The position numbers were made by a program, and so were the translations under genes. This document shows positions 1 through 64,000 of a DNA stretch of 64,000 nt, piece after piece. A model generated the notes under the pieces. The model made no database searches, had not been told where the DNA came from, and saw only the letters and a program-made list of their open reading frames with translations. This DNA is from Alphaproteobacteria bacterium (GTDB lineage Bacteria > Pseudomonadota > Alphaproteobacteria > SHVP01). Numbering within the stretch: position 1 is the first letter of the stretch; each line of letters opens with the position of its first letter. The stretch covers positions 4,060 to 68,059 of the forward strand of contig CANJEJ010000004.1 in NCBI GenBank assembly GCA_947473325.1, written 5' to 3'.

Positions 1-843
1 GGCGAAGATGTTGTGCAGCGCCGTGGTCGCGGTCTCGTGCATCATGATGCAGGAGACGACGAGATCGAAGGATTCGTCCGCGAAGTCCGTCTTCTCGGCA
101 TTCATCTGGTGGAAGTGCACCTTCTTGCCCAATGCTTCGGCGCGGGCATGGCCATAGCGCACGCAGGGCCCGGCCACGTCGATGGCATGCACCTCGGCAT
201 CGGGAAACACGTCGCACCACGGCAGGGTGGAGCCGCCGATGGTGGCGCCCATGTCGAGGATGCGCTTCGGCGTGAAGCCGGGATGCGCCTTCTTCAGATA
301 GTCGAAGAGCACGAAACCGCCATTGTCGTGCAGCGGCCCGCGCGAGCCCATGGCATAGATCCAGGCGCCGCGGTCAAACAACGCGCCCTGGTAGATGTCC
401 TCGTCCTCATGCTCGGTGTGGTAGTTGCCCGGCATGCTGTGAATATCGACCGCCGAGATGTAGCGCGGAATGTCGATAGCCGGATTCATGCGCAGCGAGC
501 CGAGCTTCTTGCCGCCTTTCTTCGCTTTCGCCTTGATGGCGTCGGCCTGGCGGTCGAGCGGCTCGATCACCGAAGCCCAGACCAGTTCCTGCGTGGTGCG
601 CTTGAGCGAGCTCCACATCTGGAAATAGGGCGCGCGCAGCAGCGCGTGGCGGGCTTCGGTGCGGTTCTTCAGCGGGCGCTTCTGCGCCTTCTCGAAAGCA
701 GGCGCCACTTCCTTTTCATAGACATGCCGGTTGCCGAACTGGATGTCGCTGGTCACGGCGAGGCGCATCGACTTGGCGAAATCCTGCCGCGCCGATTCGT
801 CATGGGTGGATTCCACCAGCAGCGGATGCTGAAGCTGCCTCAT
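1..843 (-). CDS. class I SAM-dependent methyltransferase, paralog 1 (partial; C-terminus lies beyond the window start)
   Basis: Minus-strand ATG at 843 with a GAGAGG SD 8 nt upstream. Manual translation gives MRQLQHPLL...FQMWSSLKRT...KLGSLRMNP...ILDMGATIGGST...VRYGHARAEALGKKVHFHQ. These motifs are shared with the two complete paralogs at 884-1987 and 18635-19762. The frame is open to the window edge. Confidence 0.6.
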   Translation of the reverse strand, partial: MRQLQHPLLVESTHDESARQDFAKSMRLAVTSDIQFGNRHVYEKEVAPAFEKAQKRPLKNRTEARHALLRAPYFQMWSSLKRTTQELVWASVIEPLDRQADAIKAKAKKGGKKLGSLRMNPAIDIPRYISAVDIHSMPGNYHTEHEDEDIYQGALFDRGAWIYAMGSRGPLHDNGGFVLFDYLKKAHPGFTPKRILDMGATIGGSTLPWCDVFPDAEVHAIDVAGPCVRYGHARAEALGKKVHFHQMNAEKTDFADESFDLVVSCIMMHETATTALHNIFA

Positions 844-883
844 GAAACGGTCCTCTCGAGAAGGCGAGAAGCGAACGGCTTTC

Positions 884-1987
884 CTATTTGCGGAAGGCGA
901 AGAAGCGGTTCTGCGGGCCGCCCTGCTTTGCCTTCTTGCGGTCGAAGCCGACGCGTTCGGCCACCGCATGACGGTCGGTGTCGATCCAGCCGTTGATGAA
1001 GGGTTCTGCCGCGTTATGCGTCATCCAGTCGAAGAAGAAGCTTGTCGTCTGCTCCATGCCGTTGCGGTCGGGGATGTCGTCGAGGAACATGACGCCGCCC
1101 GGCTTCAGCAGTCGATAGCCTTCGCGGAAGATGTTTTCCACGCCCGTGCGCGACGTCTCGTGGAACAGCAGGTGCGAGAAGATGAGGTCGAAGGACCCGT
1201 CCTTGAAGCGTGTCTTCTCGGCGTCCTGCTGGCTGAAATGCACCTTCTTGCCCAGCGCCTCGGCGCGGGCATGGCCATAGCGCAGCACCGGCGCGCCAAC
1301 GTCGATCGCATGGATCTCGGCATCGGGGAAGGCGTCGCAATAGGGCAGCGTGCTCTGGCCGATGGTGCAGCCGACATCGAGAATCTTCTTCGGCTTCAGG
1401 TCGGGGAACTGTTCCTTGATCCAGCTCGACGTCGCGATGCCGGGCAGGTCGCCCCATTCGCCACGGTCGGGTTCCCCAACGGTGTAGACGCGGTCCCACA
1501 GGGCACCGGCGAAGACATCGTCATGTTCCGTCACATCGACATGGTAGCCGCCGGGCTGGACGTGGATCTCGATCTCGCTGTTGTAGCGCGGCGTCACCAC
1601 CGTCGGGTCGAGTTCGAGCGAGCCGAGTTTCTGGTTCGAATCGCGATAGCGGCGCGCGGTGTCGATGAGGCGGCCGAGGTCGCGTTCGATGGCAAGGCCC
1701 GCCGCGTCCCACTGCGCTTCCCAGGTCGAACGGCGCAGCGACGACCACATCTGGATCTGCGGCTCGCTCTGCATGGCGCGGCGCAGTTCGGGGATCGTCG
1801 CCGGGCGGCCCGGCTTGTTCACCTTCGGCGCGACCTTCTTGTAGACCGCCGGGATCACCGGCTCGACCGTCTTGCGGATTTCCTGGCGCAGCGACCAGAC
1901 AAAGGTCTGGCGCGCCATTTCGTCATGGTCGGGTTGCGGCATCATGGCGTGCCAGCGCTGGCCGGCGCGGAGGGGGACTTCGGTCAT
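884..1987 (-). CDS. class I SAM-dependent methyltransferase, paralog 2
   Basis: The ORF track entry 884..2182 was trimmed to the first ATG (MTEVPLRAGQ...), which has a GGAG SD. The SAM-binding motif I is ILDVGCTIGQST; LRYGHARAEALGKKVHFSQQDAE and FDLIFSHLLFHETS are also present. It is divergent from the substrate-binding gene at 2206. Confidence 0.75.
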   Translation of the reverse strand: MTEVPLRAGQRWHAMMPQPDHDEMARQTFVWSLRQEIRKTVEPVIPAVYKKVAPKVNKPGRPATIPELRRAMQSEPQIQMWSSLRRSTWEAQWDAAGLAIERDLGRLIDTARRYRDSNQKLGSLELDPTVVTPRYNSEIEIHVQPGGYHVDVTEHDDVFAGALWDRVYTVGEPDRGEWGDLPGIATSSWIKEQFPDLKPKKILDVGCTIGQSTLPYCDAFPDAEIHAIDVGAPVLRYGHARAEALGKKVHFSQQDAEKTRFKDGSFDLIFSHLLFHETSRTGVENIFREGYRLLKPGGVMFLDDIPDRNGMEQTTSFFFDWMTHNAAEPFINGWIDTDRHAVAERVGFDRKKAKQGGPQNRFFAFRK

Positions 1988-2205
1988 CGGGAATCTCCGT
2001 GGATACAATCTGCTGCCAGCCAGTCTGGGACGGGAGAGCGCCAAAGGCAAACGCCAGAAAATGTCCAAGGCTTGGGCAATGGCCTGCCCGGCCGCCTCAG
2101 GATCACAATTTCGTGAGCAGAAAAAGGGTATACTGTCTCGCCGCTGGCCTATTCTGTCGCCCAGGCGGCCCGGTGGCCACAAACACGAAAAAACGGGAGG
2201 AAACG
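1988..2205. promoter_or_regulatory. divergent promoter region between the methyltransferase and the family-5 substrate-binding gene
   Basis: A 218-bp non-coding gap lies between divergent starts. A GGGAGG SD sits 5 nt before the ATG at 2206. Confidence 0.4.
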
Positions 2206-3750
2206 ATGAGGAAACAGACCCCCGCGCGATTCGCGCGCCTGGCCCGCCTTGCCGGCACCACCGCGCTCGCAGCCATCGCCGTCGCGGGCCTGGCGAGCCA
2301 GCCCGCCGCCGCCCAGCAGAAGACGCTGCGGATTTCGGCCTATGGCATTCCGCAGGGCCAGGGCAATCCCCACACCTCGACCGGCTCGCGCCCGACCATC
2401 TGGTGGTGGGCGCCGCTGTATGAGATGCCCAGCTTCATGGACGAAAAGGGCAACACGACGCCCTACCTGGCGACGAGCTGGGAAGCGCAGGGCAAGGACA
2501 CCTGGATCCTGAAGCTGCGGCCCAACGTCACCTTCCACAACGGCCAGCCCTTCAACGCCGAGGCGATGGCCGAGGTGATCAACTTCATCACCAGCGAAGA
2601 CGGCAAGAAGTTCCCCGTCTATGGCGAGATGCGCACGATGGTGGCGGCCCGTGCCGTCGACCCGCTGACCGTCGAGATCAAGACCTCGGAACCCGATGCC
2701 ATCCTGATCAAGAAGCTCGGCGTCCTGCGCGTCGTCGAGCCCAAGGCGTGGAAGGAAATGGGGCCGGCGGAATTCGCCAAGAAGCCGGTCGGCACCGGCT
2801 CGTTCCGCGTCACCAACTGGGGCGTCGATCGCGTGCAATACGCGGCCTTCGACAAGTCCTGGCGCAAGCCGAAGGTCGATGCGATCGAGTATGTCGGCAT
2901 CGAGGAAACCACCTCGCGCAACCAGGCCTTCCTGTCGGGCCAGGTCGACCTCGCGCTCGCGCTCAACCTCGACAACAAGCAGGCGGTGGAACGCGCCGGC
3001 GGGAAACTCGAGGCCTTCGCCATTCCGTCGGCCTGGGCAATGCCCTTCATCGTCACCGCGCCCGGCCCGCACCAGGACGTGCGGGTGCGCCGCGCGCTGA
3101 ACTACGCCGTCAACAAGCAGGCCTTCATCGATTCACTGCTCGGCGGCGCCTCCGCCGTGGTCAGCCAGCCGGCGACGCAGGGCACCTCGGGCTACCAGTC
3201 CGACATCAAGCCGTATGAATACGACCCGGCCAAGGCCAAGCAGCTTCTCGCCGAAGCCGGCTATGCCAATGGCTTCGAGATAACGGCGGCGATCACCAAC
3301 CAGGGCGGGCTTGGCGATATCTACCAGTGGGTGGCGCAGGACGTCGGCAAGCTGGGCGTCAAGATCCAGCTGCAGGAAATGCCCATCCAGGAGTTCACCC
3401 GCCGGCTGTTCAAGCAGACGCCCTGGGCGGCGACCATCTTCGGCATCGACTACGGCTCGTCGCCGACCATCGACGCGCTGCGCTCGATCAACTCGCTGCA
3501 TTCCTGCAAGTTCTTCAACGCGCATTACTGCGACCCGGATATCATGCCCACGATCGACGCCGCCAACCAGGAGTTCGACCCGGCGAAGCGCGCGCAGCTC
3601 GTGGCCCAGATCATGCGCCACTATCACGAGCAGGCACCGGCGATCTTCCTGCATGAGGTGCGCCAGTATGACGGCGTCGGCGCCAAGGTGCGCAACTACA
3701 AGCCGGTCAACATGATCATCAACTATCACGAGATCGATCTGGCGAACTGA
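2206..3750 (+). CDS. ABC transporter substrate-binding protein, family 5 (DppA/OppA-like), orphan
   Basis: The product begins MRKQTPARFARLARLAGTTALAAIAVAGLASQPAAAQQ, a signal peptide. Length (514 aa) and composition match family-5 binding proteins. A GGGAGG SD precedes the start. Confidence 0.85.
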   Translation: MRKQTPARFARLARLAGTTALAAIAVAGLASQPAAAQQKTLRISAYGIPQGQGNPHTSTGSRPTIWWWAPLYEMPSFMDEKGNTTPYLATSWEAQGKDTWILKLRPNVTFHNGQPFNAEAMAEVINFITSEDGKKFPVYGEMRTMVAARAVDPLTVEIKTSEPDAILIKKLGVLRVVEPKAWKEMGPAEFAKKPVGTGSFRVTNWGVDRVQYAAFDKSWRKPKVDAIEYVGIEETTSRNQAFLSGQVDLALALNLDNKQAVERAGGKLEAFAIPSAWAMPFIVTAPGPHQDVRVRRALNYAVNKQAFIDSLLGGASAVVSQPATQGTSGYQSDIKPYEYDPAKAKQLLAEAGYANGFEITAAITNQGGLGDIYQWVAQDVGKLGVKIQLQEMPIQEFTRRLFKQTPWAATIFGIDYGSSPTIDALRSINSLHSCKFFNAHYCDPDIMPTIDAANQEFDPAKRAQLVAQIMRHYHEQAPAIFLHEVRQYDGVGAKVRNYKPVNMIINYHEIDLAN

Positions 3751-3772
3751 TCGTCCGGTCTGTCGCGGTCGA

Positions 3773-3820
3773 GCGGGGCCCCCGGGGAGTGAATCCCCTC
3801 GCGGCCCCGCCTCTTTTCTG
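3773..3820 (+). terminator. imperfect GC hairpin followed by CTCTTTTCT
   Basis: The sequence is gcggggcccccgggga-gtgaa-tcccctcgcggccccgc followed by a T-rich run, 20 bp after the stop of the substrate-binding gene and 14 bp before the LLM start. Confidence 0.45.
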
Positions 3821-3833
3821 AGCGGGGAAGCCC

Positions 3834-4955
3834 ATGCGTTTTGGTTACATGCACCTGATGCCCTATGACGCGCTGAGCGATTCGGGCGACGACTGGCCGG
3901 TGGCGAACCGCCGCTTCGATCCGGCGACCGGCGCCGATCTCTACGACACCTATATCGAGAACATGGCCTTTGCCGAGACCTGCGGGCTCGACTGGGTCGG
4001 CTGCAACGAGCATCACATGAGCCCCTATGGGCTGATGGCGAACCCGAACATCATCGCCGCGGCGCTGATCCAGCGCACGAAGACGGCCGAGATCGCCGTG
4101 CTGGGCAGCCTGGTGCCGCTGCTGAACCCGATCCGCGTGGCCGAGGAATGCGCCATGCTCGACGTGATGAGCCGGGGCCGCGTGATCGCGGGCCTGCTGC
4201 GCGGCATCCCGCATGAATATGTCGCCTACAACGCCGCGCCCGACGAATCGCGGGCGCGGCTGGAAGAGGCGGTCAACCTGATCAAGAAATGCTGGACCGC
4301 CGAGGAACCCTTCGGCTGGGAGGGCGAGTATTACCAGTTCCGCGCCGTTTCGATCTGGCCACGGCCGTTCCAGAAGCCGCATCCGCGCATCCTGATGTCG
4401 GGCAGCAGCGAGGAATCGGCCGTGTTCTGCGCCAAGCACCACGCCATCCTGGGCCTGGTCACGCTCGGCGACGTCGACAGCGCGCGCCACCTGATCAAGG
4501 TCTACAAGGACGCCGCGAAGTCCTATGGCTGGGAGCCGACGCCCGACGACATCCTCGTCGGCATGTCCTGTTCGCTCGACAACGACGTTGACCGCGCCAA
4601 GGAGCGCATCACCGAGGGCCGCAAGTTCCTCGGCACCGTGCTGGGCGGCGGCATCCGCACCGCGCAGAAGCTTGTCGTGCAGAAGACGCGCTACTTCGAC
4701 GAGGCCAAGCGCGAGAAATGGGTCGATGCGCCGAAGCAGGCGCTCGCCGCCACCATCGACGACCTGATCGACCGCCACCTCATCCTGTGCGGCACGCCGA
4801 AGATGGTGGTGCAGCAGATCAAGGACATTCACGCCGCCATCGGCCATGGCCGCATGAACCTGAACTTCAAGGTTGGCAACGTGCCCAACGCCGACACCTT
4901 CCAGGGCCTCGCAATGCTGGGCAAAGAGGTACTGCCGCAGGTGCGCCACCTGTAG
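3834..4955 (+). CDS. LLM-class (luciferase-like) flavin-dependent oxidoreductase
   Basis: 373 aa. The product runs MRFGYMHLMPYD...GCNEHHMSPYG...LLNPIRVAEECAMLDVMSRGRV, matching the luciferase-like monooxygenase family. Confidence 0.8.
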   Translation: MRFGYMHLMPYDALSDSGDDWPVANRRFDPATGADLYDTYIENMAFAETCGLDWVGCNEHHMSPYGLMANPNIIAAALIQRTKTAEIAVLGSLVPLLNPIRVAEECAMLDVMSRGRVIAGLLRGIPHEYVAYNAAPDESRARLEEAVNLIKKCWTAEEPFGWEGEYYQFRAVSIWPRPFQKPHPRILMSGSSEESAVFCAKHHAILGLVTLGDVDSARHLIKVYKDAAKSYGWEPTPDDILVGMSCSLDNDVDRAKERITEGRKFLGTVLGGGIRTAQKLVVQKTRYFDEAKREKWVDAPKQALAATIDDLIDRHLILCGTPKMVVQQIKDIHAAIGHGRMNLNFKVGNVPNADTFQGLAMLGKEVLPQVRHL

Positions 4956-5002
4956 GAACGGTGCAGGGTTGCGCTACCATGCCCGCCGAACAGGAGGCGG
5001 AC

Positions 5003-5998
5003 ATGGCTGAGCAGACGATGCGCGCGGTGGTGGCGGAGGCCTATGGCGATCCCGACGTCCTGAAGGTCACGCGGCTGCCGGTGCCGGAACCCGGGCCGGG
5101 CGCGGTGCGCCTGCGCGTCGCCTATGTCAGCCTCAACCCCGTCGACGTCTTCGCCCGCCAGGGCCGCTGGGCCGCACCGCTGCCGCTGATTCCCGGCGTG
5201 TCGCATGACGGCGTGGTCGACAAGCTGGGCGCGGGTGTCGATGCCGGCTGGCTCGGCAAGCGCGTGCAGTCGAGCGGCAATTTCGGCGGCTGCGCCGACT
5301 ATTCCATCGCCAAACCTGGCACCTTCTCCGAACTGCCCGCCGGCATCGACTGGAAGGTGGGGGCGGTCTGGCGTGGCATGGTCGGCACTGCGTGGCATTC
5401 GGTGCACACCGCCGCCCAGGTGCAGGCCGGCCAGACCGTGGTGATTCATGCCGGCGCCGGTGCCATCGGCATCGTCATGACGCAGATCGCGCGCGAAGAG
5501 GGCGCCACGGTGATTGCGCTGTGCGGCGGCCCGGCCAAGATCGCCTTCGCCCGCCCCTATGGCGCGAAGCACTTCATCGACTATCGCGCCACCGACTGGG
5601 TGCCGGAAGTGATGCGCCTGACGAACGGGCGCGGCGCCGATGTCATCCTCGACGGCAATGGCGGCCCCGAGACGCCAAAGAACTACGACGCCATCGCGCC
5701 CAACGGCCTCGTGCTGGTGATGGGCGCGACGGCGGGGCGCGAAGGGCGCGGACCGGACGTGCCGGTCGAGCTGCTGATGAAGAAGTCCTTCAAGGTCGGC
5801 GCCATGAGCCTCAACGCGCTGGCCGCCGACCTCAAGGGCCGCGACGACGACCTGATGCTCGATGCCGTGCGCAGCGGCCGCTGGAAGATCCCCATCACCG
5901 ACGTGGTCGAACTGGAAGACGTGCCGGCGCTGCACGCGCGTTTCGAGCGCCGCGAGACCATGGGGCGGCCCATCATTCGCGTCGGTGGCGATTTGTAG
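5003..5998 (+). CDS. NAD(P)H:quinone oxidoreductase / zinc-type alcohol dehydrogenase (MDR superfamily)
   Basis: AGGAGG lies 5 nt before the ATG at 5003. MRAVVAEAYGDPDVLKV...VIHAGAGAIGIVMTQIA (Rossmann GxGxxG) is present. Confidence 0.8.
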   Translation: MAEQTMRAVVAEAYGDPDVLKVTRLPVPEPGPGAVRLRVAYVSLNPVDVFARQGRWAAPLPLIPGVSHDGVVDKLGAGVDAGWLGKRVQSSGNFGGCADYSIAKPGTFSELPAGIDWKVGAVWRGMVGTAWHSVHTAAQVQAGQTVVIHAGAGAIGIVMTQIAREEGATVIALCGGPAKIAFARPYGAKHFIDYRATDWVPEVMRLTNGRGADVILDGNGGPETPKNYDAIAPNGLVLVMGATAGREGRGPDVPVELLMKKSFKVGAMSLNALAADLKGRDDDLMLDAVRSGRWKIPITDVVELEDVPALHARFERRETMGRPIIRVGGDL

Positions 5999-6008
5999 CC
6001 GTTAGCGC

Positions 6009-7286
6009 TTGACGCAGGTCGCCGCCTGCATTCGACTGAGTCCCGCGCGATACCCTGTCGCGCTGCCCTGGGTGCCCGTGTCCGATTCAACGTCTGTTCC
6101 CGCCCCGTTGCTGCGCGACGGCGCCTTCCTGCGCCTGCTGGGTGTCGGCTTCACCGGCTCCACCCTGCGCTGGCACGAGCAGATCGCCATCGGCGTCTTC
6201 ACCTTTGCCGTCACCAATTCGGCGCTGGCCGTGGCGCTGGTGATGTTCGCGCGTTCGCTGCCCAGCCTGTTCCTCGGCGTCTTCGCCGGCCCGATCGCCG
6301 ACCGTTTCGACCGCCGCTGGCTGTTGCTGGGCGGCCAGTTCATCCTGGCCGCGAGCTGCGCCGGGCTGACGCTGCTCGCCTGGACCGGCGAAATCCAGCC
6401 CTGGCACATGGCCGTCAACGGCTTCATCAACGGCGTTGTCTTCTGCACCGAGTTCCCGGTGCGGCGCACCATGATGGGCGAGATCGCCGGCATGGACCGC
6501 ATCGGCCGCGGCATGGGCATCGACCTGACGTCCAACAACTCGACCCGTATCGTCGGGCCGGCGCTGGGCGGCCTTGTCTATGAACTGGGCGGCATCACCG
6601 GCACCTATGTCGTCTGCACCGCCGGCTACACGATCTGCATGCTGCTGATGGCGGGGCTGGTGCCGCCGCCGCGCGTGATGCTCGACCGTGCGGTCAGCAT
6701 CGGCACGCGCGTGATCGAGGGCCTGCGTTACGTGCGCAGCAACCGCGCGCTGATGGGCACCATGGCGATCACCGTGGTGATGAACATCTGGGGCTTTCCC
6801 TATGCCCAAATGGTGCCCGTGATCGGGCGCGGGGAGCTCGACCTGTCGGCCTTTCCCATCGGCCTGCTGCTGTCGTCGGAAGGGGTGGGCGCGCTGACCG
6901 GCTCGCTGCTGATCGCCGCCTATGCGCGCCAGCCGCATTTCAGCAAGCTCTACCTCTACGGCGCCCTGATGCTGATCGCCTGTGTGGGGCTGTTCGGCCT
7001 GTCGCGCATCTATGAACTGTCGCTGGTGCTGACGCTGGTCGGCGGCTTCGGCATCGCCGGCTTCAGCACGATGCAGTCGACGCTGCCCTATGTGCTGTCG
7101 GCGCCGGAGATGCGGGCGCGGGTGATGGGCGTGCTGTCGGTCGCCGTCGGCACCGGACCGCTGGGGGTGCTGCATGTCGGCCTGCTCGCCGAATGGCTCG
7201 GCGCGCCTGCCGCGCTGATGATCATGAGCCTCGAGGGCATCGCCATGCTGGCTGTGATCTTCTTCGTCTGGCGCGAGGCGCGCTAG
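6009..7286 (+). CDS. MFS transporter
   Basis: About 12 predicted TM helices and glycine-rich loops give an MFS-like topology. The start codon is uncertain (TTG at 6009; alternatives downstream). Confidence 0.7.
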   Translation: MTQVAACIRLSPARYPVALPWVPVSDSTSVPAPLLRDGAFLRLLGVGFTGSTLRWHEQIAIGVFTFAVTNSALAVALVMFARSLPSLFLGVFAGPIADRFDRRWLLLGGQFILAASCAGLTLLAWTGEIQPWHMAVNGFINGVVFCTEFPVRRTMMGEIAGMDRIGRGMGIDLTSNNSTRIVGPALGGLVYELGGITGTYVVCTAGYTICMLLMAGLVPPPRVMLDRAVSIGTRVIEGLRYVRSNRALMGTMAITVVMNIWGFPYAQMVPVIGRGELDLSAFPIGLLLSSEGVGALTGSLLIAAYARQPHFSKLYLYGALMLIACVGLFGLSRIYELSLVLTLVGGFGIAGFSTMQSTLPYVLSAPEMRARVMGVLSVAVGTGPLGVLHVGLLAEWLGAPAALMIMSLEGIAMLAVIFFVWREAR

Positions 7287-7296
7287 AGCTGGGAAA

Positions 7297-7680
7297 TCAT
7301 GTGCCGCGCCCGGACGGCGGCGTGCCGGGGCAGGGAAACGTCTCCTGCAGGAAGCGGATCACCGACAGCACGGTCATGATGTCGAGCGCGCCGGGCTTCG
7401 CCTTCGCCCAGGCGATGAAATCCGTGCGGTAGCGCTCGGTCGCATAGCTTTCCGACAGGCAGAGCGGCGGCTGCGTCATCGTCGTCGCCGCGCCCAGCAG
7501 GTAGCCCTCGCAGAAGGAATGATGAACGGCCTGCTCGCAATGGGCGATGAAGCGCGCCGTGGAATTGGGCGCATCGCGCCCCACCACTGCCTTGCCCTGG
7601 TCGTAGGCCTGGCCCCAGGCGGGGCCGGCCACGACCGCCAGGGCAAGGAGAGCGAGGCGCAGGCCGCGCGCCCGCTTCAC
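7297..7680 (-). CDS. hypothetical secreted protein with 4 conserved Cys
   Basis: The product begins MKRARGLRLALLALAVVAGPAWGQA (signal peptide). The mature domain is about 100 aa with Cys at AHCEQ, SFCEGY, PPLCLSE and FPCPG. Confidence 0.5.
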   Translation of the reverse strand: MKRARGLRLALLALAVVAGPAWGQAYDQGKAVVGRDAPNSTARFIAHCEQAVHHSFCEGYLLGAATTMTQPPLCLSESYATERYRTDFIAWAKAKPGALDIMTVLSVIRFLQETFPCPGTPPSGRGT

Positions 7681-7693
7681 CGCCTGCGCCCGG

Positions 7694-7819
7694 CTACTTC
7701 TTGCCCGGCTTCGGCTTGGCGAAGGCGCTGGTGCCGCTACTGGCGGTGACGGCCGCGGCCGGCTTGTCCTTCTTGGGTTTCTTCTTCTCGCGGTTGCTCT
7801 TCATCTGACCTTTGGCCAT
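7694..7819 (-). CDS. small lysine-rich basic protein (41 aa)
   Basis: The product is MAKGQMKSNREKKKPKKDKPAAAVTASSGTSAFAKPKPGKK. An AGGAGG SD lies 6 nt upstream. The stop is 13 nt before the downstream secreted-protein gene. It is not in the ORF track because it falls under the length cutoff. Confidence 0.35.
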   Translation of the reverse strand: MAKGQMKSNREKKKPKKDKPAAAVTASSGTSAFAKPKPGKK

Positions 7820-7939
7820 CGCATCCTCCTGTCATGCGCGGGCTGCGCATCAGCGCGACCATAGAGCAATTTCGACTTCCCGCCACGGCGATGACGCGCG
7901 ATCCTGCCTGCCGCAGTTATGATCCAGGGGGAGAATGCC

Positions 7940-8314
7940 ATGAACATCATCCGCAACCCGACCAGCGGCCACACGTTGCGCAGCGTGGAGATTCCGCCCA
8001 ATTCGCGCATCCTGTTCATCAGCGGCCAGACCGCGACCGACGACAAGGGATTCACGCCGCCCGACGCCGACACCCAGGCCGACATCGTCTATGCCAAGGT
8101 GGTTCAGACGCTGAAGGACGCCGGCATGGATGTGACCGACGTGGTGAAGACCAACCTCTACATGACCAACCCGGCCGACATCGGCGCCATCGTCAAGGCG
8201 GGCAAGAAATACTTCGGCAATCACGCCCAGGCCGGCACGCTGGTCTATGTCAGCGGGCTGGCAAAGCCCGAGGTGCTGCTGGAACTGGAGGCAGTGGCGG
8301 CGAAGAAGGCCTGA
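7940..8314 (+). CDS. ridA: RidA family protein (YjgF/TdcF/L-PSP)
   Basis: MNIIRNPTSGHTLRSVEIPPNSRILFISGQTA...LAKPEVLLELEAVA. The size and motifs are typical of RidA. Confidence 0.8.
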   Translation: MNIIRNPTSGHTLRSVEIPPNSRILFISGQTATDDKGFTPPDADTQADIVYAKVVQTLKDAGMDVTDVVKTNLYMTNPADIGAIVKAGKKYFGNHAQAGTLVYVSGLAKPEVLLELEAVAAKKA

Positions 8315-8380
8315 GGCGGCATCGCGCCCCTTGAGTCGCCCGGCCTCGTGCCCTTAGACTCGCCCCAGCTTCAACAATTG

Positions 8381-8467
8381 AGAGGAGGTGATCCAGTGTC
8401 TCATTGTCATTTTCGTGCGGTTGCCGGGACCTGGGTTATCGCCGCTGTGGTGAACAACAGCCGCTGA
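8381..8467 (+). CDS. 23-aa ORF preceded by an extended Shine-Dalgarno (13-nt perfect anti-16S match)
   Basis: agAGGAGGTGATCCa is the exact complement of the 16S 3' tail GGATCACCTCCT. A GTG start follows 7 nt later at 8396. The product is MSHCHFRAVAGTWVIAAVVNNSR, followed by hairpins and a terminator at 8512. Confidence 0.25.
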   Translation, partial: RGGDPVSHCHFRAVAGTWVIAAVVNNSR

Positions 8468-8511
8468 CCCGCGCTTCGGTCCTTCGGCACTGCCGAAAGA
8501 CGACCATGGAA

Positions 8512-8543
8512 GGGCCGCCCCGCAAGGGCGGCCCTTTTGCTTT
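8512..8543 (+). terminator. rho-independent terminator
   Basis: The hairpin is gggccgccc-cgcaa-gggcggccc followed by TTTTGCTTT. Confidence 0.55.
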
Positions 8544-8549
8544 GGCCGC

Positions 8550-9083
8550 CTATTTGTCCTGCGCGGCGGCCTTGAGACCCTTGCGGATCATCGTCATCGC
8601 CTTGTCGCGGTCGACCCATTTGACGATGGTCACCCACTTGCCCTTTTCCAGGTCCTTGTAGTGCTGGAAGAAGTGGGCGATCTGGTCGCGCAGGATTTCC
8701 GGCAGGTCCTTGTAGCTGTTCACGCCCTTGTAGAAGGGATGCAGCTTGTCGACCGGCACGGCAATGATCTTTTCATCCTCGCCCGCCTCGTCCGTCATCA
8801 TCAGTGCGCCGATCGGGCGGCATCGGATCACCGCGCCGGGCACCACCGGCGTCTGGCTCACCACCAGCACGTCGCAAGGGTCGCCATCGCCCGACAGCGT
8901 GTGCGGCACGAAGCCGTAGTTGGCCGGGTAGAGCATCGACGTGTGCAGGAAGCGATCGACGAAGAGCGCGCCGGACGCCTTGTCGAGCTCGTACTTCACC
9001 GGCAGGCCACCCTGCGGGATCTCGACCACGACATTGATGTCTTCGGGCGGATTGACCCCCGCCGGGATTTTCGAAAGGTCCAT
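8550..9083 (-). CDS. ppa: inorganic pyrophosphatase
   Basis: 177 aa. Canonical family-I PPase sequence is present: VVVEIPQGG..KYE, DGDPCDVLV, IIAVPVDKLHPFY. Confidence 0.9.
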   Translation of the reverse strand: MDLSKIPAGVNPPEDINVVVEIPQGGLPVKYELDKASGALFVDRFLHTSMLYPANYGFVPHTLSGDGDPCDVLVVSQTPVVPGAVIRCRPIGALMMTDEAGEDEKIIAVPVDKLHPFYKGVNSYKDLPEILRDQIAHFFQHYKDLEKGKWVTIVKWVDRDKAMTMIRKGLKAAAQDK

Positions 9084-9169
9084 GGCGGCCAGCTTATGAC
9101 GCCGCGGCCCGGCCCGTCTTCCCGCCTGCCGCGGCGCGAAAGCGCCCCGTGCCTGGTCCCCGGGCGGTA

Positions 9170-9200
9170 AATACTGGTTAACATATTAATATCGTTGCGA
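9170..9200. promoter_or_regulatory. AT-rich palindromic element (GTTAAC-ATATTAATAT) in the ppa/patatin divergent promoter region
   Basis: This is the only AT-rich 30-mer in the high-GC region. The perfect 10-bp palindrome ATATTAATAT is at 9183-9192. Confidence 0.3.
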
Positions 9201-9245
9201 AATTCTGGCGTCTGTGGATAACCTCACGGCGACGGCGGGGGCCTC

Positions 9246-10328
9246 ATGGACGACGACATCAAGACACCGGCTGCCGGGGCGCAAACCTGGAACGCGAAGA
9301 GTCCGCCGCCGGAAGACTACCGCACCATCAATCTGGCGCTGCAGGGCGGCGGCAGCCATGGCGCCTTCACCTGGGGCGTGCTCGACCGCCTGCTCGCCGA
9401 CAAGCGCATCTTCATCGAGGGCATCAGCGGCACCTCGGCCGGTGCGATGAACGGGGCGCTGCTTGCCTTCGGCATGGCGCATGGCGGGCGCGACGGCGCG
9501 CGCGAGGTGCTGCGCAAGTTCTGGGAGCGCATGGGCGAGGCGAGCCGCTATTCGCCATTCCAGCCCGCGCCCTTCGCGCATCTGATGGACAATCACAGCC
9601 TCGATCATTCGCCGGCCTATCACGCCTTCGATTTCATGAGCCGGCTGTTCTCGCCCTACCAGCTCAACCCGTCGGGCTATCACCCGGTGCGCGAGCTGCT
9701 CGACGACCTCATCGATTTCGACGTGCTGCGCAGCGTGCGGCATGTGCGCCTGTTCATTTCGGCGACCAACGTGCGCACGGGCAAGATCCGCGTCTTCACG
9801 ATGAAGGAGATCACGCCCGACGTGCTGCTCGCCTCCGCCTGCCTGCCGCAGCTGTTCAAGGCGGTGGAGATCGACGGCGAGCACTACTGGGACGGCGGCT
9901 TCATGGGCAACCCGACCATGTTCCCGCTGCTCTACCAGTGCAAGGCGAACGACATCCTGCTGGTCGAGATCAACCCGATCGCCGTCGACAAGGTGCCGCA
10001 GACCGCGCGCGACATCGCCGACCGCATGAATTCGATCAGCTTCAACGCCACCATGATGCGCGAGATGCGCACCATTGCCTTCGTCACCCAGATGCTGGAC
10101 CAGCATCGCCTGACCGGCCGCTCGCACCTGCGTCGCATCTACTTCCACATGATGCATGCCGAGAAGGAAATGGCGCGCTATGGCGCGTCGAGCAAGATGA
10201 ACGTGCACCCGCGCTTCATCGAACTGCTCTACACGCTGGGCTATCGCGTCGCCGACGAGTGGCTGGCCGAGAACTACGACAAGCTCGGCCGCGAATCGTC
10301 CATCGACCTGCAGAAAATGTTCTTCTGA
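9246..10328 (+). CDS. patatin-like phospholipase
   Basis: The GGGSHGAF glycine-rich loop and the GTSAGA nucleophile elbow are present. Length is 360 aa. Confidence 0.8.
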   Translation: MDDDIKTPAAGAQTWNAKSPPPEDYRTINLALQGGGSHGAFTWGVLDRLLADKRIFIEGISGTSAGAMNGALLAFGMAHGGRDGAREVLRKFWERMGEASRYSPFQPAPFAHLMDNHSLDHSPAYHAFDFMSRLFSPYQLNPSGYHPVRELLDDLIDFDVLRSVRHVRLFISATNVRTGKIRVFTMKEITPDVLLASACLPQLFKAVEIDGEHYWDGGFMGNPTMFPLLYQCKANDILLVEINPIAVDKVPQTARDIADRMNSISFNATMMREMRTIAFVTQMLDQHRLTGRSHLRRIYFHMMHAEKEMARYGASSKMNVHPRFIELLYTLGYRVADEWLAENYDKLGRESSIDLQKMFF

Positions 10329-10774
10329 TGCTGCCCCCCGACCGCACCATCGTGCCCGACGTGCTCAAGGCGCCGCAGGACCTTGTCACCGTACGCACGC
10401 ACACCACCGTCGAGCAGGCGGCCCAGATGATGGCGGAACGCCGCATCGGCGCCGTGCTGGTGGTGGGCGAGGACGGCAAGCTTGCCGGCATTTTCACCGA
10501 ACGCGACGCGCTGGTGCGCGTGGTGGCCTGGCAGCGTTCTCCCGCCGCCACGCTGGTGGCCGAGGTGATGACGCCCGGCCCCGACACCATCCAGACCGAC
10601 AGCTCGGTGCAGATCGCACTCGACCAGATGGCCGAGCGCGGCTATCGCCACCTGCCGGTACTCGACGGCGACAGGATCTACGGCATCATCTCCATCCGCG
10701 ACCTCTATCGCAGCATGAAGTCGCAGATGGAGGAAGACATCCTGATGCTGGCGGAAATGCTGATCCAGGGGTAG
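10328..10774 (+). CDS. CBS-domain protein
   Basis: An ATGA stop/start overlap links it to the patatin gene. The product runs MLPPDRTIVPDVL...VRTHTTVEQAAQMMAERRIGAVLVV...YRHLPVLDGDRIYGIISIRDL (CBS pair). Confidence 0.7.
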   Translation: MLPPDRTIVPDVLKAPQDLVTVRTHTTVEQAAQMMAERRIGAVLVVGEDGKLAGIFTERDALVRVVAWQRSPAATLVAEVMTPGPDTIQTDSSVQIALDQMAERGYRHLPVLDGDRIYGIISIRDLYRSMKSQMEEDILMLAEMLIQG

Positions 10775-10781
10775 GCGCGGA

Positions 10782-11048
10782 ATGACCGATGCGTTCACTG
10801 CCGAAGGGGGTTGCGTCTGTCTCGCGGTCCGCTATGGCCTGACCAGCCCGCCACTTTTCACCCATGCCTGCCATTGCCGCTGGTGCCAGCGCGAGACCGG
10901 CAGCGCTTTCGTGCTCAACGCCATGATCGAGACGGCGCGAGTCGTGTTGCCACCGGGCGTACCGGCCGTGCCGGAATTCCATGACCGGGAAACGGTCTGG
11001 CCGGCGGTGAGCCGCGCGCGTCGGCGGGCCGTGCTGGCCAATGGCTAA
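10782..11048 (+). CDS. GFA-family (CENP-V-like, Cys-rich zinc-binding) protein, short
   Basis: CVC...CHCRWC cysteine cluster in an 88-aa product. Confidence 0.45.
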   Translation: MTDAFTAEGGCVCLAVRYGLTSPPLFTHACHCRWCQRETGSAFVLNAMIETARVVLPPGVPAVPEFHDRETVWPAVSRARRRAVLANG

Positions 11049-11063
11049 CGGGAATATCGGCGG

Positions 11064-11693
11064 CTACAGCGCCTCGGCACCGGAATAGGCGACCCACAGT
11101 TCCGCGCCCGTGATGGCCAGCGACAGCAGGGCGCCGGTAACCGAACCCGCGAGCATCACCCCGTCGCGCTCGAGATAGGCGATGGCCATCGCCATGATGA
11201 CGATGGCCGGCACATATTGCGTGAAGGGGATCGGGCTCATCAGCGAGATGCCGAGCAGCAGCAGCAGGATGCCGAGCCCGCGCTGCGTTGCCGCGAAGGG
11301 CGTCGGCCACCGCGGGTGAATGAAACGCTCGACGAAGCGCATGGCGGGAATCAGCCGGCGCAGCAACCCGGCGAAGCGCCGGGTCGGCACCGCGCGGCGG
11401 CGCAGGACGCGCGGCATGGTGGGGGCGGGCCGCGCGAGGATCATCTGGCTCGCCATCCAGACGAGCAGGAGGCCGGCAACAAGGCTGAGCCCCGGCATCA
11501 GGGCCAGAAGCCCGAGCAGCAGCATGACGAGGCCATAGGAGCGCTGGCCAAGGCCGTCGATGATCCAGTCCGGCGTAACCGTTGCCGGCAGGTCGGCCGC
11601 CAGCAGGTTGGCCAGCACGGCCGATGTCGGCCGCGCGGGGGCAACGGTCTCGTCCGGCAGATCCGGGTAGCGCGCGTGTTCCATCGACGGCAT
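11064..11693 (-). CDS. exopolysaccharide synthesis ExoD-family membrane protein
   Basis: 209 aa with 4-5 TM helices. The proline-rich N-terminus is followed by hydrophobic segments typical of ExoD. Confidence 0.65.
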   Translation of the reverse strand: MPSMEHARYPDLPDETVAPARPTSAVLANLLAADLPATVTPDWIIDGLGQRSYGLVMLLLGLLALMPGLSLVAGLLLVWMASQMILARPAPTMPRVLRRRAVPTRRFAGLLRRLIPAMRFVERFIHPRWPTPFAATQRGLGILLLLLGISLMSPIPFTQYVPAIVIMAMAIAYLERDGVMLAGSVTGALLSLAITGAELWVAYSGAEAL

Positions 11694-11848
11694 GAACGGC
11701 CCGGCAATCGCTGGCGTGCTCCGATTGTATCAGGGCAAGCGAACGGAACGGCGACGCAGTTTTGAAGAGGGGCTATCCGCCGGCGCGATCAACGCGCCGG
11801 GCATTCCGGGGGACAAGCCAGCCCGGTGGCGGCCTGGAAAGGCGGTAA

Positions 11849-11877
11849 GCGGATGGCGGCACAAGGCCGCCATCCGC
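11849..11877 (-). terminator. rho-independent terminator for the cold-shock gene
   Basis: A perfect 12-bp stem (gcggatggcggc / gccgccatccgc) with a 5-nt loop lies 18 nt downstream of the csp stop on the minus strand. Confidence 0.5.
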
Positions 11878-11894
11878 CCGTTCGCAACGGCCTG

Positions 11895-12098
11895 TTAGGC
11901 GTTGCGGAGGTCAGACGCAGCGGGCTTGCCACGGTCCTGCGTGATGGAGAAGTGAACCTTCTGCCCTTCGCTCAGCGTGCCCATGCCGGCCTGGTTGACG
12001 GCCGAAACGTGGACGAACACGTCCTTGGAGCCATCATCCGGCTGGATAAAGCCAAAGCCGCGCTGCGCGTCGAAGAATTTCACGGTGCCTGTAGCCAT
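11895..12098 (-). CDS. cspA: cold-shock protein, CspA family
   Basis: MATGTVKFFDAQRGFGFIQPDDGSKDVFVHVSAV..GQKVHF, 67 aa, with RNP1/RNP2 motifs. A long 5' leader (about 380 nt to the next gene) follows on its strand. Confidence 0.85.
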   Translation of the reverse strand: MATGTVKFFDAQRGFGFIQPDDGSKDVFVHVSAVNQAGMGTLSEGQKVHFSITQDRGKPAASDLRNA

Positions 12099-12480
12099 TG
12101 TAGATCTCGATATGACAAGAGTTTTCGACCCCGGCGCACGTGCGCCGAGGCAGCAGTAGATTTCGGATGTTTGAAGAAGATGCCCTGTGGGCAAAGTCGG
12201 CAAGCGGCCGCCAAAAACTGTAAACCCACTCTACGCGCATAATTCCGCAATAGCCAGCCCCATCGGGCAGAATCATTTGCGCTCTATTTGGCCGTCAAAA
12301 CAACGCCAGTGATTCTGCCCTGAAAAGGGGCGACGCGCCAGCGTGCGAGACGCGTGGAATCGGCATTTCCTGCGGATAATGCCTGCGCCGCCGGGACCGC
12401 GGAAAATAAACGAATGGTAATTTCCAGCCCGAAACCCCATATCCACAAGACACCAATAAATAAAATCGGGGAGAGCAACT

Positions 12481-12831
12481 ATGGCTGAAGAAAAATCAAG
12501 CCGCGTGATGCCATTTCTACTTGGCGCCGGCAGCGGCATCGTCGGCGCCGTTGTCGTCGGGCTGATGAGCGGCTACCTGACCACAGGATCGGTGCGCGAC
12601 GTGCAGGTGAGCACCGCCCGCCTGGATGGCGAGGCGCGCGTCTGCGAAGCGCGCGTGACGGCCGACCGGCTGGCGCGCGGCGACAGCAGCGAGCTCCGCG
12701 GCTTCGGCGCCTCGGCCAACGATGCGCGCACGGCGCTGGCCCAGAACTTCTCGCAGCCCCTGAACGGTTCGAAGACCGCCGATCCGCAGAGCGTGCGCGC
12801 CTGCGCCGACCGCCTGAACACCACCGGCTGA
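12481..12831 (+). CDS. hypothetical membrane-anchored protein
   Basis: A GGGGAGAG SD precedes it. One N-terminal TM helix (LLGAGSGIVGAVVVGLMSGYL) is predicted. Confidence 0.45.
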   Translation: MAEEKSSRVMPFLLGAGSGIVGAVVVGLMSGYLTTGSVRDVQVSTARLDGEARVCEARVTADRLARGDSSELRGFGASANDARTALAQNFSQPLNGSKTADPQSVRACADRLNTTG

Positions 12832-12834
12832 ACC

Positions 12835-13050
12835 ATGGGAGACGGGGCGATGAAGAACGGCGACAACGTCATTTCCCCGGATCACGACCGCGGCCAGGTG
12901 GTCGCGGTCGAGCACAGCGGCCGTGGCTGGCGGCGCTCGACGCGCGTCACCGTGCGTTTCGCCGACGGCTCGATCGGCCACTACCCGCCGGAGAACCTGA
13001 TCCCGGTGGTGCCGCCGCAGCTGCGCCCGCGCATCGTCGTGTCGAACTGA
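12835..13050 (+). CDS. hypothetical small protein
   Basis: Codon usage is consistent with coding. The ORF is tightly spaced with its neighbours. Confidence 0.35.
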   Translation: MGDGAMKNGDNVISPDHDRGQVVAVEHSGRGWRRSTRVTVRFADGSIGHYPPENLIPVVPPQLRPRIVVSN

Positions 13051-13054
13051 CCGC

Positions 13055-13336
13055 ATGGCCGACACGCGCCTACAGACCCGCATCGTCCACTTCCGCCGCC
13101 CCTTCACGCTGCCCCAGGTCGATGGCGTGCTGCCGCCCGGCAGCTATTCGGTGGATGAAGAACACGAGCGGATCGACAGCGTTTCGATCACCGCCTTCCG
13201 CCGCGTGGCCACGGTGCTGCACCTGCGCACCACGCCCGGCCTGCGCGAAAGCATCGAGGTGGACGGGGCAGCCCTCGACGCCGCGCTGCTGCGCGACGCC
13301 ACGTCCGACACCGCGCCCGTCCCGCCTTCCGGATGA
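13055..13336 (+). CDS. hypothetical protein
   Basis: Sits 4 nt after the previous ORF. An ATGA overlap links it to the next ORF. Confidence 0.4.
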   Translation: MADTRLQTRIVHFRRPFTLPQVDGVLPPGSYSVDEEHERIDSVSITAFRRVATVLHLRTTPGLRESIEVDGAALDAALLRDATSDTAPVPPSG

Positions 13337-13656
13337 CAGCCAGCCCACTGCCGATCCCGTTCAACTACGCCGCGCCGGCGCAGCTGCTGTCACGCGACGC
13401 CGATCCTGAGCAGTTCATGCGCAAAGGCTGGAAGACGATCCAGCCGCTTGGCTTTGGCCAGTTCGCCCGCGCCGCCGATGCGCTGCGCTATGCCGTCGAG
13501 GAGCTGGCGCCCGAGCTGCGCGAGGCTGCCTACATGGAGGTCGGCGGCGCCGTCTTCGATTCGGCGGCGATGATCGCGCTCTATGACGACAGCCGCTATC
13601 CGTGGCCGCGCATGGGCCGCCTGCGCCAGCCGGCACCGCCGCCGCGCCGTCCCTGA
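13333..13656 (+). CDS. hypothetical protein
   Basis: Translationally coupled to the previous ORF (ATGA overlap). Confidence 0.4.
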   Translation: MTASPLPIPFNYAAPAQLLSRDADPEQFMRKGWKTIQPLGFGQFARAADALRYAVEELAPELREAAYMEVGGAVFDSAAMIALYDDSRYPWPRMGRLRQPAPPPRRP

Positions 13657-13709
13657 CATCTTCTGCCCGCGGCGCGATCCCGCGCCCGCATCCTGCCTGG
13701 AGAGTCGCC

Positions 13710-13892
13710 ATGACCCATCCCGCTTCGCTGACCACCGTGCCGACCCAGTCCGACATGATGACACGTCATGGCATCACCGAAGTGCCGGTGGCCTATTTCC
13801 ACTATGGTGACTTTCGCTACACCAACCTGAGGGACGCGCTGGCCCAGGCCGAGCGCGACACCAACCGGGGCGTCACCCGCGCACCGCGCTAG
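13710..13892 (+). CDS. hypothetical small protein (60 aa)
   Basis: A GGAGAG SD lies 5 nt before the ATG. The stop lies inside the palindrome at 13889. Confidence 0.3.
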   Translation: MTHPASLTTVPTQSDMMTRHGITEVPVAYFHYGDFRYTNLRDALAQAERDTNRGVTRAPR

Positions 13893-13912
13893 AGCACGGG
13901 GCCGTGCTCTAG
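13889..13912. terminator. perfect 11-bp-arm palindrome (CTAGAGCACGG-GG-CCGTGCTCTAG), putative bidirectional terminator
   Basis: Sits exactly between convergent genes (stops at 13892 and 13924). There is no U-tract. Confidence 0.4.
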
Positions 13913-13923
13913 GGCACGGCCCA

Positions 13924-14781
13924 TCACGCATCGAGGAACGCGTTGATCTCCGCGACATTGTTGCGGATGTCGTCGGCGGTCACCATGCCGCAGTCGATCA
14001 CCGGCGGATGCTTCTTCGCCACGGCGCCGGTGATCCGCTTCGCCACGTCTTCCGTCGCCAGTGTCGGCACCGCGATCATCGGCACGCGCTCGGCCGAGGG
14101 ATAGTTCAACCCCTGGCGGACGAAGAGGTGGTAGGTGGTGATGCCCTTCAGCATCTCCATCACCTTGTAGTGCAGGTGGCTGGCGTCGAGCAGCGTGCGG
14201 TTGAGGCTGCTCTGCGCCGTGCGCTTGTACCAGGGGAACCAGCTGAACTCGTCGCGCACGAACTGCCAGGCGAAGTTGAACTGCGTGCCAAGGTCGTCGA
14301 GCTCGACCTTGGGCGCGAAATTCTTCAGCCATTCGTCGCGTTCTTCCGCCGTCTGGAACGACACACGCTCCAGCACCAGCTTGCGCACGCGCTCCGGCTG
14401 CGACACGGCGAGCTCGATGGCGACGCGCGCGCCGGTCAGCATGCCGTGCAGATCGAACTGTTTGATGCCGAGACCATCGAGCGCCGCCAGCATTGCGCGG
14501 GCATAGACGGCGGTGTCGGGATTGTCGACCGCGGGCGGCGAGGAATCGCCCATGCCGAGCGCATCCAGCGCATAGGTCGGCCGCGACTTGCCGAACTCGG
14601 CCACCATCGGCGCCAGCACATAGGACGAGGCCGGCGCGCCATGCAACAGGACGAGCGGCACGCCCGATCCCGACCCCGCCGTGCGGTAGTGGATCTGGCC
14701 CTCGGGAACATCGATAAAACCGCGGCGCACCTTGCTCACTGGGACTCTCTCTTCATGGGGGTGGGGTGGCGCGATTCGCAC
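13924..14781 (-). CDS. alpha/beta hydrolase
   Basis: PLVLLHGAPASSY, LDALGMGDS and HGMLTGARVAIEL (Gly-x-nucleophile-x-Gly region) are present. The start is uncertain; an internal GTG at MSKVRRGF is an alternative. Confidence 0.75.
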   Translation of the reverse strand: MRIAPPHPHEERVPVSKVRRGFIDVPEGQIHYRTAGSGSGVPLVLLHGAPASSYVLAPMVAEFGKSRPTYALDALGMGDSSPPAVDNPDTAVYARAMLAALDGLGIKQFDLHGMLTGARVAIELAVSQPERVRKLVLERVSFQTAEERDEWLKNFAPKVELDDLGTQFNFAWQFVRDEFSWFPWYKRTAQSSLNRTLLDASHLHYKVMEMLKGITTYHLFVRQGLNYPSAERVPMIAVPTLATEDVAKRITGAVAKKHPPVIDCGMVTADDIRNNVAEINAFLDA

Positions 14782-14836
14782 GCCGATCCGGAAGGCCCGA
14801 GACTACAGAGCGCGCCGGAAAGTTGCGCGCCCGAAG

Positions 14837-16278
14837 TCAGGTGCCGCAGAAGGTCTGGTACGCGCCGGGTTCCGCGGGGTTGGGTTCGGTGTAGGCCGCA
14901 AGCCCCGCCCGCTCGACATAGGGCAGCGCCAGCACGTCGAGCAGCCGGTGCAGGGGCTGCAGGTCACCGCCCGCCACCGCCGCGTCCAGCGCCGCCTCGA
15001 CCTGATGATTGCGCGGAATGTAGACCGGATTGGCCTGCCGCATCAGGTCGCGCGACGCTTCGATCGCCCCGGCACCCTGGGCCCGCCGCGCCTGCCAGCG
15101 GTCGTGCCAGGGGCGAAGGCCCTCGACCGGCAGGTCTCCCCGCGAGAGTGCGCGGAACGTGTTGGTGTAATCGGCGCCCTGCGCCTGCATACCGGCGAGC
15201 AGGTCCGCGGCCAGCGCCGCATCGCCGGCATCCTCGCCCAGGAGGCCGAGCTTGCGCCGCATCATGGCGAGCCAGCGCGCCTCATAGAGATCCTGGAACG
15301 CACGCAGCGCCGGCTCGGCCCGTTCGACCGCCTTGTCCGGATCCTCATGGATGAGCGGCAGCAGGGTTTCGGCAAAACGGGCCAGATTCCACTGGGCGAT
15401 GCGGGGCTGGCGGCCAAAGGCATAGCGACCGCCCTGGTCGATGGAGCTGAAGACAGTGGTCGGATCATAGGCGTCGATGAAGGCGCAGGGGCCATAGTCG
15501 ATGGTCTCGCCCGAGATCGTCATGTTGTCGGTGTTCATCACGCCATGGACGAAGCCGACGCGCATCCAGTCGACGACCAGGCTGGCCTGGCGGTCGACCA
15601 CGGCGCGCAGCAGCGCCAGCGCCGGCGCGTCGGTGTCGCGGCACGCCGGGTAGTGACGGTCGATGGCGTGGGTGACGAGTGCACGCAGCGATTCGATGTC
15701 GCGATGGGCGGCGGCAAATTGGAAGGTGCCGACGCGCAGGTGGCTTGCCGCCACACGCGTGAGCACGGCACCCGGCTGCGTTTCTTCGCGATACACCGGC
15801 TCGCCGGTCGCGACCACGGCCAGGCTGCGGGTGGTGGCAATTCCCAGCGCATGCATCGCCTCGCTGATGACATATTCGCGCAGCATCGGCCCGAGCGCCG
15901 CACGCCCGTCGCCGCGGCGCGAATAGGGCGTCGGGCCCGATCCCTTGAGCTGGATGTCGAAGCGCCGGCCGTCCGGTGCGATGTGCTCGCCAAGCGCAAT
16001 GGCGCGGCCATCGCCCAGCACGGTGAAATGCCCGAACTGGTGCCCGGCATAGGCCTGCGCGATCGGCATGGCACCGTCGGGCACCATGTTGCCGGCGAAG
16101 AGCGGCGCCAGGCCGTCGGCCGCCGTGCCCGCCTCGAGCCCCAGCGTGTCGGCCAGCGCATGGTTGAAGATCACCAGGCGCGGCGCGCGCACCGGCGTCG
16201 GCCGCTGGCGCGAGAACAACGCCTCGGGCAGGCGGGCATAGCTGTTGTCGAAGTGCCACCGCAGAGCCGACATCGGCA
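14837..16278 (-). CDS. selO: protein adenylyltransferase SelO (YdiU/UPF0061)
   Basis: About 480 aa. The product begins MSALRWHFDNSYARLPEALF and contains AQAYAGHQFGHF, HGVMNTDNMTISGETIDYGPCAF and PVYIPRNH, diagnostic SelO motifs. Confidence 0.9.
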
Positions 16279-16314
16279 TGTCATCCTTCCCGCCAGTATT
16301 CCGCCACGGGGACG

Positions 16315-16570
16315 GTCCGTAGGAACATACTTGGTCCGCCTCGCCAGCCCTCCCCATACTCGCGTCTTTTCTAACAAATCTTCGCTGCCAATCTACATTC
16401 CGGGCATTCCCCGCGCTGTTTGCCTGTTTCGGACTGGCGAACGGAGCGCGGACATGACGGTGCTCGCAGCACAGCGTCACAAGATGACAACACTGGTCAG
16501 CACGGCAGTTGGCCTCGCAATCCTCGTCATCAACACAGCCAGCACGGCGGCGCCAGCGCAAGGGAAGGTG
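16315..16570 (+). repeat. copy A of a ~256-bp duplicated block (promoter/5'UTR plus signal peptide of a family-5 substrate-binding protein); copy B is at 27328-27583
   Basis: Direct alignment by eye gives about 80% identity over 256 bp. This includes a 19/19 match over TTTTCTAACAAATCTTCGC and GGACATGACGGTGCT...AGCGTCACAAGA. The copies diverge right after AAGGGAAGGTGC. Confidence 0.7.
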
Positions 16571-16729
16571 CCGGCATGGTCGAGCGAGGGCGACAGCGGG
16601 GGCGACTCAACCGGCCGCTGGTGTCCCAATACGCAAAAAAGCCCCGCCAAATCGGCGGGGCGAGGAAGGTGCCGATTCGTATGGGGTATGAAGCGGCAGC
16701 AACATTCTGCTTCTGCCTCTTGCTTGTGA
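16454..16729 (+). pseudogene. truncated N-terminal fragment of a family-5 substrate-binding gene (signal peptide only, then unrelated frame)
   Basis: MTVLAAQRHKMTTLVSTAVGLAILVINTASTAAPAQGKV matches the N-terminus of the 27475 gene. The downstream 50 aa is low-complexity and has no binding-protein body. Confidence 0.5.
16633..16661 (-). terminator. rho-independent terminator with no obvious upstream gene on its strand
   Basis: On the minus strand it reads GCCCCGCC-GATTT-GGCGGGGC followed by TTTTTTGCG. Confidence 0.4.
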
Positions 16730-16925
16730 GTACGAACAATAGTGCCGCACCCAGAAGGGAAGCATGGTGTTGGATGCATAGCTGCCCAACACTGTCTGCC
16801 CCATGCGCGGAGGATTGCCTTGGCCCGGGCCACTGCGCCCGGCAGTTGGCAATAACCAAGCCCCCCTATCGTTTGTTACATTGCCCGGACGTCAATGCAT
16901 CAAGGTTCCCAAGGCTCACTCATCC

Positions 16926-17801
16926 ATGCCGAAGCCAATTCCCCATATCGCCGTCATCGACACCATGGTCAACATGATGACCCCGGAGGCGCTCAAGACG
17001 CAGCCTGACGACCGTCAGGAGTTCTTCGTGGACAAGATCGGTGTCGATACAGAAACCTATCGCGGCATCACGATTGGCGACCTGCTGCAACGCATGGACT
17101 CTGCCGGGGTGGAACGCAGCTTTCTGATCGCGTCCCGTGCCGGAGCAGCCCACGTTTCCCATTCACATCACGTCCCCTATGAACTTGTGGTGGAGGCAGT
17201 GAAGCAGCATCCGGATCGCTTCTCCGGCATTGCCGGGATCGATCCGACCATGGGCCGGAAGGGTGTCGTCGAGTTGCAGCGCGCGATTGAAGACCAGGGT
17301 TTTGTCGGCGCTCACTTCTACCCACACTGGTTCGAACTGCCACCCGACCATGCGCGGTGGTACCCGTTCTATGCCAAATGTGTCGAGCTCGACGTGCCAG
17401 TCCAGCTGCAGGTGGGCCAGTCGATGATCTATTCACCGAATTATCGCCTGCGTACCGTCGGTCAGCCGATCACGCTCGACGCCGTGGCCTGCGACTTCCC
17501 CGAACTGAAGCTGATCGGCAGCCATGTCGGCATCCCATGGACTGGCGAGATGATCGCCATGGCCTGGAAGCACGCCAACGTCTTCATCATGTCGGACGCA
17601 CATGGCCCGAAGTACTGGCCGAAGGAATTCGTCCACTACATCAACACCTATGGCCAGGACAAAGTCATGTTCGCGAGCGGCTTCCCCGTGCTCGGATTCG
17701 AACGGACGCTGCAGGACATTGCCGATCTGAACCTCCGCCCAGAGCCTTTGTACAAGTTTCTGCGCGGGAACACCGAACGGCTCTACCGGATCAGGCACTA
17801 G
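16926..17801 (+). CDS. amidohydrolase-2 family metal-dependent hydrolase
   Basis: 291 aa from the ATG at 16926 (MPKPIPHIAVIDTMVNMM). The HxH-like start and GAHFYPHWFE / FASGFPV motifs are typical of the ACMSD-like family. Confidence 0.7.
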   Translation: MPKPIPHIAVIDTMVNMMTPEALKTQPDDRQEFFVDKIGVDTETYRGITIGDLLQRMDSAGVERSFLIASRAGAAHVSHSHHVPYELVVEAVKQHPDRFSGIAGIDPTMGRKGVVELQRAIEDQGFVGAHFYPHWFELPPDHARWYPFYAKCVELDVPVQLQVGQSMIYSPNYRLRTVGQPITLDAVACDFPELKLIGSHVGIPWTGEMIAMAWKHANVFIMSDAHGPKYWPKEFVHYINTYGQDKVMFASGFPVLGFERTLQDIADLNLRPEPLYKFLRGNTERLYRIRH

Positions 17802-17948
17802 GTGATAGCCGGCCCCTTCGCCGATGTATTGCGACGGGACGCCGCCATGAAATTGATGTGAGGTTCTTGCAAGGAACCCGACAATCCTGGCTCCGGTTTT
17901 CACACGTCGCGAGGCGGGTCGTTTGCGGTGATCGAAGGGGGCGGCGAC

Positions 17949-18608
17949 ATGAAGTTTGGCGTGCTAGGGACGGGAATGGTCGGCCGGGCTATCGCCAGCA
18001 AGCTGGTATCGCGCGGCCATCATGTGATGATGGGCGCGCGTGCGCGCGGCAACATACCGGCAACGGAATGGGCGGCGGCCGCGGGCAACAATGCACGAGC
18101 CGGAAGCTTTTCCGAGGCAGCGTCCTTTGGCGATATTCTCTTCAACTGCGTGCATGGCGCCCACACGCTGGAAGCGCTGGAGGCGGCCGGCCACGACGCG
18201 TTGCGCGGGAAAATTCTGATCGACATTGCCAATCCCATGGACTACAGCCAGGGTGATCCGCCGTTGCTCCTGTACTGCAACGACGACTCGCTGGGCGAGC
18301 GCATCCAGCGCGCCTTTCCGGAAGTTCGCGTGGTCAAGACGCTGAACACCGTGGGCTTTCCCTCGATGGTCGATGGCACGCGCATTCCCGGCGAACACGA
18401 CATGTTCGTCTGCGGCAACGATGTGGCGGCGAAAGCCGAGGTCAGCCTGCTTCTGCGCGAGGAGTTCCGCTGGTCAAACGTAATCGATCTTGGCAACATT
18501 TCCTCGGCGCGGGCGACGGAAATGCTGATGCCATTGTTCCTTCGTCTCTGGAAGACGCTTGGCACATTCGACTTCAACATACAGGTGGTGGTGAAGCCGA
18601 AGGCTTAG
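17949..18608 (+). CDS. NAD(P)-binding oxidoreductase (F420-dependent NADP reductase / ProC-like Rossmann domain)
   Basis: The product begins MKFGVLGTGMVGRAIASKLVSRGHHV, a GxGxxG Rossmann motif at the N-terminus. Confidence 0.6.
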   Translation: MKFGVLGTGMVGRAIASKLVSRGHHVMMGARARGNIPATEWAAAAGNNARAGSFSEAASFGDILFNCVHGAHTLEALEAAGHDALRGKILIDIANPMDYSQGDPPLLLYCNDDSLGERIQRAFPEVRVVKTLNTVGFPSMVDGTRIPGEHDMFVCGNDVAAKAEVSLLLREEFRWSNVIDLGNISSARATEMLMPLFLRLWKTLGTFDFNIQVVVKPKA

Positions 18609-18634
18609 CCACCCAGGGTGGACCCCGTGGGGCG

Positions 18635-19762
18635 CTATTTCCGGCCCACCACCATATAACCCGCGCCGCCAATCACGCTGACGCCCCGGCTCAGGTTCTC
18701 GCTCGTGTAGGCGTGCCGCACCTGGTCGGGACGCCAGCCGGCTTCCACGGCCCATTCCGTCAGATCGGAAGCGCGCATCTTGCTGATGAATGGTTCCGCA
18801 TTGAATTGCGTGTCCCAGTCGGGAACAACGCGTTCCAGGGGCGTCAGGTCGCGGAAAGGCGTGCCGTCGTTGTGCACCATCAAACCACCCGGCTTCAGGA
18901 TGCGGAGGGACTCCGCAAAGATATTGTGCAAGGCCGCGGTCGAGGTTTCGTGGATCATGGCGTGCGAGGCAACGATATCGAAGTGGTTGTCCGGAAAACC
19001 GGTCCGTTCGGCGTCCTGCTGGCTGAAGTGGATGTGCCGGCCCAGGGCCTCTGCACGCGCATGGCCATACCGCAGGCAGGGGGCCGCGACATCGATGCCA
19101 TAAATCTCGGCATCCGGGTATTCGTCCACCCAGGCGACCGTCGACTGGCCAATCGTACAGCCCATCTCCAGGATGCGCCTGGGCTTGAGCTGCGGGTGGC
19201 TTCGCTTCACCCACTGCGCCACGTCCTTCCCCAGCCTGTCCATCACGGGTCCTAGCAACCCGGCGGTGTTGAGGTAGGTGGTGCGATCATATTCGGCGCC
19301 GGCAAAAACGTCGTCGGCCGTGAGCTCCGTGTGATAGCCACCCGGCTTGCAGTGAATCTCGATCTCCGTGTTGTAGCGCGGGGCCTTCACATCGGGGGCA
19401 AGCTGCAGGGATCCGATCTTGCGATTGGAGGACCGGTACTTCCTGGCCTTTTCGATCAGGTCCGGCAATTGCCTCTCGACCGCGGGACCGACCGCTTCGC
19501 AGGTGAATTCGCGTGCGATGCGGCGCAGGCTTGACCACATCTGGCCATAGGGGTGCTTCAGGATGCGGCGGCGCTGCTCCACAACCTGCTTCAGGGACGC
19601 CGGCGTGCCCTCGGTGTCGCAGAGCGGCTTGAGCCCGCCCTGGAGCCGAAAGTTGATGTCCTGAATGTAGCTCTGCACGAACAGCTGATAGGCAAGCTCG
19701 TCGTGGTTCACGTCCATCATCATGTCGTGCTGGTGCTGGCCGGCGATGGATCCAGTCTTCAT
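18635..19762 (-). CDS. class I SAM-dependent methyltransferase, paralog 3
   Basis: Trimmed to the ATG at 19762, which has a GAGGTG SD. It shares MWSSLRR, KIGSLQL, EIEIH.KPGGYH, ILEMGCTIGQST, LRYGHARAEALG and HFSQQDAE with paralogs 1 and 2. Confidence 0.75.
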   Translation of the reverse strand: MKTGSIAGQHQHDMMMDVNHDELAYQLFVQSYIQDINFRLQGGLKPLCDTEGTPASLKQVVEQRRRILKHPYGQMWSSLRRIAREFTCEAVGPAVERQLPDLIEKARKYRSSNRKIGSLQLAPDVKAPRYNTEIEIHCKPGGYHTELTADDVFAGAEYDRTTYLNTAGLLGPVMDRLGKDVAQWVKRSHPQLKPRRILEMGCTIGQSTVAWVDEYPDAEIYGIDVAAPCLRYGHARAEALGRHIHFSQQDAERTGFPDNHFDIVASHAMIHETSTAALHNIFAESLRILKPGGLMVHNDGTPFRDLTPLERVVPDWDTQFNAEPFISKMRASDLTEWAVEAGWRPDQVRHAYTSENLSRGVSVIGGAGYMVVGRK

Positions 19763-19895
19763 GGGGACACCTCGATCTGGCAGGAATTGGCCAAGTATCG
19801 GCCAGCTTCTGAACTCAGGCAATGTTGTCGCTTAGGGTATATGGTCCCCGGTGCCCGGGAGTGCGGGCAGCTGAACACCGCGGGTATGTTGCACC

Positions 19896-20348
19896 ATGAG
19901 CCATCGCCTTGCCCTGATTGTGTTCGTCGTGCTTGTTGTCGGTGGCGGCCTCGTCATCGGCTATCTGACAGCGCCGGGCGACTGGTACGCCGCCCTCGAG
20001 AAGCCCTCGTTCAATCCGCCGAGCTGGGTGTTCGCGCCGGCCTGGACCCTGCTCTATGTCGCCATCGCCATCGCGGGCTGGAGAGCCTGGAAGAGCGACA
20101 GCCCCCGATGGCCCATGAGACTTTGGTGGACTCAGCTCGCTCTGAACTTCCTCTGGTCACCCGTGTTTTTCGCCGCCCATCGGATCGGGCTCGCGCTGCT
20201 CGTCATCAGCTTGCTGCTCGCCACCATCCTTGCGTTCATCGCCGTGTCCTGGCGGCAGGATCGCGTTGCGGCCTGGCTGTTTGCGCCCTATGCCGCGTGG
20301 GTATCCTTCGCCTCGCTGCTGAACGCATCAATCCTAGCGCTGAACTGA
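19896..20348 (+). CDS. tspO: TspO/MBR family tryptophan-rich sensory protein
   Basis: 150 aa with 5 TM helices and a W-rich sequence (WYAALEKPSFNPPSWVFAPAWTLLY...). Confidence 0.85.
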   Translation: MSHRLALIVFVVLVVGGGLVIGYLTAPGDWYAALEKPSFNPPSWVFAPAWTLLYVAIAIAGWRAWKSDSPRWPMRLWWTQLALNFLWSPVFFAAHRIGLALLVISLLLATILAFIAVSWRQDRVAAWLFAPYAAWVSFASLLNASILALN

Positions 20349-20412
20349 GCGGGAGGCTTGGCCCTGCCACGCAACGCCCGCCCGGCTGCCGGCCCATTCC
20401 GCCCGCGAGAGG

Positions 20413-20450
20413 AAAAAGGATGCAGATGAAAAGACATCCGCATCCTCTTC
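20413..20450. terminator. bidirectional terminator-like hairpin between convergent genes
   Basis: AAAAA-ggatgcagatg-aaaaga-catccgcatcc-TCTTCC, with one mismatch in the stem. Confidence 0.4.
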
Positions 20451-20465
20451 CAGAGGGGGTTGCCG

Positions 20466-22010
20466 TCAGCCGTCGATGGACATGGCTTCGTAGTGAATGA
20501 TCTTGTTCCAGTTCTTGTAGCCCTTCACACGCTTGGCGACGCCGGTCACGTCGAAGCCTTCATTCAGCGGCAAGGCCATCGCTTCGTCATGCTGGCGCTG
20601 CATCAGCTCCTGCAGGATGGCGAGGCGCTTCTTCACATCCATTTCCTTCTCCTGTGCCTGGATGAGGGGCGTCAGAGACGGAATGCAGGTGAACGTGTTG
20701 GGAAGGTTGCACCCGTAGACGGAGTAAGGGATCGAGGCGTCCATCATCGGCGAGAAGAACATCGCGAACGACGTCAGATCCCCAGCCCAGCTGTTGCCGT
20801 TGAATCGCTTGGACCTTTCCGCGAACGGCATCACCTGGACGCTGACATTGATCCCGACCCGCTTGAGATCGTCCGCCATGATCTGGAGGATGTCGCTGGC
20901 ACCGCTGGTCACTGCCGTTGTTTCCATCAGTAGCGTCAGTCCGTTCGGGTGGCCGGCATCCGCCAAGAGCTGCCTGGCCTTCGCCGGATCATAGGGATAG
21001 GGCTTTACATTCGGGTTGTAGCCGAAGGTAGAGGGCGTGGCCGGCTGTGCTGCGGCAGGCGCCATGCCTTTCAGATAGTCCTTCGACAATGCCTCGCGGT
21101 TGATTGCGTAGTTGGCGGCCTGGCGGACACGCTTGTCAGAGAACGGTGCCTTTCCGCCCCACTTCTTGGCGAAGTCCTCGGTGAACAAGCCGACGGCGGA
21201 CACGAAGGGCGCGCCTTCGACAGCCGCGACATGGCCCGCCGCGCGAACTGCGGGAACATCGTCGGGGCCAAGATTGAAGGAGACATCGACTTCGTTGGAG
21301 ATGAGGGCTGACAGCCGTGTCGCCGCCTCCGGCACGTTGAGGATGCGCAGGTTTCTGGTCTTGGCCGGACGCCAGCTCTTGCTGAATGCGGTCGCCGTCA
21401 TTTCCTGGTCCGTCCAGGACTGCACCTGGAATGGGCCGGACGTCACGGGTTTCACCGAGAATGCCGCGACCCCCATTTCGGTAAACGCTGCCATGTCCAC
21501 CACATAGAACGCCGCCAGCTTGGGCACGAACAGCGGGTCTGGTTCAGCGGTCACAAACTCCACGGTCTGGGGCCCGATCGCCCGATAACTTGCAAGCTTC
21601 ATGTTGCGCATGATTCCGGCGCCCTTGGCCGGCTCGGAATGCAAGTACTTAAAGGCCTTGACCACGTTGGCGGCATCGTTCATCCGGCCGCTGCCAAATG
21701 CGATATCGCTGCGAAATGTCATGCGCCACGTCGTCGGGTTTACCAGTTCCCAACTTTGCGCGGCGAAGGGCAGGATCTGCGCCTTGTCGTCGATCCGGAC
21801 GAACGAATCGAACACGCCTTCCCACCAATAGTTGTGGGGCCAGATGTACTGAATGCCATAGACGTTTCCGCGTGGCGTCGCCTGCTGATACATCGCGACA
21901 CGAAGCGTCTCCTTCGCCCCGTCCTGGGCATGTGCGACAGACACTGGCAGAAGCGTGCCAAGGCTTGCCATGGCGCCCAACAACCATCCAACCGGTGTAT
22001 TTCTCGTCAT
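20466..22010 (-). CDS. ABC transporter substrate-binding protein, family 5, orphan
   Basis: Trimmed to MTRNTPVGWLLGAMASLGTLLPVSVAHAQ (signal peptide). The fold-typical length is 514 aa. Confidence 0.8.
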   Translation of the reverse strand: MTRNTPVGWLLGAMASLGTLLPVSVAHAQDGAKETLRVAMYQQATPRGNVYGIQYIWPHNYWWEGVFDSFVRIDDKAQILPFAAQSWELVNPTTWRMTFRSDIAFGSGRMNDAANVVKAFKYLHSEPAKGAGIMRNMKLASYRAIGPQTVEFVTAEPDPLFVPKLAAFYVVDMAAFTEMGVAAFSVKPVTSGPFQVQSWTDQEMTATAFSKSWRPAKTRNLRILNVPEAATRLSALISNEVDVSFNLGPDDVPAVRAAGHVAAVEGAPFVSAVGLFTEDFAKKWGGKAPFSDKRVRQAANYAINREALSKDYLKGMAPAAAQPATPSTFGYNPNVKPYPYDPAKARQLLADAGHPNGLTLLMETTAVTSGASDILQIMADDLKRVGINVSVQVMPFAERSKRFNGNSWAGDLTSFAMFFSPMMDASIPYSVYGCNLPNTFTCIPSLTPLIQAQEKEMDVKKRLAILQELMQRQHDEAMALPLNEGFDVTGVAKRVKGYKNWNKIIHYEAMSIDG

Positions 22011-22110
22011 TGCATTCTTTCCTTCCGCCTTCGTTTTTACGTACAAGATGCCTACCGTGTGGGTGTCGATGCGAAACTGCAACGGCGTCTTCAGCTTTGA
22101 TTTCTGGATG

Positions 22111-23526
22111 TCAGAATTGGGCCGCGAGTTCGCGGACGTCGCCTACTTGATCAATTCGCCAGAGTGCCTTCAGGAGCTGGCGGGCTCGGGTCTCCGGCAT
22201 GGACAGCGACGTGGATTCGCAGAACTTTTGTTCGACACTGTCCTTCGACATCGGTCGATCCGCCCCGCCCTCGGTCTCGCCAAGCGTGCATTCCGAGACA
22301 TGGGTTTGGTGGGCAACCCGGACTTCCGCGCTTCCCTTCACATCTGGGCGACGAAATTCCCGGTACGCGACCGTGGCGTCCTTGTCTTCAATGACATGGA
22401 CAGACGCAGCGATGCGCCGGCTCAATGGATCCTGGAGCCTGTCCTGGCTCAGCCATTTTGGTCCCGGCGGGATACCCTGGAGAACCATCGCGGCAGCCCA
22501 TTGCAGGGAGTAAGCGGCCTGCTCCCAGGACTCCGGGTCTGGCTCAAACTGGTGTGGCACGGTGGCCACGCCGGGCACACGCAAGGTTATCGCAGAGACG
22601 GCGTCGGCATCGATGGAGTGCGTCCGAACTAGCTCACGCAGTGCCTGGATTGCGCCCTGTGCCGGACGCGCGCAGGGCCATGGCTTGAGCTCCATCTGTC
22701 TGACGACATGGAAGGGCGTGGGCCCGCCCGTCAAGATCTCCGGGTCGTAGTCCGCCGCATGTTCGTCAACTTCATCCGCCACGCTTGAGAACCCGTGGCT
22801 CACCATGAGGGCCGCCTGGATTCCCGCCCGCGCGTGAAACAGTGGCGTCGCCAGCTCGCCGGGCGTGCCCAGGGGCGAGACACGCTTGCGCCGGAACAAG
22901 GGAGTCGAATTCCCCGGTCGCGACCCGGATCGCGCGCGATGCGGCAGCTCCCAGGCCAGACTGATCGTTCGGGCTGTCTCGTCTGTATCTTGTCCGAGCA
23001 GCCGCGCCGCGATCGCGGCGGCCACGACGCGATGATGCGGCAAGCCATTTTCGACGCGTTGTGCGAAATGGAACCGGCTGCCCAGCACATATCCAAGCAC
23101 AGCGGCGGCGAGCACCGCCCGTCCCGTTGCGCTCACGCGTTGTCCCACGGCCAGGGCTGTGTGGACGCAAAGCGGCCCGAGATGACGGCCCGGGCCGCTT
23201 TCCTCGAAATTCGTCATCCGGCAGTGCTGGCCGTTCACGCCCGCCGCCATTTCGGCCGGGACTCGTGCGCCATCACCAATCAGGACGGCATCCGCGCGAC
23301 CGCCGAGGTCGCGTGCATAGCCAAAGAGCGCCGGTCCGCTCAGCGCCGCACCCATGTAGGTAATTCCGACATGATCAACGAACAGGCCCGTGAAGCTTTC
23401 TATCGCAAACCCGGGAATTGCTTCGACCGGCGTTGTCGCCATCTCGCGCGCCAATTTCCGGGTCAGGGATTCTTGCAATCCAGGGTTCATCGAGACGCCC
23501 ACAATTGACTGGCCGCTACGGAGCAT
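22111..23526 (-). CDS. MmgE/PrpD family protein, paralog 1
   Basis: DHVGITYMGAA, NFEESGPG.H.GPLC.HTALAVGQRV and AAAIAARLLGQD are shared with the paralog at 24371. The start is uncertain. Confidence 0.8.
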   Translation of the reverse strand: MLRSGQSIVGVSMNPGLQESLTRKLAREMATTPVEAIPGFAIESFTGLFVDHVGITYMGAALSGPALFGYARDLGGRADAVLIGDGARVPAEMAAGVNGQHCRMTNFEESGPGRHLGPLCVHTALAVGQRVSATGRAVLAAAVLGYVLGSRFHFAQRVENGLPHHRVVAAAIAARLLGQDTDETARTISLAWELPHRARSGSRPGNSTPLFRRKRVSPLGTPGELATPLFHARAGIQAALMVSHGFSSVADEVDEHAADYDPEILTGGPTPFHVVRQMELKPWPCARPAQGAIQALRELVRTHSIDADAVSAITLRVPGVATVPHQFEPDPESWEQAAYSLQWAAAMVLQGIPPGPKWLSQDRLQDPLSRRIAASVHVIEDKDATVAYREFRRPDVKGSAEVRVAHQTHVSECTLGETEGGADRPMSKDSVEQKFCESTSLSMPETRARQLLKALWRIDQVGDVRELAAQF

Positions 23527-23564
23527 GGTGCAGACGGGACGGTCCCATACCCTTCCGGTCCAGT

Positions 23565-24227
23565 TCAGACTTTCGGCGCGCCCTGTGATTGAATGCCGAG
23601 ATGCGATGGCCGCAACTGCAGCGATGGTCTGCGGATGGCTTGCTCATACCAGACGGCCAGGTGCGGATATCGGGCGCGCCAGTCGAAATCTGCGTCTTCG
23701 GGAACAAGCATCACGCGGCCAAGCGGTTTCCGAAGGTCAAAGAAGTTCAGGCCGCCGGCAAAGCAGACATGGCCGATGTGGAAGTCCCCGGGGGCGAACT
23801 CGCGCGCCGCGCGCTCCATGGCTGGCAGGACATGCAGAATCCGTTCCCGATGACGCGCCATGTCGGGACCGTTCCGTTCTGTCACGGGACGCAGCCCCTG
23901 CACCACGAGCGCTGAGGTGGCATCGAACAGGCCATCCCCCAGGATCATTTGCGCCATGGCTTTCCAGCGCCGCTCATCCTGGGGAAACAGGCGCGGTCCC
24001 TTGCCGAGCGAGTCGAGATATTCGCAACACAGCAGTCCATGGTTCAGGACAAGCCCGTCGTCGAGCACGAGCACTGGATGCCGGCCCAAGGGATTGACCT
24101 TCCAGATGGGCGCATCCCGGTCGATGGGATTCTCTGTTTCGAATTCGAGCAGATCGAGCACGCCGGCTTCCGCCGCGACCACCAGGACCTTGTGAATGTA
24201 GTCCCTGCCACTGAAATAGAGCTTCAT
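23565..24227 (-). CDS. glutathione S-transferase family protein
   Basis: The product begins MKLYFSGRDYIHKVLVVAAEAG and continues HPVLVLDDGLVLNHGLLCCEYL. 220 aa. A 38-nt gap separates it from the downstream PrpD-like gene. Confidence 0.75.
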   Translation of the reverse strand: MKLYFSGRDYIHKVLVVAAEAGVLDLLEFETENPIDRDAPIWKVNPLGRHPVLVLDDGLVLNHGLLCCEYLDSLGKGPRLFPQDERRWKAMAQMILGDGLFDATSALVVQGLRPVTERNGPDMARHRERILHVLPAMERAAREFAPGDFHIGHVCFAGGLNFFDLRKPLGRVMLVPEDADFDWRARYPHLAVWYEQAIRRPSLQLRPSHLGIQSQGAPKV

Positions 24228-24332
24228 GTGCCCGCCATTGCTCCATGCCAGATACCATCTTATTGGAATTTACACTGCTGAAAAGCTTAATTCGGCATAC
24301 CAATCTTCAGCCGGCCCGGTAGGATGAGATGC

Positions 24333-24350
24333 GGAACAAGAACTGGTTCC
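24333..24350. promoter_or_regulatory. inverted repeat GGAAC-N8-GTTCC upstream of the second PrpD-like gene
   Basis: Lies 21 bp upstream of the GTG start at 24371 (AGGAG SD at 24357), in the divergent GST/PrpD promoter region, which is also relatively AT-rich. Confidence 0.3.
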
Positions 24351-24370
24351 GATGAAGCAGGAGTCTCGAA

Positions 24371-25777
24371 GTGGTGTCCCCTACTGGATCTGGCGGCAAC
24401 CCCGATCTCGCGCCCGGCGATCACGTGACCGGGGCGCTCGCGGCAGAGATTGCGAACACGCCGTTCGACTCGATTCCCGCCACCGCCCTGGCGGCGGCCA
24501 AGCGTCTACTGATCGACCACGTCGGGATTACATACATGGGCGCGGCCTTTACGGGTTCGGCGCTGCACGCCTATGCGCGCGAAGTCGGCGGTCGGCCGGA
24601 AGCTGTCCTGATCGGGACTGATCTGCGCGTGCCCGCGGAACTCGCGGCAGGGATCAACGCGCAGGTCTGTCGAAACACGGATTTCGAGGAGACCGGGCCC
24701 GGCACGCATGTCGGGCCGTTGTGCTTACACACCGCGTTGGCCGTCGGGCAGCGCGTGGGTGCATCGGGCAGGGCGGTGCTTGGGGCCATTGCACTTGGCT
24801 ATGCCTTGTGTGCGCGATTTCACTTCGCGCGCGGTTCGGATTGGCCGCGTACCAGCATGGTTCACCACAGAACGGTCGCGGCGGCCATCGCCGCGCGGCT
24901 GCTCGGCCAGGATGCGGAAACGACAGCACGCACGTTGAGCCTCGCTTGGGAGATTCCGCCACGAACCCATCAAGCGGGTGGTGTTGAATTCATGCACAAG
25001 CGGATTTCTCCGCTGGCATTGTCTTCCGGAGTCGGCGCGCCCCTGTTTGGCGCACGTCACGGCGTCCAGGCAGCCGTTATGGCGCAGCTCGGATTCGAAA
25101 GCGTACCCGCTGAAATTGACCATCACCTGAAAGGATACGACCTCGATATTCTGGCCGGTGGCCCGCCCCCCTTTCACCATGTCGATGGACAGATGGAACT
25201 CAAGCCATGGGTTTGCAGCCGCCATTGTCAGTGCGGGATCCAGGCCCTTGCGAATCTGGTTCGAACCCATGCGATCGACGCGCGCGAGGTAAGAGGCTTG
25301 CGTCTGCGCCTTTCCAACATGTACCAGCGCGCCTGGCTGAATGAGCCCGCGCCGCAGTCATACTGGCAGGCGATCTATTCGACGCAGTGGGCTGCCGCCA
25401 TGGTCGTTCAGGGAATCCCGGCCGGACCCAGGTGGGTGACACCGGAACGCCTGGCCGATCCCTTCTCGCGGGACCTGGCGGCCAAGATCGAGATCACGGA
25501 GGATCCCGTAGCCTCCCAGGCCTATTGGGATCTCGACTGGCTGTCGATTCGCGGCACCGCGGAAATTGATGTCGGTGGAAAAACCTATCAGGCGATCTGC
25601 ACCATGCGTGAAACCTGGGGCAGCCCAGGGATGGACATGCCGGATTCCGTCGCCAGGGAGAAGTTTATGGAATGCACATCCATGTCACGGCCGGCGGCGC
25701 CACCGAGCGAACTGTTTGAAGCGCTCGACCGCATAGAGATATGCGGCAACGTGAACGAGATCGCGGCGCTTATGTGA
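24371..25777 (+). CDS. MmgE/PrpD family protein, paralog 2
   Basis: 468 aa. GTG start with an AGGAG SD. Motifs as for paralog 1. Confidence 0.8.
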   Translation: MVSPTGSGGNPDLAPGDHVTGALAAEIANTPFDSIPATALAAAKRLLIDHVGITYMGAAFTGSALHAYAREVGGRPEAVLIGTDLRVPAELAAGINAQVCRNTDFEETGPGTHVGPLCLHTALAVGQRVGASGRAVLGAIALGYALCARFHFARGSDWPRTSMVHHRTVAAAIAARLLGQDAETTARTLSLAWEIPPRTHQAGGVEFMHKRISPLALSSGVGAPLFGARHGVQAAVMAQLGFESVPAEIDHHLKGYDLDILAGGPPPFHHVDGQMELKPWVCSRHCQCGIQALANLVRTHAIDAREVRGLRLRLSNMYQRAWLNEPAPQSYWQAIYSTQWAAAMVVQGIPAGPRWVTPERLADPFSRDLAAKIEITEDPVASQAYWDLDWLSIRGTAEIDVGGKTYQAICTMRETWGSPGMDMPDSVAREKFMECTSMSRPAAPPSELFEALDRIEICGNVNEIAALM

Positions 25778-26114
25778 TGACGAGGGAATCAAGAGGGGAA
25801 CTTGAGGTGGGCGAGCATGGGCCGGACACTCATCCGGCCTTGTTGCGGCCGGATGGCGGGGTGATCGTGACCATAGGGATTGGTTCGACCAAACGATTTC
25901 ACGGCCGTTGAGGTAGCGTCTGCCGGCTCGTTCTGTCAGCACGGATGCGCTGGCGGAGGGGCCGAAACCGACATGAAACACTCTCTGCTCGTCAAATCTG
26001 GCCCCAGATGCACCCTCCGGAAACCGAAGATTCTCTGAGATCAACAGCCTGATCAGATCGCCTGAGAGAATAGCCCCCTATATTACCTCCCAAACGCAAG
26101 CGTAGGGGAACGCC

Positions 26115-26942
26115 ATGGCCATGACCGGAGCCGCCCAGCAGGCACTGACTATCCTTGATACCCGGAGGATGCCCTGGGAGGGGCACATCCTGCACAAGGG
26201 GTCCCTTCGCAAGATCCTGTCCGTCGATCCCGCGACGGGCGGCTATGTCCACCTGCGCTACTTTCCGCCCGGCGCAGCCGATCAGACGGCGCGCGTCTAT
26301 CACAAAACGGTTCGGGAGAGCTTCTTTTTCCTGAGCGGCGATTACCCCTGCTGGGAGTTCACGTCGCCGGCCGATCGCGACGGTCGCATCCTTACCTTCC
26401 GCCAGAACACGTATATGGATCGCCGACCCATGGGCCTGCACGCACGGCCACCGGGAGTGCATTCCGAGACCGGTAGCGAGATGCTGATGTGGTGCTCGCA
26501 TGGCGGCAACTTCGATGCCGACCCAAAGGAAACCATCCGCGTGCCTTTCGAGGCCGACGTCACGATGTTCGGCAACGCCTTCACCGACCCTGCGGTGGTG
26601 GAAACGGACGCCCTTTCCTGGCAACCCCATGCACGGGCCGGTCTCAAAATCAGGTCGGTCGCGGCCAGCTCAGCCAATGGCGCCGGTCCTGTTGCGCTCG
26701 TCTACCTGCCGCCCGGCTTGGTCGAAACGCCCTCCCGGGCGCGGGTCGCGCCTCGCGCCGGCCGGCAGTTCATCTATGTCCTGTGGGGCAGCTTTGGCGT
26801 GCGCGCCAATGGCAAGGAGCAGAAGCTGGGTACGGGCTCCTACATCGAGTGGCTACCGCCCACGGAAATTGCCTTGGGCAGCACTCCGGCCGCGGAGGAG
26901 GGCTGCGTCCTTCTTTGCGTGGGAAACGACCTGAGTGCCTGA
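26115..26942 (+). CDS. hypothetical protein, possible cupin fold
   Basis: 275 aa with coding-like codon usage. The opposite-strand ORF 25992-26630 is judged a shadow. Confidence 0.45.
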   Translation: MAMTGAAQQALTILDTRRMPWEGHILHKGSLRKILSVDPATGGYVHLRYFPPGAADQTARVYHKTVRESFFFLSGDYPCWEFTSPADRDGRILTFRQNTYMDRRPMGLHARPPGVHSETGSEMLMWCSHGGNFDADPKETIRVPFEADVTMFGNAFTDPAVVETDALSWQPHARAGLKIRSVAASSANGAGPVALVYLPPGLVETPSRARVAPRAGRQFIYVLWGSFGVRANGKEQKLGTGSYIEWLPPTEIALGSTPAAEEGCVLLCVGNDLSA

Positions 26943-27327
26943 TCAGTTGATCTCTATCAAGTGAAGCACCCCAGCCGCTGGAGGTGGGGGTAGCGGGCCG
27001 CGATGAGCTGGCACCGTCCATTAGGGGCTACCACTTCAGACGGAGAATGCTAAACGCTCTCTGCCCAAGACATCTTATGCCGGCCGAGCTAGACGGAACG
27101 CGAGCGACATCAGTACCCCAACTCGGATCTTATGGGGACCGTGCTGAAGAAGGAGCAGGTGGCCCGAGGTGCCCGTGCGTGATCTAGCGATGCCCTCCCT
27201 CAAGTCCTTCAGGCTGAGTCTGAATGTTGCTGTCGGGCAATTTGTTATGCGAAAGAATTAGCGATTGGCTGCAATCAGCATGGCTCGCAGCATGGTCAGT
27301 CCCTTCCAACCGATGGCGAATGGGTGA

Positions 27328-27583
27328 TCCGTAGGAAACTGCCTGGTCCTACTTGCCAGTCCGCCACCATACTCACGTCTTTTCTAACAAATCTTCGCAG
27401 CAAATCTACGTTCCCGACATTCCCGGCACTGCTAGCGTATTCGCCTGTTTCGGACAGTCGAACGGGAGGCGGACATGACGGTGCTTGCATCACAGCGTCA
27501 CAAGACGACAAATCTGGTAAGCGCGGCAATTGTTCTCGCAGCCCTCGTCATCAGCACGGCGGCGCAGGCGCAAGGGAAGGTGC
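27328..27583 (+). repeat. copy B of the duplicated block (functional promoter/5' end of the substrate-binding gene)
   Basis: See the feature at 16315-16570. Confidence 0.7.
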
Positions 27584-29040
27584 TGCGTGTCGGCGCGACC
27601 CAGATGCCGCCGACGCGCGGCAATGTCTATGGCGGCACGGGCGCCCCCAGCACCGTCCTGTGGGCCGCCACCTTTGATTGGGTCACGACACTCGACGAAA
27701 AAAGCGTGACCCGCCCGTCCCTGGCGGAAAGCTGGGCCCTGACGGAAGCGAAGAACTGGCGCTTCAAGATGCGGCCAAACGCAACTTTCTGGAACGGCAG
27801 GCAGGTGACCGCCCAGCACGTGGCAGACGGGCTCAACTACCTGCTGTCGGAGGAAGGCCGCAAGACCAATGTCAGCGGCCATTTCCGCATTGCAGGTGTG
27901 ACAGGAGCGAAGGCAATCGACCTAATGACGGTTGAGGTGAGCACGAGCAATCCGTCCCCACTCATTCCCGCGTATATGGCGGTTCTGCCCGTTATCGACA
28001 TGCAGCACTTCAACGACGTGGGTATCGAGACCTTCGCCACCCAACCCATGGCTTCCGGCCCCTTCCAGATGGATGGCTGGTCAACCAATGGTGCGAAGGT
28101 GAAGGCATTCAAGGCCTATTGGCGCGGGGTGCCACGCATTGACGCGATCGAGTTCACCGAGATCCCGGAGAGTTCCTCACGGGTCAACGCGCTGGTATCC
28201 AAGCAAATAGACATCGACAACGCCGCCCAGCCTGATTCCTTCGCTGCAGTGAAGGCGGCCGGCGGCAAGATTTTCTTCGGGCCTACCGCGCGTATCCAGG
28301 GGATTTCCTTCGTCACCGCCCCGATGGCCGACAACCGGGGCGACAAATCTCATTTCCGCGACAAACGCCTCCGCCAGGCGGCGAACTACGCTGTCAACAA
28401 GCAGCAGATGCTCGACACGATCTTTGAAGGTCAGGGTGCCATCAACTCGCAAGCCGGCACGGTCAATTCCTACGGCTACAACCCGAAGATAAAGCCCTAT
28501 CCCTATGACCCCGCCAAGGCGAAGGCGCTTATGGCCGAGGCCGGCTATCCGAACGGGTTCGACTTCATCATCGAGGCGCGCACCGACGATCCTGTCGCCA
28601 AGCTTATGTATGAAGCGATGGTGGAGGACCTGACGAAGGTCGGTCTGCGCGCCAAGCTGCACTCCATCCCCTTTGCGCAGCAACTCAAGAACTTCGGCGC
28701 CGGTACCTGGGAAGGCGAAGGGTTCGGCATTGGCTACAATGTCACGCCAACCATGGACGTGAGCGCGACGTTCAGGCTGGGTTCCTGCCTGAAGACGCCG
28801 CCGGTCTCGGTTTACTACTGCGACAAGGAGGAAACCGAGCTGGTACTTGCCGCCAACAGCGAATTCGACCCGGACAAGCGGCTGGCAATCCTGCATCGCC
28901 TTCTCGAAGTGAACCACGAGAACGCGCCGGTTCTGATGCTTCTTGAAGTGCCATCAATGATGTCATACGGGCCGCGGGTGCGAAACTTCACCACGCTCAA
29001 CGAGAGCATCGACTATTTCGGAGTTGACCTCGCCAACTGA
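27475..29040 (+). CDS. ABC transporter substrate-binding protein, family 5, orphan
   Basis: A GGGAGG SD precedes it. The product begins MTVLASQRHKTTNLVSAAIVLAALVISTAAQAQGKV (signal peptide). 521 aa. Confidence 0.85.
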   Translation: MTVLASQRHKTTNLVSAAIVLAALVISTAAQAQGKVLRVGATQMPPTRGNVYGGTGAPSTVLWAATFDWVTTLDEKSVTRPSLAESWALTEAKNWRFKMRPNATFWNGRQVTAQHVADGLNYLLSEEGRKTNVSGHFRIAGVTGAKAIDLMTVEVSTSNPSPLIPAYMAVLPVIDMQHFNDVGIETFATQPMASGPFQMDGWSTNGAKVKAFKAYWRGVPRIDAIEFTEIPESSSRVNALVSKQIDIDNAAQPDSFAAVKAAGGKIFFGPTARIQGISFVTAPMADNRGDKSHFRDKRLRQAANYAVNKQQMLDTIFEGQGAINSQAGTVNSYGYNPKIKPYPYDPAKAKALMAEAGYPNGFDFIIEARTDDPVAKLMYEAMVEDLTKVGLRAKLHSIPFAQQLKNFGAGTWEGEGFGIGYNVTPTMDVSATFRLGSCLKTPPVSVYYCDKEETELVLAANSEFDPDKRLAILHRLLEVNHENAPVLMLLEVPSMMSYGPRVRNFTTLNESIDYFGVDLAN

Positions 29041-29080
29041 TGCTGTTTCCGCCAAGCCCCGTTGCACAAGGTCCTATAAA

Positions 29081-29617
29081 ATGCCCAGCAAGATTCGCCG
29101 CGTTGTGACCGGACACGACGCACAGGGAAAGTCGATTGTCTTTGATGATCGGGTGCTTCCGGAAGCCACGCGCGTGGGCATCTGGTTCACGGGACCAGGC
29201 CCGTCGAAGAATGATGACGACCGCGCTCTTGAATTCCACCCCACCAAACTCGAGCCGCCGCCAGGTGGCTCCACCCTGAGGATCAACGAAGCGATGCCGA
29301 AGCAGGGCGGCGATTCGTTAAGCTTCGCCGAGAAGAAACAGCAGGCGCGCCAACGCTTCCGCAGCATGGACGCTGAACATTGCCTGGTCGATTCCGACAG
29401 GTATGCTGGCATGCACCGATCCAAGACAACAGACTACATCCTGGTCCTGCAGGGAGAACTTACGTTGATCCTGGACGACGGTGAGGCCGTTCTGAAGGCC
29501 GGCGATGTCGTGATCCAGCGCGGCACTTCGCATGCCTGGGAAAACCGTGGAACGGCACTGGCACGCTGGTACGTCATCATGATCGACGCCGAAACGCATC
29601 CCCATTTCCGAAAGTAG
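29081..29617 (+). CDS. cupin-domain protein
   Basis: 178 aa. The C-terminal GDVVIQRGTSHAWEN motif fits a cupin barrel. Confidence 0.6.
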   Translation: MPSKIRRVVTGHDAQGKSIVFDDRVLPEATRVGIWFTGPGPSKNDDDRALEFHPTKLEPPPGGSTLRINEAMPKQGGDSLSFAEKKQQARQRFRSMDAEHCLVDSDRYAGMHRSKTTDYILVLQGELTLILDDGEAVLKAGDVVIQRGTSHAWENRGTALARWYVIMIDAETHPHFRK

Positions 29618-29627
29618 GCGGACCCCC

Positions 29628-30485
29628 ATGATCAAGCTGCGGCGCGCCTATGCGGACACGGCATTGGGCCAGATTCACTACCAGCATGGCGGCAAGGGGC
29701 CTCCATTGCTGCTCCTTCATCCGGGGCCACGCTCGTCCCGGTTCTACTGGAAGCTCGCGCCAATTCTGGCAGAACACTTTTCAGTGCTGGTCCCCGACAC
29801 GCTGGGCTACGGCGCTTCCGACGCCCCGCCCACCGGTATCAGCATTGAGGGCCTGGCCGACAACATGGGCGACTTCCTCAGTGCCGTGGGCGTGTCCCGC
29901 GCCCATGTTTTCGGCCTGCACACCGGCAACAAGACCGCCACCGCCTTCGCCGTGCGCCAGCCGGAAAGGATTGACGGCCTGATCCTGTGCGGCATGACGC
30001 ACAGCCTGGTGCTCGACCACGAGACACGCAACAATGAAATCACGAAGCTGGTCGGACACTTCCGCACACCGCCGCCACCCGATGAGCTCCAGCGCATGGT
30101 TGACTGGGCCGCCAATTTCAAGTCGATCTCCAGTGAATACTGGAATCTCGACATCCTTAAGAATGCTGCGTTAGGCACCGACCGCTTCACACAGATCGAA
30201 CAGCGCGTGATTGACGTGATGTTGTGCCTTCACACCATGGCCGACGTGCGGCGCGCGATCCTCGACTACAATCTTGCTGAGGGGCTCCGCGCCATCACCA
30301 TTCCCACGCTGATCATCGAGCTGGCGGATTCAAAGGAAGCGCATTTGGGCCGGCAGGGCCCAAAGCTCCTGGAATTACTGCGGAAAGGCGAGCTGCAGAC
30401 GATTGAGGGTGCCGACCGAGACTTCCTGGAGTTCGAAGCTCCGAAGATGGCCGCGATCATTCGCCAGCACTTGGGCGGTCGCTGA
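29628..30485 (+). CDS. alpha/beta hydrolase (paralog of the one at 13924-14781)
   Basis: GQIHYQHGGKGPPLLLLHPGP...FGLHTGNKTA. The N-terminal segment GQIHY...LLHG.P is shared with the hydrolase at 13924. Confidence 0.75.
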   Translation: MIKLRRAYADTALGQIHYQHGGKGPPLLLLHPGPRSSRFYWKLAPILAEHFSVLVPDTLGYGASDAPPTGISIEGLADNMGDFLSAVGVSRAHVFGLHTGNKTATAFAVRQPERIDGLILCGMTHSLVLDHETRNNEITKLVGHFRTPPPPDELQRMVDWAANFKSISSEYWNLDILKNAALGTDRFTQIEQRVIDVMLCLHTMADVRRAILDYNLAEGLRAITIPTLIIELADSKEAHLGRQGPKLLELLRKGELQTIEGADRDFLEFEAPKMAAIIRQHLGGR

Positions 30486-30576
30486 GCCGGGCGCCGGGGA
30501 CCAATGCGAGAATGCCTGTGGTTCGAGGCCAAGTGATGCAGCTGACTGCCCGCGCCCGGTGAGCGTTCTCCATCAC

Positions 30577-31554
30577 CTAGTGGAGGTGACACGCCGCTCG
30601 ATGCCCCGGTGCGATCTCGCGATATTGAGGCTCCTCCACGAAACATTTCTTGAAGGCGAAAGGGCAGCGGGTGTGAAAACGACAACCTGGCGGCAACTTA
30701 ACCGCCGATGGAAGCTCCCCAGAGAGAATGATTTCGTCCGTCTTCTCTCCCGGCCGGATCGTCAGGGCGGCAGAGATCAGGGCCTTGGTATAGGGATGCT
30801 GCGGGTTGCGGAACAATTCTTCTGAGTCGGCCTCTTCCACGATGCGCCCCAGATACATCACGGCCACCCTGTCGCTGAGATAGCGCACGGTAGCCAGGTT
30901 GTGCGCGATCAGGAGATAGCTGATTCCGCGCGATGCCTGAATGTCCCTGAGCATGTTCATGATCTGGGCCCCGATCGACACGTCGAGCGCCGAAACCGGC
31001 TCGTCCAGTACGACCACCTGAGGATCGAGGGCAAGGGCTCGCGCGACAGCCACGCGCTGGCGCTGGCCGCCGCTGAATTCATGGGGAAAATTCGCGGCAG
31101 AGGCAGGATCCAGTCCCACGCTCACCAGCAAGGACCTGACGCGCTCGTCAATCTCCGGCCGCGATAGCGCGGTGTTGACAGCGAGAGGCTCGCCGATGAA
31201 CCGGGCCGTCCGCATACGCGGGTTCAGCGAACTCCAGGGATCCTGAAACACCGCCTGAACCGCGCCGCGGTAATCGCGCAGCCGCTGGCCTGTCAGGCTG
31301 GAAAGCTCTTGCCCGCGAAAGCGCATGCTCCCCGCGGTCGGGGCCTCCATCATCAACGTCATCTTGGCCGTGGTGGTCTTGCCGCAACCGGATTCGCCCA
31401 CCAAGCTCAGGGTTTCCCCCGCGCGGACCGTGAATGACACATCGTCCACCGCATGCACCCAGGCCTTGGCCGAACTGAAGGGAATGCGAGAGCGCACCGG
31501 AAAGTATTTCTTCACGTGGCTGGCCTCGAGCAGGGTGTCGCTCTGTCCGCTCAT
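30577..31554 (-). CDS. ABC transporter ATP-binding protein (DppF/OppF-like)
   Basis: Walker A is GESGCGKTT; the signature is FSGGQRQRVAVARA; Walker B is VVLDEPVSALD. A GGAGG SD is present. An ATGA overlap links it to the upstream ATPase. Confidence 0.85.
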   Translation of the reverse strand: MSGQSDTLLEASHVKKYFPVRSRIPFSSAKAWVHAVDDVSFTVRAGETLSLVGESGCGKTTTAKMTLMMEAPTAGSMRFRGQELSSLTGQRLRDYRGAVQAVFQDPWSSLNPRMRTARFIGEPLAVNTALSRPEIDERVRSLLVSVGLDPASAANFPHEFSGGQRQRVAVARALALDPQVVVLDEPVSALDVSIGAQIMNMLRDIQASRGISYLLIAHNLATVRYLSDRVAVMYLGRIVEEADSEELFRNPQHPYTKALISAALTIRPGEKTDEIILSGELPSAVKLPPGCRFHTRCPFAFKKCFVEEPQYREIAPGHRAACHLH

Positions 31555-32570
31555 GCATGCCTCCAGCAGCGCACCGTCTGGTCTTGCGCCAGACGTATCT
31601 CCGACGGGTATTCGACCCGGCAGCGATCCATCACATGAGGACACCGGGGAGCGAATGCGCAACCCTGCGACAGCGCGAAGATCGACGGCGGCTGGCCTTC
31701 GATCGACGCCAGCCGTTCCGTTTCGACCAGCACGTCGGGAACGGACCTCAGAAGCGCCTGCGTATAGGGATGGGCGGGCGACCGGAATAGCGTGGCGGTG
31801 CTCGCCTTTTCGACGATCTTGCCCGCATACATGACCGCTACCGTGTCGCACATGCGGGCAACGATGCCGAAGTCATGGGTCACGAACAGGATAGGAAAGC
31901 CCGCCTCCCGCTGCAGATCCTTGAGCAACTTGAGCAGCGCTGCCTGGACGGTGACGTCGAGCGCGGTGGTGGGTTCATCGGCCAGCAGCACCTCCGGTTC
32001 GCAGGAGAGCGCAATGGCGGATACGATCCGCTGGCGCATGCCGCCGCTGAGCTGGTGGGGATAACTGTTCAGCCGCCGCTCCGGATCCGATATGCGCAGT
32101 TTCTTCAGCAATTCGACGGCGCGCTGCCACAGCGTGCGGCCGCGAAGCCCTTGATGAAGCCTGAGCGTTTCCCCGACCTGGTCCTTGATCGTGAGCACCG
32201 GGTTGAGCGCGGTCATCGGGTCCTGCAGGACAATCGCGATGCGGCGCCCCCGCACCGTCCGCATCTCCGAATCGGTTTTCTGCAACAGATCTTCACCGCG
32301 CAGCAGGATCTGGCCGCCGACGATACGGGAGGCCGGTTCGGGATTGAGTCGCAGCACCGAGAGGCATGTCATGCTCTTGCCGCTGCCGGACTCACCTACC
32401 AGGCCCAGCGTCTCACCCCGCCGCAGATCGAAGCTGACGCCATCGACCGCCTTACCGACACCTCGCTTGGTATAGAGGTAGGTCTTCAGGTCGCGCACGC
32501 GCAACACGACATCGTCGTCGCGCGCCGGGGCCGCTGCGGATTCGAGGGATTGCGAATCGAGGATCGTCAT
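31551..32570 (-). CDS. ABC transporter ATP-binding protein (DppD/OppD-like)
   Basis: Trimmed to MTILDSQ. Walker A is GESGSGKS; the signature is LSGGMRQR. The first 113 aa of the track ORF overlap the permease in another frame and were rejected. Confidence 0.85.
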   Translation of the reverse strand: MTILDSQSLESAAAPARDDDVVLRVRDLKTYLYTKRGVGKAVDGVSFDLRRGETLGLVGESGSGKSMTCLSVLRLNPEPASRIVGGQILLRGEDLLQKTDSEMRTVRGRRIAIVLQDPMTALNPVLTIKDQVGETLRLHQGLRGRTLWQRAVELLKKLRISDPERRLNSYPHQLSGGMRQRIVSAIALSCEPEVLLADEPTTALDVTVQAALLKLLKDLQREAGFPILFVTHDFGIVARMCDTVAVMYAGKIVEKASTATLFRSPAHPYTQALLRSVPDVLVETERLASIEGQPPSIFALSQGCAFAPRCPHVMDRCRVEYPSEIRLAQDQTVRCWRHA

Positions 32571-32577
32571 CGACTTG

Positions 32578-33462
32578 CTACAGCGCCCGCAGCTTGGGAT
32601 CGAGCACATCGCGTGCCCAGTCGCCCAGGCTGTTGAAGGCCAGAACCACCGAGATGATCGCCAGCCCCGGCATCGCTGAAATCCACCACGCAGAATCGAG
32701 AAGGTTGCGGCCATCGTCCAGCATCCGGCCCCAGGTCGGCATGCTTTCAGGCACGCCAACGCCGAGGAAGGTGAGCGAGGATTCCGTGATGATGACGTTG
32801 CCGATCTGCAAGGTCGCCAGGACGATAATGGTGTTGGCCACGTTGGGCAGCAGATGCACGAAGATGATGCGCGCGGGCGAGCATCCAGCGATGCGGGCGA
32901 GCGCCACAAAATCGCGCTCCTTGAGCAGCAGCACCTCGCCCCGGATCAGGCGGGCGTAGCGCGCCCAGGACACGAGGCCGATCACCGCCACCACGGTCCA
33001 GAAGCTGGGGCCCGCCGTGACGCCAAACACCAGGGCCAGAAGCAGGGAGGGAAAGGCAAGCGTGCCGTCCACGATTCGCATGATGACGCTGTCTACGGTG
33101 CCGCCGGCATAGCCGGACACCAGGCCCATGACCGTGCCAATCACCACGCTGAGCACGACGCAGATAAACGCCACCGCCATGGAGACGCGTGCGCCCATGA
33201 TAAGGCGACTCAGGATGTCGCGGCCCTGGCGGTCGGTGCCGAGGGCATAGTCGAAGAGGCCGTCCTCCATGAAAGCCGGCGGCTTCTGCTGCAGGGCCAG
33301 GACGCCCATGTTGGGATCGTGCGGCGTCAGCACGGGTGCAAAGAGCGCCACCAGCAGCACAAGGACCACCATGGCGAGTGGAAGCTTAGGTGCATCCTTC
33401 ATCCAGCCAAAGGCACGCATTAGGGTCATGGGCTTGCTGGCCGGCAGGACACGTGCATCCAC
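32578..33462 (-). CDS. ABC transporter permease (DppC/OppC-like)
   Basis: 6 TM helices. The product starts MTLMRAF..KDAPKLPLAMVVLVLL. Confidence 0.85.
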   Translation of the reverse strand: MDARVLPASKPMTLMRAFGWMKDAPKLPLAMVVLVLLVALFAPVLTPHDPNMGVLALQQKPPAFMEDGLFDYALGTDRQGRDILSRLIMGARVSMAVAFICVVLSVVIGTVMGLVSGYAGGTVDSVIMRIVDGTLAFPSLLLALVFGVTAGPSFWTVVAVIGLVSWARYARLIRGEVLLLKERDFVALARIAGCSPARIIFVHLLPNVANTIIVLATLQIGNVIITESSLTFLGVGVPESMPTWGRMLDDGRNLLDSAWWISAMPGLAIISVVLAFNSLGDWARDVLDPKLRAL

Positions 33463-33464
33463 CG

Positions 33465-34379
33465 TCAGGCTCGGATGCGCGGGTCGAGCAGCGCATAGCT
33501 GACGTCGACCAGGAAATTCAGCCCGATGATCAGCGCGGCGAAGATCAGCACGCAGAATTGTACGAGCGGGAAATCACGCGACAGCACGGCATTGTAGGCG
33601 AGCCGGCCAAGGCCCGGCCAGGTGAACACCACCTCGGTCGTGATCGCGCCGGTCAGCAGCACGCCATAGGTCATGCCGATGATCGTCACCACCGGCACCA
33701 GCGCGTTGCGCAGCGCGTGCTTGAAGACCACCGTGCGTTTGCCGAGGCCCTTCGCCCGCGCGAGCTTGATGAACTCGCTGTCCAACACCTCGAGCATGCT
33801 GGAACGCAGGAGACGCGTCACCGATGCGGTGACGACCCAGCCGAGCGTGATGACGGGTAGCACGTAATGCGCCGGCCCACCCAGTCCGGACGTGGGCAAC
33901 CAACCCAGGGTGACCGAGAAGACAAGGATGAAGATGATGCCGACGGCGAAGGCTGGCAACGACTGGCCGAGAAGCGAGACCAGCATGGCGACGCGATCCG
34001 GCCATCGGCCGCGATTGGTCGCTGCGAGCACACCCAGGATGACTCCGACAACGGAGGAGAAGATGATGGCCGATGTCGCCAGCCACAGCGTGTTCAGCAG
34101 GGGCTGGCCCACGACATCGGTCACCGGCCGCCGGTAGCGGAAGGAGCGGCCGAAATCCCCCTGCGCCACATTCTGGAGATAGACCCAGTACTGGTGGGCG
34201 ATGCTGCGGTCGAGGCCCAACTCCTTCGACAGCGCCGCCAGTTCCTGGCTGCTCGCTTCCATCGGCATCAGGATGATGACGGGGTCGCCGCTTACCCGCG
34301 CGATCACGAAGACCGCGAGGCTCAGCAACCACAGCGTAATCAGTGCCTGCAGAAGGCGGCCCGCCACGAACCTCAGCAT
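33465..34379 (-). CDS. ABC transporter permease (DppB/OppB-like)
   Basis: The product begins MLRFVAGRLLQALITLWLLSLAVFV and contains an EAA-like loop (ARAKGL...). Confidence 0.85.
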   Translation of the reverse strand: MLRFVAGRLLQALITLWLLSLAVFVIARVSGDPVIILMPMEASSQELAALSKELGLDRSIAHQYWVYLQNVAQGDFGRSFRYRRPVTDVVGQPLLNTLWLATSAIIFSSVVGVILGVLAATNRGRWPDRVAMLVSLLGQSLPAFAVGIIFILVFSVTLGWLPTSGLGGPAHYVLPVITLGWVVTASVTRLLRSSMLEVLDSEFIKLARAKGLGKRTVVFKHALRNALVPVVTIIGMTYGVLLTGAITTEVVFTWPGLGRLAYNAVLSRDFPLVQFCVLIFAALIIGLNFLVDVSYALLDPRIRA

Positions 34380-34410
34380 AGCCGTTATCGCCAGCGGTAC
34401 GCGAAAGGCA

Positions 34411-36051
34411 TCAGTTCCGGACGCTTTCGGACGGCTTCAGCGTGTCAAAGCGCAGGTAGTCGGACGTCCCGTTCACCGGCTCCCAGCCCGCGATCCGCTT
34501 GCTCGCGGCCCAGCCGCCGTGGCGCCACACGACCGGCATGGCCCAGTAGTCGTTGTAGAGATCCTTGCCGAACGCGCGCAGTGCATTGTCGCGTTCCTTG
34601 ACGTCGACGATGGCGCTGATGCGATCATAAGCCGTCTTGATCTTTGCGGCTTCGGACGCGGCGGCGACCGCACCGCCATCGCTCTTGGCGAGCATATAGA
34701 CCCGGATGTTCCCGAGCAGGGACGGTCGCGGCTGCGCACCGGTCTGGATCAGCGCAGCGGGCGGATCAACAACCCGGCGGCTGGGCGAAAAGGTGGTGAA
34801 GTCGACGTCGATGAGCTTCACGTTCAGGCCAACCTGGCGCAGATAGTTGGCGATGGCGACGTTGACTTCCGGCATCTCCGGTGCACCGGGGAAACCGGCC
34901 ATGTTGTAGAAGCTGACAAGTTCCCCGTTGTAACCAGCGCTCTTGAGCAGCCGCTTCGACTCTTCGGGATCGTATTTATAGGCCGGCAGCGACGCGTCAT
35001 AGCCCATGGTCACCGGGCTGAAGCCCGGGGTGCCAGTCGTCGGTTCCGCCGTGCCCGGCGGGTAGAAACCCTTCACAACCGCCGGCATGTCGACTGCGAG
35101 GACAATCGCCTTGCGGAAATCCAGCTTGTTGGTCAGGAAAGCCGTGTCGCCCGACTGCATGAAGTTGACCATCGGATAAGCGGTGTAGCGCGGGCCGACG
35201 ATGCGGAAACCATCCTTCTCCATCTGAGGCGCGTCACTCGGGTTGATCTGGATCAGGTCGATCTCGCCCGCGCGCAACTTGGCCTTGCGCGAGGTGATGT
35301 CGGGAACCAGCTCCAGCCGCAGCGTCTTGAAGCCAGGGACGCGTGCCTTGTTCCAGTAGTTTTCGTTCGCCTCGTATTCGATATATTCGCCCAGCTGGCG
35401 CTTGGAGAACTTCCACGGCCCGCTGCCGACCGGCTTCTTCTCGAAGCCGCTGTCCGTTGCCTTCAGAAAGTAGGCCTTCGGGTAGATCACCAGATCGGAT
35501 TCCACCGGCGCGATCATGGTGGGAAATTCCACGTCCTTGCGCTTGAGAGAGACCTTAAGCGTATGGGCATCAATGACTTCGACCTTGTCCAAGTTGGCGC
35601 GGAGATAGATCGCCGATTGGCCGCCGACATCCTTGGTCTCGACGATGTAGTCCATTGTCCATTTGACGTCCTCGGCGGTCAGGTCCGTGCCGTCGTGGAA
35701 CTTGACACCCTGGCGCAGGGCCAGCGTGTAGAACTGTGCGTCGCTCGTCTCGATGCGCGTGAGCAGCCCGTTGTTGAAATTGGTCGACCCGTCCGCGTTG
35801 ACACCGACCAACGGGTCATAAAGAGCTTCGCCGTATCCCCGCGTGCCCATCCGGACGACGCCGAGCGGGCTGAGGAGATCGCGGCCGAAATCGACATAGG
35901 CCACGCGCACGGTGCCGCGCGGCTTCGCCGCGGTCGCGCTGGACTGGGCCCAGGCCGAGCCGGAGCCGGCGACAAGCGCCAGCACGCCCACCGCACCCAG
36001 AAACGCCGCGAGCTGCGGCAGACGTCGAGAACCGGAGGTCATGGTCGTCAC
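34411..36051 (-). CDS. ABC transporter substrate-binding protein, family 5 (cognate of the complete transporter)
   Basis: The signal peptide reads LAAFLGAVGVLALVAGSGSAWAQ. 546 aa. Confidence 0.8.
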   Translation of the reverse strand: MTTMTSGSRRLPQLAAFLGAVGVLALVAGSGSAWAQSSATAAKPRGTVRVAYVDFGRDLLSPLGVVRMGTRGYGEALYDPLVGVNADGSTNFNNGLLTRIETSDAQFYTLALRQGVKFHDGTDLTAEDVKWTMDYIVETKDVGGQSAIYLRANLDKVEVIDAHTLKVSLKRKDVEFPTMIAPVESDLVIYPKAYFLKATDSGFEKKPVGSGPWKFSKRQLGEYIEYEANENYWNKARVPGFKTLRLELVPDITSRKAKLRAGEIDLIQINPSDAPQMEKDGFRIVGPRYTAYPMVNFMQSGDTAFLTNKLDFRKAIVLAVDMPAVVKGFYPPGTAEPTTGTPGFSPVTMGYDASLPAYKYDPEESKRLLKSAGYNGELVSFYNMAGFPGAPEMPEVNVAIANYLRQVGLNVKLIDVDFTTFSPSRRVVDPPAALIQTGAQPRPSLLGNIRVYMLAKSDGGAVAAASEAAKIKTAYDRISAIVDVKERDNALRAFGKDLYNDYWAMPVVWRHGGWAASKRIAGWEPVNGTSDYLRFDTLKPSESVRN

Positions 36052-36085
36052 CCCTGTGTGTCAATGGTTGTTGTCGGATGGCCCG

Positions 36086-36964
36086 TCACGCAGGCCACAG
36101 GTTCAGGTTTTCAAGGAACTTGCGCACTTCCGCGACGCAGACCTGCGGATACTGGTACGCGATCTGGCCGCCCGTCCCCTCGATCTCCCGGAAGCGGATC
36201 TTCGGGTGGCTCTTGATGATGTCGGCGCCGGCGTCTTCGGTCAGGACGGGCTTGTTCGTCGCATCCAGCCACAGGACCGGAACGCCGATGTCCTTGAGCA
36301 GCGGAATGACGTTGATGTCCACCATGCTGTCACGGAACGCCGCATAGACCAGCGGATCTTCCTGGGCCATCTGGTCGAGGTACCACGCGTTGTAGGCGGG
36401 TGAGAACTGCGGGCCAGCGCCGTGACCATTGGCGCCATATTTGACGCTGTCGATGTACCATTGCCGCATGCCGCGCTTGCGCATGTATTCCGGGCTCTCG
36501 CGCAAACCTAGTACCTCCTGCCTGGCGGAGGTTTCGTCCGTCTTGTACTTGGTCATAGCGAGCGGCCGGGGCGGCGCGCCCATGACGCCGACGGCGTGCA
36601 GGCGGTCGGGCACGCGCATCGACAGCATCAGCCCGACCAGCGCACCGGTATGTTCGCCCACCCACACCACCTTCTTCACCTTGAGGTGCTCGAGCAGGGC
36701 GATCGCATCCGCCGTCAGCGTGTCCGGCCAGACGTTCTTGTAGGATGCGAGGGGAATATGTGAAAGGCCAAGCCCACGCAGGTCAACGCGCACGACCTTG
36801 AAGTGTGCGCCGAGGAGGGGAACCCAGGAATACCAGCGCGCCGAGAAACCGCCGAAGCCGTGCGCCAGAACGATGGTCGGCGCGTCTTTCCACGGGTCGG
36901 TGAAGTCGTCATAGCGGTAGTGCAACTGCGCCCCACCTGGCGCACGGAAACTTTCAATACTCAT
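36086..36964 (-). CDS. alpha/beta hydrolase
   Basis: IVLAHGFGGFS (oxyanion region) and VGEHTGALVG (nucleophile elbow) are present. Confidence 0.75.
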   Translation of the reverse strand: MSIESFRAPGGAQLHYRYDDFTDPWKDAPTIVLAHGFGGFSARWYSWVPLLGAHFKVVRVDLRGLGLSHIPLASYKNVWPDTLTADAIALLEHLKVKKVVWVGEHTGALVGLMLSMRVPDRLHAVGVMGAPPRPLAMTKYKTDETSARQEVLGLRESPEYMRKRGMRQWYIDSVKYGANGHGAGPQFSPAYNAWYLDQMAQEDPLVYAAFRDSMVDINVIPLLKDIGVPVLWLDATNKPVLTEDAGADIIKSHPKIRFREIEGTGGQIAYQYPQVCVAEVRKFLENLNLWPA

Positions 36965-36997
36965 CTTTTCTTCCCTGGTGGGGCGAGGCCCCGCCGG

Positions 36998-38578
36998 TCA
37001 GTCGGCCAGCGACATCTCGTGGTAGTTCAGGTAGCGGTTGACGTTCTTGAAGTCGCGCAGCTTGTTGGAGATCGCATCCAGGTCCTGTGCCTCGTACAGG
37101 AACAGCGCGATCGCGTCGTCCCTCTGGATCTGGATGAGGTCGTGGATGAGCTGCTTGCGCTTGGCGACGTCGAATTCAGAGTTGATCTGCGTCACCAGCT
37201 TCTGCTCCTTCTCGACGCAACGGTAGACCTTGCCGCCCTTGTCACAGGTGTGGAACTGAATGGCGCCCATCGCGTCCATGGCCGGGGCGGAGTTCCAGCC
37301 GCTGATCCAGGCCGCGCCATCCCACGTCACATCGACGAACTTTTTCAGCCATTCCGGCAACTGGATGAGCTGCACCTTGGTGCGGATGCCGATCTTCTGC
37401 AGGTCGGCGCCCGCGCGCTGATGCCATTCCAGGTCGCCGGCCATATAGCCTTCGCGCACTTCGGCCAAGAGGTCGAAGCCATTGGGATAGCCCGCTTCGG
37501 CAAGCAGCGCCCTCGCCTTCACCGGATCATATGGATACGCCTTGACGTTCGGGTTGTGGCCGAAGGTGGGTGAGGCAACGCCCTGCCCCATACCCTGGCC
37601 ATAGCCCTGCAGCACTTCCTTCACCATGTCGTCACGGCTGATCGCCATGTTCATCGCCTGGCGCACGCGCGGGTCGGCCAGCGGCTTGATGTCGACGCCG
37701 GCTTTTGCGTTCATCTGGGTCAGCGCCCAGGTCAGCACCGTGGGCCCGGGCAGCGCGATGACCTTGCCGTTGGCCGCCTGCACTTCCTTGATGTTGTCGG
37801 GAGAGATGCCGATGATGACGTCGAGTTGGCCGGACGTGAACGCCTGGAAGCGGGCGGCACGCTCCGGCAGGTTGTTCACTTCAAGGCGCCGCACTTTCGG
37901 CGCACGGAACGACCCTTCGAAGGCGGTCATCTTCGCGGCATTTTCCTGCCAGGCGCCTTCCAGCTTGTAGGGCCCGGTCCCAACGGGGGCGTTGGCAAAG
38001 GCATCCACGCCGAGGTCAGCCCAGGCCTTTGGTGGCGTAACCAGCACGATGGAAATCTCGTTGGGCACGATCGGGTTCGGCGTCACCGTCTCGATCACCA
38101 CCGTCGTGTCGTCGACTGCCCGTGCGCTCTTGATGAACTTGGTGCGGCCGGCGACGACCGCTCCTTTGGCAAGTCCTTCCGGCGAGATCAGCCAGTTGAG
38201 CGTGGCGACGAGCGCGTTGGCGTTGAAGGCTTCGCCATTGGAGAACCTCACGTCAGAGCGCAGCTTGAATTCCCAGGTGCTGGGGCTCGTGTTCTTCCAC
38301 GACGAGGCGAGCGATGGAATCGGGTTGCCACCGCCATCCACCAGCGTCACGGGATCGAACATCGCATACCAGGTGAACATGCTGGGCGAGCCGAACAGCG
38401 TGTAGACATTGCCACGGCCCGGCGGCAGGCTGGCCACGCCGACGCGGATGGTTTTCTCCTGCGTGACGGCCTTGGCCTCGGGGCTCAGGGAGAAACCGGC
38501 CAGCAAGGCCGCGGCGCCAAACGCCAGCGTGCGCATCCCGGTGCGAACGGCATATCCAATGGGTTGATGCTCGGTCAT
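36998..38578 (-). CDS. ABC transporter substrate-binding protein, family 5
   Basis: The signal peptide reads MRTLAFGAAALLAGFSLSPEAKA. 526 aa. It is the first gene of the minus-strand operon. Confidence 0.8.
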   Translation of the reverse strand: MTEHQPIGYAVRTGMRTLAFGAAALLAGFSLSPEAKAVTQEKTIRVGVASLPPGRGNVYTLFGSPSMFTWYAMFDPVTLVDGGGNPIPSLASSWKNTSPSTWEFKLRSDVRFSNGEAFNANALVATLNWLISPEGLAKGAVVAGRTKFIKSARAVDDTTVVIETVTPNPIVPNEISIVLVTPPKAWADLGVDAFANAPVGTGPYKLEGAWQENAAKMTAFEGSFRAPKVRRLEVNNLPERAARFQAFTSGQLDVIIGISPDNIKEVQAANGKVIALPGPTVLTWALTQMNAKAGVDIKPLADPRVRQAMNMAISRDDMVKEVLQGYGQGMGQGVASPTFGHNPNVKAYPYDPVKARALLAEAGYPNGFDLLAEVREGYMAGDLEWHQRAGADLQKIGIRTKVQLIQLPEWLKKFVDVTWDGAAWISGWNSAPAMDAMGAIQFHTCDKGGKVYRCVEKEQKLVTQINSEFDVAKRKQLIHDLIQIQRDDAIALFLYEAQDLDAISNKLRDFKNVNRYLNYHEMSLAD

Positions 38579-38848
38579 GGCAACGCTCCCCTGTTCCCGT
38601 TGGTTTCGCCGCGCTCTGGGTCACGGTCACTTGCAGCTTAGCTGCAGACCACAACAGGAGAACCGAGGGGCAAGGGGCGGACAACCAACATCTGTTGAGG
38701 GGTAAATGCTAGTTTTTCTTTAGTCCGTCTTGCCAGACCAATTGTTCATACGAGCGGATGCCTGTTGATCGCGCGCCCACCGGGCGACGCACAACCGAGG
38801 CGCGTCCGGAACATCGAGTCCTTCCCGTGGCAGGAGGCTGGATGCGTG

Positions 38849-39283
38849 TCAGCGGGCTTCGGCTTTCAGGCCCGCCGCTTCGATGCCCGCGATGGCGCAG
38901 ACCTCGTCCTTGGGGGCTACGTCTCCCGCCACGCCGACAGCGCCCAGCAAACGACCCTCGGCATCGCGAATCAGCACGCCGCCGCCCGCGGGCATGAAAC
39001 GGCCCCCGGAAATCTGGCCGATGACGCTCATTACGCCAGGTCGTTCCATCAATCGTTCACCCGTCACCCCGGCCGGCCGCCGCATCGACACGCTGGCCCA
39101 GGCCTTGCCGATCGCCATATCGACATAGAGGAAACCCGCGTTGTCCTCGCGCTTCACCACAATGACGTGGCCGCCTGTGTCCACCACGGCGACTGCCTGA
39201 GGCTTGGTGCTGGTTTCCCGCGCCTTGGCAATTGCGGCATCGACAATGATGGTGGCACGGGCGAGGTCGAGGTCCAACGGCAT
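38849..39283 (-). CDS. GlcG/HbpS-like heme-binding protein (DUF336)
   Basis: 144 aa. AIAKARETSTKPQAVAVVDTGGHVIVVKREDNAG and the GG..I.D..G pattern are typical of the family. Confidence 0.65.
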   Translation of the reverse strand: MPLDLDLARATIIVDAAIAKARETSTKPQAVAVVDTGGHVIVVKREDNAGFLYVDMAIGKAWASVSMRRPAGVTGERLMERPGVMSVIGQISGGRFMPAGGGVLIRDAEGRLLGAVGVAGDVAPKDEVCAIAGIEAAGLKAEAR

Positions 39284-39286
39284 CTC

Positions 39287-40798
39287 CTATTCGGCGGCGA
39301 CTTTGGGGGCGCGCGCCCGGTCTTCCGCCACGACCTTGGCGGCTTCGGCCTCGATCGGCGTGCCCTTGAAGAAATTCGGGTTCATGCCGGTGTGCAGACG
39401 GACCGAGTTACGGAAGACGAAGTCCTTGTAGTCTTCGTCACTCATCTGGCCATGTTCGACGAATTCGTAGGATTCGGCCAGCGTCTCACGCGCCTCCTCG
39501 ACATCCCAGTGGCTGATGTCGGAACTGAAGATGGCGTTCAGTTTGGCGCCACGGCGGTTCACCTTGTCGGCGAAGGCCCAGGGCACCATGCGGTCATCGG
39601 CTTCGCAGCCGAAGAAGAAGTTGGGGATAAAGCGGTCGACAATGTCCTGTTTGCGCGTGATGCCGGAGAGGGCAAACTCCTCGAGATCCTCAGGCTTTTC
39701 CGGCCGCGACGTCCAGTAGTAGCCGTCCGTCGTGCGCAGCTGATCGAGCGCGCCCTGATGTGGCGCATCGCCGTATTTCGCCACCAGGTCGACCAGCAGC
39801 TTGCGGTCGATCGTTTCCGGCGCCAGATTCTCGCGCAGCGCGGTAGCGTTGCGTTTTTCCCAATGTTCGAACAGGTCGTTGTAGAGGCTACAGGCCCAGC
39901 CCACGCCGCCTTCCAGGAAGGCAACGCGCAAGCTCGGGAAGCGCTTCGTCACGCCGCCCATGAACATCGCCTTGCAGAAGGCCTCGCCAGCGGCGGCGAA
40001 ATGGCCAAGGTGATTGTAGACATAGCTCGAGATCGACGTGCGGTTCGGCCACCCCATGGTGCCCGAGTGGCAGGTCGGGGCGACACCAAGCTCGACGCAT
40101 TTGCGCCACAGCGGGTCGTAGTCATACTGGCTTTCGAATGCGAGCGGGTCGATCCAGTAGGCAAGCCCGCCGCGCGTGAGCGCCGCCGCCTTGCGGTCTT
40201 CCTCGGTGATCGGCCGGCGCACATTGCCTTCCATCACCATGCCCTTGAAGCCGAGCGTCTTGACGGCGAACTCAAGCTCTTCCACCGCCTCTTCCGGCGT
40301 GTAGACGGGAACCATCGCCGGCACGATCAACCGGTCCTTGTACGGACCATAGAGGTCGGCGTGCATCATGTTCATGGCGCGGCAGATACCGCGGCGCATC
40401 TCGGTGTTGTCGAGGCCGAGGAACAGCAGGCCCTGGCTCGGATACACGATCGACACGTCGACGCCGAATTCGTCGAGGCGCTCATACATCAGGCGTGGGA
40501 TCATGCCTGTCGCGCGGTCATGCGTGTTACGGGCGGGGATGAGGTAAAAGGGCGGCCGCTTCGTCGCGGTGCGGCGGCGCTGCTCCCAGCTCATGTCGTA
40601 CCAGCCCCAGGCCTTGCCGTCCTTCACCATGTCGACATAGCTATCAACCATGCCCTGGCCGCCGACACGCTTGATGTAGTCGATCAGGATGGGCTCGACC
40701 TCGATCAGGTGGCCGTCGCCATCGATCACGGGATGCCCAATTTTCGCCCTGACTTCTGCGGAAGGTGAGCGACCGCCGGTCTGCCTGCTGCGCGTCAT
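39287..40798 (-). CDS. amidohydrolase-family metal-dependent hydrolase
   Basis: 503 aa. IDGDGHLIE (HxH-equivalent) is near the N-terminus. A TIM-barrel hydrolase-like pattern is present. It lies 3 nt upstream of the glcG-like gene. Confidence 0.7.
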   Translation of the reverse strand: MTRSRQTGGRSPSAEVRAKIGHPVIDGDGHLIEVEPILIDYIKRVGGQGMVDSYVDMVKDGKAWGWYDMSWEQRRRTATKRPPFYLIPARNTHDRATGMIPRLMYERLDEFGVDVSIVYPSQGLLFLGLDNTEMRRGICRAMNMMHADLYGPYKDRLIVPAMVPVYTPEEAVEELEFAVKTLGFKGMVMEGNVRRPITEEDRKAAALTRGGLAYWIDPLAFESQYDYDPLWRKCVELGVAPTCHSGTMGWPNRTSISSYVYNHLGHFAAAGEAFCKAMFMGGVTKRFPSLRVAFLEGGVGWACSLYNDLFEHWEKRNATALRENLAPETIDRKLLVDLVAKYGDAPHQGALDQLRTTDGYYWTSRPEKPEDLEEFALSGITRKQDIVDRFIPNFFFGCEADDRMVPWAFADKVNRRGAKLNAIFSSDISHWDVEEARETLAESYEFVEHGQMSDEDYKDFVFRNSVRLHTGMNPNFFKGTPIEAEAAKVVAEDRARAPKVAAE

Positions 40799-40953
40799 TC
40801 GAGCATCCCCTTTGAAGGTGCGATCTTTTTGATCCTATGATCCGATCCGGCGCTCCTGCTGAGGCGCCTGTGTCGGTTCCGCACACGACTACTTGGACAG
40901 CACGCGTCGCACAAACGAGATTTGGTTTACGAATTTCATAGCGAGGCTAGGGG

Positions 40954-41874
40954 ATGCAGATAGGCCGCCGGATGCCACCGCTGAACGCCCTTCGTGCATT
41001 CGAGGCGGCAGGCCGCCATTTGAGCTTCACCAAGGCGGCCGACGAGCTCTGCGTAACCCCCGCGGCGATCAGCCAGCAGGTAAAGACCCTCGAGGGTTAT
41101 CTGGGCGTAAAGCTTCTGCGCCGCAAGGGCAGAGGTCTGGAGCTGACAGACAAGGGGCGCGCTTGTCTGCCTGAGGTGCATGAGGGATTTGACCGCCTTT
41201 CCGCAAGCATGGAACGACTGGCGCAACGCGATGCCGGCGAACTTCTGACTGTGAGCGTATCCCCCTGCTTTGGAAACATCTGGCTGGCGCCGCGACTGCC
41301 CCGCTTTCAGGCCATGTATCCCGATATCGACGTGCGCGTGCTCGCCATCATTCATCAGCTCGCCGCCGGCCGCGACAATTCCGACATCGCGATCCGATAC
41401 ATTCCAGGCCCCTTTCCTGCTTCAAAGGTGGAAGCCTTGATGCCGGAGCACGTGTTTCCGGTGTGCAGCCCCGAGCTCGCCGAGAGCAAGCCGCCTCTGC
41501 GAGTGCCGCACGATTTGCGCCACCACCGCTTGCTGCATGACGAGACGGCGCGCGCGATCGAAGGATTTCCGGATTGGCAGCGATGGCTGATGGCGGCGGG
41601 CGTGAAAGGCGTCGATTTGCAGCGCGGATCCCGCCTCACGCTCTCATCCATGGTCGTGCAGGCGGCGATCCGGGGCGAGGGCGTAGCCCTGGCGCGCAGC
41701 GTCCTGGTTGAAGACGATCTTGCCTCTGGCCGACTCGTGCGGCCATTCGCCTTCGACTACCCGCAATCGTTCAGCTACTACCTGGTGACCGCAGAGGCTG
41801 ACTATCAGCAGAAGAAAATTCGTGCTTTCTGGAGCTGGATATTGGACGAGGCGCGTGCCGCCTCGGGCATCTAG
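40954..41874 (+). CDS. LysR-family transcriptional regulator (GcvA-like)
   Basis: The N-terminal HTH reads LNALRAFEAAGRHLSFTKAADELCVTPAAISQQVKTLE. A C-terminal substrate-binding domain follows. Confidence 0.85.
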   Translation: MQIGRRMPPLNALRAFEAAGRHLSFTKAADELCVTPAAISQQVKTLEGYLGVKLLRRKGRGLELTDKGRACLPEVHEGFDRLSASMERLAQRDAGELLTVSVSPCFGNIWLAPRLPRFQAMYPDIDVRVLAIIHQLAAGRDNSDIAIRYIPGPFPASKVEALMPEHVFPVCSPELAESKPPLRVPHDLRHHRLLHDETARAIEGFPDWQRWLMAAGVKGVDLQRGSRLTLSSMVVQAAIRGEGVALARSVLVEDDLASGRLVRPFAFDYPQSFSYYLVTAEADYQQKKIRAFWSWILDEARAASGI

Positions 41875-42128
41875 GCCTCCCTTCGTCGTTTAGATTTTCT
41901 TCATTGTGCATGGCATGCGGCGTCTTCAGACTCCCCGCATCTTTTTGACAACCTGCGTGTTTTCAGTGAACTCGCAAGCCGGCTGAACGAACTTCTGCAA
42001 AACAGTCTGGGCCTGCGAGTTTGGGCATGTCGTGAAAATCTGAGATCTGTCCAGCCATGAAATGGTCCCTGGCGGCCATTCCTCGGCGCATGCACCGCTC
42101 GGCTCCAAACGATTTCTGGGAGGCAAGA

Positions 42129-43301
42129 ATGAAACAAATTTCTCGCGCAGCTGCCGTTGTGGCCGTGCTGTCGGGTTTTTCCTTTTCGACGAGCTTTGCG
42201 CAAGCTCCCTCGGGCGAACCAATCGTCATTGGCGTGCCAATTCCCATCAGCGGTGGCAGCGCCGAAGTTGGTGAACGGTCCCGCCGCGGCGCTATTCTTG
42301 CCATGGAAGAGATCAACGCCAAGGGTGGCATTCTTGGCCGCCCCCTCAAGCTCGACATTCAGGACGACAAGTGCGACCCAGCGCAGGGCGTCAGCGCCGT
42401 TCGCAAGCTCATGTCGCAGCCGGAGGTTGCCGTCCTGCTGGGCGGCGCCTGCTCGTCGGTCGTGCTCGCCGCCATGCCCATAATCAAGGGCAACATCGCC
42501 TTCCTGACTTCGCAGGCGAGTTCTCCGGCGATTTCCAAGCAAGCGGGCGTGGGCGGCAACGAATGGATGTTCCGCACCAACCCGCCGGACGACTTCGCCG
42601 CCGCGACGATCGTCGAAGTGATGATCAAGGATCACAAGAAGACCAAGGTCGTCATCACGGCCCAGAATGACGAGTTCGGCCGCGGCGCCGCCGAAGGCTT
42701 CAAGAACGCCGTCGAGCAGCAGGGCGGAACAGTCCTCGGCATCGAATACTTCCCCGTTGCCGGCCCGTACGACTTCTCCAGCATCATCACCAAGTTCAAG
42801 GCGCGCTCGCCGGAAGCCGTGATCTTCGCCGGTACGATCGAAAGCGGCGTGCCTATGGTCAAGGAAATGGGCACACAGTCGATGAAGCTGCCAATCTATG
42901 GCCGCGGCCTGCCACTCGTGGAGGCCACTTTCAAGGCGATCGGACCAACGTTGGCGGACGGCATCCATGGCGCCGACCAGTGGTATGCAGAGGTCTCTGA
43001 GCCTAAGAGCCGAGAGTTCGCCCAGAAATATGAAAAGCGCTGGGGCGAGGCGCCGCGCTTCAACTCCTTCGCCATGTATGAGGCGCTCGACGTCGCCAAA
43101 GCAGCCATCACGTCCGCTGGTTCTACCGACCGTGCCAAGATCCGCGATGCCATCGCCAAGACGACCTATGTGTCGCTGACCGGCGTGCCGATGAAGTTCG
43201 ACGCGAACAATCAGGCGCACAACAAGATCTATGTCGGCCGCGTCAACTGCAGCGGGGGCGATTGCAAGGTCACCGTGGTGGGCGACCGGATCCAGCCCTG
43301 A
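42129..43301 (+). CDS. Liv-type (branched-chain amino acid/amide family) ABC substrate-binding protein
   Basis: A GGGAGG SD precedes it. A signal peptide is present. IVIGVPIPISGGSAEVGE...LDIQDDKCDP is the type I periplasmic-binding-protein pattern. Confidence 0.85.
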   Translation: MKQISRAAAVVAVLSGFSFSTSFAQAPSGEPIVIGVPIPISGGSAEVGERSRRGAILAMEEINAKGGILGRPLKLDIQDDKCDPAQGVSAVRKLMSQPEVAVLLGGACSSVVLAAMPIIKGNIAFLTSQASSPAISKQAGVGGNEWMFRTNPPDDFAAATIVEVMIKDHKKTKVVITAQNDEFGRGAAEGFKNAVEQQGGTVLGIEYFPVAGPYDFSSIITKFKARSPEAVIFAGTIESGVPMVKEMGTQSMKLPIYGRGLPLVEATFKAIGPTLADGIHGADQWYAEVSEPKSREFAQKYEKRWGEAPRFNSFAMYEALDVAKAAITSAGSTDRAKIRDAIAKTTYVSLTGVPMKFDANNQAHNKIYVGRVNCSGGDCKVTVVGDRIQP

Positions 43302-43314
43302 GCGCCAATCCTGA

Positions 43315-43518
43315 GTGAGTAAGTCGATGTCGGATCCTCTGGTCGAATCGCTGCGCATGCTGGCGCGCCAACCGGGTATTTCCCCCCTTGGCGACGACCT
43401 GGAGCGCGCCGCGGCTCTCTATCGCCACTTTGATGGCGCCATCGTAGACCTTCGGAAGGAAGCACAGGCCGTGCTCGAAGCCGAAACGCACGATTCCTCA
43501 CGCACAACGAAGCCATGA
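43315..43518 (+). CDS. small protein (63-67 aa), AtzG/DUF4089-like partner of the downstream amidase
   Basis: GTG at 43315 or ATG at 43327. An ATGA overlap links it to the amidase start. Its size and position mirror the AtzG-AtzE arrangement. Confidence 0.4.
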   Translation: MSKSMSDPLVESLRMLARQPGISPLGDDLERAAALYRHFDGAIVDLRKEAQAVLEAETHDSSRTTKP

Positions 43519-44894
43519 CTTCGCCCTGTGACCTGACGGCCGCCGCGCTGCTGGCGGCCTATCGCGCACGACAGCTTTCGCCCGTGGACGTCGTGCGTGC
43601 CTGCCTCGACCGGGCTGCCGCGCAGGACAAGCGGCTGAACGCCGTGCTCTGCCGGGCCGGCGAGATGGCCCTGCAGATCGCGCAACGCGCCGAGACACGC
43701 TGGAAGGACGGCAGCGCCGGACTGCTCGAAGGCATTCCCTTCGGCCTGAAGGACGTCATCGAAACTGGCGACATGCCGACCACCTATGGCACCAAGGGCT
43801 TGGTAGGGCCGCGACGCGACGCCGAGGTTGTGCGCCGCCTGAAGGCTGCCGGTGCCATTCCGCTGTTCAAGCTGCAGACCAACGAAATCGCCTTCGGCGC
43901 CGTGCAGAACCCGCACAACGGATCGGTCGCCAACCCGTGGAACGCTGCGCGAATGGCGGGCGGTTCCTCCTCCGGGTCGGGTGCCGCCGTCGCCGCCGGC
44001 TATGTGCCCCTCGCCCTCGGCACCGACACCGGCGGATCCGTCCGTTCGCCGTCGGCCTATTGCGGCATCACCGGCCTGAAGCCGACCTCTGGCCTCCTGC
44101 CCGTAAGCGGCATCAGCGCGGTGGCGCCCAACCTCGACGCCGTCGGCCCGATGGCCCGCAGCGCGGAAGACATTGGCCTCGCCATGGCGGCGCTGACTGC
44201 TACCGGGTCGGCGTCTGGTTCTTCCGCGGCAATCATCAGAACCACAGACAGCCTGAAGGGTATTCGCATCGGCGTCGTGGAAGGCTGGGCCTTCGATGTG
44301 CTCGAACCTGACGTCGACCGCCTGTCGCGGGCAGCCATTCAGGATCTCGCCCGCCTGGGGGCGCAGGTGTCCCCCGCTGCTGACACCCGCCTCGATCTTG
44401 CCTGGCAGGCAGGCTGGATCATCATGATCGCCGAATCGAGCGGCGAGTATGTCGACCACCTGCGTCACGGCGCCGCCGTCGACCCGTCGCTGCGTGTGCG
44501 GCTGTGGTCGGGCACGCTGATCAGCAGCACCGACTATCTGGCCGCGCGGCGCGTGCAGGATCGCCTGGTTGCCGGATTGCCAAACGTGTTTGCGCAGCAC
44601 GACGTTTTGGTACTGCCGACCTCGGTCACGGCGGCGCCCGGCGTGGCAGCCACCGCCGTCAAGCTGAACGGCAAGGAATACCCACGCATCGACATCGCGA
44701 CCCGGCTGACGATCGGAGCCAACGTGCTCGGCGTGCCCGCGCTCACCCTGCCCTGCGGGTTCGACCGCGACGGCCTGCCCGTCGGGCTGCAGTTCCTTGG
44801 CCCCCGGAACGGGGAAGCGAAGGTCATCGCCGTTGCGCAGGCCTACCAGGCTGCGACAGACTTCCACCAGCTACGCCCCGCAGCACACGCCTGA
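43515..44894 (+). CDS. amidase-signature family amidase (GatA/AtzE-like)
   Basis: GGSSSGSGAAVAAG, LGTDTGGSVRSPSAYCG and the Ser-cisSer-Lys triad context are present. 459 aa. Confidence 0.85.
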   Translation: MTSPCDLTAAALLAAYRARQLSPVDVVRACLDRAAAQDKRLNAVLCRAGEMALQIAQRAETRWKDGSAGLLEGIPFGLKDVIETGDMPTTYGTKGLVGPRRDAEVVRRLKAAGAIPLFKLQTNEIAFGAVQNPHNGSVANPWNAARMAGGSSSGSGAAVAAGYVPLALGTDTGGSVRSPSAYCGITGLKPTSGLLPVSGISAVAPNLDAVGPMARSAEDIGLAMAALTATGSASGSSAAIIRTTDSLKGIRIGVVEGWAFDVLEPDVDRLSRAAIQDLARLGAQVSPAADTRLDLAWQAGWIIMIAESSGEYVDHLRHGAAVDPSLRVRLWSGTLISSTDYLAARRVQDRLVAGLPNVFAQHDVLVLPTSVTAAPGVAATAVKLNGKEYPRIDIATRLTIGANVLGVPALTLPCGFDRDGLPVGLQFLGPRNGEAKVIAVAQAYQAATDFHQLRPAAHA

Positions 44895-44956
44895 TGCGCT
44901 TTCCTCAATGACGGTCCGGACGCCCTGCCTGGGCGCGGGACAAGAATACGGACGGC

Positions 44957-45826
44957 ATGATTGAGTTCATCCAGCAGGTTCTGAACGGCGTCGGCCTTGG
45001 CGCGTCCTATGCGCTGCTCGCCGTCGGCCTCGCACTGCTTCTGGGCGTCGGCCGCGTAGGCAATTTCGCGCATGGTGACATTGCGATGCTCGGTGGCTAT
45101 GCCCTGCAGATCATCGTCGCAGCGGGCTTCGCCTATTATTACGCCAGCATTGCCGCCGTCGTAGTTGCCGCAATCATCAGCTGGATCGCCTATCACGTGG
45201 TGTTTCGCTACCTGGTGCTGAGCAGAAACACCAACGTTGTCTTTGTCGGGTCCATGGCGCTCAGCGTCGCGATCGAGAGCGCCGCTCTGCTGCTGCTCGA
45301 TGCCACGCCGCGGCAGGTGACAAGCCCGCTGGCGGGCTCGCCGCTGATCATGGGACCCTTCGTCATGAGTGGGCCGCGCTGGTTCTCGGTCGTGGTCGGT
45401 GGCGGTGTCGTCCTCGCGCTGGTCGCCTTCCTGCGCTACACCGATCTTGGCCGCAAGATCACGGCAGTGGGCGAGAACCGCGAAGCCGCCCAAGTGATCG
45501 GGATCAGCCCGGAACATGCGCTCGCCATGACCTTCGTGGTCGCAGGCCTGCTTGCCGGCGTGGCCGCCATCCTGCTGGTTCCCATCCTTGGCGTTTTCCC
45601 GGCCATGGGCATCCGCCTCATGCTGAAAGGCTTTGCCATCGTCATCATGGGCGGGATGAGTTCCATCCCCGGCGCCTTTGCGATGGCGATGCTGGTCGGC
45701 ATCAGCGAAAGCCTGGCAGTTGGCTATGTCGCCTCCGACCTCGGCGACGGCGCCGTCTTCCTGCTGCTGATCGTATTCCTGCTGCTTCGGCCGACCGGGC
45801 TTGCCCGCTTGACGGCCCAGTCATGA
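44957..45826 (+). CDS. Liv-type ABC permease (LivH-like)
   Basis: The product begins MIEFIQQVLNGVGLGASYALLAVGLAL. 289 aa with 8 TM helices. Confidence 0.85.
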   Translation: MIEFIQQVLNGVGLGASYALLAVGLALLLGVGRVGNFAHGDIAMLGGYALQIIVAAGFAYYYASIAAVVVAAIISWIAYHVVFRYLVLSRNTNVVFVGSMALSVAIESAALLLLDATPRQVTSPLAGSPLIMGPFVMSGPRWFSVVVGGGVVLALVAFLRYTDLGRKITAVGENREAAQVIGISPEHALAMTFVVAGLLAGVAAILLVPILGVFPAMGIRLMLKGFAIVIMGGMSSIPGAFAMAMLVGISESLAVGYVASDLGDGAVFLLLIVFLLLRPTGLARLTAQS

Positions 45827-46815
45827 CTGACCTCGCGTCGGGGCGCGCGGGCACGGTGCAACCCACCTCGCCCACTAAGTGGCCGGTGCGGCTGGCCGTC
45901 GCGGTCGCGGCTCTGGGCTTTCCCTTTGTCGTTGCCAACGACTACCAGCTTCACGTCGGCATCTTCGCGCTGTTCGTCGTCGGCATCGGCATTGCCTATG
46001 ACAGCTTTGTCGGCGCCACCGGCTACCGCTCCTTCGCCCATGCCGCCTTCCTGGCGGTTTCCGCCTACGCCACCGCCATCCTGTCGACTAACGGCATCGA
46101 TGTCGGGCTGGCCTGGCTGGCCGGCGTCGTCGCCAGTGCGGTGACGGCGCTGGCGATCGGCGCGGTCGTCTTACGCCGGGTGCGCGGCTTCGTTTTCAGC
46201 ATCGTGACGCTCGGCTTCGGTGTGATCGTCTATGTCGTCGCCAACGCCTGGGTGGAGGTGACGCGCGGGCCGCAGGGCATCTACCAGATCCCGTCGCTCA
46301 GCATCGGCACCTTCGGGCTCAACAGCCTGACGCGCTACTACTACGCGGTGCTGGTGCTGGCGATGCTCGTGCATATCGTCTCGCTGCTGTGGCTGCGTGG
46401 CGCGCGCGGCCGGCGCCTGCTCGCCATTCGCGAGAACGAAGACCTTGCCGAGGCCTGTGGCCTCAACGCCTATCTGGCCAAGCTCTCGGCCTTCGTCTTC
46501 AGCGCCGTTCTGATGGGCGTGATGGGTGGCTTCTATGCCCAGTACTACACGATCGTGACCCCCGATCTCGCCTGGCTGCAGTGGATCATGCTGCTGATGG
46601 CGATCGTCGTCATCGCCGGTCCCGGCCACCGCATCGGTGTGATCTGCGCCTCGCTCTTCCTGGTGATCGGACCGGAAATCCTGCGCGCGGGCCAGTCCTT
46701 CCGCGAGCTGCTGTCGGGCCTGCTCATGCTCATCACCGTGCTCGTCTCGCCGGAAGGCTGGACCCCCACCATCAAGCGTTACCTGGCGAGGCGCCGTGCT
46801 GCTGCACGCCGATAA
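45823..46815 (+). CDS. Liv-type ABC permease (LivM-like)
   Basis: An ATGA overlap links it to the LivH-like gene. 330 aa. Confidence 0.85.
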   Translation: MTDLASGRAGTVQPTSPTKWPVRLAVAVAALGFPFVVANDYQLHVGIFALFVVGIGIAYDSFVGATGYRSFAHAAFLAVSAYATAILSTNGIDVGLAWLAGVVASAVTALAIGAVVLRRVRGFVFSIVTLGFGVIVYVVANAWVEVTRGPQGIYQIPSLSIGTFGLNSLTRYYYAVLVLAMLVHIVSLLWLRGARGRRLLAIRENEDLAEACGLNAYLAKLSAFVFSAVLMGVMGGFYAQYYTIVTPDLAWLQWIMLLMAIVVIAGPGHRIGVICASLFLVIGPEILRAGQSFRELLSGLLMLITVLVSPEGWTPTIKRYLARRRAAARR

Positions 46816-47527
46816 TGTTCGTGTCCGCTTCGGCGGCGTCACCGCCGTCGACGGCGCCAGCCTGCAGGTCGCGGCCGGGGAATTCCTTGGCCTGATCGGA
46901 CCCAATGGGTCGGGCAAGACGACGCTGTTCAACAGCATCACCGGCGACCAGAAGGTCTCGGAAGGCCGCATCCACTTCAACGGTCAGGACGTGACCGGAT
47001 GGGCCAAGTACAAGCGGGCGCGCGCTGGCCTCGCACGCACCTACCAGAACGTCCAGGTCTTCCCGGAAATGCTGGTGACGGAGAACCTGATCTTCGCGGC
47101 AGAGGCGCGCGGCCAGTCGCCGTCGCCCCAACGCGTCCGCGAGCTGGTCGATTTCCTGTCGCTGACGCATCTCGCCCATGAGCGGGCGGGCAACCTGTCC
47201 TATGGCCAGAAGAAACTACTCAGCATCGGCCTTGCGGTCATAAGCGACCCGCAGATCCTGTTGCTCGATGAGCCGATGGCGGCGGTCAATCCCGTCATGG
47301 TGGACCTGATCGCGGAGCGGTTGGACGCCCTCAACAAACTGGGCGTCACCATCGTGCTGGTTGAGCACAACCTTCCCATCGTGCTGAAGCATTGCAGCCG
47401 CGTGGCCGTGCTGAATTTCGGCCGCATCATCTACAACGGCCCGGCGACGGGTGTGCGAGCGGACGACGGTGTGGCCGAAGCCTATCTGGGTCGAGCCTAC
47501 AGTCTGCCCGCCAAGGTGCCGTCATGA
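46796..47527 (+). CDS. Liv-type ABC ATPase (LivG-like)
   Basis: GTG start overlapping the LivM-like gene by 20 nt. Walker A is GPNGSGKTT; the signature is LSYGQKKLL. Confidence 0.85.
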   Translation: MLLHADNVRVRFGGVTAVDGASLQVAAGEFLGLIGPNGSGKTTLFNSITGDQKVSEGRIHFNGQDVTGWAKYKRARAGLARTYQNVQVFPEMLVTENLIFAAEARGQSPSPQRVRELVDFLSLTHLAHERAGNLSYGQKKLLSIGLAVISDPQILLLDEPMAAVNPVMVDLIAERLDALNKLGVTIVLVEHNLPIVLKHCSRVAVLNFGRIIYNGPATGVRADDGVAEAYLGRAYSLPAKVPS

Positions 47528-48276
47528 CGGCCGTGGGCCTGCCTGCGCTCAAGGCCACGGGCATCCGCGCCAGCTATGGCGTCGGCGAGATCATTCGCGG
47601 CATCGATTTCGAGGTCGCCGCCGGCGAGGTGGTCGTGATCATCGGTCCGAACGGCGCCGGCAAGTCGACCTTCCTGCGCGCGCTCTACGGTCTCATCCAG
47701 ACGACCGGCCTGGTGATGCTGGGCGGCCAGCGGATCGATGACGTGGCGGCAGACCGGCGGCTCGACCTCGGCCTTGCCTTCGTGCCGCAGGGCCGCTGCA
47801 ATTTCGCCGGACTGACGGTGCTGCAGAACCTTGAGGCCGCCTTGCTGCGCCTGCCGCGCGCCAAACGGGCCGCCGCGCTGGAAAGCACGCTTGAGCTGTT
47901 CCCGCCGCTGCGCCGGCTGTTGCGCCGCCGCGCGGGAAACGCCAGCGGCGGCGAGCAGCAGCTTGTCGAGATGGCGATGGCGCTGGTGAGCCAGCCCAAG
48001 GTCGTGTTGCTGGACGAACCGACGCTCGGCCTGTCGCCCATCGCCAGCGAATTCGTCTTCGACACCATCAAGGCGCTGCGCAAGACCGGGACCGGCGTCG
48101 TTATCGTCGAACAGAACGCCCGCCAGGCGCTGGAGATCGGCGACCGCGCCTATGTCTTCGAACAGGGCGTCAGCCGCATCGTCGACCGTTGCGACCGGCT
48201 GCTGGGCGACCGGCGCATCCGCGAAGTCTTCCTTGGCGGCAGCGTCGACGACCTTCCCCTCACGACCGAGTCATAA
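47524..48276 (+). CDS. Liv-type ABC ATPase (LivF-like)
   Basis: ATGA overlap. Walker A is GPNGAGKST; the signature is ASGGEQQ. Confidence 0.85.
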   Translation: MTAVGLPALKATGIRASYGVGEIIRGIDFEVAAGEVVVIIGPNGAGKSTFLRALYGLIQTTGLVMLGGQRIDDVAADRRLDLGLAFVPQGRCNFAGLTVLQNLEAALLRLPRAKRAAALESTLELFPPLRRLLRRRAGNASGGEQQLVEMAMALVSQPKVVLLDEPTLGLSPIASEFVFDTIKALRKTGTGVVIVEQNARQALEIGDRAYVFEQGVSRIVDRCDRLLGDRRIREVFLGGSVDDLPLTTES

Positions 48277-48392
48277 GGGCGGCAGGCGATCGGCCTAGCG
48301 CGGAACAGCACGTCAAAGCGTTCCAGTGTTTTCCGTAACCGCGTCGGCCAGCACACGCCGCGCTTGCAGCGCTCGCAAATAGTCGGCCGCGC

Positions 48393-49037
48393 CTAGGAAG
48401 GCGCCGAAGGCAAAACGATGCCGCCTGAGCGAGCAAGCTCCTCTCGAAGAGACTTGAGCAATGCTTCCTTCGATAGCAGTCCCGGGATGGCAATCCTCGC
48501 GTCGATCACGAAGGTCGGCACCGACCCAATTCCCCATTGCTCCCGGGTCAGGCGCAGCAGACCCTCACATTCCTTCCGGTATGTGTCGTTATCGAGAGCT
48601 GACCTGAAGGATTGAGCGTCAAGGCCCAGCTCCTGGGCGCATCGGGTAAGAACTTCGGGTTTTCCAATATCCAGTTCGTCCTGAAAAAACGCCGTGAACA
48701 TACGGTGGTTGTACTCGCGAGCCCTTCCCTGATCGCGTGCAAACAGCGCTCCTTCAAAGGCAAGACGAGTGTAGGGCTGAGGCGAAACGCGCGGGAGAAC
48801 GATCTTGATGCCCATCCGCTCGGCGAGCGGGTAGACCGAGTTACGCCAGCCGTCCTGGAGATAATCGTCTTCTGGCTTGAGCGTGGGAGTGGGATGGGGT
48901 CTCAGCTCGAATGGCAGCCACTCGACCACCGCATCGCTACCGAGCTCCTTGATTGCCTCGTCGAGAGGGCCCTCGGCCAGAAAGCAGTAGGGGCAGACGT
49001 AATCCGAAACGACTTGAATCTTCATAGGCACTGTCAC
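48393..49037 (-). CDS. DsbA-family thiol:disulfide oxidoreductase (FrnE/HCCA-isomerase-like)
   Basis: The CPYC active site lies in IQVVSDYVCPYCFLAEGPL. Confidence 0.75.
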   Translation of the reverse strand: MTVPMKIQVVSDYVCPYCFLAEGPLDEAIKELGSDAVVEWLPFELRPHPTPTLKPEDDYLQDGWRNSVYPLAERMGIKIVLPRVSPQPYTRLAFEGALFARDQGRAREYNHRMFTAFFQDELDIGKPEVLTRCAQELGLDAQSFRSALDNDTYRKECEGLLRLTREQWGIGSVPTFVIDARIAIPGLLSKEALLKSLREELARSGGIVLPSAPS

Positions 49038-49389
49038 GCGTACCGCTCCCGGTCCTGTTCATGGGAAAGATAAAATGATCGCAGGCGGTGCGCCAGAGGG
49101 CACGATCCGCGTGGAGGTTCAGCAGCTTGTCGTGGCCCTGAGCACGATTGTGGTGCGACGCGAGTCGGATCAGCCTGGGAACCGCCAGACATGGATCGAT
49201 CCCAATTGACACTCATGGGCTTCCTGGGACGCTTGGCAATCAGTGAGCTGCCGCCGCGCTGCGAGTCTGGGAACAAAATCGCGTAGCCTTTGGGGTATGA
49301 TCCTCTTGTCCTGCCAGAGCCGACCTCACCGATGCTTCATACGAACACTGCTTACTTGCTGAAACGACCAGCTGACAGAGGGCTCAATC

Positions 49390-52300
49390 GTGCTGACCCT
49401 TTTTAGGCCCAAAGCATCCGGTCCGCCCCAAGGTTACAAATACTGGGCGTTTATCAGCTACAGCCATCGCGATTCGTCGTGGGGCGATTGGCTACACCGC
49501 AAGCTGGAGACTTTCGTCGTACCGGCCCAGATCATTGGGAAGGACATCAGCGCTGGTGTGCCGCGGCGTCTTTATCCAGTGTTTCGCGACCGCGAAGAAC
49601 TACCAACGGCAGCGGCCCTCAGCTCCAACATCGAGACGGCGCTGCGTGAGTCGAAATATCTCATCGTCATCGGTTCACCGAATGCGGCACGTTCGCTCTG
49701 GGTCAACAATGAGATCGAGACCTTCAAACGACTTGGGGGTTCGGACCGAATCCTTTGTCTTGTCGTCGACGGAGAGCCGAATGCCTCGGCTGACCGTGCC
49801 GGCGAAGAGTGTTTTCCGCTCGCTCTGCGCTACCGCTATGACGCCGCGGGCCAGCGCACCGACGTGCGCAGCGAACCGCTGGCGGCGGATGCCCGTCCGG
49901 GCAAGGATGGCAAACGCAACGCGCTGTTGAAGATCATTGCCGGTGTACTCGGCATCGACTATGCGAAGCTCAAGGATCGTGAAGGTCGTCGCCGTGCAAG
50001 ACAGCTGGCCGCAGTCGGCTCCCTTGTCGGCGCGGCCATTCTACTGTTCGCCGGGCAGCAATTTCTTGCCTACCGCAATCTTGCCGTCGAGCACGCCGCG
50101 ACCGAGCGGGCGTTGCTGGAATCCGAACTCCGCCTCGCTGAAAGCCAGGTGGCGCGGGGTGGGATGCTGGAAGAACGCAATGACTACACCGGGGCGAAGA
50201 ATGCCTATGCCCAGGCCTATGCCATACAGGCGCGTCATGCGGTGTCAGACCTGGCGGCGCGGCTCGGCTACCTTTCGGCGCAGGAACATCTGCCGGACCC
50301 GCTGCTGCGCTTCAGGGCTGACACGCCAGTTTCCGCGCTTGCCGTTGATGGTACAGGTTGCTGCCTGGTCACCGGACATGACGACGGCAGTATTGCGGTC
50401 TGGAAGACAGACGCCGGCCAGCCGCGCAGAACCCCTGTATCGACCGCCCCGATTGCGGGATTGGGGCTCATCGCAGGTTCGTCTCAGGCGGTTGTCGTCG
50501 ATCGTCTCGGCCGCGTTGTAGTCGTCGATATCGACGCCGGTAGTAGTCGCGTGGCGAGCGATGGCGCACTCGGCACAGTGAGTGCGGTTGTCGTCATGCC
50601 GAACGGTCAGGTGCTTTTGGCCGTGACATTGCCGCCCGCCCCTTCGGCCGCCGACCCGAGCAAGCAGGAACCCCGCTCTCGGGTTATTCACTACGACGCT
50701 CTGACCCAGAACATAGTACGGGACTTCCTGTTTCCCGGACCGGTCCGCGCGCTGGCTCTAAGCCCTGACGGCACATCGATCTTTGTTGCCGACGAGATCG
50801 CAGTAGAAATCGTCTTTGACCCTGGCCCCGCTATTCGACGCCGTTTTGTCGGCAACAAGGCGAGCAAAGACTTTTCCAGCCATGGCTTCGTCTATCAGTT
50901 CCGCATCGACAGCATGGCGGTCTCGGCGGACGGCGGCACACTCGCGCTGGGCTATAGCGATGGCATCCTGGAGTTTTGGGATCTCAATACAGGCAAACAG
51001 ACCTACGGCACGCGGGTGCTCGTTGGCAGCATCGGTACCCTTCACGATGGCAACGAGGGAAAAGCCTTTCTCTTCGGCGACAATGACGGTCGAGTGAGAG
51101 CGGTGGAACAAAAGAAGCGGCGCAACCTGCACCGTCACATTGCGCCAGTCGTTGCGCTGGCGCTGACGCCCGACGGCACCACGATCGTCAGCACGGATGG
51201 CCATGATATTGCGCTGTACAGTGGCGGTGACAGCGCCACATGGCTGCACCGGATCGGGCACGACGCTGGCATGATGCCGACCGCGGATTTCTCGCCCGAC
51301 TCGCGTCTGATGGTTACCCACGAATTGCTTGATGAGACGATTCACGTTTGGAGTGTCGCCAGCCAAGTCCGGCTGGTTTCTATTGCTTTTGACGATACGG
51401 TGACGGCGGCGTACTTCGTCAGCGCTAACGAACTGTTAGTGGCATTGAGCAGCGGCAGGGTGTTTTTGTACGATCTCGTCAAGCGCCAGGAGACTAGCCG
51501 CCTGCGAGAAGCAGGTGGCTCAGAGATCGACGCCTTCACCCTCTCTAAGAATCGGCAGCGTTGGGCAGTCATGTCGGGCGCACAGGTCACCGTCGCTGAT
51601 GTGCACGGTAAGAATCAGACCCATCTGCCCGTCGCCGTCAGCAAGCAAGGGGCTGTCCTGACATTGTCGCACGACGGCTCACGCATCGCCGTCGCCGCTG
51701 CTGGCCAAGTGACGGTTTGGACGGCTGCCGATCGTCGTCGCTTGCAGCAAATCGATCTCCCTCCGGGCCAAGCCATCGGTGCGATGGTACTAAGTGACGA
51801 CGACACCATGCTGGTGACGGCACATGAGGACGCTCGCCTCAGAGTCTGGGACATTCCCAGTGGTCGCATGGTGCGCACGATCCGCGGTCATGAAGGCGGT
51901 CTTGTGACCGCACTTGCGTTGATGCCGGACAATCGGACCGTCATTTCTGGCGGGTTCAACGGCGATCTCCGTTTCTGGGAAATCGGCGAAGGCAATGAAC
52001 TGCACAAGGTAGACGTCGGTCCGCCGATTCGGAAACTGACGGTTTCGCCGACGGGTGTCCTTGCCTTAGGCGTCTTCGGTGACTCTAACGTCTATGGCGA
52101 GATCGATCTCGTCCTGCTCGACAGTACGCCCGGTCGAACCTTAATCGAAGCATCCGGTTCGTTCAGCCGCGGACCGCAGGCTATTGCAACGCGTAAGCAA
52201 GCCTTCGTGAGCATGGCCGATTGGTACCGGACGCGCGGCCGTTGTCCTGAGGCGATCAGACTTTACGATCTTGCCTGGCAAGTGGACCGGCGATTCCCGG

Positions 52301-52449
52301 GCGAGCCAGATGGCATGATCGATTGCCTGACCAAGACTGACAATGAAGCAAGGGCATTGTCCGTGCTTGAGACGATTGCTGCGAACGGCGCGGAGCGGGA
52401 CAACGACATCGCCGCTCGGCTTTGGCTTCGATATCTTGAGGCAAGGTGA
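49390..52449 (+). CDS. TIR-domain / transmembrane / TPR-like / WD40-repeat protein (1019 aa), candidate anti-phage effector
   Basis: GTG start with an AGAGGG SD. YWAFISYSHRDSS...VFRDREELP...YLIVIGSPNAARSLWVNNEIETF is a TIR_2-type pattern. A TM helix (LAAVGSLVGAAILLFAG) is at about residue 205. WD motifs (IAVWKTD, LEFWDLNTG, RVWDIPSG, LRFWEIG) span residues about 330-900. Confidence 0.75.
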   Translation: MLTLFRPKASGPPQGYKYWAFISYSHRDSSWGDWLHRKLETFVVPAQIIGKDISAGVPRRLYPVFRDREELPTAAALSSNIETALRESKYLIVIGSPNAARSLWVNNEIETFKRLGGSDRILCLVVDGEPNASADRAGEECFPLALRYRYDAAGQRTDVRSEPLAADARPGKDGKRNALLKIIAGVLGIDYAKLKDREGRRRARQLAAVGSLVGAAILLFAGQQFLAYRNLAVEHAATERALLESELRLAESQVARGGMLEERNDYTGAKNAYAQAYAIQARHAVSDLAARLGYLSAQEHLPDPLLRFRADTPVSALAVDGTGCCLVTGHDDGSIAVWKTDAGQPRRTPVSTAPIAGLGLIAGSSQAVVVDRLGRVVVVDIDAGSSRVASDGALGTVSAVVVMPNGQVLLAVTLPPAPSAADPSKQEPRSRVIHYDALTQNIVRDFLFPGPVRALALSPDGTSIFVADEIAVEIVFDPGPAIRRRFVGNKASKDFSSHGFVYQFRIDSMAVSADGGTLALGYSDGILEFWDLNTGKQTYGTRVLVGSIGTLHDGNEGKAFLFGDNDGRVRAVEQKKRRNLHRHIAPVVALALTPDGTTIVSTDGHDIALYSGGDSATWLHRIGHDAGMMPTADFSPDSRLMVTHELLDETIHVWSVASQVRLVSIAFDDTVTAAYFVSANELLVALSSGRVFLYDLVKRQETSRLREAGGSEIDAFTLSKNRQRWAVMSGAQVTVADVHGKNQTHLPVAVSKQGAVLTLSHDGSRIAVAAAGQVTVWTAADRRRLQQIDLPPGQAIGAMVLSDDDTMLVTAHEDARLRVWDIPSGRMVRTIRGHEGGLVTALALMPDNRTVISGGFNGDLRFWEIGEGNELHKVDVGPPIRKLTVSPTGVLALGVFGDSNVYGEIDLVLLDSTPGRTLIEASGSFSRGPQAIATRKQAFVSMADWYRTRGRCPEAIRLYDLAWQVDRRFPGEPDGMIDCLTKTDNEARALSVLETIAANGAERDNDIAARLWLRYLEAR

Positions 52450-52576
52450 GCGCCGTCTGCGAGACTTCCGGAAGATTGCACTGGTGTCAGTGACGGCCGC
52501 GGGCAGGGGGTCGAAATCTCTACAGCTTTTCGACTCCTAGACCGTCCCCCAATCTCCGGTGTGCTCCCGCGAAATT

Positions 52577-52638
52577 GGGGGTGGGGGGGGTTCGGAAGGT
52601 AAGGGGTTCGGAAGGCCCGGTGTGCACGCCGTGCACAC
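52577..52638. repeat. G5TG8 homopolymeric tract, 11-bp tandem direct repeat (GGTTCGGAAGG x2) and 19-bp perfect palindrome (GTGTGCACG-C-CGTGCACAC)
   Basis: All read directly from the sequence, inside the 460-bp convergent intergenic spacer between the TIR gene and the P-loop gene. Confidence 0.6.
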
Positions 52639-52910
52639 AAGCCAGACACGCAAGCCGCCCATCCGTTGTGTTGAATTTTCTTATGCCGCAATGGTTTCGC
52701 GGTGGAATAGCAACAGCGACAACGCCCGCCGAGCAACCAGAGCTGCTGTAGATGAACCTCTCACCCTCTCTTCTAGGATAAGACGTTGTCAGTGTAGCCA
52801 AAGACAGCTGAAACCATTGATTCCACGAGATCTGTTGGTCACGAAGAACTTGCAACAGCGATGGCACCATCGCCACGCCACCGCTGGTGGGCGCGAAAGC
52901 AACCGATCAG

Positions 52911-55154
52911 CTAGTTGTTCTCGTCGGTGTCGGTGGACGGCTTGGGAGAGACCGTTTTTGGGGCCGGCGGCGGATCTATCGGCAGCGCATCCAGGGGCAG
53001 GCAGGCCGCCCGCGATTTGGTGCCGGCAAAGGTGAGGGGGTGGCCGGACGGCGTGGCGCCGGAAACACGGCGGAGGGACTGACTCCAGACCCCGTTGGCC
53101 CAACGGCTCCCCCGATAGATCTGAGTCAAACCCTGATCGTTCTCGCTGTTGGACACCGCCAACGCCGCGGCGTCCCTGATCGAGCGACTCACCTTGCCGT
53201 CCCGTGTAACGACCAACAGGCCGTGACGCCTAAGATTTGCATGGGCCCAGCGATTGCCATTGAGAGCCGCCACGATGACTTCGCCAACAGTCAGGGTTTG
53301 TCTCCTCGTGACCTTCACCGTGCCTTGCTTTTCTTCATACTCGACAACGATGCGGCTACTGCAGAGATGGTTCAGGCATTGCTCGGGATCACCCTCCCCG
53401 TCGGCGCCTGTCACATCCTCGACCGCGAAGAGTCGCACCACGGTCTCGGCGTCGGATGCCGTCGCGACTTTGTCAGAGTAGAAGATCTCGGCCGCGCCGA
53501 GCAGTGGTGCCATTCGGTCGATTGAGCGGGGGCTGTGCCCCGCTTCGGCGAGAACCATCTCATAGAGGTCGATGTTTGCCTGGAGGCGGCCATCAGCAGC
53601 GGCATCAAGAACACGACGCATAAAACGCGGGCCGAGGTCTGAGAAGTCGCGAAGGCGCTCTCTATGAGCGCGGCCGATGGGCTCGCCACTCTCATCCGAT
53701 CCGGTGGGCAGCGGTAGAAGCTCGAGCTTGTAGAAGCGACTTTGATCTTGCGGTCGCAGGGTCACATGCAGAATGGACGTGATGCAGATGATGGCGTTGA
53801 CTGGCCACTGCGTGGCGACACCGCCGGCGCTTCCCCGCCCCACCGGCGCCTGGTCGGCGGTCGAAGCGAGACGAGAGAGGTCATAGACGTCGCGGGCCCG
53901 CCCCTGACGATCGGTTTCCAGCTCATCAATCAGCACCGCGCGGGCGCCAGAACCCAATTGCTGACGGATGCCGGCCTCCGTCGGTGCCGAGAGGCAAAGG
54001 GCGGTGCTGCCCAGCAGTTTCTTGAGTAGTCCATCAAGCGTGCTCTTGCCGCTGCCGCTGCGCCCTGTCACGAGCAAATGCGGCCGCCACGAAAGCAAGC
54101 CCGGGATCATTGCGCAGGCAATCCAACCCAGAAGGATCCGGGGTGCGGTGAGAGGCGCTGCCCAGACCCAACTCTCGACGAAATTCAGCAGGTCTTGCGC
54201 TTGCGCTAGCGTCGCAGCTTCGTTAGCCGGCCGCGTCACCGGGATGCTGCGCGGATAGACATAACCGCCGAGCAGGAAGCCGGGTTCGCGCCACGTCTTG
54301 TCCACCAACACCGCATCGCCACAATGAACAATCAGGGTGCGCCGTCCTGCAGTCTCCGGACCCCGCCACACGCCAACGTCCCGGATCTGCCGAGGCGGGT
54401 CAAAACTGCCTGCCGCCGCCGCTTCATGGATTAGGAAGTCCCGGGCCTTGTCGGGCACCCAACCGACTACAGAACCTTCCTTGTATTTCGGGAAAGTTTT
54501 GCGCAGCCACTCGACGTCACCATCGAAGAGACCTGAAATTTCGTGCGCCGTGAAGTCCCGCGCCTTCAACTTCCTCAGTTGCCCATCCTTCTGGATGAAA
54601 TGATAGGCGCCCTCGCTGTCCTTCCCGATCGGTGTGATCGGTATGCCATCATGCGGCAAACCATCACCTTCATTCCTGTGGCCTCTGTGCGCGTTGTCCT
54701 TCGACCTGTGCGCGCTGCCGCCGACATGTGACTCCCCACCGCCGTCACCACCGGATGTTTGCTCGCCGACATGCGAGGCCTGCTCGTCTTGATTTCCCAT
54801 GATTTCCCGATGGGGATCTGCACTGCGGTCCTCAGCGGCCACGATGGCGCGGCTCCCACCTGCGGAGGTGCGTGGTTCGTTTGCGTGCTCCGACGGGGCC
54901 GGCACGTGCAGCTCAGCTTTCTGGATGAGGTCCCTGATTCGCTGTTCCCCCACTCGGGATTCCGATGAGGCGTCCGCGCTTCGTCGTTTCGATGCCATGA
55001 CGGTACCCGGTCGCGAGTCGCGCCAAGCGGAATCCAAAGCGTACTCAGTCGCGCGCTGCGGCCATGATCCACAAGTCTGATGATTCCGGGAATTGTGATG
55101 TTGGTTCCTATTCATTCCCTGTTGTTCCGCAAGATCGATGGCTAATATGGCCAC
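52911..55154 (-). CDS. P-loop NTPase, putative mobile-element replication/primase-helicase-like protein
   Basis: 747 aa. Walker A is LVTGRSGSGKSTL; Walker B-like is VLIDELE. A Gly/His-rich low-complexity N-terminal region is present. The start is uncertain (GTG at 55154 or ATG at 54998). Confidence 0.55.
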   Translation of the reverse strand: MAILAIDLAEQQGMNRNQHHNSRNHQTCGSWPQRATEYALDSAWRDSRPGTVMASKRRSADASSESRVGEQRIRDLIQKAELHVPAPSEHANEPRTSAGGSRAIVAAEDRSADPHREIMGNQDEQASHVGEQTSGGDGGGESHVGGSAHRSKDNAHRGHRNEGDGLPHDGIPITPIGKDSEGAYHFIQKDGQLRKLKARDFTAHEISGLFDGDVEWLRKTFPKYKEGSVVGWVPDKARDFLIHEAAAAGSFDPPRQIRDVGVWRGPETAGRRTLIVHCGDAVLVDKTWREPGFLLGGYVYPRSIPVTRPANEAATLAQAQDLLNFVESWVWAAPLTAPRILLGWIACAMIPGLLSWRPHLLVTGRSGSGKSTLDGLLKKLLGSTALCLSAPTEAGIRQQLGSGARAVLIDELETDRQGRARDVYDLSRLASTADQAPVGRGSAGGVATQWPVNAIICITSILHVTLRPQDQSRFYKLELLPLPTGSDESGEPIGRAHRERLRDFSDLGPRFMRRVLDAAADGRLQANIDLYEMVLAEAGHSPRSIDRMAPLLGAAEIFYSDKVATASDAETVVRLFAVEDVTGADGEGDPEQCLNHLCSSRIVVEYEEKQGTVKVTRRQTLTVGEVIVAALNGNRWAHANLRRHGLLVVTRDGKVSRSIRDAAALAVSNSENDQGLTQIYRGSRWANGVWSQSLRRVSGATPSGHPLTFAGTKSRAACLPLDALPIDPPPAPKTVSPKPSTDTDENN

Positions 55155-55210
55155 CGGTGGGACCAGTCGACCGCTGAACTGAGATCAGCGATGTTTCGAA
55201 GGTTCTTGCC

Positions 55211-55885
55211 ATGACCCATTCCTCACCAAGTGCATTTAACGCAGCGGGGGCACCACCAGCCGAAGGCGGCGAATACATCAACACGACCTCCGCCTGGTTG
55301 GCAGCCGAGCTGGAGCGATATCACCAAGCCCACGTAGCGGGTCATCTTGGAGCCGCACCCTCCGCCTTACTGTTTTGTCGTGATTACAAGCTGCCGATCC
55401 CTATGTGGGTTGCCCGCCACTGCTACCTCCACATTGTCAGCCAGGGAAAAGCGGGCAAACGTTTCGGCCGCACCGGCGGCGTGGTCGGTCAAGCGCGGCA
55501 GCAGGTCGTTGCGCATCTGCGATGGGACACCGTGATCCGGTTGCGCGAATTGCAGGGCCTCCTGCGCGTGTGGATTGAGCGCTACGGCGATGTCGTACCG
55601 CCCAGACGATTGGCCCGGTGGCGTGCGAGTCGTGCCAGGCTCGGGCAGAGTTGGGAGCGGGTCTTCATCTGCGCTCCGGTCCTGCTTCGTGGGGCCGCCG
55701 CTCACGGCTCACCAGCGACAATCCAGGAAAGTTACGAGCGCGTGAAAAACGCCTATCGAAGTGACGAGGTCGACCCGTTGGTTTGGCTACCGGCCGGGCC
55801 CTTTCTTGAGGATCTTGGTCTCATGGAAATGGTCGGGTTGCGCGACCAGAAACTCAACGAGTTGTTCCCCCCAGTTTTTGGATAG
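55211..55885 (+). CDS. hypothetical protein (island cargo)
   Basis: 224 aa, coding-like. First gene of the plus-strand run. Confidence 0.4.
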   Translation: MTHSSPSAFNAAGAPPAEGGEYINTTSAWLAAELERYHQAHVAGHLGAAPSALLFCRDYKLPIPMWVARHCYLHIVSQGKAGKRFGRTGGVVGQARQQVVAHLRWDTVIRLRELQGLLRVWIERYGDVVPPRRLARWRASRARLGQSWERVFICAPVLLRGAAAHGSPATIQESYERVKNAYRSDEVDPLVWLPAGPFLEDLGLMEMVGLRDQKLNELFPPVFG

Positions 55886-55928
55886 GCAATCTGCCACGCT
55901 CCATCTCCGCGCATCGTGAGGTGTGGAG

Positions 55929-56165
55929 ATGGCCAAAGTAGACGAGCCGCTTGAGCGGTTGGGTACGAAGGAAGTTGCCGCGTATTTGGGACTCGCGTCC
56001 TCCACGTTGAGAAAGTGGCGCATGACGGGCGATGGCCCGCCGTTCCACCGTCTGGGCAAGCGCCTGATCTTCTACAAGCTGGCCGATCTGGAAGCCTGGC
56101 TAGAGGAATGCAGCCGCCAGCGCCCTCCGGGCTATAACCTGCAGGGTGCGACGGGGCATGAGTAA
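55929..56165 (+). CDS. AlpA-family HTH transcriptional regulator / excisionase-like
   Basis: LGTKEVAAYLGLASSTLRKWRMTGDGPPFHRLGKRLIFYKLADLEAWL matches the AlpA/Xis MerR-type HTH pattern. A GAGGTG SD is present. The inverted repeat CCATCTCC...GGAGATGG overlaps the start. Confidence 0.6.
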   Translation: MAKVDEPLERLGTKEVAAYLGLASSTLRKWRMTGDGPPFHRLGKRLIFYKLADLEAWLEECSRQRPPGYNLQGATGHE

Positions 56166-56361
56166 CGGGCTCGCCCCCGATCTGCTCACGCCCACCGAGC
56201 GCATCGCCGAGTTGGGCGCCCTGCTGGCCGCCGGCCTCATCCGTCTCCACGCTTCCCAGTCAAGTCGAACATCTGCCGTGTCCCGAGACAGTTCGGTGGA
56301 CTGTGCCGCCGACCAGAGCGTCGATGCGACCGCCCTCAACGAGACGGAGGAAGACGCATGA
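56158..56361 (+). CDS. small hypothetical protein (67 aa)
   Basis: The start overlaps the AlpA-like stop. Its stop overlaps the next start (ATGA). Confidence 0.3.
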   Translation: MSNGLAPDLLTPTERIAELGALLAAGLIRLHASQSSRTSAVSRDSSVDCAADQSVDATALNETEEDA

Positions 56362-56807
56362 CAGACAGCGTGCTGGCCCGCCTGGCGGCCCTCAAGACCA
56401 CGCCCACGGCCGAGCTCAAGAAACAGTGGCAGGCTCTCTTCGAGACGCCCCCGCCCCGCTACAACCGCCGTTTCCTCGAGAACCGCCTCGCCTACCGGAT
56501 TCAGGAGCTGGCCTATGGCGGGCTCAAGCCTGAGACTCTCAAGACCCTGGCGACGCTCGCCGTACAGCTCGAGGCGAAGACGCCCGCAGGGCGTGCGAAG
56601 CCCGATTCCGACATGCCGGTCGAAGGCACCCAGCTCCTGCGTGAGTGGGGCGGCGTCATGCACCGGGTGACCGTGCTTCGCAACGGTTTTGAGTGGGAAG
56701 GCCGGTCCTACAAGTCCCTGTCGATTATCGCGCGGACCATCACGGGCACCCAGTGGAACGGCCCTGCCTTCTTCGGCCTACGCCGCAAACCCCGGAGCGC
56801 CGAATGA
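56358..56807 (+). CDS. DUF2924-like protein (typically found immediately upstream of large serine recombinases)
   Basis: 149 aa. Its position is ATGA-coupled to the recombinase. LKKQWQALFETPPPRYNRRFLENRLAYRIQE and WNGPAFFGL are recalled as characteristic of the family. Confidence 0.5.
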   Translation: MTDSVLARLAALKTTPTAELKKQWQALFETPPPRYNRRFLENRLAYRIQELAYGGLKPETLKTLATLAVQLEAKTPAGRAKPDSDMPVEGTQLLREWGGVMHRVTVLRNGFEWEGRSYKSLSIIARTITGTQWNGPAFFGLRRKPRSAE

Positions 56808-58180
56808 CCACGCCCGCCCGGCGGCTCCGTTGTGCCGTCTACACGCGCAAGAGTTCCGAAGAAGGATTGGATCAGGCCTTCAACTCGCTCGACGCCCAGC
56901 GCGAGGCCTGTGCCGCCTATATCGCCAGCCAGAAGGGCGAAGGCTGGTCCCTGGTGATGGACCCCTATGACGATGGCGGTGTCTCTGGCGCCACCCTGGA
57001 GCGCCCCGCGCTCAAGCGCCTGCTGGCCGATATCGAGGCTAGTCGCGTCGATATGGTGGTGGTCTACAAGATCGACCGCCTCTCCCGCTCCCTGATGGAC
57101 TTCGCCCGGCTGGTCGAGGTCTTCGACCGCCAGCAGGTAACCTTCGTGTCGGTGACGCAGGCCTTCAACACCACGACCAGCATGGGCCGGCTCACCCTCA
57201 ACGTGTTGCTCAGCTTCGCCCAGTTCGAGCGCGAGGTCATCGGCGAGCGCATCCGCGACAAGTTCGCCGCTTCACGCAAGCGCGGCATGTGGATGGGTGG
57301 CACGGTGCCCTTCGGCTACCGGGTGGAGGCCCGCAAGCTGGTCATCCGCGAGGATGAGGCCGCCATCGTGCACAAGGTCTATGACCGCTTCCTCAAGCTG
57401 GGCTCGGCCACCCTGCTGGCGCAGGAGCTGGCGAAGCAGGGGGTCTGCATGCGCCGCGGCGGACCCATCGACAAGGGCGCAATTTACAAGCTGCTGCACA
57501 ACCCGGTCTATGTCGGGGAGGCGGTTCACAAGGGCGTCAGTTACCCGGGCGAGCACGAGGCCATTGTCAGCCGGGCCCAGTGGGACAAGGTGCGGGCGGT
57601 CCTGGCCGAGAACCCCAACCTTCGGGCGGGGCGGGTCCGGGCCAAGACGCCCTTCCTGCTGAAGGGCCTGATCTTCGGCCCCACTGGCGAGGCGATGTCG
57701 CCGAGCCATACCAGGCGGGGCAGCAAACTGTACCGGTATTACGTCAGCCAAGCGGTGCTGCGGCGCGGCAAGGATGCCTGCCCGTTGGGGCGGGTGCCGG
57801 CGGCGCTGATCGAGGGTGCGGTCATCGGCCAGCTGCGGGCGCTGCTGAAGCAGCCGGAGGTCATCGTCAGCACCTGGCGGGCCACGCGGGGGCAGGTCGA
57901 GCACTTCAGCGAGCAGCAGGTGACCGAGGCCCTCACCAGACTGGACCCGTTATGGGAGCATCTCTTTCCGGCCGAGCAGGCGCGCATCGTGCAGCTGCTG
58001 GTCGAGCGGGTCGATGTGCAGGAGACGGCCATCGAGATCCGGCTGCGCACGGCCGGGCTGGCATCGGTGGTGGAAGAGCTCTCGCAGTTGCGGGGTACCA
58101 ACGACGTCGGGGCAGCGGCGAAGCCCCAGGCCGGCCGGCGCCGCCGGACAGAAAACGACCCACGGCGAGAGGCTGCGTGA
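56804..58180 (+). CDS. large serine recombinase (resolvase/invertase N-terminal domain plus recombinase and zinc-ribbon domains)
   Basis: VYTRKSSEEGLDQAFNSLDAQREAC contains the catalytic Ser. VVYKIDRLSRSLMDF and the recombinase domain (GGTVPFGYRV...) are present. 458 aa. Confidence 0.85.
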   Translation: MTTPARRLRCAVYTRKSSEEGLDQAFNSLDAQREACAAYIASQKGEGWSLVMDPYDDGGVSGATLERPALKRLLADIEASRVDMVVVYKIDRLSRSLMDFARLVEVFDRQQVTFVSVTQAFNTTTSMGRLTLNVLLSFAQFEREVIGERIRDKFAASRKRGMWMGGTVPFGYRVEARKLVIREDEAAIVHKVYDRFLKLGSATLLAQELAKQGVCMRRGGPIDKGAIYKLLHNPVYVGEAVHKGVSYPGEHEAIVSRAQWDKVRAVLAENPNLRAGRVRAKTPFLLKGLIFGPTGEAMSPSHTRRGSKLYRYYVSQAVLRRGKDACPLGRVPAALIEGAVIGQLRALLKQPEVIVSTWRATRGQVEHFSEQQVTEALTRLDPLWEHLFPAEQARIVQLLVERVDVQETAIEIRLRTAGLASVVEELSQLRGTNDVGAAAKPQAGRRRRTENDPRREAA

Positions 58181-58653
58181 TGAGCACGGCGGTCCGCCGA
58201 ACCTCCGACACCCTGGTCGTGCGTGTGCCGATGACGTTCCGGAAGCGCGGCGGGCGGCGGATGGTCATCCTGCCCGACGGTGCAGAAGCCTTCGAGCCGA
58301 CCGCCGCGCGCCCACAGCCGGTGAGTGCAAGTCTCAAGGCCATGGTGAAGGCGTTCCGCTGGCGGCACCTGCTGGAGACCGGGGTGTATGCGGAGATTGA
58401 TGACATTGCTGAGGCCGAGGGTGTGAACCCCTCCTATGCCAGCCGGATCTTCCGACTCACGCTGCTGGCACCAGACATCGTCGAGGCGATTGTTGAGAAC
58501 CGGCAGCCGGAGGCGCTCACGCTGGCGAAACTGCTCGCGCCGTCACCGGTGAAATGGAGCCTCCAACTCCAGCACTTCAACCTGCTGAGGGACGCGCGAA
58601 CGGTTGACGTGCCTGAAATGGCGTTAGGGAACGCTTCTGAATCAAGCACTTGA
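58180..58653 (+). CDS. hypothetical DNA-binding protein downstream of the recombinase
   Basis: A TGATG overlap links it to the recombinase stop. IDDIAEAEGVNPSYASRIFRLTLLAPDIVEAIVENRQP is an HTH-like segment. Confidence 0.4.
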   Translation: MSTAVRRTSDTLVVRVPMTFRKRGGRRMVILPDGAEAFEPTAARPQPVSASLKAMVKAFRWRHLLETGVYAEIDDIAEAEGVNPSYASRIFRLTLLAPDIVEAIVENRQPEALTLAKLLAPSPVKWSLQLQHFNLLRDARTVDVPEMALGNASESST

Positions 58654-58759
58654 GAAGCTAATGCTCCAGCCTCCTCCATTGCATCGCTATATCGGTTGAC
58701 ACCTACGAAGTTTCCGCCTCTACCCTTGGTAGCATCAACGAGACGAGCTACCGGGCAAC

Positions 58760-61621
58760 GTGACGACCGATTACCACGCGAAATATTTTGCCTACGAGCT
58801 GACCAGAAGGCACGCGCCCGGAAGTGGCGACAAACTTGCGGGTGCAGTCGCCGGCGCGCAGGTGGACCTGAACCCGCACCAGGTCGATGCTGCGCTTTTC
58901 GCCTTTTCCTCCCCGCTCTCCAAGGGCGCACTTCTGGCCGACGAGGTAGGCCTAGGAAAGACGATCGAAGCTGGTCTCGTCATTTCACAGCGGTGGGCGG
59001 AACGAAAACACTGCGTCCTGATCATCACGCCCTCGAACCTCCGAAAGCAGTGGCACCAAGAACTTAGCGAGAAGTTCTTCCTTCCATGCGTGATTCTGGA
59101 GTCGCGTTCCTACAACGAGGCAATCAAGTCGGGACGCTTTCGTCCGTTCGACGTAAAGGACACCGTTGTCATTTGCTCCTATCAGTTTGCGCGGAACAAG
59201 GCGGCCGATGTGCAGGCCATGCCGTGGGACCTCGTCGTTATTGATGAGGCGCATCGGCTCCGCAATGTTTACAAGCCGGGAAACGTCATCGCGAATACGC
59301 TGAAGCAGGCGCTCGCGCAGAAGCAGAAGCTGCTCCTGACGGCGACGCCGCTGCAGAACTCCCTGCTGGAGCTATTTGGCCTCGTAAGCTTTATCGACGA
59401 ACACACATTCGGCGATCTCAAGAGCTTCCGCGAGCAATTCGCCAACCTCGCGCAGGATCGCGTGTTCCATGTTCTCAAAGAGCGGCTGAAACCGCTCTGC
59501 CATCGCACCTTGCGTCGGCAGGTCACCGCCTACGTCCCCTACACGCGGCGCCTGGCGCTCGTTGAGGAGTTCACGCCAACCGATGGCGAGGATCGGCTGT
59601 ACGAGCTCGTGTCGGAGTATCTGCGGCGGGACAACCTGCAAGCCCTCCCGGCCAGCCAGCGCTCCCTGATGACGCTCGTTCTTCGGAAGCTGCTCGCGTC
59701 CTCAACCTTCGCCATCGCCGGGGCGCTGTCGTCCATCTCGCGGCGGATGCAGGCCAAGCTCAAGAAGCACGAGGTCGATGCGCCGCTAGAGGATGATCTC
59801 GGCCAAGACTATGAGAGCCTCGATGCCACGGCCGAGGAGTGGACCGAGGACGAGGAGCTTGAACCCCTGACGGACGCAGATCGCAAGGCGATCGAGTCCG
59901 AAATCGCTGATCTGAACGAGTTCGCTCGGCTCGCCACGTCGATCGACCACAATGCCAAGGGGAAGGCGCTGCTGAAGGCGTTAGGTGTGGCTTTCGCGAA
60001 GGCCGAGGAACTTGGCGCCGAACCAAAAGCAATCATCTTCACCGAGTCACGAAAGACACAGGCCTATCTGCTACGGGTCCTCGCCGACAGCCCCTACGCC
60101 GACGGCGTTGTACTGTTCAACGGCACGAACACTGACGACCGCTCGAAACAAATTTACGCCCGATGGATCGAGCGTCATCAAGGCTCGGATCGCGTCAGCG
60201 GGTCGAAGACGGCCGACATGCGATCGGCCCTGGTGGACTATTTCCGCGAGGAAGGCCGCATCATGATCGCGACCGAGGCTGGCGCCGAGGGGATTAATCT
60301 TCAGTTCTGCTCTCTGGTCGTGAACTACGACCTCCCTTGGAACCCGCAGCGCATCGAGCAGCGAATTGGCCGGTGTCATCGCTACGGCCAGAAGCACGAC
60401 GTGGTGGTCGTCAACTTCCTCAATCGCAAGAACGAAGCCGATCAGCGCGTTTATCAGCTTCTGTCTGAGAAGTTCAAACTCTTCGAAGGTGTGTTCGGAG
60501 CGAGCGATGAAGTGCTGGGCGCCATCGAGTCCGGCGTGGACTTCGAAAAGCGGATCAGCGCCATCTATCAGCAATGCCGACAAACGGAAGAGATCAAGAC
60601 AGCCTTCGATAAGCTCCAGTTGGAGCTCAGCCTCGAGATCAACGAGGCGATGAGCGAGACCCGGCAAAAGCTGCTGGAGAACTTCGACGACGAAGTCCGC
60701 GAGAAACTCAAGATTCGGGACGAGGATGCCAAGGTCTACCTCGACCGCTTCGAGCAGCTGCTCATGCGCCTCACCCGGCATGAGCTGAACGACAGCGCCG
60801 AGTTCCTAAACGTGTCGTCCTTCCGCTTGAAGTCGAAACCGCCTTGGGCCGACGGCCGGGCCGTTCCGCTCGGCCTCTACGAGTTGCCGCGCCGTTCTGG
60901 CGAAGCCCACCTTTACCGGCTGAGCCACCCCCTGGGCGAAGCCATCGTCGAACGGGCCAAGGCGCGAGAGCTTGCCGTTGCGGAGCTGATCTTCGAATAC
61001 AGCAAACATACTGGCAAGGTGAGCGCGCTTGAGCCTCTCAATGGCAAGACCGGGTGGCTCACCGCAGCCATGGTCACCATCGAAGCCCTCGACCAGGCCG
61101 AAGATCATCTCCTCTTGTCCGGCTTGTCGGATGCCGGCGAGCCGTTGAGCGACGACGCCGCGTTACGCCTACTGACGCTGGCGGGACACGTTGGGGCAGC
61201 GGCAGCGCCGCCAGTTGATATGATCGATCGGCTAAAAGGAGATCTCCACCTCCGGCAGCAGGTCATCCAGCGCTCGATCTCGGAGCGCAATGCACGCTTC
61301 TTCGAAGCCGAGGCGGACAAGCTCGACGGCTGGGCGGATGATCTCAAAGTCGGCCTCGAACGTGAAATCAAGGAAATCGACAGGCTGATCAAGGAAGCAC
61401 GCCGCGCCGCCACGGCGGCGCTCACACTTGAGGAGAAGCTCGCCGGTCAGAAGGCAGTCAAGGCATTGGAGGCCGACCGCAGCACCAAGCGCCGAACACT
61501 TTTCGAGGCGCAAGATCGCATCGACGCTGACCGCGCCAAACTAATCGCCGACATTGAAGGCAAATTGGACCAGAAGATTTCCGAGGAGCACCTCTTCACT
61601 ATTCGATGGAGGGTCGTCTGA
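58760..61621 (+). CDS. SNF2-family helicase (953 aa)
   Basis: LADEVGLGKTIEAG (motif I), DLVVIDEAHRLRN (DEAH), LLLTATPLQNSLLELFGL (SNF2 motif III) and the helicase-C region (MIATEAGAEGINLQ...QRIGRCHRYGQ) are present. A long coiled-coil C-terminus follows. Confidence 0.85.
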   Translation: MTTDYHAKYFAYELTRRHAPGSGDKLAGAVAGAQVDLNPHQVDAALFAFSSPLSKGALLADEVGLGKTIEAGLVISQRWAERKHCVLIITPSNLRKQWHQELSEKFFLPCVILESRSYNEAIKSGRFRPFDVKDTVVICSYQFARNKAADVQAMPWDLVVIDEAHRLRNVYKPGNVIANTLKQALAQKQKLLLTATPLQNSLLELFGLVSFIDEHTFGDLKSFREQFANLAQDRVFHVLKERLKPLCHRTLRRQVTAYVPYTRRLALVEEFTPTDGEDRLYELVSEYLRRDNLQALPASQRSLMTLVLRKLLASSTFAIAGALSSISRRMQAKLKKHEVDAPLEDDLGQDYESLDATAEEWTEDEELEPLTDADRKAIESEIADLNEFARLATSIDHNAKGKALLKALGVAFAKAEELGAEPKAIIFTESRKTQAYLLRVLADSPYADGVVLFNGTNTDDRSKQIYARWIERHQGSDRVSGSKTADMRSALVDYFREEGRIMIATEAGAEGINLQFCSLVVNYDLPWNPQRIEQRIGRCHRYGQKHDVVVVNFLNRKNEADQRVYQLLSEKFKLFEGVFGASDEVLGAIESGVDFEKRISAIYQQCRQTEEIKTAFDKLQLELSLEINEAMSETRQKLLENFDDEVREKLKIRDEDAKVYLDRFEQLLMRLTRHELNDSAEFLNVSSFRLKSKPPWADGRAVPLGLYELPRRSGEAHLYRLSHPLGEAIVERAKARELAVAELIFEYSKHTGKVSALEPLNGKTGWLTAAMVTIEALDQAEDHLLLSGLSDAGEPLSDDAALRLLTLAGHVGAAAAPPVDMIDRLKGDLHLRQQVIQRSISERNARFFEAEADKLDGWADDLKVGLEREIKEIDRLIKEARRAATAALTLEEKLAGQKAVKALEADRSTKRRTLFEAQDRIDADRAKLIADIEGKLDQKISEEHLFTIRWRVV

Positions 61622-63438
61622 TGGTTGACCGTCCCGTAGAGATATTGGCGCTCCCCCCGAAGCTCCATGCATTGTTCGATGCCACCGTTCCGAAGAAGAC
61701 GAACGGGGACGCGAACCAAAACGAACGCGACTTTTTGAGCCGCGCTTTATCCTCTTACGCAATTCACAAGTTGACAGATGCGGACATTGCACAGTCCGCT
61801 GCATCGCTCGTCGACGGCGGAGGGGACGGCGGTATAGATGGGGTTTTTTTCTCTGCAACCACGGATACCCTCTGGCTTGTTCAAAGCAAATACATTCACT
61901 CCGGAGTCGGCGAGCCCGATCTCGGCGAGGTGACCAAGTTCAAAGCCGGTGTCGAATTTCTGTTGGAAGGCAGGTTCGAGGCCTTCGCGGATAGCAAAGC
62001 CTGGCAAGCGATCATGCCTCAGATCGAGGCTGCCCTGAAGAATTCGTCGCACGTCCGTGCCGTGCTTTGCTATTCGGGCCTGGGCCTGGTTTCCGAGGAT
62101 CGGAAGCGTCTATTCGAATCACTTCGGGCCAAAGTGTCGAAGGATGCAAACGACGATTACTTCGGATTTCAATCCATCAATCTCACCACGCTCAACGATT
62201 GGATTACGGGCGGCGGAGACCCCCGCGGCGTGGAATCTGTCGAGCTGGAGCTTCTCCGGCCTGGGCTTGTTACAGAGCCCCATGAGACCATCTATGGTTT
62301 GGTTTCGCTCGATGCGCTCGACGCTTTGCACAGGAAACATGGAAAGAAGCTTGTCGCCGCAAATCTACGCGGCTTCAAGGGGCGCACGGATGTAAACGAC
62401 GAGATTCAAAAGACGGTCAGCGATGAAGCTGATTTGTTTTTCTACCTGAACAACGGCCTGACAGCCTACTGCGATAGGCTTGAAATAAATAACATTGATC
62501 GCGCCAACGCCGAAAGGAAGCGCCTGACCGCCAAGGGCTTCGCGATCATCAATGGCGCGCAGACGCTGGGCTCCATCGTGAAGAGTTTTGACGGTAAGCC
62601 GCTCGAAAGGCAGCCCAAGGGCTACGCTTTCATCAAGATTATTTCGTTGGAGAAGTGCGAAGATGACCGCGCGTTTGCGGATCGTATCTCCCGCACGGCC
62701 AACTTCCAGAATCATGTGGAGCTCAGAGACTTCGCCGCCGCTTATGAATTCCATCAAGAAGTTTCGAGGGCGCTTTCAGTGAATGGGGTGGGCTACCACT
62801 ACAAAACTGATGAGGACACGCCCCCGAATGACGCTTCCAACTTCGATATGGAAGAAGCGCTGACAGCGTGCGCCTGTCTTCAGAATACAGCCGACTGCGA
62901 CTTTATCACCCGCGTTGCGGCGAACCGCGACTCGCTTCGCTCTTTGGAAATGGTCTTTCCGGCCGGCGAGGTTCTGCGAAGCCGCCACGAGCGAGTCTTT
63001 CCTCACAGCCTGTCCGCCCGTTCGGTATGGCGCGCGGTTCAGGTGCAGCGGATCGCACTGGACGCCATGAAGGGCGCGGCCGGCGCGGCAACCGGAGCAA
63101 CCAAGTCGTTCTATACGAATGCGCGTTGGGTCGTACTCGCAGGGCTGTTCAACCGCCTCAAGCCGCAGAATGGAGAGGCTCTTGCGGTGACGGCTAAAGA
63201 GCAAGCCGACGTTTCGGCCGCCACCGCAGAATATGCAGAGAAGCTGCTGGCTCTGAGTGTGGCTAAGGGGTTTGCGAGCTACGAACAGCAGCCAGGGGGA
63301 ATTCAGGTTCTGAAGTCCACTCGCGACTTTCAGTCCGTGTTTAAGACACAAGGCGATTGCCAAACCCTGTTCGGCGCGCTCAAGGCGGAAATTTGGAAAG
63401 CAGAGTATCCCGCGCAACCACAGATGGGGGCGCAGTGA
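61621..63438 (+). CDS. hypothetical protein with putative PD-(D/E)xK nuclease-like N-terminal motif (possibly AIPR/Abi-like)
   Basis: The start overlaps the SNF2 stop (GGAGGG SD 7 nt upstream). GGGDGGIDGVFF...TLWLVQSKY fits a D...(E/Q)xK pattern. About 605 aa. The family assignment is from memory and is not verified. Confidence 0.45.
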   Translation: MVDRPVEILALPPKLHALFDATVPKKTNGDANQNERDFLSRALSSYAIHKLTDADIAQSAASLVDGGGDGGIDGVFFSATTDTLWLVQSKYIHSGVGEPDLGEVTKFKAGVEFLLEGRFEAFADSKAWQAIMPQIEAALKNSSHVRAVLCYSGLGLVSEDRKRLFESLRAKVSKDANDDYFGFQSINLTTLNDWITGGGDPRGVESVELELLRPGLVTEPHETIYGLVSLDALDALHRKHGKKLVAANLRGFKGRTDVNDEIQKTVSDEADLFFYLNNGLTAYCDRLEINNIDRANAERKRLTAKGFAIINGAQTLGSIVKSFDGKPLERQPKGYAFIKIISLEKCEDDRAFADRISRTANFQNHVELRDFAAAYEFHQEVSRALSVNGVGYHYKTDEDTPPNDASNFDMEEALTACACLQNTADCDFITRVAANRDSLRSLEMVFPAGEVLRSRHERVFPHSLSARSVWRAVQVQRIALDAMKGAAGAATGATKSFYTNARWVVLAGLFNRLKPQNGEALAVTAKEQADVSAATAEYAEKLLALSVAKGFASYEQQPGGIQVLKSTRDFQSVFKTQGDCQTLFGALKAEIWKAEYPAQPQMGAQ

Positions 63439-63445
63439 GGCAGAA

Positions 63446-64000
63446 ATGACAAAGAAGAAAAAACTCGAACTGACGTGGGTGGGCAAGGAAAACCTGCCGC
63501 GCCTGGAGCCGCGCATCCTGCTCGAAGAGTCCGAGAGGTCGTATCATGCCGCGCATCGGGTCGGCGACGAAGACATCTTCGACAATCGGCTGATCTTTGG
63601 CGACAACCTGCTCGCACTGAAGGCGCTGGAGCAGGAATTTTCTGGCCAGATCAAATGTGTCTACATTGATCCACCTTTCAATACCGGAGCAATGTTTGAG
63701 CATTACGACGATGGATTGGAGCATTCTCTATGGCTGCAGCAAATGAGCGATCGGCTTTCCATTCTGCAAAGATTGCTACACAGAAGCGGCGTCATTTGGA
63801 TTCATATTGATGATAAGGAAGTAGCATACCTGCGAGTTGTCTGTGACGAGATTTTCGGGCGTCGTAATTTTTTGAATATGATCGTCGTTAAGACATCCGA
63901 TCCTTCTGGACATAAAACGGTTAACCCATCTCCCTATTCTCAAACAGAATACATTTTGATGTATGCGAAGGAGCGCGCCGAATTTCAATACGAACAAAGA
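63446..64000 (+). CDS. Type III restriction-modification Mod-like N6-adenine DNA methyltransferase (partial; continues beyond the window)
   Basis: TGAGG lies 5 nt before the ATG. LELTWVGKE, CVYIDPPFNTG (DPPY-type motif IV) and VCDEIFG closely parallel EcoP15I Mod (LNWLGK, IYIDPPYNTG, VCDEIFG). Confidence 0.75.
   Translation, partial: MTKKKKLELTWVGKENLPRLEPRILLEESERSYHAAHRVGDEDIFDNRLIFGDNLLALKALEQEFSGQIKCVYIDPPFNTGAMFEHYDDGLEHSLWLQQMSDRLSILQRLLHRSGVIWIHIDDKEVAYLRVVCDEIFGRRNFLNMIVVKTSDPSGHKTVNPSPYSQTEYILMYAKERAEFQYEQR

Follow-up and report, generated by a model that had tools for sequence, protein, structure and literature searches.

The locus at the 3′ end of the window, i.e. of the whole stretch of 64,000 nucleotides that was analysed, is very probably a complete Type III restriction-modification (R-M) system of the subgroup that carries an SNF2 ATPase gene (the Eco86II/BspHIV type), with an AIPR gene as exchangeable cargo and with the operon carried on an island. 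The initial annotation had read it as a non-canonical, possibly undescribed methylation-based defence module. The apparent lack of Res is an artefact of the window edge, which cuts the putative operon, truncating mod and leaving res outside. The source contig (L001) agrees with the window letter for letter over 12380 nt, and there a canonical Type III Res of 900 aa overlaps the end of mod past 64000. The features are as follows:

55929..56165, + strand: HTH_17/AlpA-like DNA-binding gene (Pfam HTH_17, E=1.6e-12; gene call)
56158..56361, + strand: 67-aa gene beside the DUF2924/recombinase module (gene call)
56358..56807, + strand: DUF2924 protein, serine recombinase partner (Pfam DUF2924, E=4.8e-50)
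56804..58180, + strand: large serine recombinase, 458 aa from the contig-called ATG (Pfam Resolvase, E=9e-40; Recombinase; Zn_ribbon_recom)
58180..58653, + strand: 157-aa gene travelling with the recombinase module (homologues in L004, L005 and L057)
58654..58759: untranslated spacer of 106 nt between the recombinase module and SNF2 (sequence)
58760..61621, + strand: SNF2-family ATPase, 953 aa (Pfam, PADLOC, NCBIfam, motifs)
61621..63438, + strand: AIPR/AbiU-type protein, 605 aa (Pfam AIPR, PADLOC AbiU)
63446..64000, + strand: Type III Mod N-terminus, 185 aa in the window (Pfam, PADLOC)
ending at window-equivalent 65215, + strand: full Mod, 589 aa (source contig)
window-equivalent 65212-67914, past the window, + strand: Res, 900 aa (source contig)
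68100-68189, past the window, minus strand: tRNA-Ser(GGA) (source contig)
61575..64000 and on to about window-equivalent 64527: low-GC mosaic segment, AIPR plus the N-terminal half of Mod (blastn against L087, GC)

The co-directional run of eight genes from 55929 was confirmed by gene calls and on the source contig, and the last three ORFs lie where the initial annotation had placed them. The HTH_17/AlpA-like gene opens the run and belongs to the island module, outside the R-M core. Homologues of the 67-aa gene adjoin DUF2924 in L004 and L057, and a family search with this gene gave no match; searches of Pfam, PADLOC and NCBIfam with the 157-aa gene also gave none. The stop-to-start overlaps that had been described hold for SNF2 and AIPR, which share 1 nt (TGATG), but not for AIPR and mod, which are 7 nt apart; on the source contig, the start of res overlaps the stop of mod. 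We read SNF2-AIPR-Mod-Res as a putative four-gene operon, the first three genes of which are held by the window. The translational fusion to the recombinase module that had been proposed does not exist, as these are separate ORFs with 106 untranslated nt before SNF2. A scan of that spacer for promoter and terminator consensus found no match and is uninformative as to transcription units.

Mod and Res both show the sequence features of Type III R-M systems. The part of Mod within the window matches Pfam N6_N4_Mtase (E=4e-21) and PADLOC MTase_III (E=2e-80), while the full protein matches PF01555 over residues 69-397 (E=8e-44) and MTase_III over its full length (667 bits), with motif IV as DPPF at 75-78 and, after it, motif I (FxGxG) as FAGSG at 369-373. 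Its nearest solved relatives are the Type III Mods 6K0W and 4ZCF_A, from H. pylori and EcoP15I, in keeping with the earlier call of a Type III Mod. Residues 177-332 in its centre are unalignable among close relatives. Mod is an amino-methyltransferase of the beta class whose target-recognition domain, in the centre, is variable. The DPPY/F form of motif IV is common to m6A and m4C Type III Mods alike and so fits either base; m4C is the protective modification in Eco86II and BspHIV, the two characterised members of the subgroup (PMC8259958). Res matches Pfam ResIII (E=3e-20) and PADLOC REase_III (682 bits), and EcoP15I Res is its nearest solved relative. Its SF2 helicase motifs are intact (GVGKT, DESH, TATP, QSIGR), and the C-terminal P817-D818...E831-P-K833 (PD...ExK) is invariant in 40/40 sequences. 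Beyond mod lie Res, tRNA-Ser, the genes of a 277-aa protein and of a hydrolase, and then FtsJ, LepA and PheT. Of the partner genes that had been expected beyond position 64000, res is present, but DrmA, DrmB, DrmC and PLD genes are absent from the operon and from about 5.5 kb beyond it.

For the 605-aa protein, the DGGIDG...QSK motif reported earlier is present (residues 69-74 and 88-90), and the Pfam search that had been suggested identifies AIPR (E=1.4e-29, 104.2 bits against a gathering cut-off of 25); PADLOC AbiU also matches (E=1.3e-25, 88.6 bits). D69, G71, I72, D73, Q88 and K90 do not vary across 67 homologues, and the N-terminal domain has a putative PD-(D/E)xK-like (Mrr/FokI-like) nuclease fold built on D69/D73...Q88-x-K90, with which the published FokI match for AbiU agrees. 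As MzaE of the MZA system the protein scores 50 bits against a cut-off of 1050, and the MZA combination of an MzaE score with MzaA-D neighbours was not found.

Although the initial annotation had counted this nuclease-like protein as part of the module, comparison of loci suggests that it is an exchangeable passenger and not a core subunit. The gap between SNF2 and mod measures 6-6746 nt across 62 loci; AIPR is its commonest single cargo, found in 22 of them (35%) and absent from the other 40. In 9-10 loci the slot is empty, with 6-30 nt from SNF2 to mod, and elsewhere it holds Septu PtuAB, AbiL, HEC-01, Schlafen-like proteins, HerA, SIR2 (SIR2-HerA), DSR2, HEC-06, PD-Lambda-5 or PDC-M30. Furthermore, AIPR distances correlate with SNF2 distances at r=0.33, versus 0.94 for Res and SNF2 in the same loci. 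A functional tie of AIPR to the Type III core is possible, since it is the commonest cargo and since a link of AIPR and AbiU to R-M and Type III operons has long been on record. The junction between SNF2 and mod is thus a hot spot for varied known defence modules, a point that we did not find made in the literature searched.

The closest relative of the locus, L087, is 94% identical in SNF2 and 93% in Res, but AIPR is only 30% identical. By blastn, L087 matches at 91% over 58766-61574; AIPR has no match, and mod matches at 83% over its first 290 nt only and again, at 88.7%, from window-equivalent 64528 on. GC is 0.564 in AIPR and 0.48-0.49 in the N-part of Mod, compared with about 0.60 in SNF2 and Res. 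AIPR and the N-terminal half of Mod, with its target-recognition domain, make up a low-GC cassette swapped relative to L087 between conserved SNF2 and Mod-C/Res arms. A swap of cargo together with the Mod specificity half between near-identical SNF2/Res arms was not found stated in the literature searched.

These observations could be taken further, to a modular platform of SNF2, slot, Mod and Res in which SNF2 couples restriction to the slot effector, while cargo and Mod specificity half are exchanged as one cassette. SNF2 could then, for instance, sense the stalling or inhibition of Mod-Res complexes on foreign DNA and, in response, license the cargo. We consider this unlikely.

PrrC is the masked effector of EcoprrI, unleashed when a phage inhibits restriction. 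The slot cargo, here AIPR, might similarly be kept silent by SNF2 or by Mod-Res until phage anti-restriction releases it to act as a suicide or backup nuclease. This would fit the frequency of AIPR in the slot, its tight coupling to the genes on either side (the 1-nt overlap and the 7-nt spacing), its long-noted presence in R-M and Type III operons and its joint replacement with the target-recognition half of Mod, and immunity-suicide coupling of this kind was proposed by Makarova et al. 2012. Nevertheless, we think it quite unlikely: other loci have in the slot either nothing or systems that are self-sufficient (Septu, SIR2-HerA, DSR2, AbiL, PD-Lambda-5), the co-divergence of AIPR with SNF2 is weak beside that of Res, and AIPR proteins are also found in systems of quite another kind, MZA among them.

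The SNF2 call of the initial annotation is upheld by Pfam SNF2-rel_dom (E=2e-35) and Helicase_C. The ATPase motifs, including the DEAH it had pointed out, are intact (GLGKT 64-68, DEAH 162-165, TATP 194-197, QRIGRCHR 534-541) within a core of about residues 30-690. The region 690-953 is predicted to form a beta-sheet and a long helical hairpin, the full-length model being poor (pLDDT 59), and Pfam matches nothing in the last 284 aa. The domain search finds SNF2, helicase and ATPase domains only, with no nuclease domain. The SNF2 protein of the Eco86II locus in NCTC86 is 45% identical over the full length (803 bits, 953 vs 963 aa).

The loci compared are the 80 that match this SNF2 best, and not a random draw from the wider family; linkage was counted in the 54 that have at least 9 kb of sequence 3′ of SNF2. 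In 53 of these, SNF2 is followed by a mod gene in the same orientation, and in 51 by res as well; in the remaining two of the 53, the length of the insert would put res past the available sequence. By type, 47 have a short Mod and Res, 4 are Eco86II-like and long, and 2 have Mod only. SNF2 and Res distances correlate strongly (Mantel r=0.886, reached by 0/2000 permutations), and the SNF2-Mod relatives span more than 10 phyla and also plasmids (Salmonella, Klebsiella, E. coli). SNF2 hence appears to belong with the methyltransferase, as the initial annotation had held, and with Res, and the locus has what marks the SNF2-associated Type III subgroup, namely an Eco86II-homologous ATPase gene 5′ of mod, without a nuclease motif. 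Of two findings that the initial annotation had named as weighing jointly against it, only the first is borne out: a res gene is indeed immediately downstream, whereas SNF2 does not make up an unrelated unit.

That SNF2 is instead a stand-alone defence protein or a RapA-like housekeeping helicase, and a mere neighbour of the Type III system, is on these data very improbable. RapA is its nearest solved relative, the best match in both sequence and fold, albeit with modest similarity; a variable slot separates SNF2 from mod; and in Eco86II methylation did not require the extra ATPase, nor was it present in a fraction of the enzyme that was partly pure and partly active (Murray et al. 2021, PMC8259958), so that SNF2 may not touch the Mod-Res enzyme at all. 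The persistence of the linkage across phyla and plasmids, the co-divergence with Res and the short spacing to mod in cargo-free loci all speak against mere adjacency. As for a RapA/HepA housekeeping protein, the NCBIfam RapA score is 187 bits with a cut-off of 576, and the N-terminal (Tudor-like) domains of RapA are absent: the SNF2 core sets in near residue 30, and no match to RapA starts before RapA residue 146.

The closest named family is DISARM DrmD, which PADLOC matches over residues 33-933 (E=9.5e-205), although PADLOC models carry no curated cut-off. With NCBIfam, DISARM_DrmD_b gives 681.9 bits against a cut-off of 950 and aligns residues 31-669 only, and DISARM_DrmD gives 251 bits against 610. 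It is scarcely credible that SNF2, AIPR and Mod form a DISARM-like or new methylation-based defence in which AIPR or a DrmABC/PLD effector replaces Res: these DrmD matches, an SNF2 gene preceding a methyltransferase gene as in class 1 DISARM (DrmMI there) and the putative nuclease fold of AIPR would favour it, but Res with an intact nuclease motif directly follows mod, neither DrmA, DrmB (DUF1998) nor DrmC (PLD) genes occur in the operon or about 5.5 kb beyond, the DrmD_b match falls short, Mod is of PF01555 and not the PF13659 type of DrmMI, and AIPR is missing from most loci.

The DUF2924/serine-recombinase module flanks SNF2-Mod-Res in only 4 of the 80 loci (L004, L005, L044 and L057), so that its linkage to the operon is occasional. 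In the contig of the window, in L005 and in L057, tRNA-Ser adjoins SNF2-Mod-Res, with the recombinase module on the far side. The whole SNF2-AIPR-Mod-Res operon is probably cargo of a small DUF2924/large-serine-recombinase island abutting tRNA-Ser, and the recombinase linkage probably reflects island carriage and not a functional fusion. An excisionase-type HTH gene lies directly 5′ of SNF2 in nine other loci (L002, L005, L062, L063, L068, L070, L081, L083 and L086). In E. coli and Salmonella relatives, an excisionase-type HTH gene 5′ of SNF2 is the only one to bear the name MAD1, and it is absent from the window; MADS itself (mad2-mad8, with MAD6-8 mandatory) is without an SNF2 gene, and its gene set was not found here.

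Nor is the system undescribed, as had been thought possible. SNF2 with Mod and Res was first reported in 2021, from over 500 genomes, by Murray et al. (PMC8259958), and the present locus is a well-resolved example of a layout known since then. It shares with Eco86II (E. coli NCTC86) and BspHIV, the 'third group' of that study, the gene order SNF2, mod, res, an ATPase without a nuclease motif, a Res with Walker A/B and C-terminal PD-(D/E)xK, and a Mod with DPPF/FxGxG. It differs from Eco86II in its shorter and distantly related lineage (Mod of 589 and Res of 900 aa, against 1040 and 1126 aa) and in the AIPR gene inserted where NCTC86 has a gap of 20 nt. With EcoP15I/EcoPI (PDB 4ZCF), it has in common the overlapping mod-res, a beta-class Mod with a central target-recognition domain, and a Res whose SF2 motor is N-terminal and whose PD-(D/E)xK domain is C-terminal, whereas the two extra upstream genes, SNF2 and AIPR, set it apart. 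The similarity in sequence is low, at E=2e-21 for Mod and at E=9e-9, confined to the motor, for Res. The AIPR protein resembles AbiU (AbiUi) of Lactococcus and AIPR (PF10592) in domain and in its putative FokI/Mrr-like N-terminal fold, but here the gene occupies one particular slot within a Type III operon; what is known of the AbiU mechanism is that phage transcription is delayed. Like PrrC in the EcoprrI Type I locus, and other genes embedded in R-M or BREX loci, it is an Abi-type effector among R-M genes and an alternative cargo, although the host here is a Type III system with SNF2 and the cargo includes many autonomous multi-gene systems.

Type III enzymes such as EcoP15I and EcoPI work as Mod2Res1 complexes, which hemimethylate host DNA at a short asymmetric site, and two unmodified, inversely oriented sites trigger an ATP-driven switch to a sliding state and a cut beside a site. 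By extension from this enzymology, Mod-Res here would act as a Mod2Res1 complex in hemimethylation and ATP-dependent cleavage. RapA strips and recycles RNA polymerase. Our best guess, by analogy with RapA, is that SNF2 is a dsDNA translocase, which could clear protein roadblocks for DNA-bound Mod-Res complexes or recycle them, and which, though not itself a stoichiometric subunit, may make restriction more effective in vivo. AIPR would most likely be a self-contained Abi-type nuclease, an independent second layer of defence riding on the operon.

The Type III subgroup that carries the extra SNF2 ATPase is widespread across many phyla. Taken together, the slot hot spot and the cassette swap offer handles on the contribution of SNF2, and both observations bear on the joint diversification of R-M specificity and accessory defences.

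The window carries three genes on its forward strand that form the start of an SNF2-AIPR-Mod-Res operon, and for each of them the open frame, the Pfam domains and the PADLOC assignment agree that the gene is real:

58760-61621, forward strand: SNF2, 953 aa; Pfam SNF2-rel_dom and Helicase_C; DrmD-like SNF2 by PADLOC
61606 or 61621 to 63438, forward strand: AIPR, 610 aa from the first of these start codons or 605 aa from the second; Pfam AIPR; AbiU by PADLOC
63446 (ATG) to the window end, forward strand: Mod N-terminus, open frame; Pfam N6_N4_Mtase; MTase_III by PADLOC

The motifs named in the initial annotation are present, and the translated sequences carry GLGKT (residues 64-68), DEAH (162-165) and TATP (194-197) in SNF2, DGGIDG (69-74) and QSK (88-90) in the 605-aa protein, and DPPF (75-78) in Mod. 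The stop-to-start overlap described for the three genes holds for SNF2 and AIPR, but AIPR and mod are separated by a gap of 7 nt. Five further co-directional genes are indeed found 5′ of SNF2, encoding an HTH_17 protein, a 67-aa protein, DUF2924, a large serine recombinase and a 157-aa protein. However, 106 untranslated nt lie between the recombinase module (the last three of these genes) and SNF2; hence, the description of the two as translationally fused is inaccurate. A scan of 55-64 kb for promoters and terminators found nothing resembling a sigma-70 site and no more terminator-like sites than chance predicts, and is uninformative on co-transcription.

The DNA past position 64000 was read from L001, a stretch of the 93.9-kb metagenome scaffold that encodes the exact 605-aa protein (ENA ERZ28612979, MEHR18-2 scaffold_2068); L001 matches the window at every one of the 12380 bases that they share. 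On the scaffold, the full Mod is 589 aa, and a gene for a 900-aa ResIII-domain protein starts just before mod ends. With the PADLOC models, Mod reaches 667 bits for a Type III methyltransferase over its full length, and the 900-aa protein reaches 682 bits for a Type III restriction enzyme; the closest solved structures are the Type III Mod subunits 6K0W and 4ZCF_A for the former and EcoP15I Res for the latter. Res has the complete set of helicase motifs, and its C-terminal P817-D818...E831-P-K833 is invariant in 40/40 homologues. Catalytic motifs, putative in the case of AIPR, are intact in all four proteins of the operon. A canonical Res thus directly follows Mod, and its seeming lack was an effect of the window edge. 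The DrmA, DrmB, DrmC or PLD genes that had been expected there were not found in the ~5.5 kb covered 3′ of res; instead, Res is followed by a tRNA-Ser, a 277-aa protein, a hydrolase and then the housekeeping genes for FtsJ-like, LepA and PheT.

SNF2 homologues number in the thousands, and those at least 75% identical occur in Bradyrhizobium, Methylobacterium, Rhodospirillum, Mesorhizobium and gammaproteobacteria. The best matches among them were fetched as a sample of 80 genome loci (Proteobacteria, Verrucomicrobia, Acidobacteria, Nitrospirota, Planctomycetes, Bacteroidetes, Bifidobacteriaceae and Treponema), to which plasmid and E. coli SNF2 loci were added. Of these loci, 54 extend 9 kb or more past SNF2; 47 of the 54 carry a Mod+Res pair of the window type and four a longer, Eco86II-like pair. 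Two have mod without res in the fetched stretch, because a long insert puts res past its end, and in the last, E. coli STEC639, a more distant methyltransferase lies 3′ of SNF2. The pairwise distances of SNF2 strongly track those of Res (Mantel r=0.886, reached in 0/2000 permutations), and where nothing separates the two genes, mod starts 6-30 nt past SNF2. Given this linkage, co-divergence and spacing, we conclude that SNF2 is a dedicated partner of the Mod-Res pair and not a chance neighbour, which bears out its earlier grouping with the methyltransferase. The same SNF2 family serves at least two Mod/Res lineages: a short one, to which the window belongs, and a long one with Mod of ~1010-1040 aa and Res of ~1050-1126 aa (L031, L032, L034, L036, L058 and L085, the last being E. 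coli NCTC86). Two divergent Type III enzyme lineages have therefore kept the motor protein.

A small excisionase-type HTH gene often lies 50-110 nt 5′ of SNF2 or overlaps it (L083, 6232-6432; L086, 9814-10014; also L002, L005, L062, L063, L068, L070 and L081), although it is absent from the window; it may be an operon regulator. The NCBI name 'MAD1' for the HTH 5′ of an E. coli SNF2 homologue raised MADS as a candidate, which was rejected since MADS lacks SNF2 and the HTH is of a generic excisionase type.

The identity of the SNF2 protein itself was weighed against its nearest families. RapA is the nearest solved structure, and Foldseek with the full-length SNF2 model (pLDDT 59, pTM 0.31; confident in residues 740-953 alone) recovers RapA and chromatin remodellers. 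Nevertheless, the protein falls short of RapA family membership (187 bits versus a cut-off of 576), and so does not score as the RapA/HepA-type housekeeping helicase that the initial annotation had named as a possible outcome. The closest named family is DrmD of DISARM. Here, NCBIfam DISARM_DrmD_b aligns to residues 31-669 at 681.9 bits, below its curated cut-off of 950, and DISARM_DrmD reaches 251 bits against a cut-off of 610. Furthermore, the DISARM methyltransferase DrmMI belongs to PF13659 while the window Mod belongs to PF01555, and the DrmABC core is absent from the locus. DISARM was rejected on these three grounds, and by its profile scores the window SNF2 is best classed as a DrmD relative inside another system. 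Within the model, residues 740-953 (window 60980-61618) are predicted to form a beta-sheet domain that carries an antiparallel helical hairpin of ~115 residues (819-886 and 890-935). This C-terminal domain, for which Pfam gives no match, could be a partner-contact surface.

The gap between SNF2 and mod was surveyed in the 62 loci that contain the end of SNF2 together with the start of Mod. It ranges from 6 to 6746 nt (median 2046) and acts as a slot for exchangeable cargo: it is empty in 9-10 loci, holds an AIPR gene in 22 and holds other cargo of at least 1 kb in 28. The cargo includes Septu PtuA+PtuB, AbiLi+AbiLii, HEC-01 ATPases, LmuB-like ATPases (~770 aa), DUF2130, Schlafen/AlbA_2 proteins, SIR2+HerA, DSR2, HEC-06 (GmrSD-like), PD-Lambda-5 and PDC-M30; in plasmid loci, the slot contains insertion sequences, an Abi gene or a VapC toxin-antitoxin pair. 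AIPR and SNF2 distances are weakly correlated (r=0.33, versus 0.94 for Res and SNF2 in the same loci). Evidently, the AIPR gene is no constant part of the system, contrary to its initial placement as one.

AIPR genes have been described as common in R-M and Type III operons (Iyer et al. 2008; Makarova et al. 2012). The 605-aa protein scores 104 bits against Pfam AIPR (cut-off 25) and is related to lactococcal AbiU by PADLOC; MzaE was rejected as its identity (50 bits versus a cut-off of 1050). Its sequence gives no match to solved structures, and Pfam Mrr_cat is weak and below threshold on residues 61-106 (E=0.014). Since D69, D73, Q88 and K90 are invariant among 67 homologues and a 2026 review reports a FokI match for AbiU, it is reasonable to regard the N-terminal region as a putative nuclease.

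Comparison with the closest relative, L087, shows that the locus is a mosaic. L087 has SNF2-AIPR-Mod-Res without the recombinase, directly 3′ of dnaA-dnaN-recF-gyrB, and its SNF2 is 94% identical; a Bradyrhizobium locus (L089, SNF2 89% identical) has a similar operon in yet another genomic context.

Identity of the locus to L087, by segment (coordinates continue past the window end on the source contig)
58766-61574 (SNF2): 91% nucleotide identity
AIPR gene: no nucleotide match; protein 30% identical
63446-63735 (first 290 nt of mod): 83% nucleotide identity
63736-64527: no nucleotide match
64528-67862 (Mod C-part and Res): 88.7% nucleotide identity
Mod residues 1-176: 63% protein identity
Mod residues 177-332 (target-recognition domain): not alignable
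Mod residues 333-589: 87% protein identity
Res: 93% protein identity

The GC content follows the same pattern, being 0.564 in AIPR and 0.48-0.49 in the Mod N-half versus ~0.60 in SNF2, the Mod C-part and Res. Together, these patterns indicate that AIPR and the specificity half of Mod are a cassette that was exchanged between conserved arms. In L087, the end of res overlaps with a Mrr (Type IV) restriction gene, after which comes a TnsA-like endonuclease gene (18018-18932 and 19557-20321).

The recombinase module adjoins the operon in only 4/80 loci (L004, L005, L044 and L057), an occasional linkage. On the window's contig and in two of these loci, a tRNA-Ser is present:

L001 16480-16569 (window-equivalent 68100-68189): tRNA-Ser(GGA), 186 nt past res, 3′ end toward the operon
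L005 20841-20930: tRNA-Ser(GGA), follows res; layout as in the window
L057 9455-9544: tRNA-Ser(TGA), precedes SNF2

In L057, the recombinase module lies 3′ of res and points the other way. Hence, tRNA-Ser abuts the operon in 3/3 tRNA-checkable loci with an adjacent module, and the module is always at the far side; other loci have tRNA-Gly, tRNA-Thr or tRNA-Leu directly 5′ of SNF2. The pattern points to an island associated with tRNA-Ser, which is unusual for a serine recombinase. No att repeat of the tRNA-Ser 3′ end was found in the window at up to 3 mismatches, and a 15-nt identity to it at 25947-25961, amid metabolic genes, was put down to chance. In the simplest interpretation, the R-M operon is carried within the window's lineage as cargo on a small integrative island located at tRNA-Ser. 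The GC content falls within 44000-64000 from ~0.66 (44-48 kb) to 0.54-0.61 (48-64 kb), with its minimum at AIPR and the Mod N-terminal half; because of this fall, the region is consistent with a ~20-kb foreign island ending at tRNA-Ser.

Other genes of this region were also noted. The 157-aa protein (58180-58653, forward strand) accompanies DUF2924 and the serine recombinase in L004, L005 and L057; it has no match in any family library searched, and may be a recombination directionality factor or a DNA-binding partner. Just 5′ of the island, in the low-GC stretch, 49390-52449 (forward strand) encodes a 1019-aa protein that combines a TIR domain at its N-terminus (ThsB_TIR/TIR_2) with WD40 beta-propeller repeats, for which PADLOC gives a weak HEAT-ARM match alone; it could be a TIR-based defence protein or an NLR-like sensor. 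Between this gene and the recombinase module, 52911-55154 (reverse strand) encodes a P-loop protein of 680-747 aa with a weak AAA_29 match and no further Pfam or PADLOC match. At the edge of the low-GC region, 47392-48276 (forward strand) encodes a 294-aa ATPase with partial PADLOC matches to mad3 (E=8e-28) and mad8 (E=4e-15) of MADS, which is probably a generic ABC/AAA ATPase.

By analogy with established Type III enzymology, Mod2Res1 would hemimethylate an asymmetric site, and an ATP-triggered switch to sliding would lead it to restrict DNA with unmodified, inversely oriented sites. More speculatively, SNF2 might translocate on dsDNA in the manner of RapA and either recycle Mod-Res complexes or clear roadblocks for them, and AIPR might be an autonomous Abi-type nuclease providing a second layer of defence. 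A less likely possibility is that AIPR stands in a PrrC-like guard relation to the R-M core.

The arrangement had been taken as possibly undescribed. However, Murray et al. 2021 (PMC8259958) reported that BspHIV and Eco86II (E. coli NCTC86) have an additional gene 5′ of mod, which encodes a highly conserved SF2 helicase-like ATPase, and that ATPase, Mod and Res occur together in >500 genomes. In their account, the extra ATPase has no nuclease motif, methylation is independent of it, and it was undetected in a partially purified Eco86II fraction, its role being left unassigned. Eco86II has the order SNF2-related protein, Mod (1040 aa) and Res (1126 aa), and its SNF2-related protein is 45% identical to the window SNF2 from end to end. 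The literature searched on MANTIS/Gao_RL, BREX-related systems and Dnd does not describe an SNF2 and Type III combination, and we found no functional study of SNF2 with Type III R-M in the literature searched beyond Murray et al. 2021.

Taken together, the initial observation, its domain calls and the tie between SNF2 and Mod stand, while an undescribed module without Res, AIPR as a fixed part and fusion to the recombinase do not. The locus is a member of the known SNF2-associated Type III R-M systems, with AIPR as a passenger, and nothing in it is categorically new. Its useful details, unreported as far as the literature was searched, are the cargo slot and the cassette swap.
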